A program made the position numbers and the translations under genes. This document shows positions 1-64,000 of a stretch of DNA of 64,000 nt, one piece after another. A model generated the notes under the pieces. That model was not told the DNA's origin. It did no database searches and saw only the letters and a list, made by a program, of their open reading frames with translations. Each line of letters opens with the position of its first letter. Position 1 is the first letter of the stretch. This stretch comes from Escherichia phage vB_EcoS_MM-2: the sequence record PV577658. The stretch is one strand, 5' to 3'.

Positions 1-234
1 GGAACAAATCTAGATGTATCACCTTATAATCCATATTGCTTGTTTGATGAAGACAGAGATGAAGTAAAATGTAATCTTGAATTTGTGTATAATAGAGTGC
101 TAAAAGTATACCAACGTAGCCCCCATGGGTACGAAGATATTACTTGGAGTATTAAACAATATCTTAAAGATGTATACTCTAGTTTTTCTGATGAAGACCT
201 AGAAACAGTTGCAGTGGAGTTTAATAATGACTAA
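1..234 (+). CDS. hypothetical protein, probably 5'-truncated by the window edge
   Basis: Frame of track ORF 40..234 stays open back to base 1 with no stop; no recognisable motif. Confidence 0.35.
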   Translation, partial: GTNLDVSPYNPYCLFDEDRDEVKCNLEFVYNRVLKVYQRSPHGYEDITWSIKQYLKDVYSSFSDEDLETVAVEFNND

Positions 235-433
235 GAATGTGAAACACCTTAAATATCGCTTAATTTACAACGGACGTATGGAAACGGAAGACCTGGCCAA
301 ATTAGCTATTAACTCTAATGAGGTTACAGTGCGTGCGCTGGCAATTGAAAAGTTGCGTGCCTCTTATGAAAATCGTGTTATGGAACTAGAGGAGAAACTT
401 TATGGCATTCTCGAAGCCGATGCTACCAGATAA
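209..433 (+). CDS. hypothetical small early protein
   Basis: Track ORF, tightly packed with neighbours on the same strand; no recognisable motif. Confidence 0.4.
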   Translation: MQWSLIMTKNVKHLKYRLIYNGRMETEDLAKLAINSNEVTVRALAIEKLRASYENRVMELEEKLYGILEADATR

Positions 434-623
434 GGGTTTAAACGCCGCTTTGGAAAACGCATTAATGCAGCACTGGGAAACTGGCTATAAGGATGGTGTT
501 GAATCCTGCGCTACTATGCTAGAAGTTATTGCTAATACCTTAATGGAGAAAGGCAATAAAGAATTAGCTGAGCTATTAGACAGTATTGGGCAAAACTTCA
601 GAGAACAGGTGAAAAATGCGTAG
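402..623 (+). CDS. hypothetical small early protein
   Basis: Track ORF; stop overlaps the start of the Sir2-like gene. Confidence 0.4.
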   Translation: MAFSKPMLPDKGLNAALENALMQHWETGYKDGVESCATMLEVIANTLMEKGNKELAELLDSIGQNFREQVKNA

Positions 624-1452
624 ATTAATTATTATTAGCGGTGCAGGTTTGAGTGTTGAAAGTGGTGTACGAGCTTTTCGTACTGATACTGCTAGTGGTA
701 AAGCATTGTGGGATGACTATGATCTAGAAGAAGTATGTAATATTCATGCCTTTCGTGGTAATTTTTATCATAAAACCCACATGTTTTACAACAAGCGTCG
801 TGAAGAGCTAAAAACTGTTGAACCCAATCTTGCGCATTTGCGTATTGGTGAATGGTATAAACAATATCCAGGTCAAGTAGTAAACTTGACTACCAACGTT
901 GATGACCTTATTGAGCGTGCTGGCGTCCCACATAGTGACATTCTGCACATTCACGGATATTTAAAAGAGGTTGTTGTAGCTGATAGCTACAATAGTAGCA
1001 ATAAACGGATTATTGATGTAGGATACAATTCTATTGATCCAGATGATTATAAATGGGTTAAACCTAATGTAATCTTCTTTGGAGAGCATGCTCCTGCATA
1101 CGCAGAAATGTATAATGTTTTTGATGGTATTACCAGTCAAGATATGATCATTGTGGTTGGTTGCTCTAACCAAGTAATTAACTTCTACTGGGAATTATTT
1201 CCTGTTCTTAATTTGACTGCTGCGAAACTTATGGTTGTTAACTACTATGATAGTGCCCTCGCAGCGGAACCGGTCTATCAAGGTATGACTCGTAGTGAGA
1301 TGTACCAGCTGGAGGAACGCGGTATCCCTTACTGGAGTAAAGGTGCGGTAGATGCTTTCAGTGACCCTGATTTTATTGCTCGTGTAGAAGCTCATTTAGA
1401 GGGTAGACCTTATGTGTCGAGAAGCAAGAGAAACAGGTATGTCCATAGTTAA
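616..1452 (+). CDS. Sir2-family (sirtuin-like) NAD-binding protein, apparently lacking the Zn-ribbon module
   Basis: Motifs SGAGLSVESGVRAFR (Sir2 GAGIS..SGIP.FR), TTNVDDLIERAG (TQNID-like), HIHGYL (catalytic His), VIFFGEH, VVGCSNQV. No Cys-x2-Cys pairs between the His motif and the FGE motif. Confidence 0.7.
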   Translation: MRRLIIISGAGLSVESGVRAFRTDTASGKALWDDYDLEEVCNIHAFRGNFYHKTHMFYNKRREELKTVEPNLAHLRIGEWYKQYPGQVVNLTTNVDDLIERAGVPHSDILHIHGYLKEVVVADSYNSSNKRIIDVGYNSIDPDDYKWVKPNVIFFGEHAPAYAEMYNVFDGITSQDMIIVVGCSNQVINFYWELFPVLNLTAAKLMVVNYYDSALAAEPVYQGMTRSEMYQLEERGIPYWSKGAVDAFSDPDFIARVEAHLEGRPYVSRSKRNRYVHS

Positions 1453-1621
1453 ATCTGTATATACACATCCCGACGATATATTTGTATGGGCAGATGGTAG
1501 TTGGTGCTATCGCTGTGAGCTGTGGGAGATGGACTATAAATCCGATGACTATGGTGTTATATATGTTGATACGGTTGAGTATGATACGTTCTTAGAAAGG
1601 AACAAAAATGGAAATAAGTAA
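1412..1621 (+). CDS. hypothetical protein (likely starts at internal Met near 1439)
   Basis: Track ORF overlapping the Sir2-like gene end; no motif. Confidence 0.35.
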   Translation: MCREARETGMSIVKSVYTHPDDIFVWADGSWCYRCELWEMDYKSDDYGVIYVDTVEYDTFLERNKNGNK

Positions 1622-2114
1622 TACTCCAATTATTTTTCTAGATATTGATGGGGTGCTCAATTCGAGCATCTCCCACCATCATGCACCTGATGACGAAAAG
1701 ATTTTCTTTGGAAGTGACTGGGTTTTCAAGCCGCTTCTCAAGGCTTTTCAGGACTTTATTCGTCCTTCTCCAATAATGATTGTTGGAGTATCATCTTGGT
1801 TCTCTGTCAGAAATGAGATGGAGAACGTTCAGATTATGACCGGATTAGGTCTTATCGATCGTTTTCTTGGTACAACGGATTTTACTGGGGGTGGGTTATC
1901 TAGGGGTAATTCTGTCCTTCGCTTCGTTGAAAAGCATAAGCTCAAACATTGGTGTGTTCTGGATGACGCTGGTGCTATGATGTATCAGTATCCAACGGTT
2001 ATAGTCAACGGTAGAACTGGAATAAATCTTCAAGATTTAATGGCTGTTAGCTATATGTTAGAGTTTAGTCCAGATCTTGAAATGTGTAAATCCTTACAAC
2101 AATTTAAGGTGTAA
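1608..2114 (+). CDS. HAD-superfamily phosphatase-like protein
   Basis: N-terminal FLDIDGVLN (HAD motif I, DxDG[TV]); remainder not assignable by eye. Confidence 0.5.
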   Translation: MEISNTPIIFLDIDGVLNSSISHHHAPDDEKIFFGSDWVFKPLLKAFQDFIRPSPIMIVGVSSWFSVRNEMENVQIMTGLGLIDRFLGTTDFTGGGLSRGNSVLRFVEKHKLKHWCVLDDAGAMMYQYPTVIVNGRTGINLQDLMAVSYMLEFSPDLEMCKSLQQFKV

Positions 2115-2116
2115 AT

Positions 2117-2545
2117 ATGTTCAATAATGTATTCTCTAAAGAAGCTAACCCAATTTTGGTTAACTTTTGGCGTACTCTCCCAGCTAGCCTGTATAATGAG
2201 GCTATTAACTCCTTGAAAATATGGTGTGAGAATAACGAAATCTCCTTTGCTTTTAAAGATGATATTGATGAGGCCCCCTGTATTGGTTTAATTGTGCAGG
2301 TAGAGGATGGTCTTGAAGAGATTGTCGGCTGGAAAGAGTTAGATGAAATGGGCTTAATTTTTGCGTTAAACTATAAGCTGTTTATGCCTGCTAAGCATCG
2401 CCTAGTTGTTAACTATAAAACTAGTGAATCTCCTGGTTTTCAGGTTAATGAACGTTATGGTTGGTCTTACTCACCGGAAGAAGTAAATGAGGGGATTCAG
2501 AAACTTCGACGTTTCGGGTATATGATCCCAGGTTTAACTGCTTAA
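2117..2545 (+). CDS. hypothetical protein, paralog 1 of a tandem pair
   Basis: Clear similarity to the downstream ORF: shared PCIG, W.EL..MGLI.ALN..LF.P, and C-terminal G(Y/I)(M/Y)(I/V)PGL. Confidence 0.5.
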   Translation: MFNNVFSKEANPILVNFWRTLPASLYNEAINSLKIWCENNEISFAFKDDIDEAPCIGLIVQVEDGLEEIVGWKELDEMGLIFALNYKLFMPAKHRLVVNYKTSESPGFQVNERYGWSYSPEEVNEGIQKLRRFGYMIPGLTA

Positions 2546-2554
2546 GGAGGCAGA

Positions 2555-2946
2555 ATGGAACAAGTATATTGGCGTCAGATTGACCCTAGTTTGGTGAAAC
2601 GTGCGGAGAAGCTGCTACAACGTTGGTTGTGGGTAAGACAAGCCTCCTTCACTTTTCCGAGCAGCAAACAGATGATCCCTGTATTGGTGTTTTCCTATCC
2701 GGCTACGCCGGGGAATGGGAATTGGATTGGAATGAATTGTCTGCTATGGGTTTAATTGTTGCCCTAAATTTCTCTTTGTTCCATCCACGTGGGTTGGCCA
2801 TACGTCGTGTGCCGGGTGATGGTTGTTCGCCCCATTTTTTACAGGTGGAAGATGATATTTGGGAGTACACTCCAGATATTCTCGCAGAAGCTAAAGAACA
2901 ATTAAATCGTGTTGGGATTTATGTTCCAGGCCTAAATGATGAATGA
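2555..2946 (+). CDS. paralog 2 of the tandem pair, reading frame interrupted (needs a -1 shift near 2653-2656)
   Basis: Track ORF 2555..2755 (frame 2) ends in ASFTF and track ORF 2623..2946 (frame 1) continues SEQQTDDPCIG; joined they align with paralog 1 (ISFAFKDDIDEAPCIG). Confidence 0.4.
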
Positions 2947-3031
2947 TTTTTATTAGCTGAAATTTGTAATCCGGGCTATTAGTGCTCGGATTATTACATA
3001 ATCTTTTCAGTCGATTGACAGTCAAAATAAA

Positions 3032-3538
3032 TTGTCGTTGACAATTTGGATGGATTATGTAATAATATATGTATTGGAGGTGAGGATGTCATTCACACAG
3101 CAAGAACTTTTAGATAACTTCCGATATGAAGATGGTAAGTTATTTAGAACTACAGGAAGAAATGCAGGGAAAGAATGTTGTGTTTCTACAGGTAACGGAT
3201 ATTATCGTATATCTCTAGGGAATAGGACTATGCTTCGGCATAGAGCAATATTTTTAATGCATCATGGATACTTACCTGATTTAGTAGATCATGTGAATAC
3301 TATAAAAGGTGATGATCGTATTGAAAATCTTAGAGAGCAGACAGTATCCGGTAATCTAAGAAATATCAAATATAAGAAAGGAATGCATGTTTACCCTTCT
3401 GGTAGTAAGAACTGGCAAGTGGTATTTACTATTAACCGTAAACGTATAGTTAAAGGAACATATGACAACTATGAGGTTGCATGTTCTATGGCCAAGATGT
3501 TTAGAGGTCAATTATACGGTAGGGAATCAATCCAGTAA
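3032..3538 (+). CDS. HNH homing endonuclease (likely start at Met ~3086)
   Basis: HNH motif LVDHVNTIKGDDRIENLREQT; free-standing between unrelated genes. Confidence 0.7.
   Translation: MSLTIWMDYVIIYVLEVRMSFTQQELLDNFRYEDGKLFRTTGRNAGKECCVSTGNGYYRISLGNRTMLRHRAIFLMHHGYLPDLVDHVNTIKGDDRIENLREQTVSGNLRNIKYKKGMHVYPSGSKNWQVVFTINRKRIVKGTYDNYEVACSMAKMFRGQLYGRESIQ
3038..3066 (+). promoter_or_regulatory. sigma70-like promoter upstream of the HNH gene, inside a TTGACAGTCAA palindrome region
   Basis: Two TTGACA hexamers (~3014 and ~3038), AT-rich -10 (aataat) 17 bp downstream of the second, then GGAGGTGA RBS. Confidence 0.4.
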
Positions 3539-3546
3539 AATTTCAT

Positions 3547-3600
3547 TTGCAAGGGAGTATTATTTTATAGTATAATATTCCCATAAATGAGAGACATTAG
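3547..3600 (+). promoter_or_regulatory. early-type promoter (TTGCAA-18-TATAAT plus conserved downstream box)
   Basis: ttgcaa ... tataat followed by attcccataaatgagag, a variant of the ATTCATAAATTTGAGAG box seen after other promoters in the window. Confidence 0.55.
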
Positions 3601-4073
3601 TAAAAATTGATTTTGCTAATTTTTCTTGTTTACAATCCGCGATACGGAACAGTTAGGCTGCCCCATTAAGGGTTGTTTTAACTGTTACGTGTTAGTTTTT
3701 AAACAAATAGTTAATAGAATACTTAGCGATCTACATCCCGTAGGAACCCTGGTAAGGCCTCGAAGCAACCTAGTGTGAGGTGGTTGTGAAGTGAGACGGG
3801 AAGAGTGAAAAACTCTGAGAAGTGATGACGTAAGGTATACTGCATCTAGTATGAGCTAGTACATGAAGCATTAGGTGAGCAAATCTGGCTTAGCGGCCAT
3901 CCTCAAGGATTTGTGCGGTATAGTGAAGCGGCAGTGTAGCGTGAAAGGGGAAGTTGCCACCCCCCTTCAGTATTTGCGATTAATTTGTTGAGAAATTGAC
4001 AGTAACAGTTGTTCTATTCTTTCTGAATAGTCCTAAAGAAAACTTATTTCATTTCCAACACAGGAGTATTGTT
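3601..4073 (+). other. ~470 bp non-coding, relatively GC-rich region downstream of a promoter; candidate ncRNA or cis-acting replication element
   Basis: No ORF of 60 aa or more on either strand; local stem-loops (e.g. gaaagggg..cccccttc near 3943-3968); sits directly upstream of the large helicase gene. Confidence 0.3.
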
Positions 4074-6860
4074 GTGTTCTCAATCCTACAAGGTCATGCA
4101 GGATTTCATCGCGATTTAGCCACAGGCATTTGGCGAGAAGTTAAAGCAGAAGACTATCTTTTTGCTAAAAGATTTTCCTCAAAGCATCCTGAAGGTAAAC
4201 CAGCTTCAATGCCCTTCAAGTTTGATGTAATTGATGAAGTTGATCCTCAAACCCTAGTAGAAATGCTCCCTCTTATGAGACGTTTAACGTCTGACCCTCA
4301 TATCGTTGCGGTACGAGGTCGATGTCTTGCACCCAAAAATAATGTGCGGCGTAAGAAGGGCAACTTTAATGTATCTAACCCAAGTCATATAATTGCAATG
4401 GACGTGGATGGTATTGTAGATACAGGTGGTTGTAACAAGTTTGATCTTGTTGGCATGGCTCGACATATTATTAGAATGTTAAATAGTATTAGTGAGGATA
4501 TGTTTCCTCTTGATGCAGGGTTTATTGCTCATGCATCGTCTTCGGCTGGGCTAAAACCAGGTATCCGAATGCACTTAATACTAGAATCTAATGTTAAAGT
4601 AACTCAGGGTCAAATCAAATTCTTATTTACATCTATCAATGAAAGTAGTAGACAAAAGTATGGCTTTGATATTGCCGACTTAGCTTATTACTCTTCCGTA
4701 CAGCTCCATTATTTTGCAGATCCGTTATTTACCGATGGTATAGTAGATCCGTTTAAGGCGGAGGGTGCTTCACGTCTGGTATTTGTTAAGGGTTCTAAAG
4801 TAAACTTACCTAATAATCTGGTTGACTATGAAACAACTAGAGGTGAGTTTAAGGAGGAGTTTTACTCTTTACTCGATCAAATTAAAGGTAAAAAAGCTGC
4901 CTCCGATAAAGTAGAGGAAACTATCAGCGAACTAGAAGAAGCTGAGGATGGAGTGTATCTACGTATCATACCTAAACTCTATCACAGAGCTTTAGAGGAT
5001 GGTGTTGATTTTGCATGGCTAGAAAAAGAAATCCGTCCAGCCTTATCAGAATATATTGCAACCAAAGATAATAGTCGTAATATTCAAGATTACTTTAATA
5101 ACGGTCGTAAACAGGCTCTGAAAGCATTTGTTAATAATTCTAAACGCGATATACCTGATGTTTTAAAAGGTATTCCACTTAAAAAGCTAGAAACTAACTC
5201 TCTAGAAACTGATAACTTCTTGAAATTAAATACTGTACCACCAGAAGGTTATATGACTTTTGTAAAAGCAAGTCTAGGTACAGGTAAAACTACGGCGGTT
5301 GTGCGTTGGTTAGATTCAGGAGTTATTAAAGGTAATTTCTTAGCAATTACCAATACTCGAGCACTGGTATCTTCAAATGCTAAGAAATTTAGTGCAGGAC
5401 AATATGATAAGTCTGTAGATATGCTTAATTTTAAGCGTGGTGCTATTGACCGTATGTCCACAACTATTCACTCTTTGCATAAGTTCAAGAGTTTTATTGG
5501 TCAAATCGATGCAATCTTTATAGATGAATGTGATGCTGTAATGAATGACCTATTATTCGCCCCGGTTGTTAAACAACGTCGTGAATGTATTCAGGTTCTT
5601 CGGGATATTCTTGCAACTGCAAAAATCATTATATTATCTGATGGGGATATTAGTGCAGAAACAATTGAAGCATATGGTTCTTTAATTGAGTTTGATAAAC
5701 CGGTTGCATTTTATAATCATCACCGAAAAATGCTATCAAAAGCTCATGCCTACGAGTTCCCTGATGAATCCAGTATTTGGGTTGCACTTCAGACTTCTCT
5801 AGAGATGGGTGAGAAATCTATCCTAGTATCTGACTGTGGGCCGGATGAACTGAATGAGAAGGGCATGGCGTTGCGTCGTAATACGGGTGCGTTAGTTAAG
5901 GAAATCCACTCAAACTCTACGTCTGATGTAGATATTCGACGTATTCTGGATTACACAACTAATGAGTTAATTGACCAACAAATTGATTGCTTATTATGTA
6001 GTCCATCCGTAACGAGTGGTGTTGACTTCAACTATTTTGATAACGTATTCGTTATTACTAGAACCAGTAACCAAGCGCCAAACATGCGTTTTCAAGCAAT
6101 CAGGCGCGACCGTGGTGCTCAGAACATTTATTATTTTATTGATAAATCTACGAGTGGATTCTCCGCAGGCTCTGAACAATATAATATTGATGAAGGTTGG
6201 CTGGAGTTAGCACAGCAATTATACGCACGTCGTAGGGAGCTGGAGTCTAGGAACTATACTAGTACTTTACGTTATTACTTGCTTGATCAGGGTGCAACTA
6301 TTGATATTTTCAGTGAAAGCTGGGGAACTATCGAAGGTGCAGGTAAAGAGTATACAGAAGAGCGAATCAAAGCCATTTTGTATTCAACTCCTGATTATTG
6401 TGCTCCACGCCATGCAGATGCATATGAAGCTAAACTACTTCTTGTTCGCTATTATCATCTTGAGTCTATTAAAGATGTAACAGTTGAGCATGTTGAGCAA
6501 TACATTAAGGATAAACCGAATGATCGAGCGGCATTCTTCCATAAAATGCACGAGATGTTCTGGGAAGATATTAAGAAGTGTTCAAATGTCACTATCAAAC
6601 CATTCATAGAAGCTCTGAAAGGCAAGAAGAAAGATTTCTTCCTTAAAACAGGTCAGAGTGCTAACCCAAAATATGCCAGAATGTATCTTGGTATGATGGG
6701 TATTGGCAAGGATATGAACACGGAGAATATTGTAGACTGGTACAGAACTTATTGTAAAATCGAGTGTATGCCAATTCCTTTCAAATTCATGACAGAGGAA
6801 GAGAAGGCTATGGCAGAAGAAGTACTGTCCGAACTTGGAGCAACTAATGAAGACGCATAA
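3996..6860 (+). CDS. large P-loop NTPase / helicase, putative replication initiation or origin-binding protein (probable start GTG ~4074)
   Basis: Walker A LGTGKTT and Walker B FIDECD; AGGAG RBS 7 nt before an in-frame GTG at ~4074; about 930-954 aa. Confidence 0.6.
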   Translation: MTVTVVLFFLNSPKENLFHFQHRSIVVFSILQGHAGFHRDLATGIWREVKAEDYLFAKRFSSKHPEGKPASMPFKFDVIDEVDPQTLVEMLPLMRRLTSDPHIVAVRGRCLAPKNNVRRKKGNFNVSNPSHIIAMDVDGIVDTGGCNKFDLVGMARHIIRMLNSISEDMFPLDAGFIAHASSSAGLKPGIRMHLILESNVKVTQGQIKFLFTSINESSRQKYGFDIADLAYYSSVQLHYFADPLFTDGIVDPFKAEGASRLVFVKGSKVNLPNNLVDYETTRGEFKEEFYSLLDQIKGKKAASDKVEETISELEEAEDGVYLRIIPKLYHRALEDGVDFAWLEKEIRPALSEYIATKDNSRNIQDYFNNGRKQALKAFVNNSKRDIPDVLKGIPLKKLETNSLETDNFLKLNTVPPEGYMTFVKASLGTGKTTAVVRWLDSGVIKGNFLAITNTRALVSSNAKKFSAGQYDKSVDMLNFKRGAIDRMSTTIHSLHKFKSFIGQIDAIFIDECDAVMNDLLFAPVVKQRRECIQVLRDILATAKIIILSDGDISAETIEAYGSLIEFDKPVAFYNHHRKMLSKAHAYEFPDESSIWVALQTSLEMGEKSILVSDCGPDELNEKGMALRRNTGALVKEIHSNSTSDVDIRRILDYTTNELIDQQIDCLLCSPSVTSGVDFNYFDNVFVITRTSNQAPNMRFQAIRRDRGAQNIYYFIDKSTSGFSAGSEQYNIDEGWLELAQQLYARRRELESRNYTSTLRYYLLDQGATIDIFSESWGTIEGAGKEYTEERIKAILYSTPDYCAPRHADAYEAKLLLVRYYHLESIKDVTVEHVEQYIKDKPNDRAAFFHKMHEMFWEDIKKCSNVTIKPFIEALKGKKKDFFLKTGQSANPKYARMYLGMMGIGKDMNTENIVDWYRTYCKIECMPIPFKFMTEEEKAMAEEVLSELGATNEDA

Positions 6861-7365
6861 ACCAATGCCTCCTATGGCATTTATCCTAGAAAAGCTTAGG
6901 TATGACGAAAGTACTGGGGACTTAATTTGGTTATCTGGCCCAAGGAAGGGAAAGGTAGCGGGCTCCAAAATGAAAACTGGGAGACAGCTAGAGTTTATGA
7001 TAAATGGGGGGCGGACAGCTTACTTAGCCCATAGAATAATCTGGTTTATAAAGACAGGTGAAGATCCTGGAGATAAAACTATTGACCATAAAGACGGTGA
7101 TAGTTTAAACAACTTGTGGGATAATTTACGTAAGGCTACCTATTCCGAAAATGGAAAGAATAAGAAGTGTTCTACTAATTCTACCGGATTCACTGGAGTT
7201 GTAAAACGAGGTAATAGGTATATGGCCTACGCTTACTGCGATGGAAAGCAACATATTTTTGGTAGACGAGATACCCCGGAAGAAGCCCATCAGCTATACC
7301 TTAGGGGAGTTAAAGAGCTGTTTGGTGAATTTAATCCCTCGGAGAGATATGACAGTGAAGAATAA
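6835..7365 (+). CDS. HNH homing endonuclease with AP2-like DNA-binding domain
   Basis: IDHKDGDSLNNLWDNLRKATYSEN (HNH); GFTGVVKRGNRYMAY (AP2-like); start overlaps the 3' end of the upstream gene. Confidence 0.7.
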   Translation: MEQLMKTHKPMPPMAFILEKLRYDESTGDLIWLSGPRKGKVAGSKMKTGRQLEFMINGGRTAYLAHRIIWFIKTGEDPGDKTIDHKDGDSLNNLWDNLRKATYSENGKNKKCSTNSTGFTGVVKRGNRYMAYAYCDGKQHIFGRRDTPEEAHQLYLRGVKELFGEFNPSERYDSEE

Positions 7366-7582
7366 AAAATGGGAAACAAGGAAGTTTCCAGTAAAAGAAC
7401 GTAAAGTTCCTGTTTATGATACTTCGGAGAAGCTATGTAGGGTGGTACCGCACAGATTAGCTGGCATCCCTAACATATCCGAGTGGTTACTTAAACAACG
7501 GAGGACTAGCGTATCCCTTCGCATAGGGTTTGAGTTAGATAAAGTATATGCTGAACTTTCTTCTTTGCTCAAGGAATCGTAA
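7241..7582 (+). CDS. hypothetical protein (likely start at internal Met ~7349)
   Basis: Track ORF; GGAGAG RBS precedes the internal ATG; no motif. Confidence 0.35.
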   Translation: MESNIFLVDEIPRKKPISYTLGELKSCLVNLIPRRDMTVKNKKWETRKFPVKERKVPVYDTSEKLCRVVPHRLAGIPNISEWLLKQRRTSVSLRIGFELDKVYAELSSLLKES

Positions 7583-7590
7583 AAATTTAT

Positions 7591-7650
7591 TTGCATAGTG
7601 CAAAAAATTTCTGTATAATAGATTCATAAATTTGAGAGAGGAGTTTAAAT
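7591..7650 (+). promoter_or_regulatory. strong early promoter of the T5 PN25 type
   Basis: aaaatttatttgcat(-35)..17 bp..tataat(-10) then agattcataaatttgagagaggagttt; matches my recollection of the PN25 promoter used in expression vectors. Confidence 0.65.
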
Positions 7651-8355
7651 ATGGCTGGTTCTCGTAGAAAGAAACATATCCATGAAATCCCGGATGAAGT
7701 CTTTAAAAAGGTTATAGAGCATCTGGAGAACGGTGGTACTAAGAAAGCAGCATGTGAAATGCTCGGCGTATCATCCAATCCAACTATGGAAAGGATGATT
7801 GAAGAATGGCAAGACCGCCAGATTCAAGTTGCCGAAATGAAGAAAAAGAAACGTGGCACACTCATTGAAGGCATTGAGTTAGCTAACGTTATTGAGCAGT
7901 ATTTATCTGGTGATTCTTTTGAAGAAATTGCCGATCGTAATTACCGCTCTGTAGCAATGGTTAAATCTGTTCTGGAACGATATGGTGCTCTACTTCGTTT
8001 GAACGATATTGTAGATCCATTGAATCCTCCAATTATTCCTGATGATGCTGTAGCAGAAGAATTTGCAGTTGGTGAGCTTGTTTGGGTTCCTGGATACCAG
8101 TGTATCGGTGAAATCAAAAAAGCAATGGATAATCCTGTTGGTTGCTACCGTGTATGGCTTCTATCCGAAGGCAAACAACAGAACGTTCATTATATGAATT
8201 ACGAGCTGGCTTCTGTTAAACATCTGGAAAAGTTAGGGGTAGACGTAAAATCTCTAGGGTATAAGTGGACTCGTGAAGAAATTATTACGTTGATTAACGA
8301 AGCTGTTAAGGCTGCTCTGAAACTTGATAAAGAAAAAGGAAAACGCCGTGAGTAA
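7651..8355 (+). CDS. putative helix-turn-helix DNA-binding / regulatory protein
   Basis: N-terminal GGTKKAACEMLGVS HTH-like segment; lysine-rich linker. Confidence 0.45.
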   Translation: MAGSRRKKHIHEIPDEVFKKVIEHLENGGTKKAACEMLGVSSNPTMERMIEEWQDRQIQVAEMKKKKRGTLIEGIELANVIEQYLSGDSFEEIADRNYRSVAMVKSVLERYGALLRLNDIVDPLNPPIIPDDAVAEEFAVGELVWVPGYQCIGEIKKAMDNPVGCYRVWLLSEGKQQNVHYMNYELASVKHLEKLGVDVKSLGYKWTREEIITLINEAVKAALKLDKEKGKRRE

Positions 8356-8599
8356 GCTAACAGATTTGCTTAAGGATGGTGAAACAAAAACCGTGTATCG
8401 TAGAAGCTGGGATAATGACAATAATGGCTTAGTGTTACTAACTTTAGACGCTGACTCAGATGTAGCTACCCAACATACCTGGGTAGCTGGTAATTATCCC
8501 TATAGTGAGGTTGTTACGTTAACAGTATGCGAAGCTATTGCCGACGATTGGGAGATTGCCAGCATTGATGATATGCTTGCTGTTGGCCTGGTGGAGTAA
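8324..8599 (+). CDS. hypothetical protein (likely start GTG ~8348)
   Basis: Track ORF; no motif. Confidence 0.35.
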   Translation: MIKKKENAVSKLTDLLKDGETKTVYRRSWDNDNNGLVLLTLDADSDVATQHTWVAGNYPYSEVVTLTVCEAIADDWEIASIDDMLAVGLVE

Positions 8600-8616
8600 C
8601 TACTGAAAAATTTCAG

Positions 8617-8660
8617 TTGCTTAATCCTATAATTCTTGATATAATATTCTCATAGTTTGA
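8617..8660 (+). promoter_or_regulatory. early promoter (TTGCTT-17-TATAAT)
   Basis: ttgctt..tataat followed by attctcatagtttgaaag, a variant of the downstream box. Confidence 0.5.
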
Positions 8661-8702
8661 AAGAACTATTCTGTTTAATTCTTAATTAAGGAAATATAAA
8701 AT

Positions 8703-9113
8703 ATGACTACTCCAACTCAGTGGACTGATGAACTGTTCGAAAAAATGTCTTCCGAATACGTTGCTCGTATGGAGCAATTCCCAGAGGATGAACGTCCGGG
8801 TGTTAGCATGGAAATTGTTAGCGAAATTGCCCAGGAAAATGGTGTAACTCCGAACGGTTTTCGTATGAAGCTGACTAAAGCAGGTTTGTATATCAAGAAA
8901 GCTGCTGGCTCTGCTTCTAAATCTAGCGCATCTACTGGAGAAAAGGCTTCTGGTGGTTCTCGTACCTCCAAAGCTCAAGCTCATGCCGATCTTCGTTCAG
9001 CATTCTCTGATGCTGGCTTAGCACCGGATTTTCTGGATGATGCAATTATCGATAAACTGACCGGTAAAGCGGCTGCTCATCTGGCAGAAGCAATCCGAGC
9101 TATCACTAAGTAA
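8703..9113 (+). CDS. putative DNA-binding protein with HTH-like module, strongly codon-biased
   Basis: MEIVSEIAQENGVTPNGFRMKLTKAGL resembles the repeated module in ORF 12111..12878; CTG/GCT/CGT-rich codon usage. Confidence 0.4.
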   Translation: MTTPTQWTDELFEKMSSEYVARMEQFPEDERPGVSMEIVSEIAQENGVTPNGFRMKLTKAGLYIKKAAGSASKSSASTGEKASGGSRTSKAQAHADLRSAFSDAGLAPDFLDDAIIDKLTGKAAAHLAEAIRAITK

Positions 9114-9149
9114 TTTTTAGATAAATCCACCAACAAAAGGAACACAGTT

Positions 9150-9446
9150 ATGACCAAAGCTGAAATTATCGCACAATGTGAAAAATTTGGTGAGTTTTAT
9201 CTTCATTACGAGAAACTTCGTCAGAAAGGAACCACGTATCTTCAGGGTACGATGGAATTTGATCCAGCCCAAGATAAATATCTAGCTGAGCGTATTAAAC
9301 GTGAACGTATTCGTAAAGCGAAAGATGATGAGATCCTTGTCTTCTCTCGTACTAATGATAGCTTCCGTTTTATTCCTGTCGAAAAAGTCCGTCGTGTGAC
9401 TAGCCTCCAATCAGAGTTAGATCGTGCTTCTCCAGTAGGCCGATAA
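9150..9446 (+). CDS. hypothetical protein
   Basis: Track ORF followed by a terminator hairpin. Confidence 0.4.
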   Translation: MTKAEIIAQCEKFGEFYLHYEKLRQKGTTYLQGTMEFDPAQDKYLAERIKRERIRKAKDDEILVFSRTNDSFRFIPVEKVRRVTSLQSELDRASPVGR

Positions 9447-9456
9447 GAAACCAATT

Positions 9457-9478
9457 AGCCCCTATATGGGGCTTTTTG
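9457..9478 (+). terminator. rho-independent terminator
   Basis: agcccc-tatat-ggggct hairpin followed by ttttgtg. Confidence 0.6.
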
Positions 9479-9496
9479 TGTATTTGGGATATGTAA

Positions 9497-9805
9497 ATGA
9501 GCGAACAGGTAAATCAAAACTATGAAGGACACGTTGATGACCAGTCCATCATACTTTGGGAGAAGGAGGGAGAACAAGTAAGATTAACAGTATCTGAATT
9601 TCGTGGGAATCTATACATGGGTATTCGTTACTGGCTTCTTGATATTAATGATGAGTGGTTTCCAACGAAATCTGGCTTCTCTTTTCCTTACACCCTAGAA
9701 ACAACATCACAGCTTTTCTATGCGTTTACACAGATTCTTAGCGAATCTGAGGTTTTACATGAAGTACAGAAACGAGCTGAAGAACTCAAAGCCAAGAATG
9801 CCTAG
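9497..9805 (+). CDS. hypothetical protein
   Basis: Track ORF; stop codon lies in the loop of the following terminator hairpin. Confidence 0.4.
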   Translation: MSEQVNQNYEGHVDDQSIILWEKEGEQVRLTVSEFRGNLYMGIRYWLLDINDEWFPTKSGFSFPYTLETTSQLFYAFTQILSESEVLHEVQKRAEELKAKNA

Positions 9806-9818
9806 TTCTTGGCTTTTT
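9791..9818 (+). terminator. rho-independent terminator
   Basis: gccaagaa-tgcctag-ttcttggc (8-bp stem) followed by tttttcttt. Confidence 0.6.
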
Positions 9819-9832
9819 CTTTATAAATGTAC

Positions 9833-9880
9833 TTGCTTTCAACTCAGTTTTGTTATATAATATTTATATAAATTAATGAG
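9833..9880 (+). promoter_or_regulatory. early promoter (TTGCTT-17-TATAAT)
   Basis: ttgctt..tataat then atttatataaattaatgagag downstream box. Confidence 0.55.
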
Positions 9881-9891
9881 AGGGTTGCAAA

Positions 9892-10164
9892 GTGAAAAAG
9901 ATAAGTATAAGTACACTTAAACCTTTCCCGTACATCGGACAGCCTCTTATACTTATGTGGGAGGAGAAGATTAATGGGGAAAAGTATACTAAAACTAGAA
10001 GTGGGTATAAGCTGACTTCACTTCATTACGAAAAAGAAGTATTAGTAGCTGAAATATACTCTCCGTTGTCAGATAGGCTAGTAAAAACTACATATTTGCA
10101 TCGTTGCAAAAATTATACATGGCACGGATCCACTAGACAACCCTCATACTGTGAGGCAGAATAA
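9892..10164 (+). CDS. hypothetical protein (GTG start)
   Basis: Track ORF beginning at gtgaaaaag. Confidence 0.35.
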   Translation: MKKISISTLKPFPYIGQPLILMWEEKINGEKYTKTRSGYKLTSLHYEKEVLVAEIYSPLSDRLVKTTYLHRCKNYTWHGSTRQPSYCEAE

Positions 10165-11136
10165 ATGACCAATGTAAAAGACTTTATTAAACGCTGTCAA
10201 GAAGCATATTATCAAGGTATGTCTTTAATCTCTGACGAAGAATATGATCGTCTGATTAAAAGATTTCCGTTAGAAGAAGAGATCGGGCCTAAGGGCGATA
10301 TTCCACATCTGTATCGTATGTATTCTTTACAGAAAGTTTATTATAATCGTGGAGATAAACCCCCGTTTAACCCATTAGGTCAGGTAGAAACTGATAAGTT
10401 AGATGGTTGTGCAATTTCTCTGTTATATATTAATGGCGAATTTGTTCAAGCACTAACTCGTGGTAACGGTATTCTAGGGAATGATGTCACAAGCAACGTA
10501 AGATTGCTGAACATCCCTAAAAAGATTTCCCAAAAAGTACCTACTCAAATCACTGGTGAAGTTCTAATTACAAAAGAAGTAGAAAATAAACGTAACTTTG
10601 CCTCTGGTGCTATTAACCTCAAAGATAGTGATGATTTTGTACAACGTATCGGAGAAGGTGGTTTAATCTTCGTTGCATATGGTATCCAGTGTTCTGCTGA
10701 ATCTGTAGGTATTACAGAAGCATATTTAAAAGATATGCTTTGGCTGGAGAATGAGAACTTCTTAACAGTTGTTAATGTGCGTTCTTTCTTTAAATGGATT
10801 CCGACGGACGGTAAAGTTGTTCGTATTAATGATAACAACAAATTCTTCCGTGAAGGCTGGACTAATAAATTCCCTCGTGGAGCATTCGCTATTAAAGAGG
10901 ATGAAGAAGGCGAGATTACAACTCTTACTAAAGTTGAATGGCAGGTAGGAGCTTCTGGTAAAGTAACTCCAGTTGGTTATTTCGAACCGGTAATTATTGA
11001 TGATGCTACAATTGTTAAAGCGACTCTTAATAACGTTGATTATATTAACTCTCTTGATCTAGAGATCGGTTGCCAGATTCGAGTGATTCGTGCTGGTGGT
11101 GTAATCCCGTGCATAGTAGAGCGAGTATATGATTAA
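10165..11136 (+). CDS. ligA: NAD-dependent DNA ligase, N-terminal subunit (adenylation domain)
   Basis: KxDG adenylation motif (TDKLDGCAIS), LTRGNG, and LigA-like layout. Confidence 0.75.
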   Translation: MTNVKDFIKRCQEAYYQGMSLISDEEYDRLIKRFPLEEEIGPKGDIPHLYRMYSLQKVYYNRGDKPPFNPLGQVETDKLDGCAISLLYINGEFVQALTRGNGILGNDVTSNVRLLNIPKKISQKVPTQITGEVLITKEVENKRNFASGAINLKDSDDFVQRIGEGGLIFVAYGIQCSAESVGITEAYLKDMLWLENENFLTVVNVRSFFKWIPTDGKVVRINDNNKFFREGWTNKFPRGAFAIKEDEEGEITTLTKVEWQVGASGKVTPVGYFEPVIIDDATIVKATLNNVDYINSLDLEIGCQIRVIRAGGVIPCIVERVYD

Positions 11137-11187
11137 TACATAGCCCTTTGCTACCCATCTACCATATCGGAATTATAAAGTGGTTAT

Positions 11188-11215
11188 TGACATTTTCGCC
11201 GCTTAGGTATATACT
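11188..11215 (+). promoter_or_regulatory. promoter-like element in the ligase inter-ORF spacer (TTGACA ... TATACT)
   Basis: ttgacattttcgccgcttaggtatatact. Confidence 0.4.
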
Positions 11216-11279
11216 ATTATCATTCAGTTGAGGGATAGAAAGTTATGGCGAGGGTAAGCAAAGTTAGTTAAAATTGTAG

Positions 11280-11330
11280 TTGCTAAATGCTTAAATACTT
11301 GTTATAATATTTATATAAATTGATAAGGAA
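11280..11330 (+). promoter_or_regulatory. early promoter (TTGCTA-17-TATAAT) upstream of the ligase C-terminal subunit
   Basis: ttgcta..tataat then atttatataaattgataagg; same family as the 9833 promoter. Confidence 0.55.
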
Positions 11331-11335
11331 GAAAT

Positions 11336-12118
11336 TTGATGAAAATCGAAATTCCAACACAATGTCCCTCTTGTGGTTCTAAGCTAGATCTTGTCAACGG
11401 ACAATTATTTTGTCGGAATAAGTCCAACTGTCCAGCGCAATCAAGTAAGTTAATTGAGAACTTCTGTACAAAAATGAAGTTAAAGGGCTTTGGTCCAAAA
11501 ACTATTGAAAAGCTGGAGCTGACGAAGATCTCAGAACTATTTTACCTAACCGAAGAAGATTTGGTTAGAGCCGTGGGTAGCAAGGTTGCCGCTAAGTTAA
11601 TTAGCGAATTAAATACTAAAGTTCGCGGAGACATTGACTTTGGTTCAGTTCTCGGTTCTTTAGGAATCCCTCTAATTGGAGAGGTTGCAGCAAAGAAATT
11701 ATCCCAAAATTGCACTAGCTTCCACGATGTGAAGGCTGACGGCAAGGCTGGAGAAAACTACAAAGCCTGGCTAAATTCCCCGCAAGGCAAGGATGTTATC
11801 GAACTACCGTGGAAATTCTCAACTGGTATTAAGGGCACTAAAGCTGACGTCATCATTACAGATGAATTAGTTGCCCAGCCAAATGGAATCGCGGTATGTA
11901 TTACCGGATCTTTGCAAGATTTTGCAAATCGAACGGATGCAACAAACTATTTAGAAAGTCTAGGGTATACGGTTAAGAAATCCGTTACCAAAGACGTAAA
12001 ATACCTGATCTGTGAGGATGAATCAAAACGTTCTTCCTCATCTTATAAGAAAGCCGAAACGAATGGGATAGAAATCCTGTCGATTAAAGAACTATTGGAG
12101 AAAAATAATAATGTCTAA
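11336..12118 (+). CDS. ligB: NAD-dependent DNA ligase, C-terminal subunit (Zn finger, HhH, BRCT-like)
   Basis: CPSCGSKLDLVNGQLFCRNKSNCPAQ Cys4 zinc finger typical of LigA; likely ATG at ~11339. Confidence 0.7.
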   Translation: MMKIEIPTQCPSCGSKLDLVNGQLFCRNKSNCPAQSSKLIENFCTKMKLKGFGPKTIEKLELTKISELFYLTEEDLVRAVGSKVAAKLISELNTKVRGDIDFGSVLGSLGIPLIGEVAAKKLSQNCTSFHDVKADGKAGENYKAWLNSPQGKDVIELPWKFSTGIKGTKADVIITDELVAQPNGIAVCITGSLQDFANRTDATNYLESLGYTVKKSVTKDVKYLICEDESKRSSSSYKKAETNGIEILSIKELLEKNNNV

Positions 12119-12878
12119 ACTGAACTGGAACGTAGAAGGTGTAACCGAGTCTCTGAAAGCAAAAGCCACTGCTCTGGGTGTTTCTGTAATCTCTCAAGAA
12201 CAAGTAGCTGCTATCGCTGCTGAACTGGCTGCTGAAACTGGCAAAGATGTTACTGCTCGCTCTGTTGGCTCTAAACTGCGTAAAGAAGGTTTTGAAGTAC
12301 AGAAAGCTAACGAAGTACAGAAATCCCCGTGGACTCCTGAGCAGGAAGCTGAACTGGTTGATTTCCTGAACGCTCATGCTGGTCAGTATACCTATGCTGA
12401 AATCGCTGCTGCTGTAGCTGGTGGTCAGTTCGGTGCTAAACAGGTACAGGGTAAGATCCTGAGTCTGGAAATGACCGCTTCTGTTAAACCAACTGAAAAA
12501 GCTGCTGCTGTTCGTTCCTTTACTCCGGATGAAGAAACTGATTTTGTTAATCAGGTTGTTGCTGGTGCTACTATTGAAGCTATCGCTGCTCACTTCGGTC
12601 GTAATATCAAGCAGATCCGTGGTAAAGCTCTGAGCCTGCTTCGTGAAGGTCGTATCGCTGCTATGCCGGTACAGGAAACTTCCAGTGCTAAAACTCGTGA
12701 AGATCTGTTAGAAGGTCTGGATCTGGTTAACATGACTGTTGCTGAGATCGCTGAGAAAACTGGTAAGTCTGAGCGCGGTGTTAAATCTATGCTGTCTCGT
12801 CGTGGTCTGGTTGCTAAGGACTATGATGGTGCCGCTAAGCGTGCTAAACTGGATGCAAAAGCTGCGGCTGCTGAATAA
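12111..12878 (+). CDS. abundant DNA-binding protein with four tandem HTH-like repeats (possibly D5-like)
   Basis: Four ~30-aa repeats of the form (V/Y/I)..(I/Q)(A/V)A..(A/G)....G.......G(S/K).L...G; strong codon bias suggesting high expression. Confidence 0.45.
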   Translation: MSKLNWNVEGVTESLKAKATALGVSVISQEQVAAIAAELAAETGKDVTARSVGSKLRKEGFEVQKANEVQKSPWTPEQEAELVDFLNAHAGQYTYAEIAAAVAGGQFGAKQVQGKILSLEMTASVKPTEKAAAVRSFTPDEETDFVNQVVAGATIEAIAAHFGRNIKQIRGKALSLLREGRIAAMPVQETSSAKTREDLLEGLDLVNMTVAEIAEKTGKSERGVKSMLSRRGLVAKDYDGAAKRAKLDAKAAAAE

Positions 12879-12885
12879 TCTGGTA

Positions 12886-12930
12886 AATTAAACCTAAGGG
12901 GAGGGGGCTATGCTCCTTCCCCTTTTTGCA
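12886..12930 (+). terminator. possible attenuating terminator hairpin
   Basis: G/C-rich imperfect hairpin aaggggaggggg..tccttcccc followed by tttttgc. Confidence 0.35.
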
Positions 12931-14433
12931 TTTAGAAGGCACGAAAGCGTGCAAAGGAGAATGACCTTGTTTAACGTGCAAGCTGTAGTGTTGAAGATGC
13001 TTCTAGCTTCTGAACAGAAGCAAATAGCATTGGAAACATTCTCAAAACTGCATAAAGATCATTTTAATGACGCTTTCTCCTCAATTTACCAAGCCGTCCA
13101 GAATTATTATAAAAAATATAACACAATGCCGTCCATTGACGCACTGATGCTTGAGGCTAATAGGAACGCCCGCCTTTCTCAAGCTCTAGTCGTTTTAGCT
13201 AACACTCAAATTCCAGAAGTGAGCATGGAACAGGCACTTGAAGTCCTAGAGGCCGAATATACACAGGATTTATTCCTAAAGCTTCTAGAAACAGACGTGC
13301 TTCAAGATTTAACAATGCTGGATCAGGGAGAAATTCTCAACCGAGTTGCCTCCCTTCACTTAAAATTAGAAGAGAAAGTAACGAATACTGGAAAAGTATT
13401 CAACGCAGATAACATGCGTATTTTCCAGAGAGAAGAAGATACCAAACTGAACCTAATCGCTCTTGGTATTTGTAATGAGTTCGACGCTCAAATTGGTTTA
13501 GCTCGCACAGAAACGTTACTGCTTGGTGGTTGGCGTGGTACTGGTAAATCCATTATCTGTTCAAACATACAGGTTCAGCAATATTTGAATGGAGATATTG
13601 CTCCATACTTCTCAATTGAGATGAAAGAACATGAAGTATTTAGACGTAATCTAGCCATGCTAGCTGGTGTATCAGCACTAGCAATGCGTAATAATACTCT
13701 AGAAGGTGCAGCTCTGTTGAGACTAGCCAGAACTAGAGCTAGGATGTTCAACGGTGGTGAAGAGCTTTTCGATAACTTCGTTAAACAGTATACAATGGCT
13801 AAGATGAGTGATTTCTACGATATGGAGAGTAAGCTAATAGAAGGGTATGAGCTACATACTCCTATGATTATTGTTTATGACCCTGAGTTGTCTATTACAA
13901 CAGTTGACGTAGAATTAAATAAATTAGTTGCTAGATATGGTGATAAAGTTACAGTAGCTCTACTTGACTATATTAACCAAACCCGACTTCCAGACTCTAA
14001 AACCATTGATATGTATGACTGGAAAGAACAGATGGTTGTTAGCTCGTCTTTCAAATCTATCTGCCAGAAACATAACGTGGCTGGCGTAGCTCCTTACCAG
14101 ATCGATCAAGACGGTAGAACACGTATGTCAAAGGGGATTCTTGATTCCGCAGACATGGCTGCTAATCTTAATGCTGCAAAAGCTGATAATGGTCAAGGTG
14201 CTATTATGTTTGACTTCGTTAAGACTCGTTCTTCTGATAGCGTGAAGTTTATGCCTAAAATGAACTGGGAAACTCTGCGAATGGATAACACTACCAACCT
14301 AGCAATGGAAGATATATCTCAAATGGAAGCTGAGTTCGTTATCCCTATTGAGAAGGATAAGCCGGCTCAACCTAAACGTGCTAAGAAAGACAAAGCTGAA
14401 AATTCAACAGGTGAACAGGCCAGCGATATATGA
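12910..14433 (+). CDS. DnaB-like replicative helicase (likely start at Met ~12961)
   Basis: Walker A-like GGWRGTGKS; RecA-like C-terminal region; AAGGAG RBS before the internal Met. Confidence 0.65.
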   Translation: MLLPLFAFRRHESVQRRMTLFNVQAVVLKMLLASEQKQIALETFSKLHKDHFNDAFSSIYQAVQNYYKKYNTMPSIDALMLEANRNARLSQALVVLANTQIPEVSMEQALEVLEAEYTQDLFLKLLETDVLQDLTMLDQGEILNRVASLHLKLEEKVTNTGKVFNADNMRIFQREEDTKLNLIALGICNEFDAQIGLARTETLLLGGWRGTGKSIICSNIQVQQYLNGDIAPYFSIEMKEHEVFRRNLAMLAGVSALAMRNNTLEGAALLRLARTRARMFNGGEELFDNFVKQYTMAKMSDFYDMESKLIEGYELHTPMIIVYDPELSITTVDVELNKLVARYGDKVTVALLDYINQTRLPDSKTIDMYDWKEQMVVSSSFKSICQKHNVAGVAPYQIDQDGRTRMSKGILDSADMAANLNAAKADNGQGAIMFDFVKTRSSDSVKFMPKMNWETLRMDNTTNLAMEDISQMEAEFVIPIEKDKPAQPKRAKKDKAENSTGEQASDI

Positions 14434-14963
14434 TAACACAGGAAAGGCTAAAAGAGTTATTTGATTACTCCCCAGGAACTGGGGAGTTTACTAGAAAAGT
14501 ATCTAGAGGTAATCAGAAAGCTGGTAGTATAGCTGGTTCTTTAAGAAAAGATGATTATATATGTATATGGGTAGATGGAAAGCCTTACTATGCGCATCAA
14601 CTAGCTTTTCTCTATATGGAAGGTTATTTACCTGAAGAAGTAGACCATATAAACCGTATACGAAGTGATAATCGTTGGGTTAACCTTAAAGATTCTTCTC
14701 ACCAAGAGAATAGCAGGAATAAAGCAGCTAAAAGTAAATCAGGGTATATAGGAGTTAGTTGGAATAAACAAAGGCAAAAATGGCAAGTTCAACTAAGAGA
14801 TACCAATAAAAAGAAAATATTCGGTGGATATTTTGAGTACCAGAATTTAGAATCAGCAGTAGATAAGATTAATAATCTACGATTACAATTTCATGGGGAA
14901 AATGCTATTCAAGAAATATTCGACCCGTCTAATTATCCTGCATTAGAGGAGATAAATTCATGA
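14430..14963 (+). CDS. HNH homing endonuclease with AP2-like domain
   Basis: EVDHINRIRSDNRWVNLKDSSHQEN (HNH); GYIGVSWNKQRQKWQ (AP2-like); ATGA overlaps with both helicase stop and primase start. Confidence 0.7.
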   Translation: MITQERLKELFDYSPGTGEFTRKVSRGNQKAGSIAGSLRKDDYICIWVDGKPYYAHQLAFLYMEGYLPEEVDHINRIRSDNRWVNLKDSSHQENSRNKAAKSKSGYIGVSWNKQRQKWQVQLRDTNKKKIFGGYFEYQNLESAVDKINNLRLQFHGENAIQEIFDPSNYPALEEINS

Positions 14964-15850
14964 GTAGAATAACAGAATTACTTGATCTTAAGGGAATTGA
15001 GTATAAAGATACTGGTGGAGATATTTTAATCTGTTGCTTAAATCCATATCATGATGATAAACACCCAAGTTTGCGTATTGATCCTGAAACCGGGATTATG
15101 CACTGCTTGAGTTGCGGTTTTGGCAAAGGTATACCTAGTATTTATCATTATTTTAATGAGACTCAATATAGACAATCTCCAAGACTATCCCAAGTACGTA
15201 AAAAGATTTCAGAGATTAGAAATGGATCTACGAATCTTGCAATCCCAGAATCTGCCTGCCTTTTCGAAGGTGATTTCCGAGGTATAAGTTCTAAGACCTT
15301 GAAGAAATATTTTGCTTTCCAACACCAAGAGAACTGGGAAGGCAGAATTGTATTCCCAATCACAGATGCTGTTGGACGCAATATCCTATTTTTGGGTCGT
15401 TCTATAAACAGTTCTGCCCCTCCTAAATACTTAGTAAAACCAAAACAGGTTTCACCACCAATTTTCCCTGTACGATATAATACTCCAGTTCTTATTCTAG
15501 TTGAAGGTATCTTTGATATGCTGAACCTAGAGGATAGTGGTATAGACTATGCTTCTTGCTGCTTTGGTACACATCAGTTTACTTCAGACAACATTGCAGA
15601 TAAGTTCAGTCCGTACATTATTGCTGGTGTTAAAGTTGTTGTTATCTTACTAGATAATGATGCTTCTGGTAATAAAGCTGCACAAGCACTGGCCAAGCTA
15701 ATTCGTACAAAAACGCGTTTAACACCTGTAGTTGCTAACTTTCTTCTGCCTGAAGGTAAAGACCCAGGTGACTTAAATAAAGAAGAAATTGATATGTTAG
15801 CAAAACGTATTGAAATTTTAGTTGCTGAATCGCTTAAAGATTTGGTATAA
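14960..15850 (+). CDS. DnaG-like DNA primase (zinc-binding domain plus TOPRIM)
   Basis: CCLNPYHDDKHPSLRID...HCLSCGFGKG zinc-binding motif; TOPRIM LVEGIFDMLNL and LLDNDASG. Confidence 0.7.
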   Translation: MSRITELLDLKGIEYKDTGGDILICCLNPYHDDKHPSLRIDPETGIMHCLSCGFGKGIPSIYHYFNETQYRQSPRLSQVRKKISEIRNGSTNLAIPESACLFEGDFRGISSKTLKKYFAFQHQENWEGRIVFPITDAVGRNILFLGRSINSSAPPKYLVKPKQVSPPIFPVRYNTPVLILVEGIFDMLNLEDSGIDYASCCFGTHQFTSDNIADKFSPYIIAGVKVVVILLDNDASGNKAAQALAKLIRTKTRLTPVVANFLLPEGKDPGDLNKEEIDMLAKRIEILVAESLKDLV

Positions 15851-15876
15851 TAGTCCTAAATAACTGAGGAGTTACT

Positions 15877-16206
15877 ATGGAATATGTATATATTTATGCG
15901 GATGTTCCAGTGTATGATAGTATAACACACAAAGAGGTTAAACTAGAGCGGTTTACAACACTGGAGTCCCTTAACAAACGAAAGAATTTCCATTTATTTG
16001 GTGATCCTAAATTACCTGCATCTTATATTTACTTTAAAGTAAAAGATACAGGTCAAGAGGTATACCTAACATATGATTGGGCTGTTGTAGAAAATACTGA
16101 GCAATCTATGAAAGCGCTAGATGCTTTTCTGCGCATAGATGAAGAATTTCGGGTACTAGAAAAGCAGCGCAATGAAATGCGTAAATTACTTCACACATAT
16201 AAATAG
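15877..16206 (+). CDS. hypothetical protein
   Basis: Track ORF with RBS GAGGAG. Confidence 0.4.
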   Translation: MEYVYIYADVPVYDSITHKEVKLERFTTLESLNKRKNFHLFGDPKLPASYIYFKVKDTGQEVYLTYDWAVVENTEQSMKALDAFLRIDEEFRVLEKQRNEMRKLLHTYK

Positions 16207-16208
16207 TA

Positions 16209-16240
16209 TTTGCTATTATCCCAATATTTTGATATAATAT
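16209..16240 (+). promoter_or_regulatory. early promoter (TTGCTA-18-TATAAT) upstream of the DNA polymerase gene
   Basis: ttgctattatcccaatattttgatataat. Confidence 0.5.
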
Positions 16241-16299
16241 ATTGGTAAGTTAGAGAAGAAACACTGAAGTTATACTTACTTACCAAGAGGAGATTAAAT

Positions 16300-18867
16300 T
16301 TGAAAATCGCAGTAGTTGATAAAGCTCTAAATAACACTCGTTACGATAAACATTTCCAGCTATATGGCGAGGAAGTTGATGTATTTCATATGTGTAACGA
16401 GAAGTTATCTGGTCGTTTGCTTAAAAAGCACATTACTATTGGAACACCAGAAAACCCATTTGATCCGAATGATTACGATTTTGTTATACTAGTAGGTGCT
16501 GAACCTTTCCTGTATTTCGCAGGTAAGAAAGGCATTGGTGACTATACTGGTAAACGTGTAGAGTATAATGGATATGCTAACTGGATTGCGAGTATCAGCC
16601 CAGCCCAGTTACACTTTAAACCTGAAATGAAACCAGTTTTCGATGCAACAGTAGAAAATATCCACGATATTATCAATGGTCGTGAGAAGGTTGCAAAAGC
16701 TGGTGATTACCGTCCTATTACTGACCCTGACGAGGCGGAAGAATATATCAAGATGGTGTATAATATGGTTATCGGACCTGTCGCATTCGACTCCGAAACC
16801 TCAGCACTATACTGTCGAGATGGTTATCTGCTTGGTGTTTCTATGTCTCACCAAGAGTATCAGGGTGTATATATCGATTCTGATTGTCTCACCGAGGTTG
16901 CAGTATATTATCTCCAGAAAATTCTGGATAGTGAAAACCACACTATTGTTTTTCACAACCTGAAGTTTGATATGCACTTTTATAAGTACCATCTGGGACT
17001 TACTTTTGATAAAGCGCATAAAGAACGCAGGCTCCATGATACTATGTTGCAGCATTATGTTCTAGATGAACGTCGTGGTACTCATGGCTTGAAATCTCTA
17101 GCAATGAAGTATACCGATATGGGTGACTATGACTTCGAACTAGATAAGTTCAAAGAGGATTACTGCAAAGCACATAAAATCAAGAAAGAAGATTTCACCT
17201 ATGATTTAATTCCGTTTGATATTATGTGGCCTTACGCTGCGAAAGATACCGATGCTACCATACGTTTGCACAACTTCTTCTTACCAAAAATTGAGAAGAA
17301 TGAAAAACTTTGTAGTCTGTATTATGATGTCCTAATGCCTGGTTGTGTATTTCTCCAGCGTGTTGAGGATCGTGGTGTACCTATTTCTATTGATCGTTTA
17401 AAAGAAGCTCAGTACCAGTTAACCCATAATCTGAATAAAGCTCGTGAAAAACTGTATACTTATCCAGAAGTCGTTCAGCTAGAGAAAGATCAGAACGAAG
17501 CGTTTAACCCAAACTCTGTTAAACAACTCCGTGTTCTTCTGTTTGATTATGTTGGCTTAACTCCAACAGGTAAATTGACGGATACTGGAGCAGATTCTAC
17601 AGATGCAGAAGCTCTGAACGAATTGTCTACGCAGCATCCAATTGCTAAGACTCTACTAGAGATTCGTAAGCTAACTAAGCTGATCTCTACTTATGTTGAG
17701 AAGATTCTTCTGAGTATTGATGCAGATGGTTGCATTCGTACTGGTTTCCACGAACATATGACTACTTCTGGTCGTCTGAGTTCTTCCGGTAAACTGAACT
17801 TGCAACAGTTACCTCGTGATGAATCTATTATCAAGGGTTGTGTAGTAGCTCCTCCTGGGTATCGTGTAATCGCATGGGACTTAACAACTGCGGAAGTTTA
17901 TTATGCTGCTGTTCTATCTGGTGATAGAAATATGCAACAAGTATTTATCAACATGAGAAATGAACCAGATAAATACCCCGACTTCCACTCTAACATCGCA
18001 CACATGGTATTTAAGCTCCAATGCGAGCCTCGTGATGTTAAAAAGTTATTCCCAGCTCTGCGTCAAGCAGCTAAAGCAATCACCTTTGGTATTCTGTATG
18101 GTTCTGGCCCAGCTAAAGTAGCTCATTCTGTTAACGAAGCTCTTCTGGAACAGGCTGCTAAGACAGGCGAACCGTTTGTAGAGTGTACGGTTGCAGATGC
18201 TAAAGAGTATATAGAAACTTACTTCGGTCAGTTCCCGCAGCTTAAGCGTTGGATTGATAAGTGCCATGATCAGATCAAGAATCATGGATTTATCTATAGT
18301 CACTTTGGTCGTAAACGTCGTCTGCATAATATCCACTCCGAAGACCGTGGTGTTCAAGGTGAAGAAATCCGTTCTGGATTTAACGCAATCATTCAGTCTG
18401 CTTCTTCTGATAGTCTCCTTTTAGGTGCTGTAGATGCAGATAATGAGATCATTTCTCTTGGCCTAGAACAAGAGATGAAGATTGTTATGCTGGTTCACGA
18501 CTCCGTAGTTGCTATTGTTCGTGAGGATTTGATCGACCAATACAATGAAATCCTAATTCGTAATATTCAGAAAGACCGCGGTATTAGTATTCCTGGCTGT
18601 CCGATTGGTATTGATTCAGATTCTGAAGCTGGAGGTTCTCGCGACTACTCTTGTGGTAAGATGAAGAAACAGCACCCATCAATCGCTTGTATTGATGATG
18701 ATGAATATACTCGTTATGTCAAGGGTGTATTACTTGATGCAGAATTCGAGTATAAGAAACTAGCTGCAATGGATAAAGAGCATCCAGATCATAGCAAATA
18801 CAAGGATGATAAGTTTATTGCTGTATGTAAAGATTTGGATAACGTGAGAAGGATTCTCGGTGCTTGA
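16300..18867 (+). CDS. family-A DNA polymerase with 3'-5' exonuclease domain
   Basis: 855 aa; exo motif FDSETS, motif A WDLTTAEVYY, motif B RQAAKAITFGILYG, motif C LVHDSV; TTG start after AGGAG. Confidence 0.9.
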   Translation: MKIAVVDKALNNTRYDKHFQLYGEEVDVFHMCNEKLSGRLLKKHITIGTPENPFDPNDYDFVILVGAEPFLYFAGKKGIGDYTGKRVEYNGYANWIASISPAQLHFKPEMKPVFDATVENIHDIINGREKVAKAGDYRPITDPDEAEEYIKMVYNMVIGPVAFDSETSALYCRDGYLLGVSMSHQEYQGVYIDSDCLTEVAVYYLQKILDSENHTIVFHNLKFDMHFYKYHLGLTFDKAHKERRLHDTMLQHYVLDERRGTHGLKSLAMKYTDMGDYDFELDKFKEDYCKAHKIKKEDFTYDLIPFDIMWPYAAKDTDATIRLHNFFLPKIEKNEKLCSLYYDVLMPGCVFLQRVEDRGVPISIDRLKEAQYQLTHNLNKAREKLYTYPEVVQLEKDQNEAFNPNSVKQLRVLLFDYVGLTPTGKLTDTGADSTDAEALNELSTQHPIAKTLLEIRKLTKLISTYVEKILLSIDADGCIRTGFHEHMTTSGRLSSSGKLNLQQLPRDESIIKGCVVAPPGYRVIAWDLTTAEVYYAAVLSGDRNMQQVFINMRNEPDKYPDFHSNIAHMVFKLQCEPRDVKKLFPALRQAAKAITFGILYGSGPAKVAHSVNEALLEQAAKTGEPFVECTVADAKEYIETYFGQFPQLKRWIDKCHDQIKNHGFIYSHFGRKRRLHNIHSEDRGVQGEEIRSGFNAIIQSASSDSLLLGAVDADNEIISLGLEQEMKIVMLVHDSVVAIVREDLIDQYNEILIRNIQKDRGISIPGCPIGIDSDSEAGGSRDYSCGKMKKQHPSIACIDDDEYTRYVKGVLLDAEFEYKKLAAMDKEHPDHSKYKDDKFIAVCKDLDNVRRILGA

Positions 18868-19357
18868 TTTCAAATTGCCCGTATATGCTTTACGGGCTTT
18901 TGTATCAATTGAGCAAGAAGGTGATTATTCCGTAATTACAACAAGATATAATAAATATGTACTAGATAACAGGAAGTTGCCTGGCACTTTTTCTCAACGT
19001 AGGCTTATTCTATTTGAGAAACGGAAAGAATTACCATATAAGCTCTATCCTATTAGGGGCAGAATATCCATGTTGTCTCAATTAGTTGGGTCAAAGCGTA
19101 GCCAATTTATAGATTCTGATGGAAATCTTATTAACTGGAAGAAAACTACGTTTTATGATGTTGTCACCTCTAAAGTTTTGCATTCAGCTAGAATTTACAA
19201 CGGAAAATACCAATGCTATGTAGCTAAAGTTCCATATCCATTTGTATTATCCTATGTTCCAGCTTATATAAGCTATATTCTGGTAAATAATAGCCCTGTT
19301 ATTTACCAAGTCCATCAAGAGGAGCCTGAAATTCCTAGACTTAGAATAAAATTATGA
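18860..19357 (+). CDS. hypothetical protein
   Basis: Track ORF overlapping polymerase stop and helicase start. Confidence 0.4.
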   Translation: MLDFKLPVYALRAFVSIEQEGDYSVITTRYNKYVLDNRKLPGTFSQRRLILFEKRKELPYKLYPIRGRISMLSQLVGSKRSQFIDSDGNLINWKKTTFYDVVTSKVLHSARIYNGKYQCYVAKVPYPFVLSYVPAYISYILVNNSPVIYQVHQEEPEIPRLRIKL

Positions 19358-20706
19358 AGGTTGTTATATCTAATAAAGCCTATTTCAAGCCCGATGATGA
19401 ACTTTGGGATTATTGTAGTAAACAAACCACTTATCACATTGAGACAATGACTAGTAAATACCCTATTATGTATAAGAATAGTGGTGTTGTTGCCAAAGAG
19501 ATTAAGTGGATTCCTATCACGCGTCTGGATTTACTAGATGCTAAAGGAGTAAAATACGAATTAGTCGATAAACGCACATTAGCTCCAGTAGATATACCAA
19601 GACCTAAGTTCAAGCTGCGTGAAGAAGACCAGCTCCCAATATATGAAGAGTGCGATGATACCTGTATTATTAATGGTAAGCCTGGATTTGGCAAAACTAT
19701 CCTAGCCCTGGCACTTGCGTATAAATTTGGCCAGAAAACTTTGGTAATTTGTACCAACACATCTATTCGTGAAATGTGGGCGGCAGAAGTTCGTAAATGG
19801 TTTGGGTTTGAACCAGGTATCATAGGTTCTGGAAAATACAATATTGATCCACCAATTGTGGTCAGTAATATTCAAACAGTGAATAAACATGCGAATAATC
19901 TTTCTAAAGTATTCGGTACTGTTATAGTTGATGAAGTTCACCATTGTGTGGCTACAACTTTCACTAACTTCCTAGAAATATCATGTGCTCGCTATAAGAT
20001 TGGGCTATCTGGAACATTAAAACGTAAAGATGGTCTACAAGTTATGTTCAAAGATTTCTTTGGATATAAGATCTTTAGCCCACCGGTTAATAATACTGTT
20101 GCACCTACAATCCATAGGTATTCCGTACCTGTTGAGTTATCAGGAAATCAGAATGTGCCATGGGCATTACGTGCTAACGATGTATACAACCATCCTGAGT
20201 ATCGAGAGACTATTATAAATCTAGCACATTTATACGTGAATATGGGACATAAAGTACTCATTGTAAGTGATAGAACAGAGCTAATCCAAACAGTACTAGA
20301 AGCTCTTACACAACGTGGTGTTACAACGTATGAAATTATAGGGGCAACCCACTTGGATGACCGATTAAAAATTCAGGAAGATATAGCAAAAGGTGGACCT
20401 TGTGTACTTGCAGCCGCTCAAAGTATCTTCTCTGAAGGTATTTCTCTTAATGAGTTGTCTTGTTTAATAATGGGAAGTCTTATTAATAATGAGTCTCTCA
20501 TTGAACAGCTTGCAGGTCGTGTTCAACGTATTGTTGATGGTAAACTCGACCCGATTGTTGTAGATCTAATTATGAAAGGTGGCACTGGGCTAAGGCAGGC
20601 TTCTGGACGTATGGCAGTATATCGTAACAACGGGTGGAAAACTATTACTATGACTCCAGAGAAAGCAGTTCAATTAGCTAAAATTGCATTTGGCAACAGC
20701 TCATAA
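19354..20706 (+). CDS. SF2 DEAH-box helicase (T5 D10-like branch-migration helicase)
   Basis: Walker A GKPGFGKT, DEAH box VIVDEVHHC, helicase C-terminal region with QLAGRVQR. Confidence 0.7.
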   Translation: MKVVISNKAYFKPDDELWDYCSKQTTYHIETMTSKYPIMYKNSGVVAKEIKWIPITRLDLLDAKGVKYELVDKRTLAPVDIPRPKFKLREEDQLPIYEECDDTCIINGKPGFGKTILALALAYKFGQKTLVICTNTSIREMWAAEVRKWFGFEPGIIGSGKYNIDPPIVVSNIQTVNKHANNLSKVFGTVIVDEVHHCVATTFTNFLEISCARYKIGLSGTLKRKDGLQVMFKDFFGYKIFSPPVNNTVAPTIHRYSVPVELSGNQNVPWALRANDVYNHPEYRETIINLAHLYVNMGHKVLIVSDRTELIQTVLEALTQRGVTTYEIIGATHLDDRLKIQEDIAKGGPCVLAAAQSIFSEGISLNELSCLIMGSLINNESLIEQLAGRVQRIVDGKLDPIVVDLIMKGGTGLRQASGRMAVYRNNGWKTITMTPEKAVQLAKIAFGNSS

Positions 20707-20720
20707 ATGATGTATAATAT
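20690..20720 (+). promoter_or_regulatory. early promoter (first of a tandem pair)
   Basis: ttggca..17 bp..tataat then atatacataaatttgagagag. Confidence 0.5.
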
Positions 20721-20789
20721 ATACATAAATTTGAGAGAGAAAGTTTCGGATTGATAAGAAAGTCCGAAGCAGAAAAATAAAAATTTTAG

Positions 20790-20825
20790 TTGCTAAATTC
20801 TCTCGAAATCTAGTATAATATATAC
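20790..20825 (+). promoter_or_regulatory. early promoter (second of the tandem pair)
   Basis: ttgcta..18 bp..tataat then atatacataaattcgaggag. Confidence 0.5.
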
Positions 20826-20926
20826 ATAAATTCGAGGAGAAAACAAAAATTAAATTCTTCGATTATGAAAAGCTATACTTACTAGCTAGAGGAAATTCCG
20901 ACCTAATTATTAAGTTATTCAAAAGA

Positions 20927-21211
20927 ATGCTTACAGAGCCTGATGCTCACCAATTGTTGGTCGGTTCCTCATTCATTTTGAATGAATCAACTATTGTTGA
21001 TAATCCAAATAAATTGTCTAATAGACAACTGGCAGAATATCTAGGAATTTTAAGTCTACGAAATTATGCCGAATACAAGTTTACAAACGATCCTAGTTTG
21101 GACATGCAATATGTTCCAGTATGGATACCACGTTTAGTAATCGACACTAACCCATTAATCGCAATTAACAAATCAAAATTAATCTTTAAAGAGGAAATAA
21201 AATATGGCTAA
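20927..21211 (+). CDS. hypothetical protein
   Basis: Track ORF. Confidence 0.35.
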   Translation: MLTEPDAHQLLVGSSFILNESTIVDNPNKLSNRQLAEYLGILSLRNYAEYKFTNDPSLDMQYVPVWIPRLVIDTNPLIAINKSKLIFKEEIKYG

Positions 21212-21977
21212 GTCTTGGGGCGAAACTACTGGCGGTTCTAACGATAAAATCGAATTCCTGAAGTTCAACAACGGTATCACTCGTGTTCGTATCGTTTCTG
21301 GTGTTCTTCCACGTTATGTCTATTGGCTGACTAATAAAGAGGGTAACGTAGCTCCTTTCGAATGTCTCCGTTTTAATCGTGACAAAGAGAGCTTCGTTCG
21401 CGGTAAAGCTGATCCGGTTCATGAGATGGGCTTCTTCGAGAAAGAGCTGGATAAAGATGGTAATCGTGTTCCGCTGAAACCGAAGAAAAACTATATCGCT
21501 TTTGTTATCGATCGCTCTGATAACAAACTGAAAGTAATGGAAGTCAAGGCTACTATTCTGAAAGGCATCCAGTCTATCATGAAGCAGTTGAGTCTGGCAA
21601 CTCCGTTTGATATTGATATTTCTATCGAGAAAAAAGGTAAAGGTTTCGATACTGAGTATGATGTACAGCAGATTGCTGCTATGCAGTTCCAGATTAAGCT
21701 GCAAGATCCTAACAGTGCAGAATCTAAGCAATATGCTGCAGATGTAGATCTGATCGGTGAAGCTATGTGTGATGAAGATGGCGACATCATTAAGTTCGAA
21801 AAAGTTCCTTCTCTGGAACAAACCTATCCGGTTCCTACCTATGAAGAGCAGAAAGAAGCAATTCTAGCCTTCATGGAGGGTCGTGAGAATAAAGATGATG
21901 ATGCCAAATCTGGTAATAGCAATGCAGGCTCCCAGAAAGGTATTGACACAGAAGCTGCAAGCGATCTGGACGACTAA
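21204..21977 (+). CDS. putative single-stranded DNA-binding protein, codon-biased
   Basis: Acidic C-terminal tail (DTEAASDLDD) typical of SSBs; OB fold not verifiable by eye. Confidence 0.35.
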   Translation: MAKSWGETTGGSNDKIEFLKFNNGITRVRIVSGVLPRYVYWLTNKEGNVAPFECLRFNRDKESFVRGKADPVHEMGFFEKELDKDGNRVPLKPKKNYIAFVIDRSDNKLKVMEVKATILKGIQSIMKQLSLATPFDIDISIEKKGKGFDTEYDVQQIAAMQFQIKLQDPNSAESKQYAADVDLIGEAMCDEDGDIIKFEKVPSLEQTYPVPTYEEQKEAILAFMEGRENKDDDAKSGNSNAGSQKGIDTEAASDLDD

Positions 21978-21984
21978 TAAATAG

Positions 21985-22008
21985 AGGGGCTTCGGCCCCT
22001 TTCTTTTT
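21985..22008 (+). terminator. rho-independent terminator
   Basis: aggggc-ttcg-gcccct hairpin followed by ttctttttaa. Confidence 0.65.
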
Positions 22009-22013
22009 AACCA

Positions 22014-22991
22014 ATGAGAATATTATTTAGTGCTGATCATCATATCAAACTAGGACAAGATAAAGTTCCAAAGGAATGGCAGAAGCGTCGCTTCCTGATG
22101 CTAGGAGAACGGTTAAATGATATATTCCATAATCATAACTGTGATCTTCATATTGCTGGTGGTGATATACTTGATGTTGCCGACCCGTCATCAGAAGAAG
22201 TAGAACTGCTTGAACAGTTCATGTCAAGACTTGACCATCCAGGCAAAATCTTTACTGGAAATCATGAAATGTTAACGAAAACCATTTCATGCCTATATCA
22301 TTATGCAGGAGTTATTAATAAAGTAACGAGTGGTAAGTGGGAAGTAATTACCAAACCATATCGTTCCCCTGAATTTGATATTGTTCCGTATGACGAAATC
22401 CATAAATCTAAGTGGAAACCATCTGAATCAAAACTATGTTTCACGCATGTTCGCGGTGAAATCCCTCCGCATGTAAAACCAGAAATTAATCTAACTAAGT
22501 ACAACTGTTATGATACTGTAATTGCTGGTGATTTACATTCTTATACTAATAGCCAGACTATCGGGTCTACTAGACTCCTCTACCCAGGGTCTCCATTAAC
22601 TACATCGTTCCATAGAGAACGCACAAAAGGTACAAATGGTTGCTTTATAGTTGATACCGACACATTAAAAGTAGAATGGATTGAACTCGGTGATTTACCA
22701 CAACTGATTCGTAAAACAATCGGAGCTGGTGAAGAGATGGAACCTAGTGATTATGATCGTGTAGTCTATGAAGTTACTGGTGACGTTGTTCAATTAAAGT
22801 CTATCAAAGACTCTGATTTATTAGATAAGAAGATTAACCATCGAGTTACTAAAGACGCTAAGTTAAATCTTGTTGATCTTGATATGTTAGGCGAACTTGA
22901 ACTTTACTTCCGTGAAGTTGAGAAGCTATCTCAAGGTGACATTGATAGAATCTTGGCTAGAGCTGCGAAATATGTCAAAGATTACAATTAA
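22014..22991 (+). CDS. SbcD/Mre11-family nuclease
   Basis: Calcineurin-like phosphoesterase motifs SADHH, GGDILD, GNHE. Confidence 0.75.
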   Translation: MRILFSADHHIKLGQDKVPKEWQKRRFLMLGERLNDIFHNHNCDLHIAGGDILDVADPSSEEVELLEQFMSRLDHPGKIFTGNHEMLTKTISCLYHYAGVINKVTSGKWEVITKPYRSPEFDIVPYDEIHKSKWKPSESKLCFTHVRGEIPPHVKPEINLTKYNCYDTVIAGDLHSYTNSQTIGSTRLLYPGSPLTTSFHRERTKGTNGCFIVDTDTLKVEWIELGDLPQLIRKTIGAGEEMEPSDYDRVVYEVTGDVVQLKSIKDSDLLDKKINHRVTKDAKLNLVDLDMLGELELYFREVEKLSQGDIDRILARAAKYVKDYN

Positions 22992-24810
22992 GACACTAAA
23001 ATTTAGTAACGTTATGTCTTACGGTAAGGACATCGTAATTCATTTCGACAAGAATCCAGTTACTCAACTAATTGGTGGCAATGGGCTAGGGAAATCCACC
23101 ATCGCTACGGTTATCGAGGAATTGTTTTATAACAAGAACTCACGGGGTATTAAGAAGGATGCTCTGTTCTCTTGGTCTTCTCCGAAAAAAGAGTATGATA
23201 TGCACGCTTACTTCTCAAAAGATGAAGATGAGTATGAATTGCATAAAGTAGTTAAATCAACTGCTAAAGTAACCCTTATTAAGAATGGAGAAGATATTAG
23301 TGGACACACGGCGACCCAAACATACAAGATGATTGAAGAAATTATGGGTGGTGACTTCCAAACATTCACCAAACTTATTTATCAATCAGTGGGTTCTAAT
23401 CTAGACTTTCTAAAAGCAACAGATGCAACACGTAAGGCTTTTCTTGTCAACTTGTTCAATCAAGAACAGTACAAAGAAATGTCAGAAACTATTAAGGCTG
23501 ACCGTAAAGAAATAGCAAATACCTTAAATAATTTGCAGGGCCAAATGGCTGTAATTACGAAAATTCTTAATGGAAAGAATAACTTGGGAACTTTGCAGGA
23601 ACCTGTAGAAGTACCGGAGTTTGATGAAGAGCCGTTAGCACAAGAACTTACTGAATCGAAAATTAAGGCGGCATTAGCCAAGTCTCAAGAGGCTAATATT
23701 ACTAAATTGCGTAATTTGGACAAAGCTGTACAAGTTGCCGAACAATCTTTCGAGCCTTTCAAAAATTTACCCGCGCCCACTGACCAAAATGAAGAGATCT
23801 CGAGTGTTACGCGTGACCTAACGATTGTGACCTCACGTGCGAGCGAAGTTAAGAAACGTTATCAGAAGTTCAAGCAAGAGGCTTCAAATACTGAATGTCC
23901 TACCTGTGGTACTCATCTGGATACAACTGCTGCGCAAAAAGCAATGGATATGGCTAGAACAGAATATGATCCTCTGTTCAAAGAGAAGCAATCTCTTGAA
24001 GCTAAGCTAGAACAGTTGAAGAAGGAACAACTTGAGTACGTTGCGTATACTAGAGCAAAGGATGCTTTGGATAAGGCAGTGGTAGCTAGAGACGAGTTCA
24101 AAAATTCAATGAGTGATGCTTCTTTTGAAGAACTCAATGTGCAAATCCTACAGGTGCAAATCCGACAATTAGAACAGGAAATAGCTGATGGACGTTCTAA
24201 GGTTGCAATTGCTAAAGAACATAATGCAAATATTGAGTTAGCCAATGCAAAATATAAGGCGAAACTAGAACAGATTGAGAAAGCTGAGGCAGAAATGTCT
24301 GAGATTACATCCAAACTGGATGGAGTATCAGAAGCTGTTGCTGATCTCGATATTCTGATTGCTGCATTAAAGAATCTAGTAGGATATAAGCTAGAGCATA
24401 GTGTGAAAGTATTTGAAGAACTTATCAATAAATACCTTTCTATTATGACTGGCGGTAAGTTCGCACTTGGATTTGAACTTGATGAAACGAAATTGCAAGT
24501 AGTAATCTTCAATGATGGAAACCGTACCAGTATGGAGAATTGCTCTACTGGTCAGCAAAGTCGAATCAACCTAGCAACTCTGTTAGCTATTCGAATGCTA
24601 CTAACATCTATTAGTAAAGTTAATATTAATCTTCTATTCCTTGATGAAGTAATTAGCTTTATTGATACTAAAGGACTTGACACCCTTGTTGAATTATTAA
24701 ATGAGGAAGAAAGTCTAAATTCTATCATTGTTTCTCATGGGCATACGCATCCATTAGCCCATAAGATTACTGTCAAAAAAGATGCAGAAGGATTTTCCTA
24801 CTTAGAATAA
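22897..24810 (+). CDS. SbcC/Rad50-family ATPase (likely start at Met ~22972)
   Basis: Walker A GGNGLGKST, long coiled coil with CPTCG zinc-hook, signature STGQQSRINLA, Walker B LLFLDEV. Confidence 0.75.
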   Translation: MNFTSVKLRSYLKVTLIESWLELRNMSKITIKTLKFSNVMSYGKDIVIHFDKNPVTQLIGGNGLGKSTIATVIEELFYNKNSRGIKKDALFSWSSPKKEYDMHAYFSKDEDEYELHKVVKSTAKVTLIKNGEDISGHTATQTYKMIEEIMGGDFQTFTKLIYQSVGSNLDFLKATDATRKAFLVNLFNQEQYKEMSETIKADRKEIANTLNNLQGQMAVITKILNGKNNLGTLQEPVEVPEFDEEPLAQELTESKIKAALAKSQEANITKLRNLDKAVQVAEQSFEPFKNLPAPTDQNEEISSVTRDLTIVTSRASEVKKRYQKFKQEASNTECPTCGTHLDTTAAQKAMDMARTEYDPLFKEKQSLEAKLEQLKKEQLEYVAYTRAKDALDKAVVARDEFKNSMSDASFEELNVQILQVQIRQLEQEIADGRSKVAIAKEHNANIELANAKYKAKLEQIEKAEAEMSEITSKLDGVSEAVADLDILIAALKNLVGYKLEHSVKVFEELINKYLSIMTGGKFALGFELDETKLQVVIFNDGNRTSMENCSTGQQSRINLATLLAIRMLLTSISKVNINLLFLDEVISFIDTKGLDTLVELLNEEESLNSIIVSHGHTHPLAHKITVKKDAEGFSYLE

Positions 24811-24813
24811 AAC

Positions 24814-25296
24814 ATGGCTGTAGATAGTAGAGAGAAAGGTAAACGTGGTGAATATCAGGTAAGAGATATTCTACGTGAGCGTACAGGTCTTGAGTGGGAA
24901 CGTGTTCCTGGCTCTGGTGCTTTTGGCCAGAGCCACGGACTGAAGGGTGACATCTACCTTCCACCACAAAGTGGACACATTAGTAAATACTGCTTCGAAG
25001 TTAAGTGGTATAAAGATGATAATATCTCAAGTAATTTATTTAATGTTGGTGAATCCACTCTAGAGAAGTGGTGGCAGCAGTGCTCACGTGAAGGTGAGCA
25101 GATGAACTCCAAACCTGCATTAATATTCAAAAAAGACAGAGGACAGTGGTTAATAGCTTTGGATAGCTCAGACCCGATGGTTGACAACTTAATGAGTCGT
25201 ACCCATATGGTGTTAAATAAAAAAGACATGGAAATCGTAATTGGTTTATTTGAGCCGTGGCTACATCATGCATCTGTTGAGGACTTAATTAAATAA
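24814..25296 (+). CDS. putative PD-(D/E)xK-family nuclease
   Basis: GDIY ... FEVK arrangement consistent with D-x(n)-E-x-K; weak. Confidence 0.35.
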   Translation: MAVDSREKGKRGEYQVRDILRERTGLEWERVPGSGAFGQSHGLKGDIYLPPQSGHISKYCFEVKWYKDDNISSNLFNVGESTLEKWWQQCSREGEQMNSKPALIFKKDRGQWLIALDSSDPMVDNLMSRTHMVLNKKDMEIVIGLFEPWLHHASVEDLIK

Positions 25297-26171
25297 TGAG
25301 TAAATCCTGGGGAAAATTTATTGAAGAAGAGGAAGCTGAAATGGCTTCCCGTCGTAACCTAATGATTGTCGATGGAACTAACTTAGGCTTTCGCTTCAAA
25401 CATAACAATAGTAAAAAACCATTTGCCTCAAGTTATGTTTCCACTATTCAGTCTCTAGCAAAATCTTATTCTGCTAGAACTACAATAGTTTTAGGAGATA
25501 AGGGGAAGTCTGCATTCCGCTTAGAGCATTTACCTGAGTATAAGGGTAATCGAGATGAGAAATACTCTCAGCGTACGGAAGAGGAGAAAGCGTTAGATGA
25601 GCAGTTCTTCGAGTATTTGAAAGATGCTTTCGAGTTATGTGAAACTACATTCCCAACTTTCACTATTCGGGGTGTAGAAGCAGATGATATGGCAGCTTAT
25701 ATTGTTAAACTGATCGGGCATCTATATGATCACGTTTGGCTGATTTCTACTGACGGTGACTGGGATACTTTATTAACTGATAAAGTATCTCGCTTCTCTT
25801 TCACAACACGTCGTGAATACCATCTTCGTGATATGTATGAGCATCATAATGTTGACGATGTAGAGCAGTTTATCTCCCTGAAAGCAATTATGGGTGATTT
25901 AGGGGATAATATCCGAGGTGTTGAAGGTATTGGGGCAAAGCGCGGGTATAATATTATTCGTGAATTTGGTAACGTTCTGGATATTATTGATCAGCTTCCA
26001 CTGCCTGGAAAACAGAAATATATACAGAATTTAAATGCTTCGGAAGAATTGCTTTATCGAAACCTAATTCTGGTTGATTTACCTACCTACTGTGTGGATG
26101 CTATTGCTGCTGTAGGTCAAGATGTATTAGATAAATTTACAAAAGATATTTTGGAGATTGCAGAACAATGA
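25296..26171 (+). CDS. D15: 5'-3' exonuclease / flap endonuclease (T5 D15-type)
   Basis: 291 aa; N-terminus MSKSWGKFIEEEEAEMASRRNLMIVDGTNLGFRF matches my recollection of T5 exonuclease; FEN acidic clusters and H3TH region. Confidence 0.9.
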   Translation: MSKSWGKFIEEEEAEMASRRNLMIVDGTNLGFRFKHNNSKKPFASSYVSTIQSLAKSYSARTTIVLGDKGKSAFRLEHLPEYKGNRDEKYSQRTEEEKALDEQFFEYLKDAFELCETTFPTFTIRGVEADDMAAYIVKLIGHLYDHVWLISTDGDWDTLLTDKVSRFSFTTRREYHLRDMYEHHNVDDVEQFISLKAIMGDLGDNIRGVEGIGAKRGYNIIREFGNVLDIIDQLPLPGKQKYIQNLNASEELLYRNLILVDLPTYCVDAIAAVGQDVLDKFTKDILEIAEQ

Positions 26172-26614
26172 TTAAAATTAAATTAACTCATCCAGATTGT
26201 ATGCCTAAGATTGGTTCCGAAGATGCCGCAGGTATGGATCTGCGAGCATTCTTTGGTACTAATCCTGCCGCAGACTTACGCGCTATTGCACCAGGCAAAT
26301 CTCTTATGATTGACACCGGTGTCGCGGTAGAAATTCCGCGAGGTTGGTTCGGTTTGGTAGTTCCGCGTAGTTCTTTAGGTAAACGCCATTTGATGATTGC
26401 AAATACCGCAGGAGTGATTGACTCAGACTATCGTGGAACTATTAAGATGAATCTGTTTAACTACGGTTCTGAAATTCAAACTCTGGAGAATTTTGAAAGA
26501 CTTTGTCAGCTAGTAGTAGTACCACACTACTCAACTCATAATTTTGAAATCGTTGACGAACTAGGGGAGACTGATCGTGGGGAAGACGGATTTGGAAGTT
26601 CAGGAAGCAAATAA
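26168..26614 (+). CDS. dut: dUTPase
   Basis: dUTPase motifs AAGMDLRA, PRSS, IDSDYRG, FGSSG. Confidence 0.85.
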   Translation: MIKIKLTHPDCMPKIGSEDAAGMDLRAFFGTNPAADLRAIAPGKSLMIDTGVAVEIPRGWFGLVVPRSSLGKRHLMIANTAGVIDSDYRGTIKMNLFNYGSEIQTLENFERLCQLVVVPHYSTHNFEIVDELGETDRGEDGFGSSGSK

Positions 26615-26840
26615 TTTTACTGATCCTAATATGATAGGTATTGATACTAATATGTCAACTTATCAGATTAAAACTGCTGAACCAGAAACGTTTGTGCTAA
26701 AAACAGATAAAGAAGGTAATGTTACTTTCTGGGACCCTGAAGGTTTTGTAGAGCTTTGTACTAATACGGATAATGAGCATTTAAAACTACTATTAGCTAT
26801 TTATAATCTTGGTATTATAGAAGGTTGTAGAAGCAAGTAA
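26577..26840 (+). CDS. hypothetical protein
   Basis: Track ORF overlapping the dUTPase gene end. Confidence 0.35.
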   Translation: MGKTDLEVQEANNFTDPNMIGIDTNMSTYQIKTAEPETFVLKTDKEGNVTFWDPEGFVELCTNTDNEHLKLLLAIYNLGIIEGCRSK

Positions 26841-26848
26841 TAGAAAAA

Positions 26849-26880
26849 CCCCGGTGGATTTTGTCCACCGGGGTTTCTTT
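26849..26880. terminator. bidirectional rho-independent terminator between convergent early and late units
   Basis: Perfect 10-bp stem ccccggtgga-ttttg-tccaccgggg flanked by an A-run and tttcttt. Confidence 0.75.
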
Positions 26881-26896
26881 GTACTATGTATATGTA

Positions 26897-29665
26897 CTAT
26901 GAGTTATCTGGCTTAATAAGCTCGCTAACAAGTTTCTTCAGTTCGGTTAATTCTTGCTCAAGTTTGTTAACTTTATCAGCTTGATAACGAAATGCGCAAG
27001 CTAGGTCTGCCATAATGACGTTGTTATCAAGCGCTAATGTGTCATCTGCTTTGTCAACAACAATTTGACGATCTACATATTCTTCACCTTCATCGTTAAC
27101 ACCTACAACATCTGCAAAAATATCACCTCCCGGGATTAATTTTACGTATTCGGGATCTATTTTTAGCAGGTCTTGGGCTATTAAGCCGAATCGTTGGATA
27201 TCGCTACCGTTGTATTTAAACATCGTTGGCAACCACTGCATAACTCGGTCATAGCTTTCTTTTCCATCTGTATAAATTATATCGTGCTTTAAATCTCTGT
27301 CAGAGTTAGCGGCCTTTTGAAAAATGAAATTTCCACTTGATGACCATGTGGTTATATCGTTTGAGGCTGGCTGAAACTGGAAGTTACAGAAAAAATTACC
27401 ATCACCACGAAGTCTTAGCGAGCAAAAAGGCCAAGCATTATTTCCCTGTGGGATAAGTCCCCAAGTTGCGCGAATTGGATAACCACCAGTGGATTGTGTA
27501 CCCCATGAAAGGCCAGGTGCCCATCCACCATCATTGTTAGCAATAGTCTCACCCCAAACAAGAGCATTACCCCAATAGTTAGGAGCATCCCATCCCATTT
27601 GTTGGGTTTTGCCAGTGTATTGAGCAGAATGCGTTCTGCCGTCAGGGTAAAACTTGTGCATATAGGACCGTATCCCTGCTTGATACAACTCTATTCCAAA
27701 AGATTCAACGTGTGTGTCGCCTCTTCTGATTAAACCAGCGATAGCGTAATCGTCATACCAGTTGTAACGACTTACACCAGTCCATGTGTTTATTGGTGGA
27801 TTCATGATTGAAAATAGTTGTGACGCATTGCGTTCATTCCCATCTGCATAAATACCAGCCCCAGGAGCTAAGGAAATACTTTTCGCTCCTGAAAAAGTAC
27901 CATTTTCATTAAACTGATAATACTGTGATGCCCCATTATGAAATACGCCTATTGTATGCTTTCCTACGCCTACTTGAGTCTCAAAATAAGACTGAGAAGA
28001 ACCAATATCTTCGCCTTGTGTATTCTTTAATTTTGAATGATATATACCTGCATTTGCAGTAGTTGCATTTTCCGTTTCGTTTTCAACATTAAGACTTAGG
28101 AACTTTGGTGCATGTTTCTCACCAAGCCCTATATTATTTCTGATACCATTCGCATCCTTAGCACCTGTACCACCAAATTGAATACCTAGTGGTAGCCATT
28201 GATTGGTTGTAGCATCATAAACGCCCCAATGATCCCCACCATCTGGAATGGTTAGATACTTGTTTTTATTTGGAGAATATAAAATTGTTTCACCAGAATT
28301 CTGAAACAGCCTATCAACTCCTAAATTATATCTAGCACCTTCAGGAGTATCTGCTCCTGTACCACCAGCCGCAGTTGATAATGGAAGAGTTTCCCATGAT
28401 ATTCCATCACCTTTTGTATCTCTCTGAAGTACAATAAGACCATCATCTCTAATAACAAATCTATATAATCTATTATGTGAATATAGAAAAGTATGAACCC
28501 CATCTTGTACAAGTGAGTCTATAAGGAGTGTCTGACGAGAAGCATTGATATTTGACAGATCTGAGAGATTATTTTCTTTTAGTAACGATTTACTAATGAT
28601 ACCTTCAGCTTTTCCAGCAGCTACTTCCGCACGCCCAGCGTCTGTAGATGCACTTTGTGCGCTACCAGCAGCATTGCTAGCTTGTTGTCCTGCTTCGGTA
28701 GCGCTATTACTTGCTTGTGCAGCCGAGGCTGCAGCAGCATCTTTTAGCACTGTAGTTTCCGTTACCGCACTATCCTTAATACCTTGTGTGTCTGTTTTTA
28801 ATTGCTCAACATCAGATTTTAAAGCCGTTGTTTCACCTATAGTGCTGTCTTTAATTAGTTGAGTATCTGTTTTTAATTGCTCAACATCTGATTTTAAGCC
28901 TTGAATAGTAGTTACTGATTGGTTAGCTGAGGCTGCGGAATGGGCTGCATTAGTCTCACTAGTTTTTGCATTGGTTTCACTAGTTTTTGCATTGGCTTCA
29001 CTAGCTTTTGCATTAGTTTCCGAGGTTTTTGCAGCGGATGCTGATGCGGCGGCTTGTGCAGAGAATATTTCTGCCCCATCTCTATAGCCTTTAGAATCCG
29101 AAGCAGAAGCAGCAGCATTAGTTTCACTAGCCTTTGCCTTATCTTCACTAGTCTTTGCTGCAATAGCAGAAGCAGCAGCATTAGTTTCACTAGCCTTTGC
29201 CTTATCTTCGCTAGCCTTTGCATTAGTCTCACTAGTTTTTGCGTTAGTCTCACTAGTTTTTGCATTAGTTTCACTAGCCTTTGCCTTATCTTCGCTAGTT
29301 TTAGCATTAGTCTCAGATATTTTAGCTGCAGCTGCTGATTCCTCCGATTTAGTAGCTGATGCAGCAGATTGAGTAGCAGATGTAGCGGACTGAGTGGCAG
29401 AGGCTTCAGAAGCTCCAGCAGAAATAGCAGCTTCCTGTTCAGAGTTCTTAGCATTAAGCTCCGAAGTTTTAGCCGCTATCTCAGAATCTTTTGCAGCTGC
29501 AGCAGACTTAGCTGCAGCCTCAATAGAAGATACTAACTCACTTGCAGTAATAGAGCTAATAGAATTACCTAGAGTTACTGTATATCTAGGAAACTTACTA
29601 GCAGTAGCTTTAGTATCATCAATATTTAATATTTGTTGTACAATAATTTTAGTAGTTACTGCCAT
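26897..29665 (-). CDS. ltf: L-shaped tail fibre protein with C-terminal intramolecular chaperone (S74-like) domain
   Basis: C-terminal DLKHDIIYTDGKESYDRVMQWLP...LIAQDLLKIDPEYVKLIP chaperone-like domain; internal TSETNAK heptad repeats. Confidence 0.75.
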   Translation of the reverse strand: MAVTTKIIVQQILNIDDTKATASKFPRYTVTLGNSISSITASELVSSIEAAAKSAAAAKDSEIAAKTSELNAKNSEQEAAISAGASEASATQSATSATQSAASATKSEESAAAAKISETNAKTSEDKAKASETNAKTSETNAKTSETNAKASEDKAKASETNAAASAIAAKTSEDKAKASETNAAASASDSKGYRDGAEIFSAQAAASASAAKTSETNAKASEANAKTSETNAKTSETNAAHSAASANQSVTTIQGLKSDVEQLKTDTQLIKDSTIGETTALKSDVEQLKTDTQGIKDSAVTETTVLKDAAAASAAQASNSATEAGQQASNAAGSAQSASTDAGRAEVAAGKAEGIISKSLLKENNLSDLSNINASRQTLLIDSLVQDGVHTFLYSHNRLYRFVIRDDGLIVLQRDTKGDGISWETLPLSTAAGGTGADTPEGARYNLGVDRLFQNSGETILYSPNKNKYLTIPDGGDHWGVYDATTNQWLPLGIQFGGTGAKDANGIRNNIGLGEKHAPKFLSLNVENETENATTANAGIYHSKLKNTQGEDIGSSQSYFETQVGVGKHTIGVFHNGASQYYQFNENGTFSGAKSISLAPGAGIYADGNERNASQLFSIMNPPINTWTGVSRYNWYDDYAIAGLIRRGDTHVESFGIELYQAGIRSYMHKFYPDGRTHSAQYTGKTQQMGWDAPNYWGNALVWGETIANNDGGWAPGLSWGTQSTGGYPIRATWGLIPQGNNAWPFCSLRLRGDGNFFCNFQFQPASNDITTWSSSGNFIFQKAANSDRDLKHDIIYTDGKESYDRVMQWLPTMFKYNGSDIQRFGLIAQDLLKIDPEYVKLIPGGDIFADVVGVNDEGEEYVDRQIVVDKADDTLALDNNVIMADLACAFRYQADKVNKLEQELTELKKLVSELIKPDNS
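28945..29320. repeat. tandem 21-bp repeats inside the tail-fibre gene
   Basis: About 14 copies of gcattagt(t/c)tcactag(t/c)(t/c)ttt in two blocks, encoding T-S-E-T-N-A-K heptads. Confidence 0.8.
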
Positions 29666-30087
29666 TATTTAGTTACCCCATCACTGATAAATACTTTACC
29701 CTCCATTATACGAAAGGAGCTAATTGCAGATCCTATAACATCTCTAGTCATAATTATATCATAGTATCCTGCGAATCGCTGACGAGGGTTATATTTATCT
29801 CTATCTTTAGATGCTCTAGCCCCTATATTTTCCACAGATTCTACTGGCAAACTTATAGCTACAGCCCCTTGAGCAGCATCAATAATATTAGTAGTAAAGG
29901 ATGCTAATATCTCCGCATTCTCATCTAGGCTATTTTTTATAGTACCCCTTAGAGAATACCCGGTTAAGTTAACGGGGGTATTTGTAGGTGGATAAGTACT
30001 ATCATCAACATCTAAGAACCGCATCATTAAACCATATGGTACTTTCTCATCTATTACTAAATCTATAACTCTATTTTCAGTACTCAT
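29665..30087 (-). CDS. small tail/collar protein (T5 p132-like by size and position)
   Basis: 140 aa, immediately upstream of the fibre gene; synteny only. Confidence 0.45.
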
Positions 30088-30090
30088 TAT

Positions 30091-32163
30091 TTACCTTATA
30101 TGGATGTACCCGTTTTGCAGGTCTATCTTCATTCTGTAATAGGCTTCCGGATTATCAGATAATGCAGCGTTTCTATCATAAATAACGTTAACACCGATCT
30201 GAGATAAGAAGGCATTATTTGCTACAATCTTACTGGCGGTTACCGTACCATTAACTATCATATCGCCATGCAGTACCATTGCTGGGTTAACCCAACCGGA
30301 ACCATTCCATTGACGAGTAAATGCAGATTGCGGAGCATTACTATTAAACTCTGTCAATACATCATATCTAACTGGAGGACTACCAAAGTTATTCTGGAAG
30401 AAGGCATTAGCCTGCCCATCATCCCAACCACCAAGACCAGGAATACCTAAGGAATACATTCCAGGACCACGTTGTCCATCATGTCCTATAGTACCTTCAG
30501 TACCACTCCACTGAACTACATCAGACCAGCTAGTACCTGCAAGTAGCTTATTAGTAACTGGGTCAAGTGTACCCGTAGTCGCATAGATATTTTGTGTCAT
30601 ATCTGTACGATTAGGTGGAGTTTTTGACCAACCAGGAGGCGGATAATCTTGTTCTAGTGGCTTTGCTGGAAGTGCAGTTGATATCTTATAAACAAATACT
30701 GTTTGCTTGCCCTGTATACCTGTTTGGATATCTACATCGCCATTTGGTGTTCCAATTACTACTCCACTAGAAATACGTAGTACATCACCATCATAACGAA
30801 TCCACTGTGTGGCATTACCAATGTCTAACTTAGCTTTGGCAGAGGTATTATCCATGCCCATCCAAATACCGGAGTTATTATCCCCCCAAGATTTACCTTG
30901 AGTGTAAATTGCTGGATTATCCTTACCGGATAAGTTAGTCATGATAAAATTCGCAGCATTAATATCTCTAGTAATTACTTTACCATCAACGTTAACAACA
31001 CGGTTTATAGGATCAAAAGAAATAGGTGCTTTTCCCTCTTCATCTAGCAGACCAATGTTAATAGCACCAGTAGCTGCATCGATTAAGAATGTCTGTCTCC
31101 AGATTTCTCCATCTTTCATGCTGCCCTTAATAAAGGCATAGTTAACATCAATACCAGTCTCATTGACAAAGCTGTTATCTAGAGGAGTATCTTCATTCAA
31201 TATAAATGTTACAGGAGCTGATTCTGTTATATCTTGTTTATTTGGTCCCCAGGCAATTGATGATACCTTAAAGGTATGTTCAACTTTCCATGGGAATGAT
31301 ATAATTGTTGCAGCTCTGGCAGCACCAACGTTTATCTTTTGAGCTTTAGCCCAGCCAGTCTTAGCGTATTCTTCAGAATTTATATATGTAACCAAGAACT
31401 CACGAACATTAGCACCACCACCGCGTTCCCAATCCCACTCAATTCTAACATCATATCGTTCTTTACCATCAGCAATTCGTGCAGCTTTAAAAACAATATT
31501 GATAGGTGCAGTAGGAGGAACAAAATTATAAGCTACTGTTAAAATATTAGGGAATTCATAGTACCCAGAAGAATCAACTGTAACACCATCAGGCATAGTT
31601 ACTTGACCAGATATTCTGATCTTATAATCTCCGATAGGAACTCCACCAAATTTAATAGTAGAACCTAAAGCCCCAATGTAATACTTAGTCCAAGGACTGT
31701 CTTCAGTAGCTGTACTTTTTAACTCAATAGTACAGTAGCTTGCTTCACCAGTTGTTTCTACGACAACTATCGGTGCACCTACCCCAACATCCACAGGTTC
31801 TGATTCAGATCTTGCTGCAACAATTATTGGCTTCTCTTTTGTCCTAAAGTTAGTCTCATTAGAGAGATTGATACCAATCTTAGCCTCTAGCAGTTCAGAA
31901 TCAATAATAGAGTCGTAGAAAGCCCCTTGAATCTCGTAAGAGGTTGAAGGGGTCAGGTTATTAATCATTATGAAGAAAGTATCTATACCAGTATAATCAC
32001 GTCTATCTATACTTTCTCCTGTCTTTAACCAAAAAGATCTACCAATAACGTCATAGTCAGTATATATAGAGTGCTGGACATATGCCATTGTATATCCAGT
32101 CATTATACTATTTAAAACCATTTTGGCTGGTGCATTATTCGAAATCATTAAATGGATGCCCAC
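30091..32163 (-). CDS. tail tip / baseplate protein (T5 pb4-like)
   Basis: 690 aa, beta-rich; position between hub protein and p132-like gene. Confidence 0.5.
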   Translation of the reverse strand: MGIHLMISNNAPAKMVLNSIMTGYTMAYVQHSIYTDYDVIGRSFWLKTGESIDRRDYTGIDTFFIMINNLTPSTSYEIQGAFYDSIIDSELLEAKIGINLSNETNFRTKEKPIIVAARSESEPVDVGVGAPIVVVETTGEASYCTIELKSTATEDSPWTKYYIGALGSTIKFGGVPIGDYKIRISGQVTMPDGVTVDSSGYYEFPNILTVAYNFVPPTAPINIVFKAARIADGKERYDVRIEWDWERGGGANVREFLVTYINSEEYAKTGWAKAQKINVGAARAATIISFPWKVEHTFKVSSIAWGPNKQDITESAPVTFILNEDTPLDNSFVNETGIDVNYAFIKGSMKDGEIWRQTFLIDAATGAINIGLLDEEGKAPISFDPINRVVNVDGKVITRDINAANFIMTNLSGKDNPAIYTQGKSWGDNNSGIWMGMDNTSAKAKLDIGNATQWIRYDGDVLRISSGVVIGTPNGDVDIQTGIQGKQTVFVYKISTALPAKPLEQDYPPPGWSKTPPNRTDMTQNIYATTGTLDPVTNKLLAGTSWSDVVQWSGTEGTIGHDGQRGPGMYSLGIPGLGGWDDGQANAFFQNNFGSPPVRYDVLTEFNSNAPQSAFTRQWNGSGWVNPAMVLHGDMIVNGTVTASKIVANNAFLSQIGVNVIYDRNAALSDNPEAYYRMKIDLQNGYIHIR

Positions 32164-34997
32164 TCCACAGACTGTTCTCCATCATCTCCTTCTGCTCTAA
32201 TACGAAAATATAGTTTTCTATTTATTCCTAGAGCATCACTGTTATGAAGAGCAAAATCTGCCTTATTATACATTAATAAATAGTCATAAGTATACTGATT
32301 TTCAATACGTACACTTCTTAGCATTCTATTCTGGGAGTCATAGATTTCCAGAGTATAGAATATACTTTCTATTATATCTTCTTCTGGTATCCTATCCCAA
32401 GCTAGTTTTACATCTGGGCCTACAAATTCAGTTACATCCCCAGAAGCCGTATTAGTTACCCTAAAATTAGATACTATACTTAGGTTTTTAGCAGAGTTAA
32501 GTTCTATAGATAAGGTTACTGGAGAACTTCTTCTACCATTTATATCCACAGCCCTTATTTCAAATATCGCTAAGCCTGCAGGCTCTCCAATTATCTCTTG
32601 GATCATGCGTTCATTGGGATTTGTTTCTAGTTGCTGCACAATATAAGGCTCAGCATGCCCGGAATGCACGATAGAGTAATAAACTACGTTATTAGTTAAG
32701 CTTGGAAGCCAAGATAACTCACCATTTTTTCCTATAGAACCAACTAAACCACCGGGTGTAGGAGTATATTTAAAATCTCTAGGAGGAAGAACGTTGTTAC
32801 TAATATCTGGTATATCATTACCACTATTATCTACTTGATCAGAGTTGATAAATACATCTTCCCCATACTCCTGTAGAGTAACATTTATCTTTCCTTCTCT
32901 AGAGTTTTCGACTTCATCTACTAAAAAGTACTTCTTATCCCATCCGTAACGGTCGTATGTAAATGCAATAGCATCGTTAGGCTCAATACCAATGAATTGA
33001 TATGGTAAAGAAAATGAGAGGGTTCTAGAATACCTAGATTTCTTAAGTTCTCTGTCTGCAAAACTTCTAGCAGTATAGTAGTTAGTTATATTTGCAAAAG
33101 ATAATTGTAATTTTTTATCTAAATTTTTATCCTGCTCTTTATATTTAGAGTTATAAAAGGTAATAGAGTTAGTTTTCCAGCTAAGAGCTGGGTCTACTAT
33201 GGATGCTTGAACTGAGTTGAATTTATTTCTACCAGTAGTATCTGATAGCTCTAAATCACCATAAGTATCCAGAAAATTAATCTCTAATGGAGTATTAGAA
33301 TATTTTTCTACAGTAATCCTATATTGACCAGATAAGTTGTTAATAGCCCCACCGTAGGATTCTAGTAAACCTTGCACATTTTTAAATACTGATTCAGATG
33401 TATCTAGAATAGTATTCATTTGTACTATTTGTCTATTTTCTGCTAATGGATCAGTCCACCCAACATATCTCCAGTATGGCTGCCAGGATACTTGGTAAGA
33501 TTCATCTATAATATCTAAGATAGCAGCTTCTTGTACCAATTGTTGTAGGGGGAACTGATCAATAGCAATGTTTGCACCATACCTATCTGAAGTTAAGTAG
33601 TCAAGTGTTTGCCAAATACCATTTAAACTAGTACTATTAGCAGTTACTCTACCATCAGGATGATAGATTTTTATCTTCTTACCCTGAATCTCAGCACTAA
33701 CTTCTGGAATCTCAGTTCTATTTTCATTAATAGTAAAGCGTACTACCGCGTATGCAGTATCTAATAGTTTATATCTAGCATCCCAGTACTCAGGCCCATT
33801 ACCGTTCATATTTTGGAGATAGAACCCACGTTCCTTCGCTATATTTACTAATACTTCAGAAGCCGTTTGATCAGCTTTTCCATGATAAGTCCAAATCCTT
33901 ATATCACCATTACCATCATTATATTTATATTCCTGACCGTGCACAGAAGGACTACTAGAAGATATTCCTGATGCTATTCTTTGCATGGTGTCTCCTGCTA
34001 CTTTTTTAACACCGAAACAGGTTCTAGCAGAGCTATCATTAGAGTCCATACAAATCATAGGGTTATCCCCAAAGGAAAAGTCAAGAAAACCGTCTATCTC
34101 TCCTTCAGCAAAAGCGTATACTACGTAAACTATATTAGGATTGTGTAATTCCGTATCCGCAAAAATAGGTATTCCCGGTATTTTCTGTACACCATAAACT
34201 ACTGGTATATACTTAGCAGCAAGGTTAAAATCTATATCTACTTCTTTAGTAACAGTCTCATAATACTTTTTAAGACTATAACTTCTAGATAGTCCAAATA
34301 GCTTTTTCTTAGACTTTAGCTTGTATCTTTCTTCCTGTACCTGATACTTTGCTAGAATAGAGATACTTTTATTGGCATGAAAGAACCCATAATCTTCCTG
34401 GTACTCAAGTCTTTTAGCCCCGTTAGATGGAACTAATTGTCCTGCTACAACCTCAAGCCCTCTATGAGAAGCATCATCAGTAAACCTACCGTTAACCCTA
34501 TCAAAATCATAGAATTGGTTAGAACAATTCCAAGTAATTGTAGAGGTTCCAACCCCAGAAGTACTAATGTTGTCCTTAATACCTCCACCAGTAATTCTCC
34601 CTCTAAAGTATAATAAAGGGCCATTTGTGTCTGGGTCTACAGGTAAAATAGAACCATCCTCTGTAATAATTGCTTGATGAATTGATACTAGTCTATCTAA
34701 AAAGGACACACCATTCTGCACTAATTTCAGTACTTCATCCTGCGCTGTACCTGTAATAGTAAAGGATAGGCTGCCAATAGATAAATCTCTATTTTGTTTA
34801 TGTGTGCTAATAGACTTAACTTTACCGGCCTGGTACAAAATACCATTATATAGTACATCTCTAAAATAGTCAGTTAAGTAAATAAAAGCAGTACTAGTAC
34901 CAGTAGAGCCGGGTAATTCTAGAGAAATTAGACTAGCAGTTTTTATTCTGCTATTATTTTTTAAGTAGTTTCTAGCACTATCTAATATTTTTTTCAT
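32148..34997 (-). CDS. baseplate hub / tail-associated protein (T5 pb3-like)
   Basis: 949 aa, directly downstream of the Dit-like gene; synteny and size. Confidence 0.55.
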   Translation of the reverse strand: MKKILDSARNYLKNNSRIKTASLISLELPGSTGTSTAFIYLTDYFRDVLYNGILYQAGKVKSISTHKQNRDLSIGSLSFTITGTAQDEVLKLVQNGVSFLDRLVSIHQAIITEDGSILPVDPDTNGPLLYFRGRITGGGIKDNISTSGVGTSTITWNCSNQFYDFDRVNGRFTDDASHRGLEVVAGQLVPSNGAKRLEYQEDYGFFHANKSISILAKYQVQEERYKLKSKKKLFGLSRSYSLKKYYETVTKEVDIDFNLAAKYIPVVYGVQKIPGIPIFADTELHNPNIVYVVYAFAEGEIDGFLDFSFGDNPMICMDSNDSSARTCFGVKKVAGDTMQRIASGISSSSPSVHGQEYKYNDGNGDIRIWTYHGKADQTASEVLVNIAKERGFYLQNMNGNGPEYWDARYKLLDTAYAVVRFTINENRTEIPEVSAEIQGKKIKIYHPDGRVTANSTSLNGIWQTLDYLTSDRYGANIAIDQFPLQQLVQEAAILDIIDESYQVSWQPYWRYVGWTDPLAENRQIVQMNTILDTSESVFKNVQGLLESYGGAINNLSGQYRITVEKYSNTPLEINFLDTYGDLELSDTTGRNKFNSVQASIVDPALSWKTNSITFYNSKYKEQDKNLDKKLQLSFANITNYYTARSFADRELKKSRYSRTLSFSLPYQFIGIEPNDAIAFTYDRYGWDKKYFLVDEVENSREGKINVTLQEYGEDVFINSDQVDNSGNDIPDISNNVLPPRDFKYTPTPGGLVGSIGKNGELSWLPSLTNNVVYYSIVHSGHAEPYIVQQLETNPNERMIQEIIGEPAGLAIFEIRAVDINGRRSSPVTLSIELNSAKNLSIVSNFRVTNTASGDVTEFVGPDVKLAWDRIPEEDIIESIFYTLEIYDSQNRMLRSVRIENQYTYDYLLMYNKADFALHNSDALGINRKLYFRIRAEGDDGEQSVEWASI

Positions 34998-35608
34998 AGA
35001 CTTTCCCGTAAATTTAATGAGATGTTGGAGTATGTTCCGTTATTATTTAGTGTAGATCCAAAAGCATCACCATTCATGAGTTTTGTTCTAAATAGTATTC
35101 CATTAAATACTGGCTTCTCCGCTCCAGTAGTAGTTATAAATAAATCAGGGTATAAGTTTATGGACCATGTATTACCTGATTTGTTAAATGATGTTATTTT
35201 ATATACTTTTGGGTGGTTAGACAGCTTAAACAGATCTCCCGGTTTTGGAGTACCTGTAAGAAGTCCTTTTGTATCCATAGTTATATTAGAACCTTTCTGT
35301 CCAGCAGGTATATTTACTAGACTAGTATTACCTCTAACTCTAAAAGCTTCGTATTGGGGTAATATAACATCTATATAACCACCAGTCCTTTTGTATTCTA
35401 GAATAAAAGCATCTAGAACACTATATTCATCTGGAAATAATTCTGGATAAGAAATATTTATACCCCAGTATTGAGCAGATACCTTAACTTCGTTAACTTT
35501 ACCATTTGGTAACTCATCACGAATTACTGGGTCATTATCAATCAGGTTAACACTTTCGAATCCTAAGCCTGAAAGTTCTGGATTCGTGTATGGGTCTGGT
35601 AATCTCAT
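34994..35608 (-). CDS. distal tail protein (T5 pb9-like)
   Basis: 204 aa directly downstream of the tape-measure gene; strong RBS ATTAAAGAGGAGAAATTAACTATG. Confidence 0.55.
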   Translation of the reverse strand: MRLPDPYTNPELSGLGFESVNLIDNDPVIRDELPNGKVNEVKVSAQYWGINISYPELFPDEYSVLDAFILEYKRTGGYIDVILPQYEAFRVRGNTSLVNIPAGQKGSNITMDTKGLLTGTPKPGDLFKLSNHPKVYKITSFNKSGNTWSINLYPDLFITTTGAEKPVFNGILFRTKLMNGDAFGSTLNNNGTYSNISLNLRESL

Positions 35609-35635
35609 AGTTAATTTCTCCTCTTTAATAACAAT

Positions 35636-35664
35636 ATTATAATAGTATTAGAAAATTTTATCAA
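35636..35664 (-). promoter_or_regulatory. sigma70-like promoter (TTGATA-17-TATAAT) upstream of the Dit-like gene
   Basis: Minus-strand reading: ttgataaaattttctaatactattataat. Confidence 0.5.
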
Positions 35665-35680
35665 GAAATTTTTATTTTTC

Positions 35681-35710
35681 CATAAAGAAAAGGAGGACTC
35701 AAAGTCCTCC
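35681..35710 (-). terminator. rho-independent terminator downstream of the tape-measure gene
   Basis: ggaggac-tcaaa-gtcctcc hairpin followed on the minus strand by ttttctttatgg. Confidence 0.6.
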
Positions 35711-35717
35711 TCCAGTT

Positions 35718-38700
35718 TTAAGAGTTTCCTAATGTTTTCAGACTAGCACCGTTCTCATTCAGAGCTAATTCTACTGCGTCTCTTAGAGCACTACTATTAC
35801 TAGAAGCAAACTCTCTGAAACTTGCGGCATCCATAGCACTAATATTCAAGATGATAGGTCTTCCTGAAGTTGAGTTAGATGAGGCTTTTAGCTCATCATT
35901 AGGTGTAGCTTTCATAGGAACCATAGGGGTAACTACTTCTGTACCATGTTCACCCATTTGGTAACTAACCCCTGGGTACATATTACCACCTTCAGCACGA
36001 GGAACGAAAGAGTTGGCACTACCTATACCTTGATCGCCACGAATATAAGATAGTTCACCTGCATTAGCAGACATGGACACATCTATATTCTTTTGACGCT
36101 CTCCTAAGGTTAAGTAACTAGTTGTATCAGCTCCCGAATCAGCAATACTCGACATACTCGATGCAGAGGATGCTTGGGCGAGGGCCAGAGCACCTGCCAA
36201 ACCTGCCGCTACCATCAGAGGGATAGAGAACGGGTATGGAACAGCTGTTGCCGCCTGCATTACAGCTACTGCAGTTTGGATGATAATCTGCTTCTTAGCT
36301 GCGTCTTGTTGAATCTTCAGCTTTTCAGCTTCTAACTTTTTCAGTTTAGCTTTAGATGCCTCAGATTTACCATCTCGTTTCTGCTCTGCTGCAATAGCCT
36401 GATCAATTGCACTAACCTGTTGACTAGTACTATATTGAATCATAGAGGCCACAGTCTGCATACCTGAAGCAATCATAGATGTAGTATCTAAAGATCCCTG
36501 GGAGAATTGAATCATAGCATTGGTTAGGTTACCCATGCTTTGAGCTACAGCGGTTGCTTCAGAGTTTAGCTCAGATAGTTTAGAGATTGCCTGATCATAA
36601 GAAGCCATTCTATTTTGCATATCAGCAAAATCTTTATCTTCTCCAGATAATCCAGTTGTAGGGGTATACACAGCACCTACAGAAGACCCTACCTGTTGCT
36701 GCATCTGGCTATCTCTCTGTTTTCTAAGCTGTTCTAAGGCTGCTGAAGTTTTATAAATCTCATTACGATATTTAATTTCTTCTTCAGTATTACCTTTAGA
36801 CAGCTCCAGCTGCTGCTGCAGAATAGATAACCTTTCAGTGAGAATCTGGGACTGACCAGTGACATTTCTCTGCGTTTGGCTAACCTCTAAGGCATCCATA
36901 AGGGCGGATACATGAGTAGCAGTAGCTTGTTTCTCTGCTTCCCATAACTCTCTACTTATCTGTGCTTGAGCACGTCTAGACTGTTCTGCCTCTTTTTGTT
37001 TATCCGCTTGTTTTAAGTACCACTCATATTTTTCTTCCTCTATAGTTAGTTCTAGCTTTAACTGTGCTAATCTATACTGAGTGCTAGTCATAGTACGGTC
37101 ATTCAGAAGAGCTATCTCACGATCTACACCCAGAATTTTATCTGTGTAATCCTTGACCTTTTTCTGGGCTTCCATACCCTGATTAGTAAGCTTAAGTTTC
37201 TCCAGCTGAATTTTTTCAATTTCTTTCTCAACAGCTTTATTTCCCTGGTTTGTTTGAAGAACACGGCGTAAAGCAGCTTCTTGCTCTTCTAACTGTTGGA
37301 GTTCTAAATGCCTACCAGCTTCCTGTGCTTTTTCTTTATCCTTAGTTTGGTTATATACATCAGCTATCTTCTGTTGAACTGCTAACTGATTTTTAGTTTC
37401 ATTACCAGTTAGTTTAACATACTCAGATAGAGCCTGAGATGCAGTTTTCATTTCAGATAGGGTGTTAAACCCTAAGTTGAGACTTTTAACGTACTCATCA
37501 GCACTCTTACCAGTTCCTGCGGATAGAGACGATACGTTTTTAATTACTTCTTCAAAAGTTGCACTGGTTTTAGCGGCAGTATCTGTGCTAGTAGCTATAT
37601 TTTGAAAGTCATTAGCTAAATCACTAGACGTTTTCTTAGTTTGGTTATATGCTTTTTGTTGCTCTGTCAGACCCTTTAGAGCAGCAGAATTAAAGTCATA
37701 TACAGCATCTGGGTCATATACATCTTTCTGTAGATTAATCTGTTTCTGGAACTCCGGATTAGCCTTTGCAGCAGCAGCTCCTGCAGTTTGGAAGGCCGAT
37801 TTCCAAGCAGTAAGGTTTTCAGTAGAATCTTCTACTTCTTTATCTAACCTACTTACTTGTAGACCCATAGCGGCGGTTTCTGCTACAAATTGCTTATTGG
37901 CCTCCGAAGCACCTGCTGCTGCAAGACCAACAGGAATACCTTCACCAACTTGACGTATAGCTAGTTTTGTATAGAAATCTGCTTGTTCCATTCGTTTATC
38001 GAACTCAGATTTTAGCTTATTACGCTTATCAAGAGATTCCTTATACATATCTAGAGCTTTATTATAGCCTTCTTCAGAAGCAGCTAAACTTAAAGCAACA
38101 GCACCAACGTTGGTAGGGTCTATCTGTCTATTAGTTTTTTCTTGGGCCCTAGCTGCCTCAGCAGATATAGAAGCCTGAGATGTATAAAATACTGTGTTGA
38201 TAGCATCAATTACTGGCCCTAAATACTTAGCAGCAGCTTGTTGTATTTTTCTTAGTGCAGCATCTGCATTAGCAGCAAATTGCTCCCATGGGGTTGCACG
38301 TAGTACTTCATCTAGGTAGCCAAACCGCTTAGTAGATTCAGCAATTACCGCGTTAGCATATGCTTGTTGTTTCTGGAAAGTGGTAAGACTATTAACATTA
38401 TATGTTATACCTGTGTTTGCAGCATTTAACTGTTTAACATAATCAGCGTATGCGTCATTAAGACGGATGGTGACACCAAGTTCATCCAGAAGTTCAATTT
38501 CTTGTTTAGATACGCCCTTAATTACACGGTTAAGTGCATCAGTCATATCAACGCCAAGAACAGCAGCAGCACGACGAGCTACTAAACCAAATTTATTAAG
38601 TTGTTCAGCATCAAATCCATAAGCAGATGCTGAAGATGCCTGTCTCATTGCTTCCTCAAAAGAAATAGCATATCCAGCAGCTTCTTGTAGTGATCTAGCA

Positions 38701-39398
38701 AGGGTCTGAACAGGAGTACCTGTCTGAGTACCTACTATAACACCAAATTTTTCTAGACGATTTAGCTGATCACCTAGTTTAAGTTGTTCAAATGCTGATT
38801 GCAAAACGAAGATGTTGGAAGCAAGAGCTGCGTACATAATAGGTAAACTACCACCTATCTTAGCCATTGCCGCAAAATCACGAGTTGCACCACGTGCTGA
38901 ACCAGAAGTATTACCAATAGCTCTAGAAGCTCTACCAGCGGCACCAGCAGTGTCGTTAAAACCTCTAGCTGTACCACCTAATGCTCTATTAGTATCGTAT
39001 AATCTATCCTGGACTTTTTCTGTTGCAGCTGCAACATCATTACCCATTGTTTTAACAGATCTAGAAACTCCATCAAATCCGACTTCTAATTTATCTGCTA
39101 CTTCAATCATTGTAATAGCGAGGTCGTCTAACTTAGCCCCTATATCATTAATAGATTTAGTAACACTAAGCATACCCCTACTAGCTTGCATTTTAGTAAG
39201 ACTTTTCGCTGCTCTGTCTGCTGCCCTCTCAATGGAATAAAGAGTTCTGGGCATTTTACCTAACTGCTCATTTGTCAGTTCGGAAGCAGCAGCAGCATTT
39301 TCCAACGCATCAGATACGTTTTCAATAGACTTTGCAGTACGAGTTGCCCCCTTCTGTTTAACGTCTATTAGTAATTCTCGTATTAGCTTATCAGTCAT
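35718..39398 (-). CDS. tail tape-measure protein (T5 pb2-like)
   Basis: 1226 aa, long coiled-coil and Ala/Gly-rich segments. Confidence 0.8.
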   Translation of the reverse strand: MTDKLIRELLIDVKQKGATRTAKSIENVSDALENAAAASELTNEQLGKMPRTLYSIERAADRAAKSLTKMQASRGMLSVTKSINDIGAKLDDLAITMIEVADKLEVGFDGVSRSVKTMGNDVAAATEKVQDRLYDTNRALGGTARGFNDTAGAAGRASRAIGNTSGSARGATRDFAAMAKIGGSLPIMYAALASNIFVLQSAFEQLKLGDQLNRLEKFGVIVGTQTGTPVQTLARSLQEAAGYAISFEEAMRQASSASAYGFDAEQLNKFGLVARRAAAVLGVDMTDALNRVIKGVSKQEIELLDELGVTIRLNDAYADYVKQLNAANTGITYNVNSLTTFQKQQAYANAVIAESTKRFGYLDEVLRATPWEQFAANADAALRKIQQAAAKYLGPVIDAINTVFYTSQASISAEAARAQEKTNRQIDPTNVGAVALSLAASEEGYNKALDMYKESLDKRNKLKSEFDKRMEQADFYTKLAIRQVGEGIPVGLAAAGASEANKQFVAETAAMGLQVSRLDKEVEDSTENLTAWKSAFQTAGAAAAKANPEFQKQINLQKDVYDPDAVYDFNSAALKGLTEQQKAYNQTKKTSSDLANDFQNIATSTDTAAKTSATFEEVIKNVSSLSAGTGKSADEYVKSLNLGFNTLSEMKTASQALSEYVKLTGNETKNQLAVQQKIADVYNQTKDKEKAQEAGRHLELQQLEEQEAALRRVLQTNQGNKAVEKEIEKIQLEKLKLTNQGMEAQKKVKDYTDKILGVDREIALLNDRTMTSTQYRLAQLKLELTIEEEKYEWYLKQADKQKEAEQSRRAQAQISRELWEAEKQATATHVSALMDALEVSQTQRNVTGQSQILTERLSILQQQLELSKGNTEEEIKYRNEIYKTSAALEQLRKQRDSQMQQQVGSSVGAVYTPTTGLSGEDKDFADMQNRMASYDQAISKLSELNSEATAVAQSMGNLTNAMIQFSQGSLDTTSMIASGMQTVASMIQYSTSQQVSAIDQAIAAEQKRDGKSEASKAKLKKLEAEKLKIQQDAAKKQIIIQTAVAVMQAATAVPYPFSIPLMVAAGLAGALALAQASSASSMSSIADSGADTTSYLTLGERQKNIDVSMSANAGELSYIRGDQGIGSANSFVPRAEGGNMYPGVSYQMGEHGTEVVTPMVPMKATPNDELKASSNSTSGRPIILNISAMDAASFREFASSNSSALRDAVELALNENGASLKTLGNS

Positions 39399-39404
39399 GT
39401 TTTA

Positions 39405-39446
39405 TTTTTCCCAATAAAAAAGGCTCTGGGCAAATCACCCAGAGCC
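39405..39446 (-). terminator. rho-independent terminator upstream of the tape-measure gene
   Basis: ggctctggg-caaatca-cccagagcc hairpin; minus-strand T-run within the shared TTTTTTATTGGGAAAAATAAA module. Confidence 0.6.
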
Positions 39447-39481
39447 AAGCCTCATCGTGGAACGCCCATTGGAGGAAACTT

Positions 39482-39850
39482 TTACCGTGCACGAGATCTA
39501 GCATGTGGCTTAACGTTAGGAATCCTTCCGTTTTGCGGTTTATGCTTCTCAGCACGTTTACGTGCAGCATCTACAGCTTTAGCATCAAATATATTGATAA
39601 TGTGTAGAACAAATTCTTTTTCTATAGGATCAGTAATCCCATAAATATCAAATAAAACACCTAGTGCAGCCTTATCCTTACCTATAAAAATAGGAAAGTC
39701 ACCCGGTATGAAACAGTCAATCAGACTGTTATAAATATTCATACTAATAGATACAATAGGTGGAAAATCTTCGAGTTCAACGGGCATAGCCTTAGGATCA
39801 GGCTCTATACCCATTGACTCGCAAAGTATTAAATATTGTTGTTTAGTCAT
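39482..39850 (-). CDS. hypothetical tail-assembly protein
   Basis: Position immediately upstream of the tape-measure gene. Confidence 0.35.
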   Translation of the reverse strand: MTKQQYLILCESMGIEPDPKAMPVELEDFPPIVSISMNIYNSLIDCFIPGDFPIFIGKDKAALGVLFDIYGITDPIEKEFVLHIINIFDAKAVDAARKRAEKHKPQNGRIPNVKPHARSRAR

Positions 39851-39911
39851 TTTAGATGCTGAGCTTTTAATACATTTGTCTGCAAAATCAGCAACAGCAT
39901 CTAGAAGTTCT

Positions 39912-40316
39912 TTACGCTTTTGAGCTACGAAAAGTGTCTAAGTGGAACACTGTCTGGTTGATCCAAGAATCAAACGCAGCAGAGTTCTGCATGAGCATTA
40001 CAGCATTATCGCGGCTAAAAGGAACTTCAGTAGCAGGATCAGCATCTGTTTCAATCAGCATCAGTTTTTCAACGTCACCTACAGTCAAACCAGTCCAACC
40101 TTTAATAGCTGCGTCAACAAAGGCTTCAATGAACTTATCATCATCCTGTACCTGAACCAAAGTACCATTAACCCATTCATCGCGTTTAGCAGAAGAAATA
40201 ACACGTTTAGAGGTAGCACGAGACATATAGTTAAGTTCTAGTTTAAAGTTCGGCATACCTGGGTAGGAAAGAGTAATAGTACGAGTATCAAGAGTAATAT
40301 CTTTTAAATTAATCAT
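39912..40316 (-). CDS. hypothetical tail protein
   Basis: Track ORF in the tail module. Confidence 0.4.
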   Translation of the reverse strand: MINLKDITLDTRTITLSYPGMPNFKLELNYMSRATSKRVISSAKRDEWVNGTLVQVQDDDKFIEAFVDAAIKGWTGLTVGDVEKLMLIETDADPATEVPFSRDNAVMLMQNSAAFDSWINQTVFHLDTFRSSKA

Positions 40317-41212
40317 TTTTTAATTTCTCCAAAGAAATCTATTCTCACTGGGTCTGAAGAAGCAGTAGGTATAATGTCCCACTCAACTCTATACACATCT
40401 GAGAACTCTAGGCGTTTTGTAATACGTGCTGAAGGAAAATCTATAGAAATATTATTATTTCTTATCGTTAAAGGTAGATCTGTCTCCGGTTCGATAGTGT
40501 AAACCATATCTCCTGCAAAACGTTTTAAGTAATATAGAGAAATGGTTGCCGAAGCATTCATTTCATTTACATAAGCTCTTTTATTATTATAAATTTTATT
40601 TATATCAAAAACACTCTTATCTTCTCTCCAAGAGCACTGCTGTTGGAAAGATAAAGAGGCAGAAATAAGACCGGGTAAGATGCTGCCATTAGTAGAAGCT
40701 ATTACTGGGCTGTAAGACATTACTTCACCCTGTATAATAGAAGCTGCTTCTCTATACGTAGATACTTCGGAAAATTTTCCCGATTCAATACCAACATTAA
40801 GAATTGGTATGTTCTTATCTAAAGAAAAATCTACCGTAGATACATAACAGTTTTCAAAATATACACAGTTATTATCTTTATTTACTATATAGATATTGAA
40901 CATAATAGGTTCAATATTACTACTATATAGTGGGAGTAAGAAAGTATTACCTTTTCTATCAAAACCTAACCATTCAAAGAAGTTAGCCTCAGTAAGAGTA
41001 TTACTGAAATTTACTGCTAGAGAGATAGAAGAGGGGGTTTGAGCATTTATAATAGAGTCTGCATAGTTAGTTCTACGATGAACAGTCCTACGAAGAGTCT
41101 TGAATTCCTCGTAGGAAGTCTGTATATCATAGTTTGATAGGGCATCAAAATGAAATGCCCTACCATCATACTCAACTATAACTTTTGACTCTCTCATTAG
41201 AGAGTAGTACAT
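40313..41212 (-). CDS. hypothetical tail protein
   Basis: 299 aa between tail-tube and tape-measure genes. Confidence 0.4.
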   Translation of the reverse strand: MYYSLMRESKVIVEYDGRAFHFDALSNYDIQTSYEEFKTLRRTVHRRTNYADSIINAQTPSSISLAVNFSNTLTEANFFEWLGFDRKGNTFLLPLYSSNIEPIMFNIYIVNKDNNCVYFENCYVSTVDFSLDKNIPILNVGIESGKFSEVSTYREAASIIQGEVMSYSPVIASTNGSILPGLISASLSFQQQCSWREDKSVFDINKIYNNKRAYVNEMNASATISLYYLKRFAGDMVYTIEPETDLPLTIRNNNISIDFPSARITKRLEFSDVYRVEWDIIPTASSDPVRIDFFGEIKK

Positions 41213-41216
41213 TTAA

Positions 41217-42611
41217 TTAGCCACCTGCTGTTACAGTAATCTGTTTAGTACCTTTAACTCCAGAACCATCTTTAGCAGTAGCTTCTACAGTAACTGCACC
41301 AGTTTTACTAGCATCTGCTGTTAACAGTCCGGTCGCACTGATAGTAGCTGCATCGCCGGCAGTGATAGCCCAAGTAACTTCCTTATTCTTTGCGGAAGAA
41401 GGAGTAACTTCAACACTCATTTGAAGAGTAGCCGAGTTGTTTACTGTAGTAGCATCACCAGCAGATTTAACAGTAATTGCGGTTACAGCATTAGTAGCAC
41501 CATCACCATTAACAATCAAGTTATTAATAGTTGTTTTGGTATATTTACTAGAGAAGCCTAAGTAACCTTCATCACCAGCATCCAGATCAGATGGAATAGC
41601 TTTAAACTCTACTGAAGTACCAAGTACATCATCAGTTTCAATAGTAGGAATATTAACGTGTGCTTGTTTAGCTACCAAAATAGCCGCAGGACGTTCTTCA
41701 TCGTATTCGCCACCAAGTACTAGAGCAATTTCGAAGCGGTTAACTACCTTCAGAGTTTTGATAAGATCTTTATACAGCTCCATAGAACCAAGAGATTTAT
41801 CATTCAGATAAGCAGTTAATGAACCAGTTAGTTCAAATGCGCCAGTAAATGAACCGATCGGAATATTTACACGGGACATAATATTTGGGGTTAGATACGT
41901 GATATTATTATTAATGGTGAAAGTACCACCAGTAATAGGTATGTCATAAGACTTATTGGTATCCATATCCTTAATTTTCAAGATAGTCAGTTTGTTCTTA
42001 ATATAAGAACCCTGGATAGTCATATAAGTTTCATCATCAATACCTACCTCATCTGGATCAAATGGTTGCTCATCCAGAGGAATAAGCTGATTACCATTAC
42101 CAGACCAAGTTACACGGCCAATATCTTCAATATCAACATTAACTTCTGCCTGATTAATCTGACAGGAATCAATATAACTCCATGCTTTATCAGTCAGAAT
42201 ATAAATATGTAACATTGCTAACTCGTGATAAGAGTTATCTTTGAAGTTAACCATAAAGTTAGCTTCGTTATTGTGTGCCCCTGTATTACCCCCTAAGTTA
42301 ATAGCTTTACCACTAGAAAGTGCATGCCATAACATATAGTCAGGAACGATTTGCTTCTGATCCTCTTTATTGATATAGGGCAGGATGTAAGTGGAGAAAC
42401 TCCACTCAGCTGCGTTTAAAGAGTCATTAAAACGTTTAGAACCACGAGTTGGACGCGGACCAGCTTCATTAACAGTAATATCTGTTGAGTTACTGTCCTG
42501 ACCCCAAGAAATATCATCCTGAACTAGAATCTCTTGCGTGTTGGTCTTATTATGACCAGTCTTAACCGTAGACACGAAGATTCGAGTATTACGTAATAGT
42601 TGTAAAGACAT
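41217..42611 (-). CDS. major tail tube protein with C-terminal Ig-like domain (T5 pb6-like)
   Basis: 464 aa; C-terminal Ig-like segment (TVNNSATLQMSVEVTPSSA...VTVEATAKDGSG). Confidence 0.65.
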   Translation of the reverse strand: MSLQLLRNTRIFVSTVKTGHNKTNTQEILVQDDISWGQDSNSTDITVNEAGPRPTRGSKRFNDSLNAAEWSFSTYILPYINKEDQKQIVPDYMLWHALSSGKAINLGGNTGAHNNEANFMVNFKDNSYHELAMLHIYILTDKAWSYIDSCQINQAEVNVDIEDIGRVTWSGNGNQLIPLDEQPFDPDEVGIDDETYMTIQGSYIKNKLTILKIKDMDTNKSYDIPITGGTFTINNNITYLTPNIMSRVNIPIGSFTGAFELTGSLTAYLNDKSLGSMELYKDLIKTLKVVNRFEIALVLGGEYDEERPAAILVAKQAHVNIPTIETDDVLGTSVEFKAIPSDLDAGDEGYLGFSSKYTKTTINNLIVNGDGATNAVTAITVKSAGDATTVNNSATLQMSVEVTPSSAKNKEVTWAITAGDAATISATGLLTADASKTGAVTVEATAKDGSGVKGTKQITVTAGG

Positions 42612-42637
42612 TTAATTATTTTCTCCTAATCTGTAAC

Positions 42638-43123
42638 TTATCTGCGAAGTGACCTACGTGGAGGCTGATACCTCACTGTTACATTTATTTCTGCTAAACC
42701 ATATGGGGCCAGTAGACCCTCATCTGTACTAACTGATGTAATGATCATATCAGTTGCCTCACATGGGAAGGTCGATCCATTAGGTTTACTAACAGTATAT
42801 TCTAAATTTCCACCTGTGTCAATAACGGTTTTTATATCCGCTACGAGTTTTTCAAGTTGCTCTTGAATGTCTGTTTTCTCTTTATCGTACACCAGGATTG
42901 GAAGTTCTAAAAACATCCACTGTTGGCCCGAAGGAAGATACTGCCCAGTTTCAGTTCCGATATGGACTGCCACATAAGGAAACTCTCGTATTTCCTCAAA
43001 TTTATAAGTTTGACGAGAAACGTTTCCATATAGGTTATTAAAATATTCATCAGGTTGAGAGCCATCCAACTGTTTAGATATACGGTCAACCAGAGCTTGT
43101 GCAATACTTGTTCTATGATCCAT
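42638..43123 (-). CDS. putative tail terminator / neck protein
   Basis: Synteny between capsid and tail-tube genes. Confidence 0.35.
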   Translation of the reverse strand: MDHRTSIAQALVDRISKQLDGSQPDEYFNNLYGNVSRQTYKFEEIREFPYVAVHIGTETGQYLPSGQQWMFLELPILVYDKEKTDIQEQLEKLVADIKTVIDTGGNLEYTVSKPNGSTFPCEATDMIITSVSTDEGLLAPYGLAEINVTVRYQPPRRSLRR

Positions 43124-43126
43124 TTA

Positions 43127-43894
43127 TTAGGTTCCTTGATTAACCTTGATTTTATATCTAGAGTGAATCAGGTCTCTTGCAGCTTTTGCTATAGCCTCAC
43201 CAATAAGTTTTTGGGGGTTTCTAGCGCCTGGGTAAGGTCGTAGAGATAATCTTCGATATGTAGATACTGCTGGATTAAATACAGAATATGGACGTACCAT
43301 ATAATTATACGTCACGTTTAGTTCGGGGGCACCTTTACTAGTCTCTGCATCCCTAAGCATAACATCTTTAATTTTTAGAGAATTTGCAAATCTACCAGTT
43401 CTAAACTTTAATGGCGCTCCTGCCTTTTTCATATCTTTTATCAAATATTCCTTAGCAACTATTTCAAGAATAGTACGCATATTACTATTTGATACAAAAC
43501 GACCGGAAGCACCTGTTACTGCACCAGAATAACCATCTTCCACATCTCTAGGATCACCGAAGTTTACCTGTACTCTACCTGTAGAACGTTTTTTACCTAC
43601 AGCAGATTTTTTACCCGCGGTTGCTTGTATTAAGTTCTCTAGAGCACCTAAATCTCCCGAAAGATCTAAACTAGAGGATACCGCTTTTAGTATAGAGGCT
43701 GTTCTAACATCAAGAAGATCTTGTGATACGGGTTTTGAAAACTTAAAAGATACTTGAGCAACAGTACCATCTCTGGTAGGATCTTTTAACCCTGTCTCAA
43801 CAGAGTACACAACAGTATTCTTATTATTTTCAGATCGTCCTGCAGTATCTAGCTGCTCTTTAATAATTTGTTTAGCTAGATCGGAAAGAGACAT
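43127..43894 (-). CDS. putative head-tail joining protein
   Basis: Synteny. Confidence 0.35.
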   Translation of the reverse strand: MSLSDLAKQIIKEQLDTAGRSENNKNTVVYSVETGLKDPTRDGTVAQVSFKFSKPVSQDLLDVRTASILKAVSSSLDLSGDLGALENLIQATAGKKSAVGKKRSTGRVQVNFGDPRDVEDGYSGAVTGASGRFVSNSNMRTILEIVAKEYLIKDMKKAGAPLKFRTGRFANSLKIKDVMLRDAETSKGAPELNVTYNYMVRPYSVFNPAVSTYRRLSLRPYPGARNPQKLIGEAIAKAARDLIHSRYKIKVNQGT

Positions 43895-44406
43895 TATACT
43901 CTCCTGTATACTTCAATAATAGTACGAATATGCTCTGGAATACCAGACTTAGTGCTATTGAAGGTTACTGTTTCACCACCAATTGTTTTAGCTTGGCGAT
44001 AATCTTGTTTATGCCAATGATCTACTAGCATACACGCTGCTAACTTAAGATCTTCAGGCACTGGGTTAAATCCACCTTGTGTATACGCTACGTCCATATA
44101 ACCTTCTGGAGGATTAAATTTGAGAAGGATAATACCGTCAGAGTATAGTTTATACTGCTCTGGGTCAATCTCATTATCATTAATCGTCACTTTAGTTACG
44201 GAGGTAGCAGATGGTGAACTCAGAAAATATTTCCTACGTGTAGGTTTTGTATTGATTAACTGGTCTACCGCATCAGCATCATCCATGCCTAGAAGGCTCG
44301 TAATCAGCGCATTGGCAGCAGTAATCATCATTTCTACACCGGATTCTAGTTCAGGTCGCTTTAAGCTACCATATAATCTATAGTCTTCGGCTGTAATGAT
44401 TTGCAT
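43894..44406 (-). CDS. putative head completion / adaptor protein
   Basis: Synteny. Confidence 0.35.
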   Translation of the reverse strand: MQIITAEDYRLYGSLKRPELESGVEMMITAANALITSLLGMDDADAVDQLINTKPTRRKYFLSSPSATSVTKVTINDNEIDPEQYKLYSDGIILLKFNPPEGYMDVAYTQGGFNPVPEDLKLAACMLVDHWHKQDYRQAKTIGGETVTFNSTKSGIPEHIRTIIEVYRRV

Positions 44407-44409
44407 TTA

Positions 44410-44446
44410 TTTTTCCCAATAAAAAAGGAGAGCCGAAGCTCTCCTT
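44410..44446 (-). terminator. rho-independent terminator downstream of the major capsid gene
   Basis: ggagagc-cgaa-gctctcc hairpin with the same flanking module as the 39405 terminator. Confidence 0.6.
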
Positions 44447-44465
44447 ATCGGCTGAAAAGCCTGTA

Positions 44466-45842
44466 TTAAGATGCAGCGTAAGCACCAGATACAACGCCGT
44501 TATTAAAGTAACGTTGCAGGTTAACACGCTGAGTAACGTAGTACGCATCACGCTGTTTACCAGCTTGGCGCTCACGTTCAACAGTAACAGCACGCTGACG
44601 CGGCATTACGAAGTTATCTTTATAAACAATAACTGCGAACTCTGCAGAGTTAGCTTTAGCCGGGAAGAACTCAGAAACTACAACCGGCAGACCGTAAATA
44701 CGACCAACCTGACCTTGCAGTTTAACAGCATCATTACCAACTTGGGCAACATCCTGCCATTCTTCATCTTCCAGCAGATCGTAATAAGCATCCATAGATA
44801 CAATCAGTACCAGTTTGCTCAGTTTCAGACCATGACGGCCCAGTTTACGGCGCAGTTTAGAGATAGTTTTAGCAGTTACCAGAACAGAACCATCAGCTTT
44901 AGCTTCAGTAATAACTTTAGCACTATCGCCTTCAGCCAGTTTCAGCAGACCCTTAGGCTTACCAGTACCGTCACCAGTCATGAAAGCTTCTTCGATAGAA
45001 ACAGCGTGTGCTTCAATCAGACGCTTACGCAGCAGCGGTAGCAGGGAGAAGATTGCATCTTCTTCAGTTTCATCAGTAATGAAGGACTTAGCAGCCAGTT
45101 TATAGGTTTTGAACTGAATTTCAGTCAGAGCACCTTTAACTTCGTCACCAGTAGTAGCATCAGTACCATATGCGCTAGCATCTACCCAAGTAGCTTTACC
45201 AGCATCTGGTTCAACCAGCATAGTAAGAATTTTGCTGGACATTGGCAGTTCTTCAAACAGAGCACCAACTACTAGTTCTTTCTGCAGGTCACGAATAATA
45301 CGCTGGGAGAAAATAGTTTCGTAGCTTTCACTAGAAACTTCTACTGAAGAGGACTGGTTTACAGTTTTCAGGTGTCTCTGGCCATGTTCGGTATCAAATA
45401 CACCTTTTTCCATCACGTAAGACAGAAGAACCAGTTTTTCAACTTCATCTTCAAAGTTTTCCTGAGTACCGTACAGTGCTTTAGTTACGCTATCACCAAC
45501 GAAGGAACGACCTTCACGAGCTGCTAGCAGAGATTTGATTTCGTCCTGAAGACCAACAATAGTTTCCTGCTGTTTTTCTACAGTCTGTGCAAACAGTTCT
45601 GCGCTCTTCTTAGATTTCTCATCCAGGGATTTAACCAGTTCCAGAGCTTCTTCTAGCTTCTGACGATCTTCGCCAACTGCTTTAGAAACCAGGTCATTCA
45701 TACGAGCCAGTTCTTTTTCTTCCTGCTCTTTACGCATACGTTCAGCTTCAGCAGCTTTCTGAGCAGCGGTCAGACCTTCCAGAGATTTAGCCAGATCACC
45801 CAGACCAAGTTCTTCTTTCAGCTTATTAATATCAATAGTCAT
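44466..45842 (-). CDS. major capsid protein precursor with fused scaffold-like N-terminal domain (T5 pb8-like)
   Basis: 458 aa; coiled-coil N-terminal ~150 aa; strong codon bias; position between protease and neck genes. Confidence 0.75.
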   Translation of the reverse strand: MTIDINKLKEELGLGDLAKSLEGLTAAQKAAEAERMRKEQEEKELARMNDLVSKAVGEDRQKLEEALELVKSLDEKSKKSAELFAQTVEKQQETIVGLQDEIKSLLAAREGRSFVGDSVTKALYGTQENFEDEVEKLVLLSYVMEKGVFDTEHGQRHLKTVNQSSSVEVSSESYETIFSQRIIRDLQKELVVGALFEELPMSSKILTMLVEPDAGKATWVDASAYGTDATTGDEVKGALTEIQFKTYKLAAKSFITDETEEDAIFSLLPLLRKRLIEAHAVSIEEAFMTGDGTGKPKGLLKLAEGDSAKVITEAKADGSVLVTAKTISKLRRKLGRHGLKLSKLVLIVSMDAYYDLLEDEEWQDVAQVGNDAVKLQGQVGRIYGLPVVVSEFFPAKANSAEFAVIVYKDNFVMPRQRAVTVERERQAGKQRDAYYVTQRVNLQRYFNNGVVSGAYAAS

Positions 45843-45859
45843 TTTTAAATAATTCTCCG

Positions 45860-46492
45860 TTATTCTTTAACGTAGCCTAAAGCTATCGCAAGTTTTTCTA
45901 GTTCAGAAAGATTACGTTCTTGAGCTGGGACAGCTTTAGAACTTATTGCAGTAAAAGATTTACGCCATTCAGTATAATCATGACCATTCATACTCTTAGC
46001 GAGATTGAATGTTGAGTCCTGATTACAAGGTACAGAAACTACCGAAACTTCGTATAGTTCTAAATCTTTAATAATAAATATATCAGTAGCTTCATCCCAC
46101 TCTGCATCTAGGCAGCGGAATCCGATACTAAAAGTTTTCAGTACACCGTTTTTAATTAGCGAAAAGATAGCCGGGTCAGAACTTTCATAGATCTCACATT
46201 CGATTTCGAGACCCATTTCAGTAGGATTAAGATCAATACACTTGCCGATTGGACGACGATGGTCGTGTCCGAAAAGAATAATCGGGTTTTTCATGTAGTT
46301 AGCAAGTGCATTAGATGTTTTCCATGCAGAGGCAGGAATTACATCACCAGCGCGATCTTTACTAATTGTATTAGCGAATCCACGGATTTTTACAACACCC
46401 TCTTTGGATTCGCTATCAATAGATTTAATATAAGCATCTAAATGAACCGGTGCTGATTTTAACTTGTTATAGTCAATAGCAGCTTGTGTCAT
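45860..46492 (-). CDS. prohead maturation protease (T5 pb11-like)
   Basis: 210 aa, immediately upstream of the capsid gene. Confidence 0.6.
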   Translation of the reverse strand: MTQAAIDYNKLKSAPVHLDAYIKSIDSESKEGVVKIRGFANTISKDRAGDVIPASAWKTSNALANYMKNPIILFGHDHRRPIGKCIDLNPTEMGLEIECEIYESSDPAIFSLIKNGVLKTFSIGFRCLDAEWDEATDIFIIKDLELYEVSVVSVPCNQDSTFNLAKSMNGHDYTEWRKSFTAISSKAVPAQERNLSELEKLAIALGYVKE

Positions 46493-46495
46493 TTA

Positions 46496-46978
46496 TTAGC
46501 CTCCAACACCGGGATTAACCGTTACTGTGCATGCAGTAGAAGGTTTACTAACTTTCTTGCTATCTGTAACCGTTACTTTATAGACTCCCGAATCATCAGT
46601 AGCTGCTGCAGGCTTAGTATAGGTAGCTCCTGAAGCATCTGGAATAGGAGAACCATCTTTAGTCCATGCATAAGTATATGGACCAGTACCGCCGGTTGCA
46701 GTAACTGAAAGGGTTAATGCTGCTCCCTCTTCAACGGACATGCTAGCAGTTAAATCTTTAGAAAGAGTTAATGGTGGAGCAGGAGGAACTGCTTTACCAT
46801 ATGCCTCTACAAATTTCTTCCATACTTTACGGTTAGTATGCGCAGATGAAAGTCCTAGTTCTCTACGCAGAAAAGCGTAACTAGGAACATATTTATGCGC
46901 AGCAACCGTAGCAAAGAAGATATGAGATTCTGGCAGTTTTTCACCAAAAATGGTCTTTAGACCATTATAATCAATCAT
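46496..46978 (-). CDS. capsid decoration protein with Ig-like domain (T5 pb10-like)
   Basis: C-terminal Ig-like segment (LTLSVTATGGTGPYTYAWTKDGSPIP...GVYKVTVTD). Confidence 0.55.
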   Translation of the reverse strand: MIDYNGLKTIFGEKLPESHIFFATVAAHKYVPSYAFLRRELGLSSAHTNRKVWKKFVEAYGKAVPPAPPLTLSKDLTASMSVEEGAALTLSVTATGGTGPYTYAWTKDGSPIPDASGATYTKPAAATDDSGVYKVTVTDSKKVSKPSTACTVTVNPGVGG

Positions 46979-48192
46979 TCTTTATCTCCCTCGGTGGAAC
47001 CTTGAGGTCTACCACCTTCTTGACCAGACACACCTGTTGCAGAACCAGCAACGTTAGCAGGAATACGAATCTTATCCATCTGCTCATCATCTAAAGGTTC
47101 AAGGTTCAGCTCTAAACGAGCTTCGTTACCAGTCATAATACCATTATTAACCAATGAGGTTAAATGTTTAGCCTCAGCTTCTTTATCTGGTGTTAATGCA
47201 GCTACTTCCTTAGTATTAGGAGTAATCTTATAACCAAAAAAGAAAGTAAGAGAACTAGTCAGTTTGTTCAGCATAGGAATGATAGTCATGTAATAGAACA
47301 GTTCGATATTTGGTCGAATGTTCGCGTTATTACCACCATCAAGTAACACTTGCGGAACACCAAAGGCTAGACAGATAGATTTATTAAATCCTTCAATGTC
47401 TTCCTTAAAGTCTAGATCTTTAAAAGAGGATATTTGGGAGTACGGTTTAGCTTTCATACCACCATCTAGAATCAGGACAGAGGACTGACCAGTACTAGGA
47501 TTATAATCTAGTTGTAATTCTTCTTGTTTACGCTCACGCAATTTCTTGTTCAGGATTTCATCCGTCTCAAGAATAAGTCCAATCACGGTTCCGTTATCGA
47601 GGAATTTCTCTTTAAAGTTAAGCATCTTAGAACGCTTCTCAAGAGAATCAATAACAGTAGCAACACGAGATTGTCCAGAAATTTGAGAATTTGTGCCACA
47701 CACGTAACTGTTATCCTTTATAAAGATAATCTCATCTACGCGATAGTCTATCTGGTTATTAAATATAAATTTTTTGATAAACTTATTGGCATCTGCCTCT
47801 ACTTGCATTAATGCAGCAGGGACATGGTAAAGTGCTGTGCCATCCCAATAGATGTATGCACAACCTTCAAAAAGTAGGTCAGTGACTACAAGTCTACGGA
47901 ATGTGCTTATATCCATGAATGGATTAGGTCGTACATTTAAGAGAGTGTCTAGAGTCTTTGCCTTGATGCCATTGGCATACGTGACAATATTATATTTATC
48001 TCCGACAGTATAAGAACACTCCGCCGCACTATCTATAACCATATTAGCAGTTCTATTGAGAATCTCAATTTTACTGTAGGCTTGTCCAGTGGTAAAAGGC
48101 TTACGGTTAGTGCGATGACTAACTGGTTCCATGTCTCTTATAATACGTTGACCCGGATTTAGCTTTTCAGTAATCCAGCTTTTAAAACCCAT
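46975..48192 (-). CDS. portal protein
   Basis: 405 aa between terminase/HNH and decoration/protease genes. Confidence 0.65.
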   Translation of the reverse strand: MGFKSWITEKLNPGQRIIRDMEPVSHRTNRKPFTTGQAYSKIEILNRTANMVIDSAAECSYTVGDKYNIVTYANGIKAKTLDTLLNVRPNPFMDISTFRRLVVTDLLFEGCAYIYWDGTALYHVPAALMQVEADANKFIKKFIFNNQIDYRVDEIIFIKDNSYVCGTNSQISGQSRVATVIDSLEKRSKMLNFKEKFLDNGTVIGLILETDEILNKKLRERKQEELQLDYNPSTGQSSVLILDGGMKAKPYSQISSFKDLDFKEDIEGFNKSICLAFGVPQVLLDGGNNANIRPNIELFYYMTIIPMLNKLTSSLTFFFGYKITPNTKEVAALTPDKEAEAKHLTSLVNNGIMTGNEARLELNLEPLDDEQMDKIRIPANVAGSATGVSGQEGGRPQGSTEGDKE

Positions 48193-48716
48193 TATAAGAA
48201 CCTTGCGAATCCTGATTTTGTTTCAGTCTTGACTTGTGTCTTTTCTTGAGGATTCTGTAATTTGTCTTTCTGCTTTTGAACCCACACTTTTTGCTTATTA
48301 GCAGAAAATAAAGGAGGTTCTTTTGTGTAAACCTTATGTAATAATTGGTGATGGTGTACACAAAGGGTAACAGTGTCTTCTACTAGCTCATGCCTATATC
48401 GATCATAGAATGCCGTCCTATTTGAAAGGACTATTTCTTCGTCAGTGAAATCCAATTGGAGTTCTTTAGCAAATTTTTTAACTAGTAGAGACACCGTATG
48501 GTAATGATGAAGCTCTAATTCTTCAGCACAACCGCAGATAGCACATTGAGAGTCTTTTTTATATTGACTTTTTATTCCGTCTCTCATAAGGGATATAGCA
48601 TCGCGTTTATATTTTATATTGCTTGCCATAGTGTTCTCCTCAACTGTATGAATATAGTATACATAATCGTATCGAATTTGTAAAGGGGATTTTAAAATGC
48701 AGGAATGGGATACCAA
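48192..48716 (-). CDS. HNH endonuclease (likely start at internal Met ~48629)
   Basis: CAICGC...HHYH...CVHHHQLLH zinc-binding HNH motif; inserted between terminase and portal genes. Confidence 0.65.
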   Translation of the reverse strand: MVSHSCILKSPLQIRYDYVYYIHTVEENTMASNIKYKRDAISLMRDGIKSQYKKDSQCAICGCAEELELHHYHTVSLLVKKFAKELQLDFTDEEIVLSNRTAFYDRYRHELVEDTVTLCVHHHQLLHKVYTKEPPLFSANKQKVWVQKQKDKLQNPQEKTQVKTETKSGFARFL

Positions 48717-48743
48717 CTGAGTAGTATCCCTTCCTATACTTAT

Positions 48744-50060
48744 TTATTTACCACGGGAAATAGAGTAAATTCCATAGCGCAGAGCATCACAGAGGTGAGA
48801 GTTAGCATCATGACGTGGTTTTTCACGTGATAATTTTTCTTCACCTTCTTGGAAATCCCACTTGTAATTCTGCAATGCGTGAATTAATGAGGAACATGAA
48901 GCATCCACAATAATCTTGCCTTGTTGGAATAGTGCTTGTAAACATGCTAATCCATCTAGGACAGATTTTTTAGCTGGAGCCGATGCAATTTCATGTTCAT
49001 AAGCTAAGTCCTGACGGAACTGAGCTGCGGCAGAGTCAACAAAAACACGATCAACTTTATAACGATCTATACAGTGCTGAATGTAAGCCGCATGCTGAGC
49101 TGTGGTTTTCTCCGCCTGCTGGTACTCTTCTAATACATAGTAGGTATCTGTATCATAGTGGTACTTAATAGTAAGAACTGCTGTAGGATCACGATAACCA
49201 ACGTCAATACCAAGCAACGTTTCGAATGCTTCATCATCTTTAAAGAAGTGACGCATACCTTTAAGGTCTTTAACATGGTCTATAGCATTAAAGGTATCAA
49301 AGATCTGACCTTCGAATACAGAGAAGTCAGCCTCATATTCCTGACGAAAGTAGTTTTTACTAACTGTACGACGTGCTTCTTCGATATCATTCAGATCAGC
49401 ACGTGGGTTATCACGATACGTACCATGAATAGATACCCAGTTAGGTAATGTATCATCAAATCCATAGGCATAAAACTCTTTAAACCAGTTACCACCACGA
49501 GGAGTAGAGATAAATAGAGCCTTAGAGTTTGGTTTATCTAGGGTAGGACGCAACTGAACTCTAAAGGCATCACCACCCACATCGGAAATTGCCGCCTCAT
49601 CAAAGATGATAAAGTCATATGAACGCCCAACTGCGGAGTCAGCCTGCGCCGCAGAAGCTAGTTTAAACAGAGAACCATTAGCTAACTCAATCTCTTTATC
49701 TTTAGCATTCTCACGTTCGGTTTGTAGGCCATATTTTTTAATAAGACCACGAATCTGAGACCATCCGATGTTGGCCAGTGAGTAGTTAGGAGCAACTACT
49801 AGCACCTTTACGTTAGGCTCCAGCAACTTTAGAAACCCAAGTGTGTATGCGATGAAGGATTTACCTACACGGCGTGATACACACGCCGTTACAAAACGAT
49901 GTCTAGGGTCTTCTAGCGCATTGATAATCGCTATTTGAGGACCATTAGGTGTAATACCCTCTTGAGCTAGTATTCCTGAAACAGGTAGACGAAAGAAACG
50001 TTTGTCTATTCCGAAATCAATAACATCAACTGTGTTAACGTAGGGTCTTGATACTTCCAT
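48744..50060 (-). CDS. terL: terminase large subunit
   Basis: Walker A-like VSRRVGKS, Walker B FIIFDEAA, C-terminal nuclease acidic residues. Confidence 0.8.
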   Translation of the reverse strand: MEVSRPYVNTVDVIDFGIDKRFFRLPVSGILAQEGITPNGPQIAIINALEDPRHRFVTACVSRRVGKSFIAYTLGFLKLLEPNVKVLVVAPNYSLANIGWSQIRGLIKKYGLQTERENAKDKEIELANGSLFKLASAAQADSAVGRSYDFIIFDEAAISDVGGDAFRVQLRPTLDKPNSKALFISTPRGGNWFKEFYAYGFDDTLPNWVSIHGTYRDNPRADLNDIEEARRTVSKNYFRQEYEADFSVFEGQIFDTFNAIDHVKDLKGMRHFFKDDEAFETLLGIDVGYRDPTAVLTIKYHYDTDTYYVLEEYQQAEKTTAQHAAYIQHCIDRYKVDRVFVDSAAAQFRQDLAYEHEIASAPAKKSVLDGLACLQALFQQGKIIVDASCSSLIHALQNYKWDFQEGEEKLSREKPRHDANSHLCDALRYGIYSISRGK

Positions 50061-50542
50061 TACTTCTTACCTCCAGTAGCTAGGGAAGTAATTAAGTCCA
50101 TGTAGTTTTGATCCCCAGCTCCAGCAATAATATTATTCTGGATATTGGTCTGATTAGCAGGAGCACGGACGGCAGCTTTAGCTTTTTCTAGCTCCACCAT
50201 CATTTTCATCTCTTCCATCTTCATTTTATGTGCCTTCCAGAGAATATCCATAATATCCTGGTCAGAACCCATGCCAGTTTCTTCCAGTTCCTCCAGCTTA
50301 CGTTTAATAACTTCATCTAGAACACCGAACAAACGATCTCTGTTACGGAATCCACTCTCCATAAAAATATCGTTCAAGTAATTCTTAACTTCACTACGAT
50401 TCATAATATCTCGGAAAGCAATTTCAGACATTCCAAGACTACGTGCGGCAGAAGGCACATCGCTACCGCACTGTAAATAAGCTTCAATCACATCCATCCC
50501 TTCAGGGGACATAAGATCTGGTACTAATATATCATTTGCCAT
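50060..50542 (-). CDS. putative terminase small subunit
   Basis: 160 aa immediately upstream of terL with overlapping stop/start; HTH-like N-terminus. Confidence 0.45.
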
Positions 50543-50552
50543 ATTTCCTCCT

Positions 50553-52310
50553 TTAGGTAAGGCGTTGAACTGTTACTCTTAATCTAGGTAGAAAAACTGC
50601 ACTACCTAAACTTACGTGCATAACTACCCCTAACTCTACATTTCCATTCCCCAGATTTTTAGCAGTATATATAAAACTATTTCTACTTAGGGCATTGTTA
50701 GGTGTGTATCTAAAAGCAGATGTAGTATGAAAAGGTACTAAATACCCTACTGGTAATGTTAAAATCTGGTGGAATATCGCGTCACCATTACTATAACTAT
50801 ATGCTCTTCTTCCTTGCACCTGAAACACACCGTTATTCCATGTATTAGCAGGGACACCTGCACAGTTAAGATTACCTGATATAACTTCAGTGGTAAGAAT
50901 TACTGTAGCATTGCCACCCGGTATACCTAGCCCAATAGTTGATAAACCAACGTATCTATCTCCTGTTCCTGGGTAGCTGGGGGTAATATCATCTCCCATA
51001 TAAGAACTACCTACATTTCCACCAAAAAGTCGTAATGGAACTGCTGATGGTCCCCAAACAACCCCGTGTTCATTACCGATAGTATTATCATTAGAGTTTA
51101 CGTACCATTGCTTACCAGCTCCGAATTTGTAAATACTAATTTGAGACTTAGCCCCTCCATAGTCCACAGGAGACCATAAACTCCCGTTACTAGAACCTAC
51201 AAGTTCACACCTTGCGGTGGTATCCCCAAAGGCCCCAGTATATGCTGCATTATTTCCAATATATTCCATATCTGGTCTATAACCTAAGTTACCGAAAGCG
51301 TTCTGGTTAATAAACTTGTATCCAGTATTGGGAAGACTAACCCCTTTAATTATGAAATTAGAAGGAGATATAAGAATATCTGAACCAGTAAAAGGATTAC
51401 CAGAGATACTCATACCACCATTTGAGTATCTTAAATTCAAAACGTACCAAATAACTTTAGTAGGAGTTATGTTATACCAATCTTGTAGTATTGTAGAATC
51501 ACCAGATTGATTAGCTAAATTAGTTGTAGAACCCCTACAAACAAACCTATTACCCCCATCATGATACATAGTATTTACATTACCAGGAAGACCTTGTCTT
51601 ACCCCACCATACCCACGTATGTTAGAGTTACAAACATAGAACCAATCGTGCCCTCTGTGTGCTGATCCTAAAGGAGACATCCATCCTGGGTCCCAGTAAT
51701 TTTGGTTATTCCCATCTATAGGTACTGTACTACTATTAGTAGGGAATCCTAACTGTGCAAAAGCTTCTGCAACAGTAACCCCTACTGGAGCTCCTGCACC
51801 TGGCCTAACTATACCATGATACGTACTATGTAGGGTAGTTCCACCAGTACCATTCCTAGAAATAGATTCTTCATGCCCTATAGATGGATTATAGTTATAT
51901 GTACCAGATGCCAGGCTATTACCAAATGCAAATCCACTAGTCTGGGAAACACTAGCAAAAGATCTAAAAGGATCTGCTTGAGTGGCAACTATAGTTTGAC
52001 CCACCTTACTCTGAGTACCATTAAGAAAAGCTCTGTGAGTACCATTAATCTCAATAGCAGTTAATATAACTCTACCAGGATCGTTAGATTTAATATTTAT
52101 TATGTCAGAGGGCATCTGACATACAAAAAACCCATTTCCGGCATTTCCTAACCCAGCCTCATAAGTACCATCAACTAGGACAAATGGCATATCACTATGA
52201 AAAATACTATTGGCATTTGGACTATAGTGACGATTAATGTCACCACCAGATTCAGTATTTAAAGATAGTACGGTCTTACCATCGCTATATTTTCCAGCGA
52301 AAAAACCCAT
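50553..52310 (-). CDS. receptor-binding tail protein (T5 pb5-like)
   Basis: 585 aa, Gly/Asn/Ser-rich beta protein, transcribed divergently from the lipoprotein gene as oad/llp are in T5. Confidence 0.6.
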
Positions 52311-52335
52311 ATAATCTCCTATTATAAAAATGTAT

Positions 52336-52364
52336 TTGCTTTCATCCCTCTATTTTGCTATAAT
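52336..52364 (+). promoter_or_regulatory. early promoter (TTGCTT-17-TGcTATAAT) for the lipoprotein gene
   Basis: ttgctttcatccctctattttgctataat then agattcataaatt box. Confidence 0.6.
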
Positions 52365-52395
52365 AGATTCATAAATTAGAAATGGAGAGATAAAT

Positions 52396-52662
52396 ATGAA
52401 AAAGTTTGTGATTGCACTAGTTGCCGCAGTTATGTTATCTGGTTGTGCACCTGCTCCCAAACCATTTTGTACTGGATTTGTAAAATCTTTTGGTGGTGCG
52501 GGAGAAGAACATTACGGCCTCAAGGTTCAAAAAGTTCGTATTAAGGGAGATCGCTTCCCAGTAGTACAGCTCCGTACTAAGTTTGGATGGTGGGATCTCA
52601 GTCAGTTTGACCTTAAATATGGTGATTGTAAATTTAAACTAGAGCAATCTAACTACATGTAA
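52396..52662 (+). CDS. llp: Llp-type outer-membrane lipoprotein (receptor-blocking superinfection exclusion)
   Basis: Signal peptide with lipobox (MKKFVIALVAAVMLSGC); 88 aa precursor; position next to the receptor-binding gene. Confidence 0.75.
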   Translation: MKKFVIALVAAVMLSGCAPAPKPFCTGFVKSFGGAGEEHYGLKVQKVRIKGDRFPVVQLRTKFGWWDLSQFDLKYGDCKFKLEQSNYM

Positions 52663-52839
52663 TTAGTATAAAGCAAAAAGACATCTAAGTAAACTAAATT
52701 TTTTATTTTTTGGATGGTATATTGGCAGAAACCACTATGTAAGAAAATGAGAAGTCCTTCTAGGAAGTCACAAGCATGGTTGGTTATATACAAATTATAA
52801 AATATTTTAAAATACCATACTCATAGGAGCAAGAAAGAT

Positions 52840-52967
52840 ATGTCAAATAAAAGAAAGAACAGACGCGGAGAAGTGTACGAAGCGTGGATTAATATTTACG
52901 GATTTGGTTTTGTATTATTCCTAATCTTCGTAGGTTTTTGGTTAGCAGCTATGGCGGGGTGGATTTA
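52840..52967 (+). CDS. small membrane peptide (~42 aa), first of a coupled array
   Basis: Hand-translated: MSNKRKNRRGEVYEAWINIYGFGFVLFLIFVGFWLAAMAGWI; AGGAG RBS; stop overlaps next start (TAATG). Confidence 0.4.
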
Positions 52968-53123
52968 ATGGAATGGGTAATTATTGGCATATTCGTCTTA
53001 TTGATACTTCTCTTTGTAGGCTTACGTGTAATAGATACCTCTGTAACCCAAACAGAAATTAAATTAATGCAGTTGAGTAATAGATTATCTAGAATTGAAA
53101 CTTTATTAGAGGAGCGTAAATAA
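52938..53123 (+). CDS. small single-pass membrane protein (likely start at MEW, ~52968)
   Basis: MEWVIIGIFVLLILLFVGL hydrophobic helix then RIETLLEERK. Confidence 0.45.
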   Translation: MVSSYGGVDLMEWVIIGIFVLLILLFVGLRVIDTSVTQTEIKLMQLSNRLSRIETLLEERK

Positions 53124-53230
53124 TGGAATGGGTAATTATTGCACTACTGGGGATTGTGATTATTGGGCAATGTATTTTAGATAATTATTTAGCTAGAATT
53201 GAAACCTTACTATCGGAGAAACGTAAATGA
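53123..53230 (+). CDS. small single-pass membrane peptide (~35 aa), paralog of the previous gene
   Basis: Hand-translated: MEWVIIALLGIVIIGQCILDNYLARIETLLSEKRK. Confidence 0.4.
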   Translation: MEWVIIALLGIVIIGQCILDNYLARIETLLSEKRK

Positions 53231-53421
53231 TGGAAGTGGGAATTACACTAATAGTAATATTAGTCTGGGTAATCCTCATTGTCTCTCGTATAGTGTATCT
53301 CCGCCTAAAAACTCTAGAAGCTCAGGTGAAACAACAACAAGTTATTCTAGAAAAGTTAGTACTACTGCAACGTTGTGATAGCACCCGTATTCTGCAAATT
53401 GAGAGGGAATTAGATGTTTAG
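53227..53421 (+). CDS. small single-pass membrane protein
   Basis: MMEVGITLIVILVWVILIVSRIV hydrophobic helix then coiled-coil-like tail; ATGA overlap with upstream gene. Confidence 0.45.
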   Translation: MMEVGITLIVILVWVILIVSRIVYLRLKTLEAQVKQQQVILEKLVLLQRCDSTRILQIERELDV

Positions 53422-53659
53422 TATTGTAATTGCTTTTATTATCGGGATACTTGCGGGAGTTTTCGGGACAACTGCGGCAATCAACAAGCATCGTAAATAT
53501 ATTGCGGAAGTATCGCGGGAGATTGCGGAAAGGGAGCGGAAGTTTGACGAGAAACGTGCGGAGTTTGAGCGGGAGTGGTCGGACGGATCTCGGGCGTCGC
53601 GGAAGAGATTCCGTGAGTTCAGACCAGAACACAGGTTTGATGACCATTCTATGCGCTAA
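53414..53659 (+). CDS. small single-pass membrane protein with highly charged C-terminal tail
   Basis: MFSIVIAFIIGILAGVFGTTAA helix then Arg/Glu-rich tail. Confidence 0.45.
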   Translation: MFSIVIAFIIGILAGVFGTTAAINKHRKYIAEVSREIAERERKFDEKRAEFEREWSDGSRASRKRFREFRPEHRFDDHSMR

Positions 53660-53770
53660 TTTGACTTTTGCCAAATTTCATAAGATTACACATGGAGGTG
53701 TGTCCAGTGGGTCGGGGGAGAATACTTAGTCTGCTAACCGCCACCCCCCGTTACTATTATCATGGTAATT

Positions 53771-53807
53771 GTTTCACCCTGCAATTAAAATGGTTGCAGG
53801 GTGAAAC
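53771..53807. terminator. bidirectional terminator hairpin (perfect 14-bp stem)
   Basis: gtttcaccctgcaa-ttaaaatgg-ttgcagggtgaaac between the plus-strand peptide array and the minus-strand dmp-like gene. Confidence 0.7.
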
Positions 53808-53824
53808 AATTTCAACTTTAATTA

Positions 53825-54601
53825 TTACGCAACTTTTAATTTCTCGATATATTGTTGCGGGCTGCAACTATATTCTGCGCGTTCTTCCTCGGTCATACCT
53901 TCCCAACATAATTTCAAACGATCAGCTAGGAATTGATAATCATTATCATCATCGAGGGATTCATCAATAAAGGTTTCACCTATCAATGCCACGCCGATTG
54001 ATAGAATATCGTTAACGGCTTGCGCGTCCAGCGTTTTAAATCCGTATGATGCCGCCGCTGATAGTACACCCTTATGATCATCAATCATTGTAAAATCAGC
54101 GTTCGGATATAACTGTTTAAATAATTCAAAATAATAAGATTTATAAACTGCGTCTTTGCTGTGGTATATCTCGCTAACTTTATCAGCCTCAAAATATTTA
54201 TGCAGTGTATCGCGAGAAAACACGCGGATATTACTATCACCACGACCGCGCAAGCCTTGTTTGCGCAAATAATAATAGTCCGACTTGCTCATTAGTCGAG
54301 CGGTACAAATAATGTTTAAAGTATTTGCGTCATTCATGCACTGGCGCATATATGTAACAAGGGGCAATAAAGTATCTTGCATTATTAAATCATGTTTGCA
54401 GGCTTCATTTTTATACTTATTTAAATCTAAATTGCCCTCGCTATCAAAGCAAGGCGCTACACGATGGAAAGAATTAATGATAGTGCCGTCCAGATCCCAA
54501 ATCATGACGCGGGAAATATGCGGGAAATTACGGGTAATATTCATTTTAACTTGATTCATTTTGTTACGTTCTCCATTAAAGGGATTTAGTTTATCCAGCA
54601 T
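53825..54601 (-). CDS. dmp: HAD-family 5'-deoxyribonucleotidase-like protein (T5 dmp-like)
   Basis: HAD motif I MIWDLDGTI; first gene of a minus-strand operon with A1/A2-like genes; likely internal start giving ~244 aa. Confidence 0.55.
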   Translation of the reverse strand: MLDKLNPFNGERNKMNQVKMNITRNFPHISRVMIWDLDGTIINSFHRVAPCFDSEGNLDLNKYKNEACKHDLIMQDTLLPLVTYMRQCMNDANTLNIICTARLMSKSDYYYLRKQGLRGRGDSNIRVFSRDTLHKYFEADKVSEIYHSKDAVYKSYYFELFKQLYPNADFTMIDDHKGVLSAAASYGFKTLDAQAVNDILSIGVALIGETFIDESLDDDNDYQFLADRLKLCWEGMTEEERAEYSCSPQQYIEKLKVA

Positions 54602-54639
54602 TACCCGCTATTTATAAGCGGGTAATAATAAATCAACTA

Positions 54640-55032
54640 TTAAAGACCATAAGCCAACGCATCAGCGATAAAACTAACATCCTCACCGGATACGCTAGAA
54701 CGAATCCCCGCGCAGGTGTATACCTTTGCGCTCGCTAGCTGATCATCAAGGCAAGCGGGGCAAGGCGCGACAACTGCAAAGGCTAGACCAGATTTTACCG
54801 CGTCAATAATGATTGTTTCTTGTTTCATCGTGTCAACATAAACGCCTTTTGCTTTAATATGGCTGGTTAGTTTGCCTTGCGTATAGGCAAAGGTAGTAAC
54901 CTGTAAAGCGTCATTGAAATCTAATAATTCATCAATAACGTGCCCCGCCTCGACGTGGTAACGTTCACCATTAGAATAAACCAGAACAATGGAAGACTGA
55001 GCGCGATCGAATGGAATATTTTGCTTTTTCAT
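54640..55032 (-). CDS. small Cys/His-containing protein, possibly deaminase-like zinc-binding
   Basis: HVEAGH ... PCPAC motifs, but spacing (~70 aa) is longer than in canonical cytidine deaminases. Confidence 0.3.
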   Translation of the reverse strand: MKKQNIPFDRAQSSIVLVYSNGERYHVEAGHVIDELLDFNDALQVTTFAYTQGKLTSHIKAKGVYVDTMKQETIIIDAVKSGLAFAVVAPCPACLDDQLASAKVYTCAGIRSSVSGEDVSFIADALAYGL

Positions 55033-55071
55033 ACTTATAAAACTCCAATTAGTTTAATATAGGGATTTAAT

Positions 55072-55362
55072 TTATTTGATAATAATCTGCATCTGGTACG
55101 GCGTTAATTCACCGTTTACGGGTAAATTATTATCGCTTAGCCACTCATAAAAAGCGCCATCATCATCAAAAGGAACAACATCATTATCACGATAATCGAT
55201 GGAAATAATGCCATCCGTATTAGTTTTGGCGGCTAGGATAGGCCCAAAGCTGTAAACTTTATCGGATTCCATTTCATCCGGTGAGATGAATGCTTTTTCG
55301 TCCAATGTTTTGGGTAATGTAACTTTCATTTTTTGACTCCTGTAATAGCGGCTATATTTCAA
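55072..55362 (-). CDS. hypothetical pre-early protein (likely start at Met ~55329)
   Basis: Track ORF with conserved upstream translation-initiation region. Confidence 0.4.
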   Translation of the reverse strand: MKYSRYYRSQKMKVTLPKTLDEKAFISPDEMESDKVYSFGPILAAKTNTDGIISIDYRDNDVVPFDDDGAFYEWLSDNNLPVNGELTPYQMQIIIK

Positions 55363-55382
55363 GCCGCTAGGGGATAATTTAA

Positions 55383-57047
55383 TTACGCGAAAAATTTACC
55401 GTTTTTAAAGTCAATCAAAGTGCGCTGACCGTTTGCATAGGTAATTAAATGCGTTTGCGTCCAGCTTGACGCGCCAACGTTGTAACCCATATCCAGACTA
55501 CCAGCTACGCCAGCGGTATAAACGCCACCGTAAATGCTAGCGGTATGGGTGTGTCCCGTGTTTAGCTTGCCCAATTTCTTAAACTGTTTAGGATTGCCAC
55601 GACTGCCGTTAATGCCGTTGTGACCGTGTACGCCGCACTCAATGCCTGCAATCTTGAAAGATTGATCAGTGGTTAGGAAAATGGCGTTAAACTCACAACC
55701 TGCAACCTTGCGCAGCGCATAATCTAGCACGTTAAAAGTATCATCATGATCACTGATCGCCGCGTAAATTGCAGCATTCAGGCGGTGATATAGTTCGGCG
55801 TTGGCTGGATCGTCTTTGATGTTAGCATTACGATCATCTAACCAGCGGGATAGCGCCAAATCGTGATTAGATTCAACAATGATTGTTTGAGAGAAATCAC
55901 GTTCCATTGATTCCAGCACGCGCCCCGTATCGATAAGATCATCCAGAACTTTATCACGTCCAGCGGCATACTGTTTTGCTAGGAATACACCGGATGCACG
56001 GTTATGATGATTGCGCGATGTAAAATCATGCACGTCATGGATAAACTGATATTTTGGTTTAAGAATATCAAGCAAGCTATTTTCGCCAGCCCATGACGCA
56101 ACGGCACAATCATCATCTAATTTTTCCGCATGAATATCGCCATACTGCAAGCCTAAAACATGCCCCGATGTTTCATAGCATCCGGCAGGAGTAGCGCAAA
56201 CATTCAGATCATAAAACACCCCGCTTTCGTCCATTGTTTCAAGCTGGCGAACAAAAAATTCCCCGTCCTCGTCGAACTCAACAATCAGCGCGCCGAAGTT
56301 ATGCAGAGCTTCCGCTTTTTGTCCTGCTTTCTGCTGAATATAGTTTTTAAGCGTTGCCGTTCCGGTTGAATACATACGGCGCACTACTTCACCTTTTAAA
56401 GCTGGCACGCTTTCAGCGGTGATTTTAGCGTGACCAATTGCCAGCCCCTCAATATTGAGCGCCGTTGCAGTTTCTGCAAATCCTGAAAGCGGGTAATCTG
56501 CGGTTGGCAAAACATTAATTTCAGCCATGAAAGCAAAACGGCGGTTATTTAAAAACACGTTTTTGCTGCAAATATATTTATCAAATGCGGGATCGTATTT
56601 GATACCGTCTGCACCTTCTTCATTCTGGAAGCCATTTTTATTATAAATATACTTAGAAACAAGCAAATCAGCACCGATATATTCAGCGAATTTTTCCAGA
56701 CTTGCTAAAAAGTTTTTATGCGGGAAAGTATTATTTTGAATCGACGTAATAATAAAGCGTTTACCCTGTTTTACTTCCCATTGCTCAACCGTACTAGAAA
56801 CAATTCCCGCCGCTTCTGGGCGCTCATCGTTTTTAATGGCTTTTGCTACTTTTGCCGCTTTCGGTTTAGCTGGTTTATTTGCTTCCAGCCAGTCGCAGAT
56901 AGCGGTTGAATGCTTCGTTGTATCGTAGACCGCTTTTGATATATCGTCGCAGACTTCCAGTTTAGTAGCGCGCAGACGTTTACCATAGAAATTAAAGTCA
57001 GCGGCCATTTTCAGGATAACGGTTTGTTTTTCTGCGGAAATAATCAT
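55383..57047 (-). CDS. A1: A1-like pre-early protein with calcineurin-like metallophosphoesterase motifs
   Basis: 554 aa; GDIHAE and GHTHTAS metallophosphatase-type motifs; size and context match T5 A1 as I recall it. Confidence 0.6.
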   Translation of the reverse strand: MIISAEKQTVILKMAADFNFYGKRLRATKLEVCDDISKAVYDTTKHSTAICDWLEANKPAKPKAAKVAKAIKNDERPEAAGIVSSTVEQWEVKQGKRFIITSIQNNTFPHKNFLASLEKFAEYIGADLLVSKYIYNKNGFQNEEGADGIKYDPAFDKYICSKNVFLNNRRFAFMAEINVLPTADYPLSGFAETATALNIEGLAIGHAKITAESVPALKGEVVRRMYSTGTATLKNYIQQKAGQKAEALHNFGALIVEFDEDGEFFVRQLETMDESGVFYDLNVCATPAGCYETSGHVLGLQYGDIHAEKLDDDCAVASWAGENSLLDILKPKYQFIHDVHDFTSRNHHNRASGVFLAKQYAAGRDKVLDDLIDTGRVLESMERDFSQTIIVESNHDLALSRWLDDRNANIKDDPANAELYHRLNAAIYAAISDHDDTFNVLDYALRKVAGCEFNAIFLTTDQSFKIAGIECGVHGHNGINGSRGNPKQFKKLGKLNTGHTHTASIYGGVYTAGVAGSLDMGYNVGASSWTQTHLITYANGQRTLIDFKNGKFFA

Positions 57048-57137
57048 AGTAATAAAACTCCATTAAAGGGATTAGATTAATAACGGCAATATTGCCAAAT
57101 ATAACGCCTCAAATAATAGGCGTTATAATTTGCAACA

Positions 57138-57335
57138 TTAATTTAAAGGCACTAGGCTAGAACTAACACCACAAGCAACGGCAGCGATAAAACAAAGCAA
57201 GCCCAAACGTTTTGCTAATTTAGATTTACGTTTAAAATAATATGAATCTAAATCATTTTGAAAATAAGCGAACAATAACGAGGGCGCCATAATAAACAAG
57301 CCTAGAATTAATGATTCAGTAGGATAAAAGATCAT
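57138..57335 (-). CDS. small membrane protein (two predicted TM helices)
   Basis: MIFYPTESLILGLFIMAPSLLFAYF ... LGLLCFIAAVACGVSS; AGGAG RBS. Confidence 0.4.
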   Translation of the reverse strand: MIFYPTESLILGLFIMAPSLLFAYFQNDLDSYYFKRKSKLAKRLGLLCFIAAVACGVSSSLVPLN

Positions 57336-57429
57336 TTTAAAAACTCCTGATTTAAGGGAAGAAAATAACTATCGCTAAACAGTTATATTATTGCCCCCTC
57401 ACTAAAAAAAGGGGGGCAAGGTATAACTA

Positions 57430-57837
57430 TTATTCGCCTGCGGCTTGTTTTACTTCCTCGGCAACGCCTAACAATTGCGCTACTGCGTCCAGCGTTTCAA
57501 GTTTTGCACTTTCAAGGCTTGCCAGATCATCGGCATCTTTGATAATGCCGGAATCGATAGCGTGTTTTGCAATAACGCGTACATAATGAGCTTTGCGGAT
57601 TGAACTACCGCCGCCAACTTTGCGGGGCTTACCGCTTTTTTGATATGCTTTTGCGCTGGTCAATTTTGACCGAACGGATACGGGAGAAGCCGCGCCTACT
57701 GCTTTTGCAATCTCTTTCAGGCCGTCGCTATTTGCGAAATCTAAACCGTTTTCATTAATTAACTGTTGATACATGGAAACAGCTTTCTGAGTGTTTTCTT
57801 CATTCCATGCGAATTTTGCGGTTTTAGCGTTAGTCAT
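57430..57837 (-). CDS. A2: A2-like pre-early DNA-binding protein
   Basis: 135 aa (~15 kDa), basic central region; position upstream of the A1-like gene. Confidence 0.5.
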   Translation of the reverse strand: MTNAKTAKFAWNEENTQKAVSMYQQLINENGLDFANSDGLKEIAKAVGAASPVSVRSKLTSAKAYQKSGKPRKVGGGSSIRKAHYVRVIAKHAIDSGIIKDADDLASLESAKLETLDAVAQLLGVAEEVKQAAGE

Positions 57838-57933
57838 GATGTAACTCCTATTAGTTTAATTTAAGGGATTAGATTAACTTAATGTTAATCGTTATATCCC
57901 CCTGAAATAAGGGGATATAAAGTTAACACTAAT

Positions 57934-58185
57934 TTACAATACAGCTTCCCATTTTTCGTTGCGTTGAACAACCTTTACAACATCGCCGGATTTAACGCGA
58001 ACGCTAAAAACGGGCTTGCCGTTGTTACTACGTTCATTTTCAGCGTATACCGCGTCGATTGTATCGAACGGCATAAGCGCCGCACCTTTAATACGTTCGG
58101 CCTTTCCGGTTAATTCATCCGTTTTAGTAACGAAAGGAATGAAGACGAATTGACCAACTTTCGGCGCGGTAATAACGTTTTGCAT
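57934..58185 (-). CDS. hypothetical pre-early protein
   Basis: 83 aa; first gene of the minus-strand block. Confidence 0.4.
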   Translation of the reverse strand: MQNVITAPKVGQFVFIPFVTKTDELTGKAERIKGAALMPFDTIDAVYAENERSNNGKPVFSVRVKSGDVVKVVQRNEKWEAVL

Positions 58186-58415
58186 AATATAAACTCCTAG
58201 TTATTTGGGGATTGTTCCGCATTACCTGCTAGAAAGTAACAGCAGGTAATAAGTAACAATCCGCTCGCCAATATAATCAATTTTAAAGAACTCCACGTAG
58301 GCCGCTATATCCCGTTAGGGGGCGGGATGCATTATGGTAAGCACCGACCGTCAAATTTTATCAAGTTATCGCTCTTATCGAACTGGGTACATCTTAAAAC
58401 CTATCGGCTAGGTTG

Positions 58416-58619
58416 TCAAACAATTTTTTGCAATTTTTTATGATTTTCTTTTAGGTCAATCATAATATTTCGCCAGATCATTTCCAGACCTTGCTGGCGA
58501 CCTTTCTTGTACTGCGTGAATCTATATCTTACTGATCTTTGAGCTACTGTCAACAAATTTTTTGTTTTGCTATCTAGTGCCTTAATAGGCTTGCCAGTGA
58601 TCAAAAGCGTTTGTTTCAT
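58416..58619 (-). CDS. hypothetical small basic protein
   Basis: 67 aa, Lys/Arg-rich; weak RBS. Confidence 0.3.
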   Translation of the reverse strand: MKQTLLITGKPIKALDSKTKNLLTVAQRSVRYRFTQYKKGRQQGLEMIWRNIMIDLKENHKKLQKIV

Positions 58620-59066
58620 ATCGTCGATTCCTTATAATGAATAAGTTTACCGCCGATAGGCTTTAAGATGTACCCAATTTTTAAAGAGCGTGGCGGTAAA
58701 CTTCCCGCCGTGTAGTTCGTCATTGCCGCCCTACGAGATAAATAATAGGGGATTCCCGAAAATGGCGCAACCTTATTTTTGTAAAGAAATGTAAAGGTAA
58801 AACTCACCGGACACCGTGCGGCGACGGCCTAAAATTAAAAGAAACGGGCGCGCGAATACCACAAAATAAAGCAAATAGGCAAGTAATTTTTTCATTTATA
58901 TTTGCTTTGCCCTACTTGACAAAATCTAAAAAGCTCGTGGTAACGATAAACGGCTTATCCCCTTATGATGGGATGGCTAAAAACTTTATTGCGTTCTGGA
59001 GCGTTTTAGGCGCATTCTAGCCTTGTTGATAACTTATCCCCAAAAGCAAAAATGAAATTTTCCTAG

Positions 59067-59099
59067 TTATCCACTTGACTTTTATTTTCCAGTGGATAA
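59067..59099. promoter_or_regulatory. inverted pair of DnaA-box-like 9-mers around a TTGACT hexamer
   Basis: agTTATCCACTtgacttttattttccAGTGGATAAct; 11-bp perfect inverted repeat, each arm one mismatch from TTATCCACA. Confidence 0.5.
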
Positions 59100-59273
59100 C
59101 TACTTATTTTATGAAATAAATTAATTGACTTTTATTTGTTAGTATGCATCGGAAAGATAGCAGACTAATAATTGCTAGAATGATAATCATGCTGGTGGAT
59201 TGTAACGACCTGAATTATTAGCAGACTATTAATCACGGAAAAATCTCATTAGCCAACTAACTATTTCATGATA

Positions 59274-59300
59274 TATAATATACATATAAATTAATGAGAA
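59274..59300 (+). promoter_or_regulatory. promoter-like element of the early family
   Basis: tataat followed by atacatataaattaatgagaaa box; no convincing -35; no gene for ~430 bp downstream. Confidence 0.35.
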
Positions 59301-59351
59301 ATAATAACTATAAGAAATCATCTAGCTAAGTGAGAACCACTATCATTTAAG

Positions 59352-59372
59352 TTATACACAAAGTTATCCACA
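59352..59372 (+). promoter_or_regulatory. two adjacent DnaA-box-like sites
   Basis: gTTATACACAaagTTATCCACAgc: one perfect consensus 9-mer and one with a single mismatch. Confidence 0.5.
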
Positions 59373-59443
59373 GCACTTTTTGACTTGACACGATAGGCGG
59401 CGATATAAGGACTTTTACACAGACTTATCTACAGGTTATTCCA

Positions 59444-59459
59444 CTGTATAAATATACAG
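59444..59459. promoter_or_regulatory. LexA (SOS) box-like palindrome
   Basis: CTGTATAAATATACAG fits CTGT-N8-ACAG with AT-rich spacer. Confidence 0.45.
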
Positions 59460-59726
59460 GGTAAAAAGGTAGTGTTAACAACTGCAATCAATTTTAAGCG
59501 GCTTAAATCGCATTCTAACGAGCTAAACGCTGCGGGGTAATATTAAAGTAAAGCCTTAATGCGTCGCCCTGGTGGCTTCGCCGTGGTTTGCTCTTTATTG
59601 CACCGCTGCGCGGTTAGCATAAAAATAGGCGCTAGGCAAGGAAAATAAAAAGGTAAAATAATATTTGCCTATGCTAGAAATTTACCTTTATCATTCACTC
59701 ACCGATTAACGAGGGAGGCCGAACAA

Positions 59727-60506
59727 ATGAGGCTTTATAAACCTGATAATGCCACCGTTTTAAAAGGTGCATTGCGCAACCTGCTGGATGGTAGCAAGTC
59801 AACCAGCATTAAACATTTTATTAACAAGATTGAAACTATTCATCAAAACTTTTTTGATGATTATGACGCTTATGATATGGATAGTTTTCTACCCTTATAT
59901 AGACAAGGGGCAACGCTAGTTTTATATAATCGGGATTGCCATATCTTTACAGGCAGGGGAGCGGGGCCGGATACCGATTTTATTGTTGCGCAGGGTAATA
60001 ATATTGTTGCGTATCATAGCAATTCAGGCCGTCAATCATTTAATATAAATAGTTTTGAGCTTATTGGACTTGATCTGATAAATGGACTTTCTAGCATTGA
60101 GGGATTTTTAGATGTTATCTGGAAGTATTTACCCGCTGGATGGCATAAGCCGGATAACGACGGATCTCAATATACCGGTATAATGGCTTTTGATGGCGAC
60201 GGTAATTTTTTGTTACCACGGGAGCTATACCCATATATTTATGATGGGGATATAGAAAGCGCTGGTTTTTCTTTCTGGAAAGATGAAGATCAGATTATTG
60301 ACAGCGTAGAAAACCATGCTGTAAATTCTAACACTCAAAGCGTTAACACTCAAACTACTGAAAACAAAGGAAAAAACACTATGACCAAGATTGCTAACAT
60401 CGTTGCCGCTAATAAATCCGCCGTTGTAAATGCTGCAAAACTGGAAGCGGGTAAAATTGCACTGACTCAAATCACGAAAGTAGCGGCTAAAAAGCACCGT
60501 TCATGA
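59727..60506 (+). CDS. hypothetical protein, 259 aa
   Basis: Track ORF with RBS GAGGGAGG; no recognisable motif. Confidence 0.45.
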   Translation: MRLYKPDNATVLKGALRNLLDGSKSTSIKHFINKIETIHQNFFDDYDAYDMDSFLPLYRQGATLVLYNRDCHIFTGRGAGPDTDFIVAQGNNIVAYHSNSGRQSFNINSFELIGLDLINGLSSIEGFLDVIWKYLPAGWHKPDNDGSQYTGIMAFDGDGNFLLPRELYPYIYDGDIESAGFSFWKDEDQIIDSVENHAVNSNTQSVNTQTTENKGKNTMTKIANIVAANKSAVVNAAKLEAGKIALTQITKVAAKKHRS

Positions 60507-60736
60507 TTAAAGGCTATATTGATACGCCGATTGGTCGAGTAGTGATTGCTAACCTGCTAAGTGTAGCGGTTGACCAGTACGCACCGACTAACCAGAAAGC
60601 GAAAGCGGTAGCAGGGGCGGCTATGGAAGCGGCAATGCTGGAAATGGTGCAAAGTTTTAACATCGCTGAAATGATTGATGAAATGGTGAAAGGTATTGAT
60701 ATTTCTACTTTTACCACTAGCACCGAAATCGAGTAA
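60503..60736 (+). CDS. hypothetical protein
   Basis: Track ORF, ATGA overlap with upstream gene. Confidence 0.4.
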   Translation: MIKGYIDTPIGRVVIANLLSVAVDQYAPTNQKAKAVAGAAMEAAMLEMVQSFNIAEMIDEMVKGIDISTFTTSTEIE

Positions 60737-60801
60737 TAATATTTAGTGGGGATTATTTCCCCACTTTACTACTCCCTTGTTAATTAATAGGAGGCTAACT
60801 A

Positions 60802-61296
60802 ATGGCTGAGGAAAAATACGGCTTCTCGCTAGGAGAAGTGAGCACGGCTAAACATGATATGATCATTTTAGTCGATTGTCATACTGGCTATTGCGGAGAA
60901 GGGAACACCGAAGAATACTTTGTTCCTGCTGGTACGGATCTGGACGCTTTCGCTCATGAAATGGCTATTGATAATGCTTCTCGTTTTGGTAGCGATGGCT
61001 ATGAAGACGAAGAAACTGGCGAATGGTATGAAAATGAAAACGTATATGCAAGCCTTTATCATTATCAGCTAAGTAAATCCGGCACATATGTAAACGGCGG
61101 CGATCCTATTAATTCCGTCATGAAATTAATTATTAAATATGGTGGCGTCGAGATAATTGATAACAAAGCGGTAATATACGCAAACCGATTAAAACAGCTT
61201 GTTTATATTCCTGATAGTACCCGATGGGATGAATACGCTGTTTTGCATGACGAATTGAAACGATGTTTCAATATTGAATCCCTGCAAGTAGTCTAA
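60802..61296 (+). CDS. hypothetical acidic protein
   Basis: Track ORF with RBS AGGAGG. Confidence 0.45.
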   Translation: MAEEKYGFSLGEVSTAKHDMIILVDCHTGYCGEGNTEEYFVPAGTDLDAFAHEMAIDNASRFGSDGYEDEETGEWYENENVYASLYHYQLSKSGTYVNGGDPINSVMKLIIKYGGVEIIDNKAVIYANRLKQLVYIPDSTRWDEYAVLHDELKRCFNIESLQVV

Positions 61297-61323
61297 TGTA
61301 AAGTTTTGTAAAGGTCGCCTTTT

Positions 61324-61632
61324 ATGGTGGCCTTTTTTGTTATAATGCTTTTACACCAAAACGGTGGATTGAAAATTTTCCCAAAAATTTGGAGGCTTAA
61401 AATGGTTGCTTATTCTTCTGCTAGTCATCTGTTTACCGCGCAAGGCTGGGTATCTAATCGTGCTGTCATCTATGAAATGGTGCAGGAGTTCGGCATTGCT
61501 AAAACTTATAATACCATTCAGGAACTATATAACGCCGATAAAATCGATCAGCAAACGGCTGGCTTTTTACTGGATACCCTGAAAGCTGAACATTGCACTA
61601 AAAAACAAGCCGCTAAAATTGTTTTAATGTAA
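61324..61632 (+). CDS. hypothetical protein (likely start at Met ~61402)
   Basis: GGAGG RBS precedes the internal Met; followed by hairpin cggggcg..cgccccg. Confidence 0.4.
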   Translation: MVAFFVIMLLHQNGGLKIFPKIWRLKMVAYSSASHLFTAQGWVSNRAVIYEMVQEFGIAKTYNTIQELYNADKIDQQTAGFLLDTLKAEHCTKKQAAKIVLM

Positions 61633-61681
61633 TTAATAACGGGGCGTTACTTTCGCCCCGATAACTAGGAGGCTATCACAA

Positions 61682-61832
61682 ATGGTTATTTTTCGATCTA
61701 TTTTAGCGGGTATCTTGGGCGCTATTTTATCGTTATTTGCGATAGCTTTCGGCGTTCACGCTGTTATTATTGGCGCTGGCATTGCTGCGTTTTCTTATCT
61801 GCTGGGCTGCATGACTAGTAAAGGAGAATAAA
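61682..61832 (+). CDS. small membrane peptide (~50 aa)
   Basis: Hand-translated: MVIFRSILAGILGAILSLFAIAFGVHAVIIGAGIAAFSYLLGCMTSKGE; AGGAGG RBS. Confidence 0.35.
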
Positions 61833-61833
61833 A

Positions 61834-62046
61834 ATGATCCGCAACGTTTCCCTTGCACGTTCGAAAGGCTTTAAGCTGGTGGATGTTAACACGTTCGAGT
61901 GGGAAGATTGTAAAATCGAATATGTAGCACGTAACAAAAATGCCTTTCGTGTTACCGAGAAAAAATTTGATAAGCGCGGCAACGTGATAGCTGAAACAGT
62001 TAAACATTTTGCCACCTTTTACGCTGCTTTCCGTGGGGTATTATGA
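61834..62046 (+). CDS. hypothetical protein
   Basis: Track ORF. Confidence 0.4.
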   Translation: MIRNVSLARSKGFKLVDVNTFEWEDCKIEYVARNKNAFRVTEKKFDKRGNVIAETVKHFATFYAAFRGVL

Positions 62047-62146
62047 TTCAGCAAATTAAAACGGCTTTTCGTTTTTGGGGCGTCCTGCCTTCAATTGGTT
62101 TTATTCTGATAATTATTAGTCAGCTAATGATCATCGGCGGAACTAT

Positions 62147-62506
62147 TTGGGAGCTATGCAAATGATAATTTATGAAGGCAATCGCTTTGTTGCTAATTGC
62201 CGTCCGGCATTATTAGCAAACTATTTAAACCAGCTTTCCCCAGCTTATAAGGGCGTTATTAATATTTATGAGGGAAAGGCGCATTATAAAATTAATGCGG
62301 TCGTTGCCCGTGAACTAGCATTTCAATTTTTGACCTTTGCATCTTGTGACGTTCAGGTTATGGGTGAGGCATTAATCGCGGAAAATGAAGAGGATTTTAT
62401 TAATATTTTCCGTAAGGTATGCACTGAGCGCTTGATAATGAAAGGCGCGTATATTCAATCAACTGCGGAAAGTATTGAAACAGCATTTCGAAAGGTGGCG
62501 CAATGA
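62147..62506 (+). CDS. hypothetical protein
   Basis: Track ORF. Confidence 0.4.
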   Translation: MGAMQMIIYEGNRFVANCRPALLANYLNQLSPAYKGVINIYEGKAHYKINAVVARELAFQFLTFASCDVQVMGEALIAENEEDFINIFRKVCTERLIMKGAYIQSTAESIETAFRKVAQ

Positions 62507-62606
62507 GATTATATATTTTCGTTGGTAATGTTAAGGCAGCTAATGATTCCGCTGGTGGCGACAACGTTCGCCACCATTGGCAAAAATATATTTACTAGGA
62601 GTTATT

Positions 62607-62711
62607 ATGTCTGGTTTAATGTTTACCTTATTAGTAGTTTATAGCATAATTACGGCAGGAATAGTAACTTATGTTACTAGTAAAATTTGGCCGGGAATAT
62701 ATGGTAATTTT
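62607..62711 (+). CDS. small membrane peptide (~34 aa)
   Basis: Hand-translated: MSGLMFTLLVVYSIITAGIVTYVTSKIWPGIYGNF; RBS AGGAG. Confidence 0.3.
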
Positions 62712-62729
62712 TAATAACGGAGCGTTATT

Positions 62730-62933
62730 ATGAGCAATAAAATTATTGTAACCAAAATCAGTACAATGGTTGATGTTTTTTACGTGCCAGATACGCCGGA
62801 GAATCGGCAAGCGGTCGAGCGGGGCGAATATGATAAAGTGATTTATGATCACGATGGTTATTATCAGTATTTGGTGGATTCCTACGGGGAGGAGGAGAAG
62901 ATCACGCATCGACTACCGGAGGAGGGTTTATGA
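62730..62933 (+). CDS. hypothetical acidic protein
   Basis: Track ORF with RBS ACGGAG. Confidence 0.4.
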   Translation: MSNKIIVTKISTMVDVFYVPDTPENRQAVERGEYDKVIYDHDGYYQYLVDSYGEEEKITHRLPEEGL

Positions 62934-63083
62934 AACGATGGTTTAATCACTGGTACAAGCGGTTTTTAGTACGCCGTCGCAAGTCTAGGCATCAAGATGA
63001 GTGGCGGGAGTGGGCAAAGCGTAACGGTTGCCCGCTACTATAATAATCACGGGGCGCAACTATCGGGAAGTGCCCCCAATTCT

Positions 63084-63106
63084 CAAATGAGAATCATTCT
63101 CATTTG
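63084..63106. repeat. perfect 11-bp-arm palindrome caaatgagaat-c-attctcatttg
   Basis: Core aatgagaatcattctcatt recurs at ~63474 (imperfect) and ~63581 (perfect). Confidence 0.7.
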
Positions 63107-63299
63107 ACCGCGCCCGCGATGGTTAGCCTGCTAATGATTAGGGTGTTACGTGTCGCCTTGTGTGATCGTTAGCGAGCTAACTAATTTTCAAGCCTCCTCC
63201 AATTTTGCCCTTGTTTTAGTATCTCCACCAAAATTAAACGCGTTAGAATGCGATCTAGGACGTTTTAACGCTATATTAGAATTATTCACTGCGTAGGAA

Positions 63300-63319
63300 T
63301 ACTGTATATTTATACAGTA
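63300..63319. promoter_or_regulatory. LexA (SOS) box-like palindrome, 19/20 match to consensus
   Basis: TACTGTATATTTATACAGTA versus TACTGTATATATATACAGTA. Confidence 0.5.
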
Positions 63320-63399
63320 GGATAAGCTGTGATAAGTCTGTTAATAACACCCCAAAATGGCTAGGATTCTGTCAAGTCAAATCGTGCTGTTAATAAGTC

Positions 63400-63408
63400 T
63401 GTGGATAA
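63400..63408 (-). promoter_or_regulatory. DnaA-box-like site (perfect 9-mer on minus strand)
   Basis: tgtggataa is the reverse complement of TTATCCACA; flanked by repeated gataagtctgt. Confidence 0.45.
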
Positions 63409-63426
63409 CTTAAATAATAGTGTTTC

Positions 63427-63600
63427 TCACTTCCGTTCTTAAATACGAATCACTATCATTTGCGTTCCACTTTCTAAATGAGAATCATTCTGCTTTTTAA
63501 AGGAGAATCGTTTCACTTCCTGAATAATTCTCACTTCCATTCTTAAATGCGAATTATTATCATTCTCATTCCGCTTTTTAAATGAGAATCATTCTCATTA
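63427..63600. repeat. two ~70-100 bp imperfect direct repeats carrying the aatgagaatcattctcatt palindrome
   Basis: ctcacttccgttcttaaatacgaatcactatcatt... and ctcacttccattcttaaatgcgaattattatcatt..., each ending in the palindrome core. Confidence 0.65.
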
Positions 63601-63639
63601 TCATTCGCATTCAGGCGAGCAGGGCAATTGCCCTGCGCT

Positions 63640-63760
63640 TTTGTGCAAATCCGACATTGCTCCACGGGTGTTACGTGCGGGCGTGTATGTGCGAATCCCT
63701 GTGGGGTATGTGCAAATCCGACACGGTTTTTCTAGGATTAAGATGTGCGAATCCGACAAG
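63640..63760. repeat. four iteron-like copies of ATGTGC(A/G)AATCC(GACA)
   Basis: tgtgcaaatccgaca, tgtgcgaatccctgt, tgtgcaaatccgaca, tgtgcgaatccgaca at ~20-35 bp spacing. Confidence 0.65.
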
Positions 63761-63770
63761 ATTTTTGTGA

Positions 63771-63960
63771 CTTCGATTGGAGGGTGTGTGATTGTGTGAG
63801 TTTGGGGAGAAGTTGAGAGAGCGAGAAAAATTTGAGGGAACTGCGGGAGGGGCGCATGTTTGGTGCGGAGCACCTGATTTGCGGGGATTTTGGGGAAGAG
63901 TTGAGAAGATTTGGGTTAATTTGAGATTAGTGCAGAAAAAGTAAAATTTTATTAGCTAAA
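63771..63960 (+). other. polypurine, C-depleted tract with repeated (t)ttgag(a/g) motifs
   Basis: Almost no C on the plus strand; gttgagagag, tttgaggg, gttgagaag, tttgagattag; no credible ORF. Confidence 0.5.
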
Positions 63961-64000
63961 TGGAGCAAAATAGCTTGACAAGTGAAAATTCTTGTGGCTC

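Follow-up and report, generated by a model that had tools for sequence, protein, structure and literature searches.

The block of minus-strand genes at 53825-58185 of the 64,000-nt window (the whole stretch of DNA that we analyzed) raises the question of which operon it represents and what the hairpins and similar initiation regions between its cistrons do. An earlier reading of the letters alone (the sequence-only reading) had proposed a pre-early-type operon whose hairpins and initiation regions serve a co-ordinated, possibly RNase-processed expression of host-takeover genes.

Identity and setting of the operon

The window showed 100% identity to Escherichia phage vB_EcoS_MM-1, a relative of T5, and the block showed 89% nucleotide identity to the T5 terminal repeat, with gene order and orientation unchanged. 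In MM-1, the right terminal repeat begins at ~53702 in window positions, and the T5 repeat aligned across the entire block. Homologues of dmp, A1, and A2 were found in the T5 order, the T5 annotation and PHROG matches having E-values of 1e-31 to 1e-244. All genes lie on the minus strand, and their order of transcription, named after the annotated T5 homologues, is T5.007, A2, T5.005, A1, T5.003, T5.002, and dmp. The promoter-like sites and genes are as follows.

58553-58526 and 58419-58391, minus strand: two sigma-70 promoter-like sites, TTGACA-16/17-TAAGAT (promoter scan, 10/12 matches each)
57934..58185, minus strand: T5.007-like gene, 83 aa, DUF7177 (T5 annotation, Pfam and PHROG matches)
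57430..57837, minus strand: A2, DNA-binding pre-early protein, 135 aa (T5 annotation and PHROG, as for all genes below)
57138..57335, minus strand: T5.005-like membrane protein, 65 aa
55383..57047, minus strand: A1, 554 aa
55072..55329, minus strand: T5.003-like gene, 85 aa
54640..55032, minus strand: T5.002-like gene, 130 aa
53825..54559, minus strand: dmp, deoxynucleoside-5'-monophosphatase, 244 aa from the ATG at 54559

In T5, the promoters P-H22 and P-D/E20 are annotated at the place homologous to both promoter-like sites, with the operon downstream. By this homology, the sites within 58391..58553 correspond to P-H22 and P-D/E20 and are predicted to drive the leftward pre-early unit. Judged from its sequence, the block is a pre-early operon, as had been proposed, namely the leftward (first-step-transfer) one of a Tequintavirus, and it lies within the right terminal repeat. 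This identity is already known and the case is canonical. In the Bas33 data, expression was limited to the pre-early region when the second transfer step was blocked.

The labels dmp, A1, A2, and membrane protein given by the sequence-only reading agreed with the T5 annotation and PHROG. The A1 translation contained the metallophosphoesterase-type motifs GDIH, GHNG, and GHTH and was 94% identical to T5 A1. On the other hand, the label "Zn-binding protein" for the T5.002 homologue found no support; the 130-aa protein showed no Pfam match, and its PHROG is of unknown function. The block was indeed GC-richer, at 40.95% compared with a window mean of 38.87% (1.7% of same-size windows were equally high), but the weight given to this difference of merely 2 points was overstated. 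Relatives differed in the T5.003 slot between A1 and T5.002: it contained a gene of 85 aa, one of 92 aa, or an HNH endonuclease of 169 aa, or it was empty.

Stem-loops and their conservation

Hairpins were defined as perfect inverted repeats, and the folding of the eight non-coding segments was expressed as z-scores against dinucleotide shuffles. The operon contained 7 hairpins in 4.6 kb, whereas the remaining 59 kb of the window had 19, and 39.6 kb of the early region had 16; the enrichment over the rest of the genome was 4-5-fold. Seven of the eight non-coding segments showed z-scores of -2.5 to -5.2, and no structure was found by folding in the 39-nt T5.003/T5.002 spacer (z +0.5). The stem-loops are listed in the order of transcription.

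58209..58262, minus strand: IG0, 5'-leader stem-loop; core 58221-58250, 10-12 bp, extended to ~20 bp; z -3.7
57879..57932, minus strand: IG1, intercistronic stem-loop; core 57892-57920, 10-12 bp, ~23 bp in total; z -4.3
57380..57429, minus strand: IG2, intercistronic stem-loop; core 57391-57419, 8 bp; z -2.5
57084..57137, minus strand: IG3, intercistronic stem-loop; core 57100-57127, 10 bp, ~18-21 bp with the outer stem; z -4.1
55346-55369, minus strand: IG4, hairpin in the T5.003-like leader, 8 bp; z -3.7
54587..54639, minus strand: IG6, intercistronic stem-loop; core 54600-54626, 10-11 bp, 21 bp extended; z -5.2
53767..53811, minus strand: IG7, terminal stem-loop, 18 bp perfect; z -4.5

The three hairpins that the sequence-only reading had placed at ~57101-57126, ~57893-57919, and ~58221-58250 were recovered as 10-bp perfect repeats at 57100-57127, 57892-57920, and 58221-58250, but four more had been missed (54600-54626, 10 bp; 55346-55369, 8 bp; 57391-57419, 8 bp; and 53767-53811, 18 bp). 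Several stems are set directly on the preceding cistron: the outer stem of IG1 begins 1-4 nt past the T5.007-like stop codon, that of IG3 takes in the stop codon of the T5.005-like gene, and the extended stem of IG6 has its first base at the T5.002-like stop codon. IG7 lies 13 nt past the dmp stop codon and 65-110 nt within the terminal repeat. When read directly, IG0 was found to be a paralogue of IG6, the hairpin before dmp, with TTATTACCYGCT...AGCRGGTAATGC in common; IG1 and IG3 have the sequence TTAATCTAATCCCTT in common, and the IG3 segment also includes a small palindrome, GGCAATATTGCC, at 57084-57097. The extended stems of IG0, IG1, IG2, IG3, and IG6 reached 19-25 bp and -24 to -33 kcal/mol. 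These T5-type stems contained only 1x1 or 2x2 mismatches and had apical loops of 7-13 nt.

A hairpin-plus-T-run scan of the operon showed no U-run right after the stem in any of the seven hairpins, whose 3' flanks read GCGGAA, CGATTA, TAATAT, TTTGGC, TTACAG, GCTGGA, and ACCATG. Because none carries a U-tract, the seven hairpins are not classical terminators. A search with Rfam covariance models gave no match, only two chance microRNA hits far under the gathering scores.

Among ~40 T5-like genomes, the stems stay paired via compensatory changes. In IG6, 7 of 21 pairs showed compensatory changes, the covariation score was 0.245 compared with 0.158 in shuffles (0/500 reached it), and pairing was 90%, falling to 26-49% in slid-partner controls. 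In IG7, 8 of 18 pairs were compensatory, with a score of 0.448 compared with 0.206 (again 0/500) and pairing of 96% compared with 32-50% in slid controls. One stem pair of IG1 was seen as C-G, A-U, U-A, and G-C in relatives, and the IG3 stem was invariant around a variable loop, which included a 16-nt insertion. At the place of IG2, T5-type genomes have an unrelated hairpin, AGTGGGGA-loop-TCCCCACT, instead; this T5-type hairpin is also present in the window, at 60745-60765, and occurs in the rightward pre-early operon. Likewise, Klebsiella, Pectobacterium, Proteus, and Vibrio relatives have hairpins of unrelated sequence at equivalent junctions.

The strand was also reflected in the pairs. On the sense strand, 95 G·U cells were counted compared with 26 A·C cells (~3.7 to 1), with 28 compared with 0 for IG7. 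The sense strand of IG0, IG6, and IG7 folded 4-7 kcal/mol better than the antisense strand (for IG0, by 4 kcal/mol in 19 of 24 relatives), whereas both strands of IG1, IG2, and IG3 folded equally well. The stems are thus under selection for pairing, and the signature points to sense-strand RNA; with the compensatory changes, it bears out the conservation in relatives on which the sequence-only reading had staked its claim. In the outer stems, most changes affected a single side (G-C to G·U) and true double changes were few; the length of 19-25 bp is therefore less well supported than the cores of 8-12 bp. The repeats could also persist partly by duplication and gene conversion rather than by function.

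Translation leaders of the seven genes

All seven genes were preceded by a common element consisting of (A/T)TCCC, an A/T-rich spacer, GGAG, and 7-12 nt before the ATG. The near-identical initiation region that had been proposed is thus real as an element, but the 28-mer that had been quoted for it, AATCCCTTWAAWTAAACTAATWGGAGTT, fits A2 only, the A2 leader being the sole one to match within 3 mismatches. The T5.002 leader is a copy of the 28-mer that is 1 nt shorter, the A1 and dmp leaders have the short form AATCCCTTTAATGGAG in common, and those of T5.007, T5.005, and T5.003 are looser versions. The leaders, located by pattern search except where stated, are as follows.

58186..58213, minus strand: T5.007-like leader, AATCCCC-AAATAACTA-GGAGTT-N8-ATG
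57838..57870, minus strand: A2 leader, AATCCCTTAAATTAAACTAATAGGAGTT-N6-ATG (sole exact match to the 28-mer)
57336..57361, minus strand: T5.005-like leader, TTCCC-TTAAATCA-GGAGTT-N7-ATG
57048..57073, minus strand: A1 leader, AATCCCTTTAATGGAGTT-N9-ATG
55330..55375, minus strand: T5.003-like leader, with an 8-bp hairpin between the C-tract ATCCCC and the SD AGGAG (pattern search and folding)
55033..55067, minus strand: T5.002-like leader, AATCCCTATATTAAACTAATTGGAGTT-N9-ATG
54560..54586, minus strand: dmp leader, AATCCCTTTAATGGAGAA-N10-ATG

The pattern TCCC-N(6-39)-GGAG-N(7-12)-ATG had 14 matches in the window compared with 3.6 +/- 1.9 expected, and 7 of the 14 were the gene starts of the operon. 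When TCCC was counted genome-wide in the 28 nt preceding GGAG-type starts, the C-tract was found at 8 of 15 terminal-repeat starts compared with 5 of 79 other starts. Six of the seven leftward genes were found in this count; T5.003 was missed because a 24-nt hairpin separates its C-tract and GGAG. The leader also marks true start codons, placing that of dmp at 54559, not 54601.

In relatives, the A2 leader contained 14 consecutive invariant columns (ATCCCTTAAATTAA; 17 distinct relatives) and the dmp leader kept ATCCC and GGAGAA invariant (19 relatives), while only AATCC was invariant in the T5.007-like leader. The C-tract-to-SD arrangement recurred in Klebsiella (about 6/7), Proteus (4/6), and Pectobacterium relatives. 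The SD flavour was GGAGTT in the leftward operon, in contrast to GGAGGC in the rightward one. The leader shows specificity for pre-early genes, and its conservation equals that of the SD itself; the co-ordinated expression that had been proposed fits such a common leader.

The predicted CC:GG pairing probability was 0.33-0.76 in five of the seven leaders, a weak ensemble that is predicted partly for want of other nearby C or G. The complementarity of C-tract and SD extends to only 2-3 bp (UCC:GGA or CC:GG); in the minimum-energy fold of the T5.003-like leader, UCC pairs with GGA around the inserted hairpin. We rejected the leaders as SD-sequestering (anti-SD) hairpins, as pairing of 2-3 bp would not stably block ribosomes.

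Explanations for the modules and known systems

We give about an even chance to the explanation that the stem-loops act between cistrons as RNA-level modules, serving processing or stability as well as insulation, and are joined to a standard translation leader; such a module probably sets the mRNA stability and translation of each gene. Host RNA polymerase would transcribe the operon from P-H22 and P-D/E20 as a polycistronic RNA, in which each module would run from the stop codon through the stem-loop (core 8-18 bp, without a U-tract) and a G-poor, A/U-rich leader beginning with (A/U)UCCC to GGAG(U/A), 7-12 nt, and AUG. Acting post-transcriptionally, we infer, as segment boundaries, the stem-loops may be RNase III-type processing sites, 3' exonuclease barriers, or both, as in the early operon of T7. 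They would give every cistron a separate mRNA level and prevent base-pairing between a ribosome site and the coding sequence that precedes it. The leader, in turn, would offer unmodified host ribosomes a ready-made, nearly structure-free start site, and its CC, being the sole nearby partner for the SD's GG, may weakly and transiently mask the SD.

RNase processing of the hairpins is compatible with their folds: about two turns of dsRNA, the length associated with RNase III, are reached by IG0, IG1, IG2, IG3, and IG6 (19-25 bp) and by IG7 (18 bp), while IG4 has just 8 bp. As a counter-point, cutting of both strands by RNase III would remove a protective hairpin, not leave one. A search of the literature found no report on T5 mRNA processing or on transcript ends of T5-like phages. 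In the published RNA-seq Dataset S1 for Bas33 (20 min post-infection, gene-level, in a column taken to be the maximum group mean), the TPM-scale values for the homologous operon, in operon order, were 12199, 5207, 1171, 4925, 1143, 4425, and 2218 (PMC13250531). The two lowest values belong to the shortest genes, and technical bias or internal promoters could contribute to this pattern. The levels go down and then rise again between adjacent cistrons, and a rise cannot come from a purely attenuating series of hairpins.

That rise, after T5.005 (1171 to 4925) and T5.003 (1143 to 4425), bears directly on an alternative that we consider unlikely, in which the stem-loops, as leaky intrinsic terminators or attenuators, step transcription down and leave promoter-proximal genes in excess. 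The highest Bas33 RNA level of T5.007, the first gene, would agree with it, as would the G+C-rich cores of hairpins lying right after stop codons, the U-rich runs behind some hairpin homologues in Pectobacterium My1 and Proteus, and the annotation by a pipeline of the IG6 hairpin in phage HdH2 as "putative transcriptional terminator, -15.40". However, none of the seven has a U-tract, the terminator scan flagged none, and terminator-like hairpins elsewhere in the genome have clear A-tract/T-tract flanks; attenuation alone cannot produce the rise. An action of the inverted repeats on DNA, as cruciforms or protein-binding palindromes that help to inject, replicate, or package the terminal repeat, would suit the DNA-level roles of that repeat and the perfectly palindromic cores, but it appears very improbable: G·U, a mismatch in DNA, is 3.7 times commoner than A·C in the sense orientation (28 to 0 in IG7), three elements fold better as the sense strand, and each element is placed exactly in the interval from a stop codon to the following ribosome site.

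The modules may instead be mainly recombination linkers, repeated intergenic cassettes for swapping small pre-early genes by homologous recombination, with little RNA function. This is improbable as the chief role, although it is not exclusive of the RNA-level modules. It accords with the paralogy of IG0 with IG6 and of IG1 with IG3, the presence of the T5-type IG2 hairpin in the rightward pre-early operon too, the A1-T5.002 slot with differing genes or none, a partial duplication ending in a cassette in one relative (L015), and a variable TAATC copy number (L017). Linkers, however, need sequence identity, not pairing, and the compensatory changes, the sense-strand G·U excess, and the unrelated replacement hairpins argue for selection on RNA structure; without a sigma-70 promoter, the cassettes are also not self-contained expression units. 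Lower still we place the proposal that a trans-acting factor, either an RNA-binding repressor (of phage or host) or a nuclease, uses the (A/U)UCCC...GGAGUU leader as its operator and would shut off pre-early translation jointly at the first-step to second-step transition, like T4 RegA/RegB. The specificity of the leader for leftward pre-early genes (7/7 compared with 5/79), its SD-like conservation, and its own SD flavour GGAGTT speak for it, and pre-early shut-off needs A1 by an unknown mechanism (PMC10644984). Against it, there is no candidate RNA-binding protein or second conserved contact, the C-tract-to-SD spacing varies from 6 to 39 nt, only CC(C) is kept in more distant relatives, and a standard strong leader explains the pattern equally. 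A broader version seems just as doubtful, namely that leader and adjacent stem-loop form a dedicated cis-code for a trans-acting factor (A1-/A2-dependent, or a host RNase or RNA-binding protein) that switches off or destroys all pre-early mRNAs at second-step DNA transfer; if true, cis-code and factor would explain the A1-dependent shut-off of pre-early expression.

With just 8% of the genome available and the host machinery still unmodified, the T5 pre-early genes have to be expressed in a matter of minutes. A conserved, modular RNA architecture would offer mutable targets for studying both how A1, A2, dmp, and the small takeover proteins are dosed relative to one another and how their expression is ended, and the stem-loop-plus-leader unit could be reused in synthetic operons as a natural "insulated ribosome site". 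For annotation, the hairpins should not be labelled terminators. The picture of T5 biology is unchanged unless processing or a trans-acting factor is demonstrated.

Compared with the T5 leftward pre-early operon, which has the same genes, promoters, and place in the terminal repeat, nothing essential differs here; MM-1 lacks T5's hegG homing endonuclease and has a different hairpin between A2 and T5.005. The T5 reference annotation gives no feature in the intercistronic spacers of this operon. In T7, the early RNase III sites are reportedly R0.3, R0.5, R1, R1.1, and R1.3, as described by Dunn and Studier. When folded identically at what we take to be their positions, R0.3 to R1.3 gave 17-22 bp and -22 to -26 kcal/mol. 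Similarly to the T5-type stems, they are intercistronic hairpins in the first host-polymerase operon, with an interrupted helix of ~17-25 bp, -22 to -33 kcal/mol, and no U-tract. Unlike them, T7 sites share a sequence and a large (3- to 5-nt) asymmetric internal loop with a single cut next to it, and the fold comparison found neither such a loop nor a sequence shared with T7 sites in the T5-type stems. The latter are more regular, have larger apical loops, and differ in sequence among themselves; T7 cleavage is proven, whereas here it is putative.

The REP element between malE and malF and the hairpins of the puf operon are intercistronic stabiliser hairpins in bacterial operons. They resemble the present elements as stable stem-loops right after a cistron, without a U-tract and with differing mRNA levels of the cistrons. 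REP, however, is a dispersed chromosomal repeat family, whereas T5-type hairpins are local, phage-specific, and coupled to a common leader. The SD-sequestering hairpins of homing endonucleases are exemplified by the HNH gene in the T5.003 slot of phage HdH2, which starts with AAAUCCUCC; this sequence forms a perfect 14-bp hairpin with the SD of the gene. The pre-early leaders open with a similar AAUCCC, in which CC is predicted to pair with the GG of the SD, but their complementarity is only 2-3 bp.

Finally, the PeSL cassettes (promoter-early stem-loops) of T4-type phages combine a strong sigma-70 promoter with an effective terminator stem-loop (Arbiol et al. 2010, PMC2839356). The promoter scan found no such promoter in any intercistronic spacer here, the -10-like hexamers after the C-tract lacking the essential A at position 2, and the T5-type hairpins have no terminator features. 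The likeness lies in repeated stop-to-ATG modules between small early genes, each with a stem-loop and a terminal SD, and in the plasticity of gene content. PeSL elements have been proposed to serve recombination-based gene swapping. In the T5-type operon, the A1-T5.002 slot is variable and the cassettes are paralogous.

The leftward pre-early operon and its gene starts

The 5-kb block around the minus-strand genes was 100% identical to Escherichia phage vB_EcoS_MM-1 (Tequintavirus), and its alignment with the T5 terminal repeat, which the sequence-only reading of this DNA had proposed, gave 89% identity. In both MM-1 and T5, the block is located in the right terminal repeat, which starts at approximately window position 53702. 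The T5 annotation, taken from the identical left repeat, gives the minus-strand transcription order T5.007, A2, T5.005 (membrane protein), A1, T5.003, T5.002 and dmp, with the promoters P-H22 and P-D/E20 upstream of these leftward genes. PHROG profiles agreed with the T5 gene names, and two sigma-70 sites, with 10/12 matches each, were located at positions homologous to P-H22 and P-D/E20. Because gene order, profiles and promoter sites all match, the region 53825-58185, previously called a pre-early-type operon, is even the canonical and already known leftward pre-early (first-step-transfer) operon of T5. Naming the 130-aa T5.002 homologue a "Zn-binding protein" was without support. The block is GC-richer as claimed (40.95% compared with 38.87% for the window, top 1.7% of same-size windows), although the margin is only two points.

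In the MM-1 record, dmp is a 258-aa "polynucleotide kinase" starting at 54601 (minus strand). Both the T5 annotation and the conserved leader AATCCCTTTAATGGAG-N11-ATG favour a start at the ATG of 54559, giving a protein of 244 aa; the upstream ATG at 54601 lies inside the 3′ arm of a hairpin and has no Shine-Dalgarno (SD) sequence.

Several other features of the repeat were observed. The window has 21 DnaA-box-like sites (TTATCCACA, up to 1 mismatch allowed); seven of them cluster within 410 bp (59024-59433) of non-coding DNA that separates the divergent leftward and rightward pre-early operons, a stretch in which ~0.13 would be expected. In T5 and BF23, the injection-stop region is reported to contain DnaA boxes; the present cluster is elsewhere in the repeat. 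Directly inside the repeat boundary, a G-rich block (53702-53760; ACGGGGGGTGGCGGTTAGC), conserved among relatives in two variant forms, may be related to the genome terminus. The physical end of the DNA is just ~65-110 nt from the post-dmp hairpin in the left repeat copy, and leftward transcripts there may thus simply run off.

Hairpins between the cistrons

The three hairpins reported earlier were confirmed as perfect 10-bp inverted repeats, and four further hairpins were found in the same operon.

Hairpins of the minus-strand operon
57100-57127, perfect 10-bp inverted repeat, reported earlier
57892-57920, perfect 10-bp inverted repeat, reported earlier
58221-58250, perfect 10-bp inverted repeat, reported earlier
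53767-53811, additional hairpin
54600-54626, additional hairpin
55346-55369, additional hairpin (IG4, before T5.003)
57391-57419, additional hairpin

This makes 7 hairpins in 4.6 kb; the other 59 kb of the window contain 19, and 39.6 kb of the early region contain 16. When the eight non-coding segments of the operon were folded against dinucleotide shuffles, seven gave z-scores of −2.5 to −5.2, and only the 39-nt spacer before T5.002 was unstructured. The stems reach about 19-25 bp once flanking imperfect pairing is counted, and the extended stems often begin at the upstream stop codon or within a few bases of it.

The sequence-only reading had made its proposal depend on conservation of the hairpins in relatives. 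Using the A1 protein, we retrieved 40 T5-like loci from IMG/VR and extracted each spacer; pairing was kept, with compensatory changes.

Spacer hairpins in the T5-like loci
IG6 (before dmp): 7/21 pairs changed on both sides; 90% of cells paired, vs 26-49% with slid partners; covariation score 0.245, vs 0.158 in shuffles (0/500)
IG7 (after dmp): 8/18 pairs compensatory; 96% paired, vs 32-50% slid; covariation score 0.448, vs 0.206 (0/500)
IG1 (before A2): a single pair seen as C-G, A-U, U-A and G-C
IG3 (before A1): invariant stem; variable loop, including a 16-nt insertion
IG2 (before T5.005): one or the other of two unrelated hairpins at this position, depending on the genome

The T5-type IG2 hairpin (AGTGGGGA...TCCCCACT) was also present at 60745-60765 in the rightward operon of the window. 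Among distant relatives, namely Klebsiella Roth49, Pectobacterium My1, Proteus M4H10_20 and Vibrio D124 (A1 protein identity 73, 66, 42 and 34%, respectively), a hairpin was located in almost all spacers of more than ~45 nt.

In the sense orientation, three alignments contained 95 G·U cells compared with 26 A·C cells (21 compared with 9 when counted by pair), and the terminal hairpin after dmp alone showed 28 compared with 0. The sense strands of IG0 (before T5.007), IG6 and IG7 folded 4-7 kcal/mol better than the antisense strands, whereas both strands folded equally well for IG1 to IG3. Together with the position of the hairpins, after the stop codon of one gene and ahead of the ribosome site of the next, the G·U excess and the sense-strand folding favour a function in the pre-early mRNA.

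Other identities were weighed against this one. A U-run followed none of the seven hairpins and a terminator scan flagged none of them, so the missing U-tracts rule out classical terminators; hairpins elsewhere in the genome carry the A-tract/T-tract flanks typical of bidirectional terminators. Antisense terminators acting on plus-strand transcription would be compatible with the T-rich plus-strand tail of the post-dmp hairpin, but this is the only hairpin with such a tail and its G·U pattern favours minus-sense RNA. A leader peptide could be read from a 27-codon TTG ORF overlapping IG0, but 1- and 2-nt indels break the frame in relatives, and this reading was rejected. A promoter scan detected no internal sigma-70 promoter in the spacers or cassettes (spacer hairpin plus translation leader), and an Rfam search matched no family.

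The pre-early translation leader

The initiation regions had been described as near-identical; the shared element is real, but the 28-mer was found within three mismatches only at the A2 leader. A short form, AATCCCTTTAATGGAG, is present upstream of both A1 and dmp, and all seven genes share (A/T)TCCC, an A/T-rich, essentially G-free spacer, GGAG(T/A), 7-12 nt and ATG, the spacer being interrupted by a hairpin in T5.003. This gapped pattern matched 14 times in the window (3.6 ± 1.9 expected): seven matches are the starts of the leftward operon and three more are in the rightward pre-early operon. Genome-wide, 8/15 GGAG-type starts in the terminal repeat had TCCC no more than 28 nt upstream, compared with 5/79 others, a count that captures 6/7 leftward genes, the C-tract of T5.003 lying beyond the 28-nt limit. 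The SD flavour is GGAGTT in the leftward operon compared with GGAGGC in the rightward one. The C-tract was as invariant as the SD in the T5-like set; it is kept in Roth49, My1 and M4H10_20, but not in Vibrio phage D124.

Partition-function folding predicted, for 5/7 leaders, that the SD GG pairs mainly with the CC of the C-tract (probability 0.33-0.76); in the minimum-energy structure of T5.003, UCC is held to GGA by the inserted hairpin. Because this pairing spans only 2-3 bp, the C-tract would be, at most, a weak and transient SD mask. Complementarity to 16S rRNA was also considered, as AUCUAAUCC of the A1 and A2 leaders perfectly matches 16S 785-793 (790 loop). However, 9% of shuffled leaders also had a 9-mer match, matches in the remaining five leaders spanned just 7-8 nt (null mean 7.3), and the box is not present in the Klebsiella and Proteus relatives; the match was therefore rejected as chance.

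Several further features were observed. In one relative (L017), the spacer before A2 (homologous to window 57870-57885) has three copies of the pentamer TAATC immediately ahead of the C-tract, and most genomes have two, which suggests replication slippage in the leader. Genes of the rightward operon are mostly closely packed, and their stop and start codons overlap; two spacers, at 60737-60801 and 61633-61681 (plus), contain the same type of module, a hairpin and then a leader, of the form CTCCC...GGAGGC in the former and a plain GGAGGC SD without C-tract in the latter. The annotated start of 61324-61632 (plus) overlaps a terminator-like hairpin (61310-61335) and is probably wrong; the leader TTTTCCCAAAAATTTGGAGGC-N6-ATG precedes an ATG at 61402 (plus) that would give 76 aa, the size of T5.012. 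In the late region, hairpins with SD-like and anti-SD-like arms follow the major head gene (44425-44446; AAGGAGAGC...GCTCTCCTT) and the tape-measure gene (35691-35711; AGGAGGAC...GTCCTCCT); they may serve attenuation or translation in the late operon.

Modularity and likeness to known systems

IG0 and IG6 are paralogous, sharing TTATTACCYGCT...AGCRGGTAATGC with one compensatory difference, and so are IG1 and IG3, which share TTAATCTAATCCCTT. The slot between A1 and T5.002 holds different genes in different genomes. A MAFFT alignment of the seven cassettes recovered the leader block alone, the hairpins being too diverse to align together. The cis-architecture is without annotation in the T5 record, and no description of it was found in the literature searched, a scope that Davison's 2015 pre-early review lies outside; Davison's 2020 preprint and a 2026 preprint on T5 DNA degradation mention no hairpins, terminators or ribosome sites, and searches on T5 with RNase III or stem-loops gave nothing relevant.

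The cis-architecture is genuine and not random. An RNA-level module is the reading with most support: each cistron boundary would be marked and insulated by a stem-loop, to which a standard pre-early translation leader is coupled. The stem-loop probably governs processing or decay, and we infer, as did the sequence-only reading, that RNase III or RNase E may cleave there. The five T7 early RNase III sites, at the positions of Dunn and Studier, were folded with the same program and gave interrupted hairpins of 17-22 bp and −22 to −26 kcal/mol, compared with 19-25 bp and −24 to −33 kcal/mol for the operon hairpins, whose internal loops are smaller and apical loops larger.

RNA-seq of the close relative Bas33 gave TPM-scale values of 12199, 5207, 1171, 4925, 1143, 4425 and 2218 for the homologous genes in operon order (PMC13250531, Dataset S1). 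Attenuation alone is insufficient here because the values rise again after falling, and these rises fit segment-specific stability after processing, although this is weak evidence: the RNA was sampled 20 min into infection, and the shortest genes have the lowest values.

The cassettes resemble the PeSL cassettes of T4-type phages in their modularity; however, the two defining features of PeSLs, a promoter and a stem-loop that terminates transcription, were both absent from the T5-type cassettes. In Escherichia phage HdH2 (L077, 1342-1921), the place of T5.003 is taken by an HNH homing-endonuclease gene whose leader, AAAUCCUCC, forms a perfectly paired 14-bp hairpin (AAAUCCUCCAAUUAAU...AUUAAUUGGAGG) with the gene's own SD and fully buries it. 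This is the classic translational masking of phage homing-endonuclease genes, in contrast to the pre-early leaders.

Follow-up and report, generated by a model that had tools for sequence, protein, structure and literature searches.

Genes and features at the locus

The window analysed, a stretch of 64,000 nucleotides from Escherichia phage vB_EcoS_MM-2 (PV577658), forms the right-hand end of a Tequintavirus genome and shows ~99.9% identity to phage MM-1. Its terminal repeat occupies positions 53702-64000, and the non-coding region 58810-59726 sits inside it; this copy of the region belongs to the right terminal repeat, the last one to enter the cell. On one side of the region are the leftward hdi/A2/A1 genes and on the other the rightward gene 011 operon (start of gene 011, 59727), and the region separates the leftward from the rightward pre-early genes, as had been stated in a preliminary description made from the sequence. 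By BLAST, window positions 55327-59129 correspond to T5 1647-5418 and positions 59217-60740 to T5 5942-7430. The flanking genes and promoters also map to T5, the region lying between the hdi/009 side and gene 011, and this mapping bears out the proposal that the DNA is first-step-transfer DNA of the T5 type. The T5 Repeat Regions 1 and 2 form a contiguous stretch in the window because the T5 hegG (HNH endonuclease) insertion is absent. The features of the region and of its flanks are as follows:

58419-58391, minus strand: leftward promoter, P-D/E20 equivalent
58553-58526, minus strand: leftward promoter, P-H22 equivalent
58810-59726, no strand: non-coding region, counterpart of T5 Repeat Regions 1+2 (BLAST and T5 feature tables; small ORFs not conserved)
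59013-59105, no strand: variable cassette 'form 1', with four DnaA-like 9-mers and a 12-bp inverted repeat (alignment of 22 T5-like sequences)
59024-59042, no strand: back-to-back DnaA-like pair, TTATCAACA (minus, 59024-59032) and TTATCCCCA (plus, 59034-59042), form-1 phages only
59064-59102, no strand: perfect 12-bp inverted repeat, TAGTTATCCACT (59064-59075) and AGTGGATAACTA (59091-59102)
59130-59325, no strand: AT-rich spacer, 26-28% GC, poorly conserved; site of the hegG homing endonuclease in T5 and relatives
59665-59694, plus strand: gene 011 promoter, T5P4 equivalent (TTGCCT, 18 nt, TATCAT, with an A-rich tract upstream; promoter scan and T5P4 annotation)

An experimental characterisation of the gene 011 promoter is reported. 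The absence of a convincing ORF was confirmed: the region contains four small ORFs, which carry a CDS annotation in the MM-1 record, and intact copies were present in only 1 to 8 of the 22 relatives in the alignment.

The preliminary description gave prominence to an 11-bp perfect inverted repeat of DnaA-box-like 9-mers around a TTGACT hexamer. The inverted repeat is present and perfect, and it holds TTATCCACT on both strands (59067-59075, plus; 59091-59099, minus) with TTGACT at 59075-59080 between its arms, but its length is 12 bp. It does not stand as the leading feature of the region, as it is part of a lineage-specific cassette: form 1 was found in 10 of 22 distinct T5-like sequences, and T5 and 11 other sequences (12/22) carry an unrelated 'form 2' in its place, between conserved flanks. 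As RNA, the inverted repeat is predicted to fold at -18.6 kcal/mol (z = -5.9), and the T5 equivalent is unfolded (z = +1.0). A conserved terminator was rejected on these grounds, the RNA being stable in the window yet unable to fold in its T5 counterpart. The least conserved part of the region lies at about 59100-59325 (26-28% GC); it is split in T5 by hegG, a 0.5-kb endonuclease gene, and insertions after window position 59129 were found in 9 to 10 loci.

DnaA boxes and LexA-like palindromes in two inverted arms

A repeat search combined with BLAST identified two arms of ~200 nt each that are ~76% complementary and flank the rightward operon. They are homologous to T5 6022-6220 and 9264-9463 (BLAST), and arm 1 thus has its inverted partner, as in T5. 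The features of the arms are the following:

59328-59527, plus strand: arm 1 (T5 IRC-spacer-IRD and an extension), inverted repeat of 63234-63432
59352-59372, plus strand: tandem DnaA-box pair 1, TTATACACA (59352-59360), AAG, TTATCCACA (59364-59372); 3-bp gap, both boxes consensus
59385-59390, plus strand: TTGACA hexamer in mid-spacer, conserved in both arms (column conservation)
59413-59433, plus strand: tandem DnaA-box pair 2, TTTTACACA (59413-59421), GAC, TTATCTACA (59425-59433); 61 bp from the start of pair 1
59442-59461, no strand: LexA-operator-like palindrome CACTGTATAAATATACAGGG, arm-1 copy of T5 palindrome D (16/20 matches, index 5.0)
63234-63432, minus strand: arm 2 (T5 IRD'-spacer-IRC'), within the canonical injection-stop region
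63300-63319, no strand: near-consensus LexA-like palindrome TACTGTATATTTATACAGTA, T5 palindrome D (19/20 matches, index 1.0)

The module consists of two tandem DnaA-box pairs, with all four boxes in the same orientation, followed by the LexA-operator-like palindrome. Its two inverted copies are 3.9 kb apart, and the second lies inside the injection-stop region. Comparison of the sequences identifies the conserved unit of the locus as this module of about 130-200 bp at 59328-59527, and not the 12-bp inverted repeat. In arm 2, DnaA-type boxes are found on the minus strand at 63339-63347, 63388-63396 and 63400-63408. No usable -10 sequence follows the TTGACA at 59385-59390, on which the promoter scan was silent.

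DnaA boxes were defined by the consensus TTWTNCACA, which Davison (bioRxiv 10.1101/866236) cites from Schaper and Messer. The pairs in arm 1 are spaced by 3 bp, one pair being in IRC and the other in IRD. Two 9-mers had been reported at ~59352-59372, one of them as perfect; both are present, but TTATACACA and TTATCCACA both fit the consensus. The earlier list was also incomplete, TTTTACACA, TTATCTACA, TTATCAACA and TTATCCCCA having been overlooked. When TTATCCACA was searched with at most one mismatch, 7 sites were found in 58810-59726 and 21 in the whole 64 kb, where no sliding window outscored those that overlap the region. Near-consensus boxes numbered 0.24 on average and 2 at most in 1000 dinucleotide-preserving shuffles of the region, none of which reached 7, and the same mean and maximum were obtained in 195 AT-matched windows elsewhere. 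The density of boxes was therefore well above the AT-matched background (7 observed versus 0.24 expected), in agreement with the preliminary description. Exact consensus boxes are not enriched in the window as a whole (9 versus 7.1 expected), and three of these nine fall within 70 bp inside the region. In conclusion, the boxes form a cluster of predicted DnaA-binding sites whose density is above chance.

LexA-like sites were compared with the consensus TACTG(TA)5CAGTA and scored with a heterology-index matrix built from a training set of operators (training mean 6.6). On this index TACTGTATATTTATACAGTA is the best LexA-like site in the window, its value of 1.0 not being reached in 200 shuffles, and CACTGTATAAATATACAGGG is the second best. 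Both sites are CTGT-N8-ACAG palindromes with an AT-rich centre, as expected of LexA operators. A leftward promoter is predicted at 59478-59451 (TTAACA, 16 nt, TATATT), with its -10 sequence inside the LexA-like box of arm 1; this overlapping promoter has no conserved counterpart in arm 2, T5 arm 1 or the distant phages described below.

The preliminary description suggested that the region might be the equivalent of the T5 injection-stop region. This equivalence did not hold: the stop region is T5 9140-10144 (AY692264), which corresponds to ~63050-64000 in the window, so that the canonical stop signal is located some 3.5-4 kb to the right of 58810-59726. Davison (bioRxiv 10.1101/866236) likewise placed Repeat Regions 1+2 too far left for the stop signal, although its core recurs in them as an inverted copy.

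Conservation in T5-like phages and in distant relatives

A gapless alignment was made of 58 arms from 29 distinct T5-like sequences. All four box positions are retained in both arms of the 29 sequences. In arm 1 (n = 29), the consensus is matched by 27 sequences at box 1, 14 at box 2, 29 at box 3 and 25 at box 4; the box 4 of the window, TTATCTACA, is a one-mismatch variant unique among the 29 arm-1 sequences. Many boxes of the stop-signal arm are off-consensus (e.g. TTATCAACA and TTATTAACA), and box 4 of arm 2 carries a 1-nt deletion which, among the 58 arms, occurs in the window only. Over the 58 arms, the constrained box positions had a mean entropy of 0.19 bits, compared with 0.67 for the degenerate W/N positions and 0.45 for the remainder of the repeat. 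Substitutions in the boxes thus respect the DnaA consensus, fixed positions being conserved and W/N positions free. The LexA-like palindrome of arm 1 is conserved in 29/29 sequences (index 3.9-7.3).

Four more distant phages were compared: My1 (Pectobacterium), Klebsiella Roth39, Proteus M4H10_20 and Vibrio Dax, whose A1 proteins are 31-73% identical to that of the window. In the 14-19 kb of these four loci, every TTATNCACA box falls in one of the two non-coding regions that correspond to those of the window, with opposite orientations in the two. In the window, My1, Klebsiella Roth39 and Proteus, these non-coding regions also contain the top two LexA-like sites, usually adjoining the boxes; in Vibrio Dax, both top LexA-like sites are in the stop-region cluster. 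Candidate DnaA and LexA sites therefore span all four lineages of Demerecviridae that were sampled beyond the T5 group, down to an A1 identity of 31%. The module does not lie between divergent genes in My1 and Klebsiella Roth39, and its context is therefore not fixed. A Rhizobium phage with an A1 homologue has no bearing on co-variation with a different host LexA motif, since it is a member of the Autographiviridae and lacks a comparable terminal repeat. A search for a host source of the module gave zero matches among 5,426 E. coli genomes.

The two arms of a genome do not co-evolve: arm identity was 0.764 within genomes and 0.762 between genomes (permutation test, p = 0.14), and each arm resembles the equivalent arms of other phages (0.86 and 0.93) more than its own partner. 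This lack of co-evolution favours protein-binding sites over base pairing.

Possible roles of the module and comparison with known systems

The pause of T5 after injection of 8% of the DNA, and the restart that follows, is a question ~60 years old, and papers from 2023 and 2026 call the stop/restart mechanism unknown. Davison (bioRxiv 10.1101/866236) described the paired DnaA boxes and proposed tethering by DnaA; this work cites a second first-step-transfer band in T5 of ~5.8 kb, close to arm 1. We give roughly even chances to a reading in which DnaA, and probably LexA, act at both modules with a role in the first-step-transfer pause. Upon entry of the left-repeat copy into the cell, host DnaA and probably LexA would occupy both modules, and two oppositely oriented nucleoprotein complexes would bracket the rightward pre-early operon. 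These complexes may help to hold or organise the first-step-transfer DNA during the injection pause, with arm 1 as an accessory, non-essential partner of the stop-signal arm, after the DnaA-tether model of Davison. It is not obvious that binding of a cytoplasmic protein could be the cause of the stop in DNA entry. The off-consensus boxes of the stop-signal arm and the variable gene context of the module in My1 and Klebsiella Roth39 also count against this reading. A viable T5 mutant that forms small plaques carries a deletion from hegG to gene 017; mapping of the paper's primers, as the paper gives no coordinates, placed the deletion at AY587007 5393-9081. This deletion removes the whole arm-1 equivalent, and arm 1 is therefore dispensable in the laboratory.

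A more tentative proposal, drawn from the sequence comparisons, is that the T5-family module might be a composite operator for host DnaA and LexA, carried in two inverted copies on the first-step-transfer DNA. If so, LexA and the SOS state of the host would have a part in the pause of injection, in the restart or in the pre-early control of a virulent phage. LexA is unmentioned in the accessible T5 literature, a mention in Davison 2015 (PMC4743489) being possible, and the LexA-like site is the one element of the locus that may be new.

Other readings of the same sites were considered. The strong pre-early promoters that flank the region, and the predicted leftward promoter at 59478-59451 that overlaps the LexA-like box in the window, are what would be expected of an ordinary divergent promoter region, in which DnaA and LexA tune pre-early promoters to host physiology with no role in transfer; joint control by DnaA and LexA is known at the uvrB promoter (PMC6015884). 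The preliminary description also proposed a divergent control or origin region, and the location between divergent pre-early transcription units stands. However, ~230 bp separate the boxes from the gene 011 promoter downstream of them, the promoter overlapping the LexA-like box is not conserved, the module recurs at the stop region with no gene after it, and divergent genes do not flank it in My1 and Klebsiella Roth39; we consider a purely promoter-linked function unlikely. The origin part of the earlier proposal was not supported. Four phased DnaA boxes do adjoin a stretch of 26-28% GC that could serve as the unwinding region of a DnaA-dependent replication origin, and other viral contigs commonly contain tandem DnaA pairs spaced by 3 bp (at least 120 exact matches to TTATCCACANNNTTATCCACA). 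Nevertheless, the 917 bp contain no GATC (2.6 expected) and hence no GATC cluster, conservation within the region is lowest in the AT-rich stretch, which the endonuclease gene splits in T5, and arm 1 is dispensable in that phage. In addition, mapping has placed the T5 origins close to the centre of the genome, as cited by Davison (bioRxiv 10.1101/866236), who also states that replication genes are not present during first-step transfer. An origin at this locus is very improbable.

The sites could also be read by the phage protein A2, which would restart transfer from both arms, the resemblance to DnaA and LexA sites being partial mimicry or coincidence. A2 is an essential, DNA-binding dimer required for second-step transfer, its target is not known, and the palindrome is conserved together with a left-end motif, GTGAGAAaCACTaTCAT, related to AAATGAGAATCATTCTCATTT palindromes repeated in the stop region. 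Against A2 as the reader, substitutions in the 9-mers track exactly the degenerate positions of the DnaA consensus, and the palindrome equals the LexA consensus at 19/20 positions, flanks included. Furthermore, a model of A2 (AlphaFold, pLDDT 85) is all-helical with no significant match to LexA or to another solved fold (best Foldseek E-value 0.6). We regard recognition by A2 as decidedly unlikely. That A2 might itself be a LexA-like protein was rejected, as no match was found in the Pfam copy searched or among PDB sequences and LexA appeared in Foldseek only at E = 5.8. Finally, the length and complementarity of the arms on both sides of the operon would suit long-range base pairing, as an RNA stem between the ends of the operon transcript or as a DNA cruciform or knot, protein-site likeness then being secondary. 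This is contradicted by the lack of co-variation between the arms of a genome and by their closer resemblance to the counterparts in other phages; base pairing or concerted evolution between the arms was rejected on the permutation test. The gene 011 promoter is downstream of arm 1, which therefore lies outside the gene 011 transcript, and a permissive Rfam scan of 58000-64000 gave chance-level matches only. Base pairing is accordingly a highly improbable basis for the conservation of the arms.

The reading that involves DnaA and probably LexA can be set beside several known systems. Clusters of DnaA boxes that mix strong and weak boxes occur in oriC, datA, DARS and the origins of plasmids and phages. 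The module resembles chromosomal clusters in having several consensus 9-mers in fixed phase and orientation within ~80 bp. It differs from oriC-type clusters by the absence of a GATC cluster and of a conserved unwinding element, and by its presence as two inverted copies kilobases apart; the gap within a DnaA-box pair is 2 bp in oriC arrays and 3 bp in the module. The LexA SOS operators of Gammaproteobacteria, such as those of sulA, umuDC and recA, follow TACTG(TA)5CAGTA. Like them, the palindromes have a 16-bp CTGT-N8-ACAG core with a TA-rich centre, and their index falls inside the range of the training operators or improves on it. Unlike them, these are predicted sites with no consistent promoter overlap, in non-coding DNA of a virulent phage beside DnaA boxes.

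The closest relative of the region is the T5 Repeat Regions 1+2 (IRA', IRB, IRC-spacer-IRD, IRB'; AY587007, Wang et al.), at the same position and with ~77-86% nucleotide identity, where IRC-spacer-IRD likewise carries tandem DnaA pairs and has an inverted partner in Repeat Region 3. In contrast to T5, the window lacks hegG, regions 1 and 2 being contiguous as in most relatives, and it has the form-1 cassette, which brings in the 12-bp inverted repeat and four additional DnaA-like 9-mers; T5 arm 1 has lost box 2 by a 2-bp deletion, whereas the window keeps it. With the T5 injection stop signal (Repeat Region 3; AY692264 9140-10144), the region shares the inverted module of 132-200 bp. Unlike the region, the stop signal is at the right end of the repeat, adjoining the 7.9% nick and the shear point, and has DRC, DRD, DRE and palindromes E to J, which are absent from 58810-59726; compared with arm 1, most of its DnaA-type boxes depart from the consensus, and it has the stronger LexA-like site.

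Earlier work had described both the locus, as T5 Repeat Regions 1+2, and its DnaA boxes, and the region itself therefore adds nothing new; the original observation of a non-coding region with DnaA-box-like sites was confirmed and its first interpretation was partly supported. The comparison nevertheless sharpens the question of the pause, by defining a module of ~130 bp with DnaA-box constraint that extends to distant genera and with a near-consensus LexA-like end, and it singles out two candidate host proteins and a small set of base changes.

Identity and genome setting of the locus

The segment 58600-59800 is 100% identical to Escherichia phages vB_EcoS_MM-1 and ECOP18, and over 500 T5-like phage records match it. 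Window 52000-64000 corresponds to the right end of MM-1 (99.9% identity). When the left ends of MM-1 and T5 were compared with the window by BLAST, a terminal repeat was delimited at 53702-64000, the right boundary of which coincides exactly with the window end; this places the non-coding region (58810-59726) within a Tequintavirus right terminal repeat. First-step-transfer DNA corresponds to the left repeat, where the region is present in an essentially identical copy. Three annotated T5 records show the following neighbours:

Leftward side: promoters P-D/E20 and P-H22, inside or adjoining T5.008 (hdi)
Leftward side: gene 009, 35 codons
Leftward side: hegG, HNH endonuclease gene
Rightward side: a promoter and gene 011

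T5 1647-5418 aligned with window 55327-59129, and T5 5942-7430 with window 59217-60740 (BLAST); thus, the window is devoid of the ~0.5-kb hegG cassette. The locus is T5 Repeat Regions 1 and 2, already described: these are the names given by Davison to the two flanks of the hegG insertion, which were once one region (bioRxiv 10.1101/866236). According to the same preprint, both lie too far left for the stop signal, which is held by Repeat Region 3, and Repeat Region 2 includes IRC-spacer-IRD, an inverted copy of the stop-signal core in which DnaA boxes are paired. The T5 stop signal (AY692264 annotation, 9140-10144) maps to about 63050-64000 of the window, and the two inverted arms lie at 59328-59527 (arm 1) and 63234-63432 (arm 2). 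The preliminary description had suggested that the region may be the T5 injection-stop equivalent; this was wrong in position, because the stop signal maps elsewhere, and right in kind, given that IRC-spacer-IRD is part of Repeat Region 2. In conclusion, what had been observed was confirmed and its interpretation was partly right.

The view that the region has no convincing ORF was upheld. The MM-1 record (PV577657.1, 5072-5947) has four tiny hypothetical CDS annotated inside it; among 22 relatives, each of these small ORFs is intact in just 1 to 8, and, none being conserved, they look like over-annotation. Just left of the region, 58620-58800 is almost invariant in 22 T5-like sequences, with a conservation higher than that of the neighbouring genes. 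Two features were assigned on this side; gene 009 is intact in just 14 of the 22 sequences.

58616-58723, - strand: gene 009, 35 codons, overlapping the hdi start
58770-58765 (-35 TTGCGC) and 58747-58742 (-10 TATTAT), leftward: putative promoter, both hexamers conserved, 17-nt spacer variable

DnaA boxes and conservation of the arms

The DnaA-box-like 9-mers and the inverted repeat noted previously are present, the latter being perfect over 12 bp (59064-59075 / 59091-59102), with TTATCCACT on both strands and TTGACT between. TTATACACA (59352) and TTATCCACA (59364) each fit the DnaA consensus. A second tandem pair, TTTTACACA (59413) and TTATCTACA (59425), and a back-to-back DnaA-like pair (59024-59042) had been missed. 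Sites with at most one mismatch from TTATCCACA number seven in the region and 21 in the whole window, compared with a mean of 0.24 and a maximum of two in shuffles and AT-matched windows elsewhere; the density of DnaA boxes is therefore far above background, and the refuting outcome named in the preliminary description, a density no higher than in coding regions of similar AT content, did not occur.

Thirty-seven T5-like loci were gathered via the A2 protein, and the intergenic region was aligned for 22 distinct sequences. Two unrelated forms of the segment 59013-59105, where the inverted repeat and back-to-back pair both lie, occur between conserved flanks: that of the window (10/22), and a second one, carried by T5 among others (12/22), which has no DnaA-like 9-mers. 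As RNA, the inverted repeat folds at -18.6 kcal/mol (z = -5.9) in the window, and its T5 counterpart does not fold. The inverted repeat, on which the preliminary description had centred, is thus a lineage-specific extra. All hegG-containing phages have the second form, which is shared by three phages without hegG; this distribution suggests either co-conversion with the endonuclease or immunity to it, the insertion point being 59129/59130. The adjacent segment, 59130-59325, is AT-rich, poorly conserved and the endonuclease insertion site.

The arms aligned without gaps (29 distinct sequences, both copies) and all four box positions were retained. Across the 9-mers, mean entropy was 0.19 bits for the seven constrained positions and 0.67 bits for W and N; the remainder of the 132-bp repeat averaged 0.45 bits. 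The box 3 variants TTTTACACA, TTTTGCACA and TTATCCACA are every one consensus. In arm 1, boxes 1, 2, 3 and 4 are consensus in 27, 14, 29 and 25 of the 29 sequences, respectively, and are better DnaA boxes than those of arm 2, where TTATCAACA or TTATTAACA predominates at boxes 2 and 3. Each arm resembles its counterparts in other phages more closely than its own partner, and arm identity is much the same within genomes (0.764) as between genomes (0.762, p = 0.14), showing no co-evolution. This favours independently constrained protein sites over base pairing or gene conversion.

Box 4 of arm 2 (63327-63335) has a 1-nt deletion in the window (TTAT-CACA) that is absent from the other 28 sequences, MM-1 included; either a genuine variant or a sequencing error could account for it. 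In the stop region (63076-63105, 63432-63600), the palindrome AAATGAGAATCATTCTCATTT or a variant of it occurs at least five times, and the inner ends of both arms (59328-59351, 63409-63432) have a related conserved motif, GTGAGAAaCACTaTCATTTAAG. Such motifs might be bound by an additional dimeric protein, for which A2 is a possibility.

A LexA-operator-like palindrome in both arms

Each arm carries at its outer end a conserved palindrome, T5 palindrome D, which was compared with the gammaproteobacterial LexA consensus, TACTG(TA)5CAGTA.

59442-59461, arm 1: LexA-operator-like palindrome CACTGTATAAATATACAGGG, 16/20 matches to the consensus
63300-63319, arm 2: LexA-operator-like palindrome TACTGTATATTTATACAGTA, 19/20 matches to the consensus
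59478-59451, - strand: predicted leftward promoter (TTAACA, 16 nt, TATATT), its -10 inside the LexA-like box

With a heterology-index matrix made from 25 E. coli operators, which gives approximate values, the two palindromes scored 5.0 (arm 1) and 1.0 (arm 2) compared with a training mean of 6.6; they are the top two sites in 64 kb, and an index of 1.0 was reached by no site in 200 shuffles. The third-best site of the window, AACTGTATACTTATCCAGAA (17450-17469, index 7.7), falls within an ORF of 855 codons and probably matches by chance. The LexA-like site is kept in 58/58 arms, with an index of 3.9-7.3 in arm 1 and 1.0-3.4 in arm 2. Site strength is complementary: arm 1 combines mostly consensus DnaA boxes with the weaker LexA-like site, and arm 2 mostly off-consensus boxes with a near-perfect one. 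The predicted promoter, conserved in most Tequintavirus arm-1 copies and not in T5, arm 2 or distant genera, has DnaA boxes just downstream and would read towards 009 and hdi (host division inhibitor).

Davison's preprint (bioRxiv 10.1101/866236) does not mention LexA or SOS, and no T5-family paper mentioning either was found in the accessible literature searched; within this coverage, the LexA-like site of the arms is possibly new.

The A1 protein was used to reach other lineages, and four relatives were fetched: Pectobacterium phage My1 (A1 identity 66%), Klebsiella phage Roth39 (73%), Proteus phage M4H10_20 (42%) and Vibrio phage Dax (31%). In all four, every TTATNCACA box in 14-19 kb is confined to two non-coding regions, the counterparts of this region and of the stop region, and the two clusters are oppositely oriented, 3.5-4.7 kb apart. 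The order box pair, TTGAC spacer, box pair, palindrome is recognisable in My1 and Klebsiella Roth39 and looser in Proteus and Vibrio. In My1, Klebsiella Roth39 and Proteus, the top two LexA-like sites lie one per non-coding region and next to DnaA boxes, the exception being Proteus cluster 1, with its nearest box ~300 bp off; in Vibrio Dax both are in the stop-region cluster.

Possible roles and wider occurrence of the module

DnaA boxes are enriched in the region, and the module is constrained and conserved throughout the family. We infer that DnaA and LexA would bind it, possibly with an effect on DNA transfer; the region would be a module bound by host factors, acting as accessory partner to the stop-signal arm within promoter-bearing non-coding DNA. 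The sites could instead be the target of a phage protein, A2 (57430-57837, - strand). However, the substitution pattern favours host proteins, and A2 could not be linked to LexA-type folds: its AlphaFold model (mean pLDDT 85) has two domains, both all-helical (residues 13-61 and 77-132), with a low-confidence linker between them, and gave no significant match to solved structures. A2 homologues are database-tagged PF26822.

The distances and the shifting gene context weaken the case for pure promoter regulation; as My1 and Klebsiella Roth39 do not have the first box cluster between divergent genes, a divergent-promoter role is unlikely to be the conserved one. An origin of replication is similarly weakened, since the region has no GATC sites, its AT-rich part is unconserved and published origin maps count against it (via Davison, bioRxiv 10.1101/866236). 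Base pairing between the arms was rejected on the co-variation test. The conserved functional candidate is the DnaA-pair module, which across the family appears to end in a LexA-like operator.

Functional studies of these DnaA-box sites were described as lacking in a 2023 paper, and the T5 transfer mechanism as still poorly understood in a 2026 paper. In Davison's proposal, the DNA is halted by membrane-associated DnaA bound to the boxes; he further suggested that both inverted copies are involved and that A1/A2 later release the block, and cited an unexplained second first-step-transfer band of ~5.8 kb, close to arm 1 (bioRxiv 10.1101/866236). A T5 mutant with a deletion from hegG to gene 017 is viable and forms small plaques (2026 preprint). 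The preprint's primers map this deletion to AY587007 5393-9081, so that the whole arm-1 equivalent is removed and arm 2 is kept, which counts against an essential role of arm 1.

The exact string TTATCCACANNNTTATCCACA was present in at least 120 IMG/VR viral contigs of many sizes, compared with a chance expectation of a few. Among phages and other mobile elements, tandem DnaA boxes spaced 3 bp apart seem to recur; pair geometry alone is therefore not special to T5. The combined box-plus-palindrome string was absent from the 5,426 E. coli genomes searched and occurred in T5-sized contigs only.

Follow-up and report, generated by a model that had tools for sequence, protein, structure and literature searches.

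Two palindromes near the end of the Escherichia phage vB_EcoS_MM-2 sequence (PV577658; the window analyzed here is a stretch of 64,000 nucleotides) have been shown by sequence comparison to share their identity with SOS boxes, to lie at a fixed position beside DnaA boxes, and to be conserved throughout the T5-like family with an information profile that resembles that of LexA sites. The reading to which we tentatively lean is that they represent genuine high-affinity LexA-type sites, forming part of a combined LexA and DnaA module on the DNA delivered in first-step transfer, and that they are not promoter operators. Entry of T5 DNA stops after 8% of the genome and later restarts, by a mechanism that has been open for more than 50 years; experimental work on the T5 repeat region was still lacking according to a 2023 paper, and the sole sequence-based proposal so far for the stop and restart invokes DnaA boxes. 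A consensus-grade LexA site fused to those boxes adds a second candidate host factor, one that is easily manipulated, and the conserved boxes provide a testable lead on how lytic T5 pauses DNA entry.

Sequence and setting of the palindromes

The right, injection-stop-side box (TACTGTATATTTATACAGTA, 63300-63319, no strand assigned) is defined by T5 annotation, sequence and conservation, and agrees with TACTG(TA)5CAGTA at 19 of 20 positions, the sole mismatch being position 11. The left box (CACTGTATAAATATACAGGG, 59442-59461, likewise unstranded) contains a perfect 16-bp core of the form CTGT-N8-ACAG (CTGTATAAATATACAG, 59444-59459), which is the same in T5. The original prediction, which had described two palindromes with these patterns at these positions, agrees with the sequence. 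Scored with a 20-bp LexA weight matrix made from 22 hand-entered E. coli sites, the right box at 63300 reached 25.3 bits, exceeding all 22 training sites (range 12.6-24.1; consensus 27.0), and the left box at 59442 reached 20.9 bits, inside that range. In 300 sequences of 64 kb simulated under a Markov-1 model, the best score averaged 13.2 bits and sites of at least 20 bits occurred at a mean of 0.003 per 64 kb, so that the palindromes are, as had been proposed, of SOS-box grade and far above chance. The CTGT-N8-ACAG pattern taken alone is not significant, with three matches in the window versus 0.92 expected and at least three in 7 of 100 shuffles. The prediction would have been weakened by similar matches scattered at random; the next-best sites in the window, at 17450 (16.7 bits) and 48072 (14.9 bits), are weaker and each lie within a long open reading frame, and comparable matches are therefore not randomly scattered.

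The window carries the right terminal repeat of a Tequintavirus. A complete terminal repeat occupies 53702-64000 (no strand assigned) and equals the LTR at 1-10407 of vB_EcoS_MM-1; because the window ends where the repeat ends, this copy is the right one. Both boxes fall inside it, in line with the earlier placement of the sites in the terminal region; the earlier attribution to a virulent T5-like phage is likewise supported. The boxes are not free-standing elements. Each marks the inner end of one arm of a known 131-bp element, the T5 inverted repeat; its arms of approximately 131 bp (59328-59459 and 63302-63432) lie in opposite orientation and flank the 011-017 operon within the terminal repeat. 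The left arm, IRC-spacer-IRD (59328-59441, plus strand), delimited from the repeats and from Davison's description, contains two pairs of DnaA boxes 3 bp apart, namely TTATACACA (59352-59360) with TTATCCACA (59364-59372) and TTTTACACA (59413-59421) with TTATCTACA (59425-59433); the left box forms the inner end of IRD. The right arm, IRD'-spacer-IRC' (63320-63432, minus strand), falls inside the annotated iss feature of AY543070 (9140-10149) and has DnaA-type boxes on the minus strand, the first pair comprising TGTGATAA (63328-63335, one base short) and TGTTAATAA (63339-63347) and the second TGTTAATAA (63388-63396) and TGTGGATAA (63400-63408). The right box, the inner end of IRD', is homologous to T5 'palindrome D' (AY587007 9330-9349), which overlaps IRD' and falls within the annotated injection stop signal.

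Each LexA-type box is separated from its adjacent DnaA-box pair by a gap of 8 bp. On the other side, toward the variable operon and about 30 bp from the box, lies a second conserved motif of the GAATGCG...CTAGGACGTTTTAG type, recognized as a repeat at 59493-59527 and, as GTTAGAATGCGATCTAGGACGTTTTAA, at 63234-63268 (neither assigned to a strand), the right copy also being defined by cross-lineage comparison; this motif occurs in the Enterobacterales lineages. The resulting module of some 200 bp consists of the CTAG-rich motif, a spacer of about 30 bp, the LexA box and then, beyond the 8-bp gap, two DnaA-box pairs separated by a 52-bp spacer. Two such modules, inverted with respect to each other, bracket the variable second pre-early operon (the region of T5 genes 011-017; 59727-62933, plus strand), where Davison (bioRxiv 10.1101/866236) describes a divergent region read from the opposite strand. 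With two strong sites in each terminal repeat, the virion genome contains four.

The pattern CTGTAT-N4-ATACAG-N10-TGTKGATAA, searched in 596 Gb of prokaryotic genomes, gave a single match, on a mis-binned T5-like fragment, and all 42 of its matches in IMG/VR were on T5-like contigs; at the level of these pattern searches the composite has been shown to be exclusive to T5-like phages. Comparison of the module with plasmids and E. coli genomes by blastn produced no match, and an origin-like function deduced through homology to plasmids or E. coli chromosomes was rejected on that ground.

Conservation and candidate ligands

The composite of box and DnaA sites is conserved throughout the Demerecviridae. 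It is kept in every fetched lineage in which the region is covered, namely three groups of Vibrio phages and the phages of Escherichia/Salmonella, Klebsiella, Pectobacterium, Serratia and Proteus, even where A1 identity falls to 31-34%; Vibrio phage Brizo, whose record begins beside A1, was left out of the comparison. All close relatives that have the region (A1 at least 92% identical) possess both sites. Their right-site variants (CTGG, GTAC, ACAC and CACTG) are each also found in natural LexA sites, while in several of them the CTG of the left box is replaced by TTG, an exception to its otherwise fixed state. Upstream of A1, each of the divergent lineages (Klebsiella Roth49, Pectobacterium My1 and DU_PP_V, Serratia Slocum, Proteus M4H10_20, and Vibrio D124, PG07 and Dax; identity in A1 from 73% to 31-34%) has between one and three sites. 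These score 18.5-25.3 bits with the same matrix, trained on hand-entered sites, that defines LexA-likeness, and in each lineage at least one LexA-type site adjoins DnaA-type boxes. Metagenomic A1 homologues (L042-L067, 36-47% identity) were compared for covariation with hosts whose LexA motif differs; upstream of A1 they had neither DnaA-box pairs nor any LexA-type site reaching 14 bits; homologues of A1 are also widespread beyond the Demerecviridae, in Rhizobium, Caulobacter and Flavobacterium phages, and these loci are therefore probably not T5-like.

When the injection-stop-side boxes of ten lineages were aligned, A2, C3, T4, G5, A7, T8 and A9 together with A15, C16, A17 and G18 were invariant, and the center and outer bases were variable. 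The box held more information on average (1.62 bits) than the DnaA side (1.39) or the other flank (0.81), and the LexA-type site is, judged from this alignment, conserved across the family at least as well as the neighboring DnaA boxes. The information profile of the box correlates with that of E. coli LexA sites (r = 0.62; symmetrised, r = 0.75), and the DnaA-adjoining injection-stop-side boxes of all 10 lineages display the pattern of LexA contacts, with CTG and CAG fixed and the center free. Enterobacterales and Vibrionales share one LexA motif, which would account for the constancy of the box motif among phages this divergent.

A possible, if doubtful, alternative is that the palindromes are sites of a phage-encoded protein, the likeliest being the essential pre-early DNA-binding protein A2 (gene at 57430-57837, minus strand), acting alone or with A1, such that the likeness to LexA sites is incidental or serves competition with LexA. 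All Demerecviridae have conserved A2 and A1, both of which are needed for second-step transfer, and the putative recognition helix of A2 (..SVRSKL..) is kept between the window phage and the Vibrio phages at 39-40% identity, so that A2 could be the real ligand. Furthermore, several lineages have extra promoter-proximal copies that consistently read ATGTAT, not CTGTAT; these half-degenerate copies (ATGTATAAATATACAGT) retain the inner core and not the LexA-critical C, a pattern that would suit a ligand recognizing TGTATA...TATACA with no requirement for this C. Against this, half-site, spacing and outer TA together match the host LexA consensus at 19/20 positions, a large coincidence for an unrelated protein, and the DnaA-adjoining injection-stop-side boxes hold CTG and CAG invariant while tolerating change at T6 (CTGG), as LexA does. 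Whatever the role of A2, so near-consensus a sequence should still bind LexA. No phage LexA homologue or LexA-type winged-helix domain was found in the 64-kb window, and a phage-encoded LexA-like repressor was rejected as the ligand for this reason.

It is unlikely that the palindromes act without a sequence-specific repressor, whether through DNA structure, as a cruciform or hairpin, or by serving the inverted repeat as signals for recombination or packaging. In favor of this, perfect palindromes of 16-20 bp stand at the inner edge of the 131-bp inverted repeat around a highly variable gene cassette, and this region of the right terminal repeat is approximately 700 bp short of the genome's physical end, a place where one might look for packaging signals; moreover, the annotation of A1 is that of a metallophosphoesterase (a nuclease-type fold), and its cutting at a palindrome has been proposed (Davison, bioRxiv 10.1101/866236). 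Yet half-site changes such as T6 to G, T8 to C or T14 to C have no compensating change in the partner half, which fits protein recognition rather than hairpin pairing, and compensatory changes preserving pairing were not found. Conservation falls on a particular sequence (ACTG.ATA / ACAG) and not on bare symmetry, the box center is non-palindromic (AA or TT), and no comparable agreement with a host-factor consensus is seen in the region's other palindromes. A search of 58700-64000 against Rfam for structured RNA, at E up to 1, returned weak chance matches only.

The original prediction had also suggested that the boxes place pre-early or terminal functions under SOS control. As classical operators they would repress a pre-early or terminal promoter whose expression answers host DNA damage, which we regard as highly unlikely. 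A promoter-like match on the minus strand (TTAACA-16-TATATT, 10/12) does overlap the left box, the box center (TATAAA/TATATT) is -10-like, and in relatives infecting Proteus, Pectobacterium and Vibrio the extra copies lie 2-13 bp upstream of TTGACA/TTGGCA hexamers facing the A2-A1 operon. In the window and in T5, however, the boxes are free of overlap with any promoter that is annotated or known from experiment; T5P3/T5P4, P-H22, P-D/E20 and the one upstream of gene 011 are situated some 180-220 bp or more away, and neither box overlaps or adjoins a promoter in the manner of a LexA operator. The -35 of the minus-strand match is not kept in T5, by our reading of the T5 sequence, and no -35/-10 pair around the boxes is conserved across the lineages compared. 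The asymmetric center (AAAT or ATTT) changes orientation between phages and therefore preserves no single -10 reading, and the right box, placed downstream of the terminators of the operon, faces non-coding DNA. A sigma-70 promoter with its -10 inside the palindrome and a conserved -35 hexamer 16-18 bp upstream was rejected, as the lone match in the window recurs neither in T5 nor across lineages. Finally, phage ESCO40, which has both boxes, is recorded on DH5alpha (recA1), and RecA-dependent LexA cleavage is therefore unnecessary for growth. The lack of a conserved promoter over the boxes and growth on a recA1 host leave both transcriptional control and LexA titration unsupported. The latter, also raised originally, in which decoy boxes would derepress the host SOS regulon as phage copies build up, is hardly credible, for although four strong sites per virion genome favor it, T5 degrades half of the host DNA in about four minutes and shuts off host expression before replication, leaving derepressed host genes no obvious use or target, and titration does not explain the fixed 8-bp DnaA spacing or the inverted-repeat architecture.

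A conceivable role in DNA entry

Taking the palindromes as LexA-type sites, we infer that LexA would occupy them in vivo. Host LexA and DnaA bound to the modules would then form a nucleoprotein complex on the paused DNA, one that organizes or anchors the first-step-transfer DNA at the stop and restart point and does not repress a promoter. Any role of the boxes in the injection stop or restart is speculative. A more specific version, which we consider improbable, would make host LexA with DnaA a working part of two-step DNA entry. The complex on the inverted-repeat modules would hold or mark the paused DNA, LexA would be lost once RecA is activated by the A1-driven breakdown of host DNA, or in a host with SOS already induced, and its occupancy would thereby tune the timing or efficiency with which second-step transfer resumes. 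Were this true, the SOS repressor would serve a virulent phage as a structural checkpoint of genome entry and not as a transcription switch.

Besides the growth of ESCO40 on a recA1 host, further observations run counter to the LexA reading. A T5 mutant that is viable and forms small plaques has a deletion from hegG to gene 017, and would be missing the left module if the deletion is contiguous. In addition, the right box lies approximately 270-290 bp left of the calculated shear point; from this geometry, we suggest that at the pause it may still sit in the tail/envelope channel, beyond the reach of cytoplasmic proteins. The idea of a carrier state was dropped, as two papers on virulent phage genomes in bacterial isolates make no mention of T5-like phages.

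Comparison with known systems

The element is the same as T5 palindrome D, belonging to IRD/IRD' of Repeat Regions 2 and 3 (AY587007; Davison, bioRxiv 10.1101/866236), and shares with the T5 repeats the paired DnaA boxes 3 bp apart, the 52-bp spacer and the location inside the annotated injection stop signal. Davison's account describes IRCspacerIRD with DnaA or DnaA* boxes and reads the DnaA boxes as host-protein sites; it treats these boxes, repeats and palindromes, and the terms LexA and SOS occur in it zero times. The searchable literature yielded no link of T5 or T5-like phages to LexA or SOS boxes, a mention in Heusterspreute 1987, Wang 2005 or Davison 2015 being possible. What is added here to the known T5 repeats is the LexA-type identity and its family-wide conservation.

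The boxes resemble the E. coli SOS boxes of recA, sulA, umuDC, dinD and other genes in their 19/20 consensus agreement, a score level with or above those of validated operators, and a correlated information profile, and differ in lying off-promoter in the non-coding DNA of a virulent phage, at a fixed distance from DnaA boxes and with no regulated gene evident. Some temperate phages carry host LexA sites in their own DNA and can therefore read the SOS state of the host, and CTXphi and coliphage 186 tum are cases of such co-option in addition to GIL01. Like GIL01 (PMC6182141), the T5-like phages have host LexA sites in phage DNA. In the temperate phages these sites are operators of a promoter governing lysis-lysogeny or the lytic program; T5-like phages, by contrast, have an obligately lytic life cycle, and their sites involve no promoter. 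Retention of SOS boxes outside any promoter by an obligately lytic phage would be unusual. Lambda cosB, a DNA-handling signal, contains sites for the host factor IHF. By analogy, the modules described here may likewise bring host DNA-binding proteins to a non-coding, cis-acting region for DNA transactions and not for transcription, with LexA and DnaA in place of IHF and a putative role in an entry pause instead of packaging.

Two LexA-type palindromes near the window end

The palindromes CTGTATAAATATACAG (59444-59459) and TACTGTATATTTATACAGTA (63300-63319) are present exactly as the original prediction described them, in both sequence and coordinates. Relative to TACTG(TA)5CAGTA, the E. coli consensus, the right one has a single mismatch, at position 11. 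The loose pattern CTGT-N8-ACAG matched three times in the window against 0.92 expected, which is not significant on its own, and a 20-bp LexA weight matrix was therefore built from 22 E. coli operators. With this matrix the right box (63300) scored 25.3 bits, higher than all 22 training operators, and the left box (59442) 20.9 bits. Simulation of the window with a Markov-1 model (300 sequences) yielded on average 0.003 sites of 20 bits or more and a best score of 13.2 per sequence; against this background a chance origin was rejected. Sites of at least 14 bits numbered four, against 0.38 expected, and across the whole window comparable matches were not randomly scattered. The two next-best were found inside long ORFs: AACTGTATACTTATCCAGAA at 17450-17469 (16.7 bits; ORF 16300-18867, + strand) and TACTGTAGGCTTGTCCAGTG at 48072-48091 (14.9 bits; ORF 46975-48192, - strand). 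Many relatives keep the latter site, probably under coding constraint.

Position within the terminal repeat and injection stop region

The window derives from a Tequintavirus that is 99.8% identical to vB_EcoS_MM-1 across this region, and includes a complete terminal repeat at 53702-64000. Since the window end coincides exactly with the end of this repeat, the copy is the right terminal repeat; its content is the same as that of the left one. The two boxes are parts of one structure, not independent features: a large, imperfect inverted repeat has its arms at 59328-59459 and 63302-63432, and a box closes each arm on the inner side. DnaA or DnaA-like boxes occur in each arm as two pairs, the members of a pair 3 bp apart, and the pair nearest the LexA-type box begins 8 bp from it. 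A second conserved motif, GAATGCG...CTAGGACGTTTTAG / GGAGCGTTTTAGG, is found at 59493-59527 and 63234-63268, and also at 58990-59020; in Enterobacterales lineages it is found on the operon side of each box at a distance of ~30 bp, and in Proteus, Pectobacterium, and Vibrio phages it directly adjoins extra box copies. Between the arms is the highly variable, rightward pre-early operon (T5 genes 011-017), and to their left the leftward operon of A2, A1, and dmp.

The left arm corresponds to Repeat Region 2 of T5 (IRC-spacer-IRD) and the right arm to Repeat Region 3 (IRD'-spacer-IRC'), both published. GenBank AY587007 annotates the right box in T5 as "palindrome D" (9330-9349), which overlaps IRD', and in AY543070 its equivalent falls within the feature "injection stop signal (iss)" (9140-10149). 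The palindrome, inverted repeat, and DnaA boxes were thus already known (GenBank annotations; Davison, bioRxiv 10.1101/866236), and according to a 2023 paper on phage BF23 the functional role of the repeat-region sites is still without experimental studies. The texts consulted, these two papers among them, contain no mention of LexA or SOS in connection with these sites (0 occurrences in the Davison preprint), and full-text searches combining T5 or T5-like phages with LexA or SOS boxes returned nothing relevant; an earlier remark elsewhere is possible.

Other features of the region were also noted. Direct and inverted 30-nt repeats of the AAATGAGAATCATTCTCATT type are densely packed at 63076-63605, directly right of the right arm; they represent T5 palindromes E-J and DRC/DRE, adjoin the position of the T5 7.9% nick, and are left unexplained by a LexA/DnaA reading. 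A palindrome at 59051-59115 (TAGTTATCCACTTGA...TCCAGTGGATAACTA), with DnaA-like boxes in both arms and a TTGACT hexamer between them, lies in the part corresponding to T5 Repeat Region 1 (IRA/IRA'), near the A2-A1 pre-early promoters. The overlapping ORFs 59727-60506 (259 aa) and 60503-60736 (77 aa) match consecutive parts of Pfam DUF7566 (positions 5-256 and 260-334 of 336), and the T5.011 homologue is therefore frameshift-split in the window. It is also split in AY587007, whereas AY543070 has a single 336-aa gene; the split may come from an error in sequencing, from a genuine frameshift, or from recoding.

Conservation and exclusivity of the module

Relatives were sampled through an A1-protein search of IMG/VR, which gave 66 loci. 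All close relatives in which the region is present, with A1 identity of 92% or more, have both boxes. The right box is nearly invariant, its few variants (CTGG, GTAC, ACAC, CACTG) each being known among natural LexA operators, and the left box is weaker, with CTG changed to TTG in some phages. At this distance the entire inverted repeat is highly conserved and the box is no better kept than its neighbours. The central two bases of the right box are AA or TT depending on the phage (TATAAATATA or TATATTTATA; window 63300-63319 compared with 4831-4850 of relative L001 and with loci L002-L041), and the left box centre nearly always has the same orientation. The AA/TT swap may stem from recombination or inversion involving the two arms, or may represent two neutral states.

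More informative are distant Demerecviridae with known hosts: Klebsiella phage Roth49 (A1 73% identical), Pectobacterium phages My1 and DU_PP_V (66-68%), Serratia phage Slocum, Proteus phage M4H10_20 (42%), and Vibrio phages D124, PG07, and Dax (31-34%); Vibrio phage Brizo, whose record begins beside A1, was omitted. Upstream of A1, each of the phages compared has one to three sites scoring 18.5-25.3 bits, and in every lineage at least one LexA-type site adjoins DnaA-type boxes. In a ten-lineage alignment of the iss-side box, columns A2 C3 T4 G5 A7 T8 A9 and A15 C16 A17 G18 are invariant, variation being found in the centre (AAAT, ATTT, ATCC, AATT) and at T1, T6, T19, and A20. Averaged per position, the box contains 1.62 bits of information, its 20-nt DnaA-side flank 1.39, and the opposite flank 0.81. 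Between the box profile and that of E. coli LexA operators the correlation is r = 0.62 (0.75 when symmetrised), a resemblance partly selected for because sites in relatives were located with the same LexA matrix; the constant adjacency to DnaA pairs does not depend on that matrix.

Extra copies of the palindrome occur in other Demerecviridae loci (L039 at 6012 and 6216; L037 at 948 and 6250; L072 at 5438; L074 at 4388; L069 at 9629; L070 at 10939). Often half-degenerate (GCATGTAT / CTATGTAT), they stand 2-13 bp upstream of TTGACA/TTGGCA between divergent pre-early operons, with a GC-rich alternating purine-pyrimidine tract, e.g. ACACGCATACGCGCG, ~10-17 bp beyond, and are possibly a promoter-associated variant of the module.

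The module is exclusive to T5-like phages. A blastn search with its 216 bp matched 535 phage records, all T5-like and with two or four copies apiece (the Vibrio PG07 alignment being limited to the box and DnaA part), and found no match among plasmids or 5,426 E. coli genomes. The only match to the pattern CTGTAT-N4-ATACAG-N10-TGTKGATAA in prokaryotic genomes (596 Gb searched) was on a mis-binned 3-kb T5-like fragment; IMG/VR gave 42 matches, on T5-like contigs every time. T5-like sequences were also seen under non-phage or otherwise unlikely labels, including whole-genome-sized contigs (109-123 kb) assigned to Salmonella, Citrobacter, and Brucella isolates, a 51-kb contig assigned to Enterococcus, a 3-kb 'Clostridia bacterium MAG' contig with 85-89% identity to the window, and 'Listeria phage' records; contamination, mis-binning, or a persistent infection of the isolates may account for them.

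Candidate ligands and a possible architectural role

The boxes are tentatively read, from their sequence, as LexA sites within a module for the host factors LexA and DnaA on first-step-transfer DNA, the DNA that enters before the pause. Even between phages with A1 proteins only one third identical, the motif has remained at the LexA consensus of Gammaproteobacteria, and the adjoining boxes likewise at the DnaA consensus, which would point to anchoring by the host. A sequence so near consensus is expected to bind LexA with nanomolar affinity, and we infer that LexA occupies the boxes. No LexA homologue is encoded within the window.

The main rival, which we consider less likely, is that the palindromes are bound by A2, an essential pre-early DNA-binding protein. 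The putative recognition helix of A2 (..SVRSKL..) is shared by the window phage and Vibrio phages at an overall identity of 39-40%, and A2 could therefore hold a single specificity family-wide. In Pectobacterium and Vibrio phages the extra palindrome copies are directly followed by TTGACA/TTGGCA hexamers oriented towards the A2-A1 operon, and most read ATGTAT... rather than CTGTAT...; this change would make LexA binding weaker and points tentatively to a ligand reading the inner core. Such promoter-proximal copies are absent from the window, and the Foldseek match between A2 and LexA was insignificant (E = 2.8), so that A2 is no LexA mimic by fold.

The original prediction had also proposed SOS transcriptional control or LexA titration, and these parts did not hold as the LexA-box identity did. 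By T5 annotations, the pre-early promoters lie ~180-220 bp or more from both boxes; three have been characterised experimentally (P-H22, P-D/E20, and one directly upstream of gene 011). A single promoter-like match overlaps the left box, and its -35 is lost in T5. As the asymmetric box centre reverses between phages, no single -10 reading is conserved either, and a promoter operator was rejected. Titration is not supported, as T5 destroys host DNA within minutes. A structural hairpin was rejected because no change in one half-site is accompanied by a compensating change in the other, and an Rfam search for known RNAs gave chance-level matches only.

Under the LexA and DnaA reading, the boxes, DnaA-box pairs, and a CTAG-rich motif ~30 bp away would constitute a host-factor-binding module of ~200 bp, with copies in inverted orientation to the left (59328-59530) and right (63225-63440) of the variable pre-early operon, the right one lying within the injection stop region. 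Resident LexA would meet the entering DNA within seconds, and LexA and DnaA could load on first-step-transfer DNA to form a nucleoprotein complex that organises or anchors the paused DNA, a role that would be architectural and not transcriptional. Any part played by the boxes in injection stop or restart is speculative. The right box lies ~270-290 bp left of the calculated shear point, and the T5 tail is estimated at several hundred base-pair equivalents, given which the box may be in the entry channel during the pause. Phage ESCO40 carries both boxes (25.3 and 22.2 bits) and its recorded host is DH5alpha, a recA1 strain; the phage can therefore do without RecA-dependent LexA cleavage. Viability, with small plaques, is kept in a T5 mutant lacking hegG to gene 017, a deletion that would remove the left module if contiguous.

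The finding outgrows the original prediction because the boxes belong to a family-wide injection-stop module. Compared with a classical SOS operator, the T5-like boxes agree in sequence but do not lie over a promoter; they thus appear physically like LexA sites, yet are no classical SOS operator.
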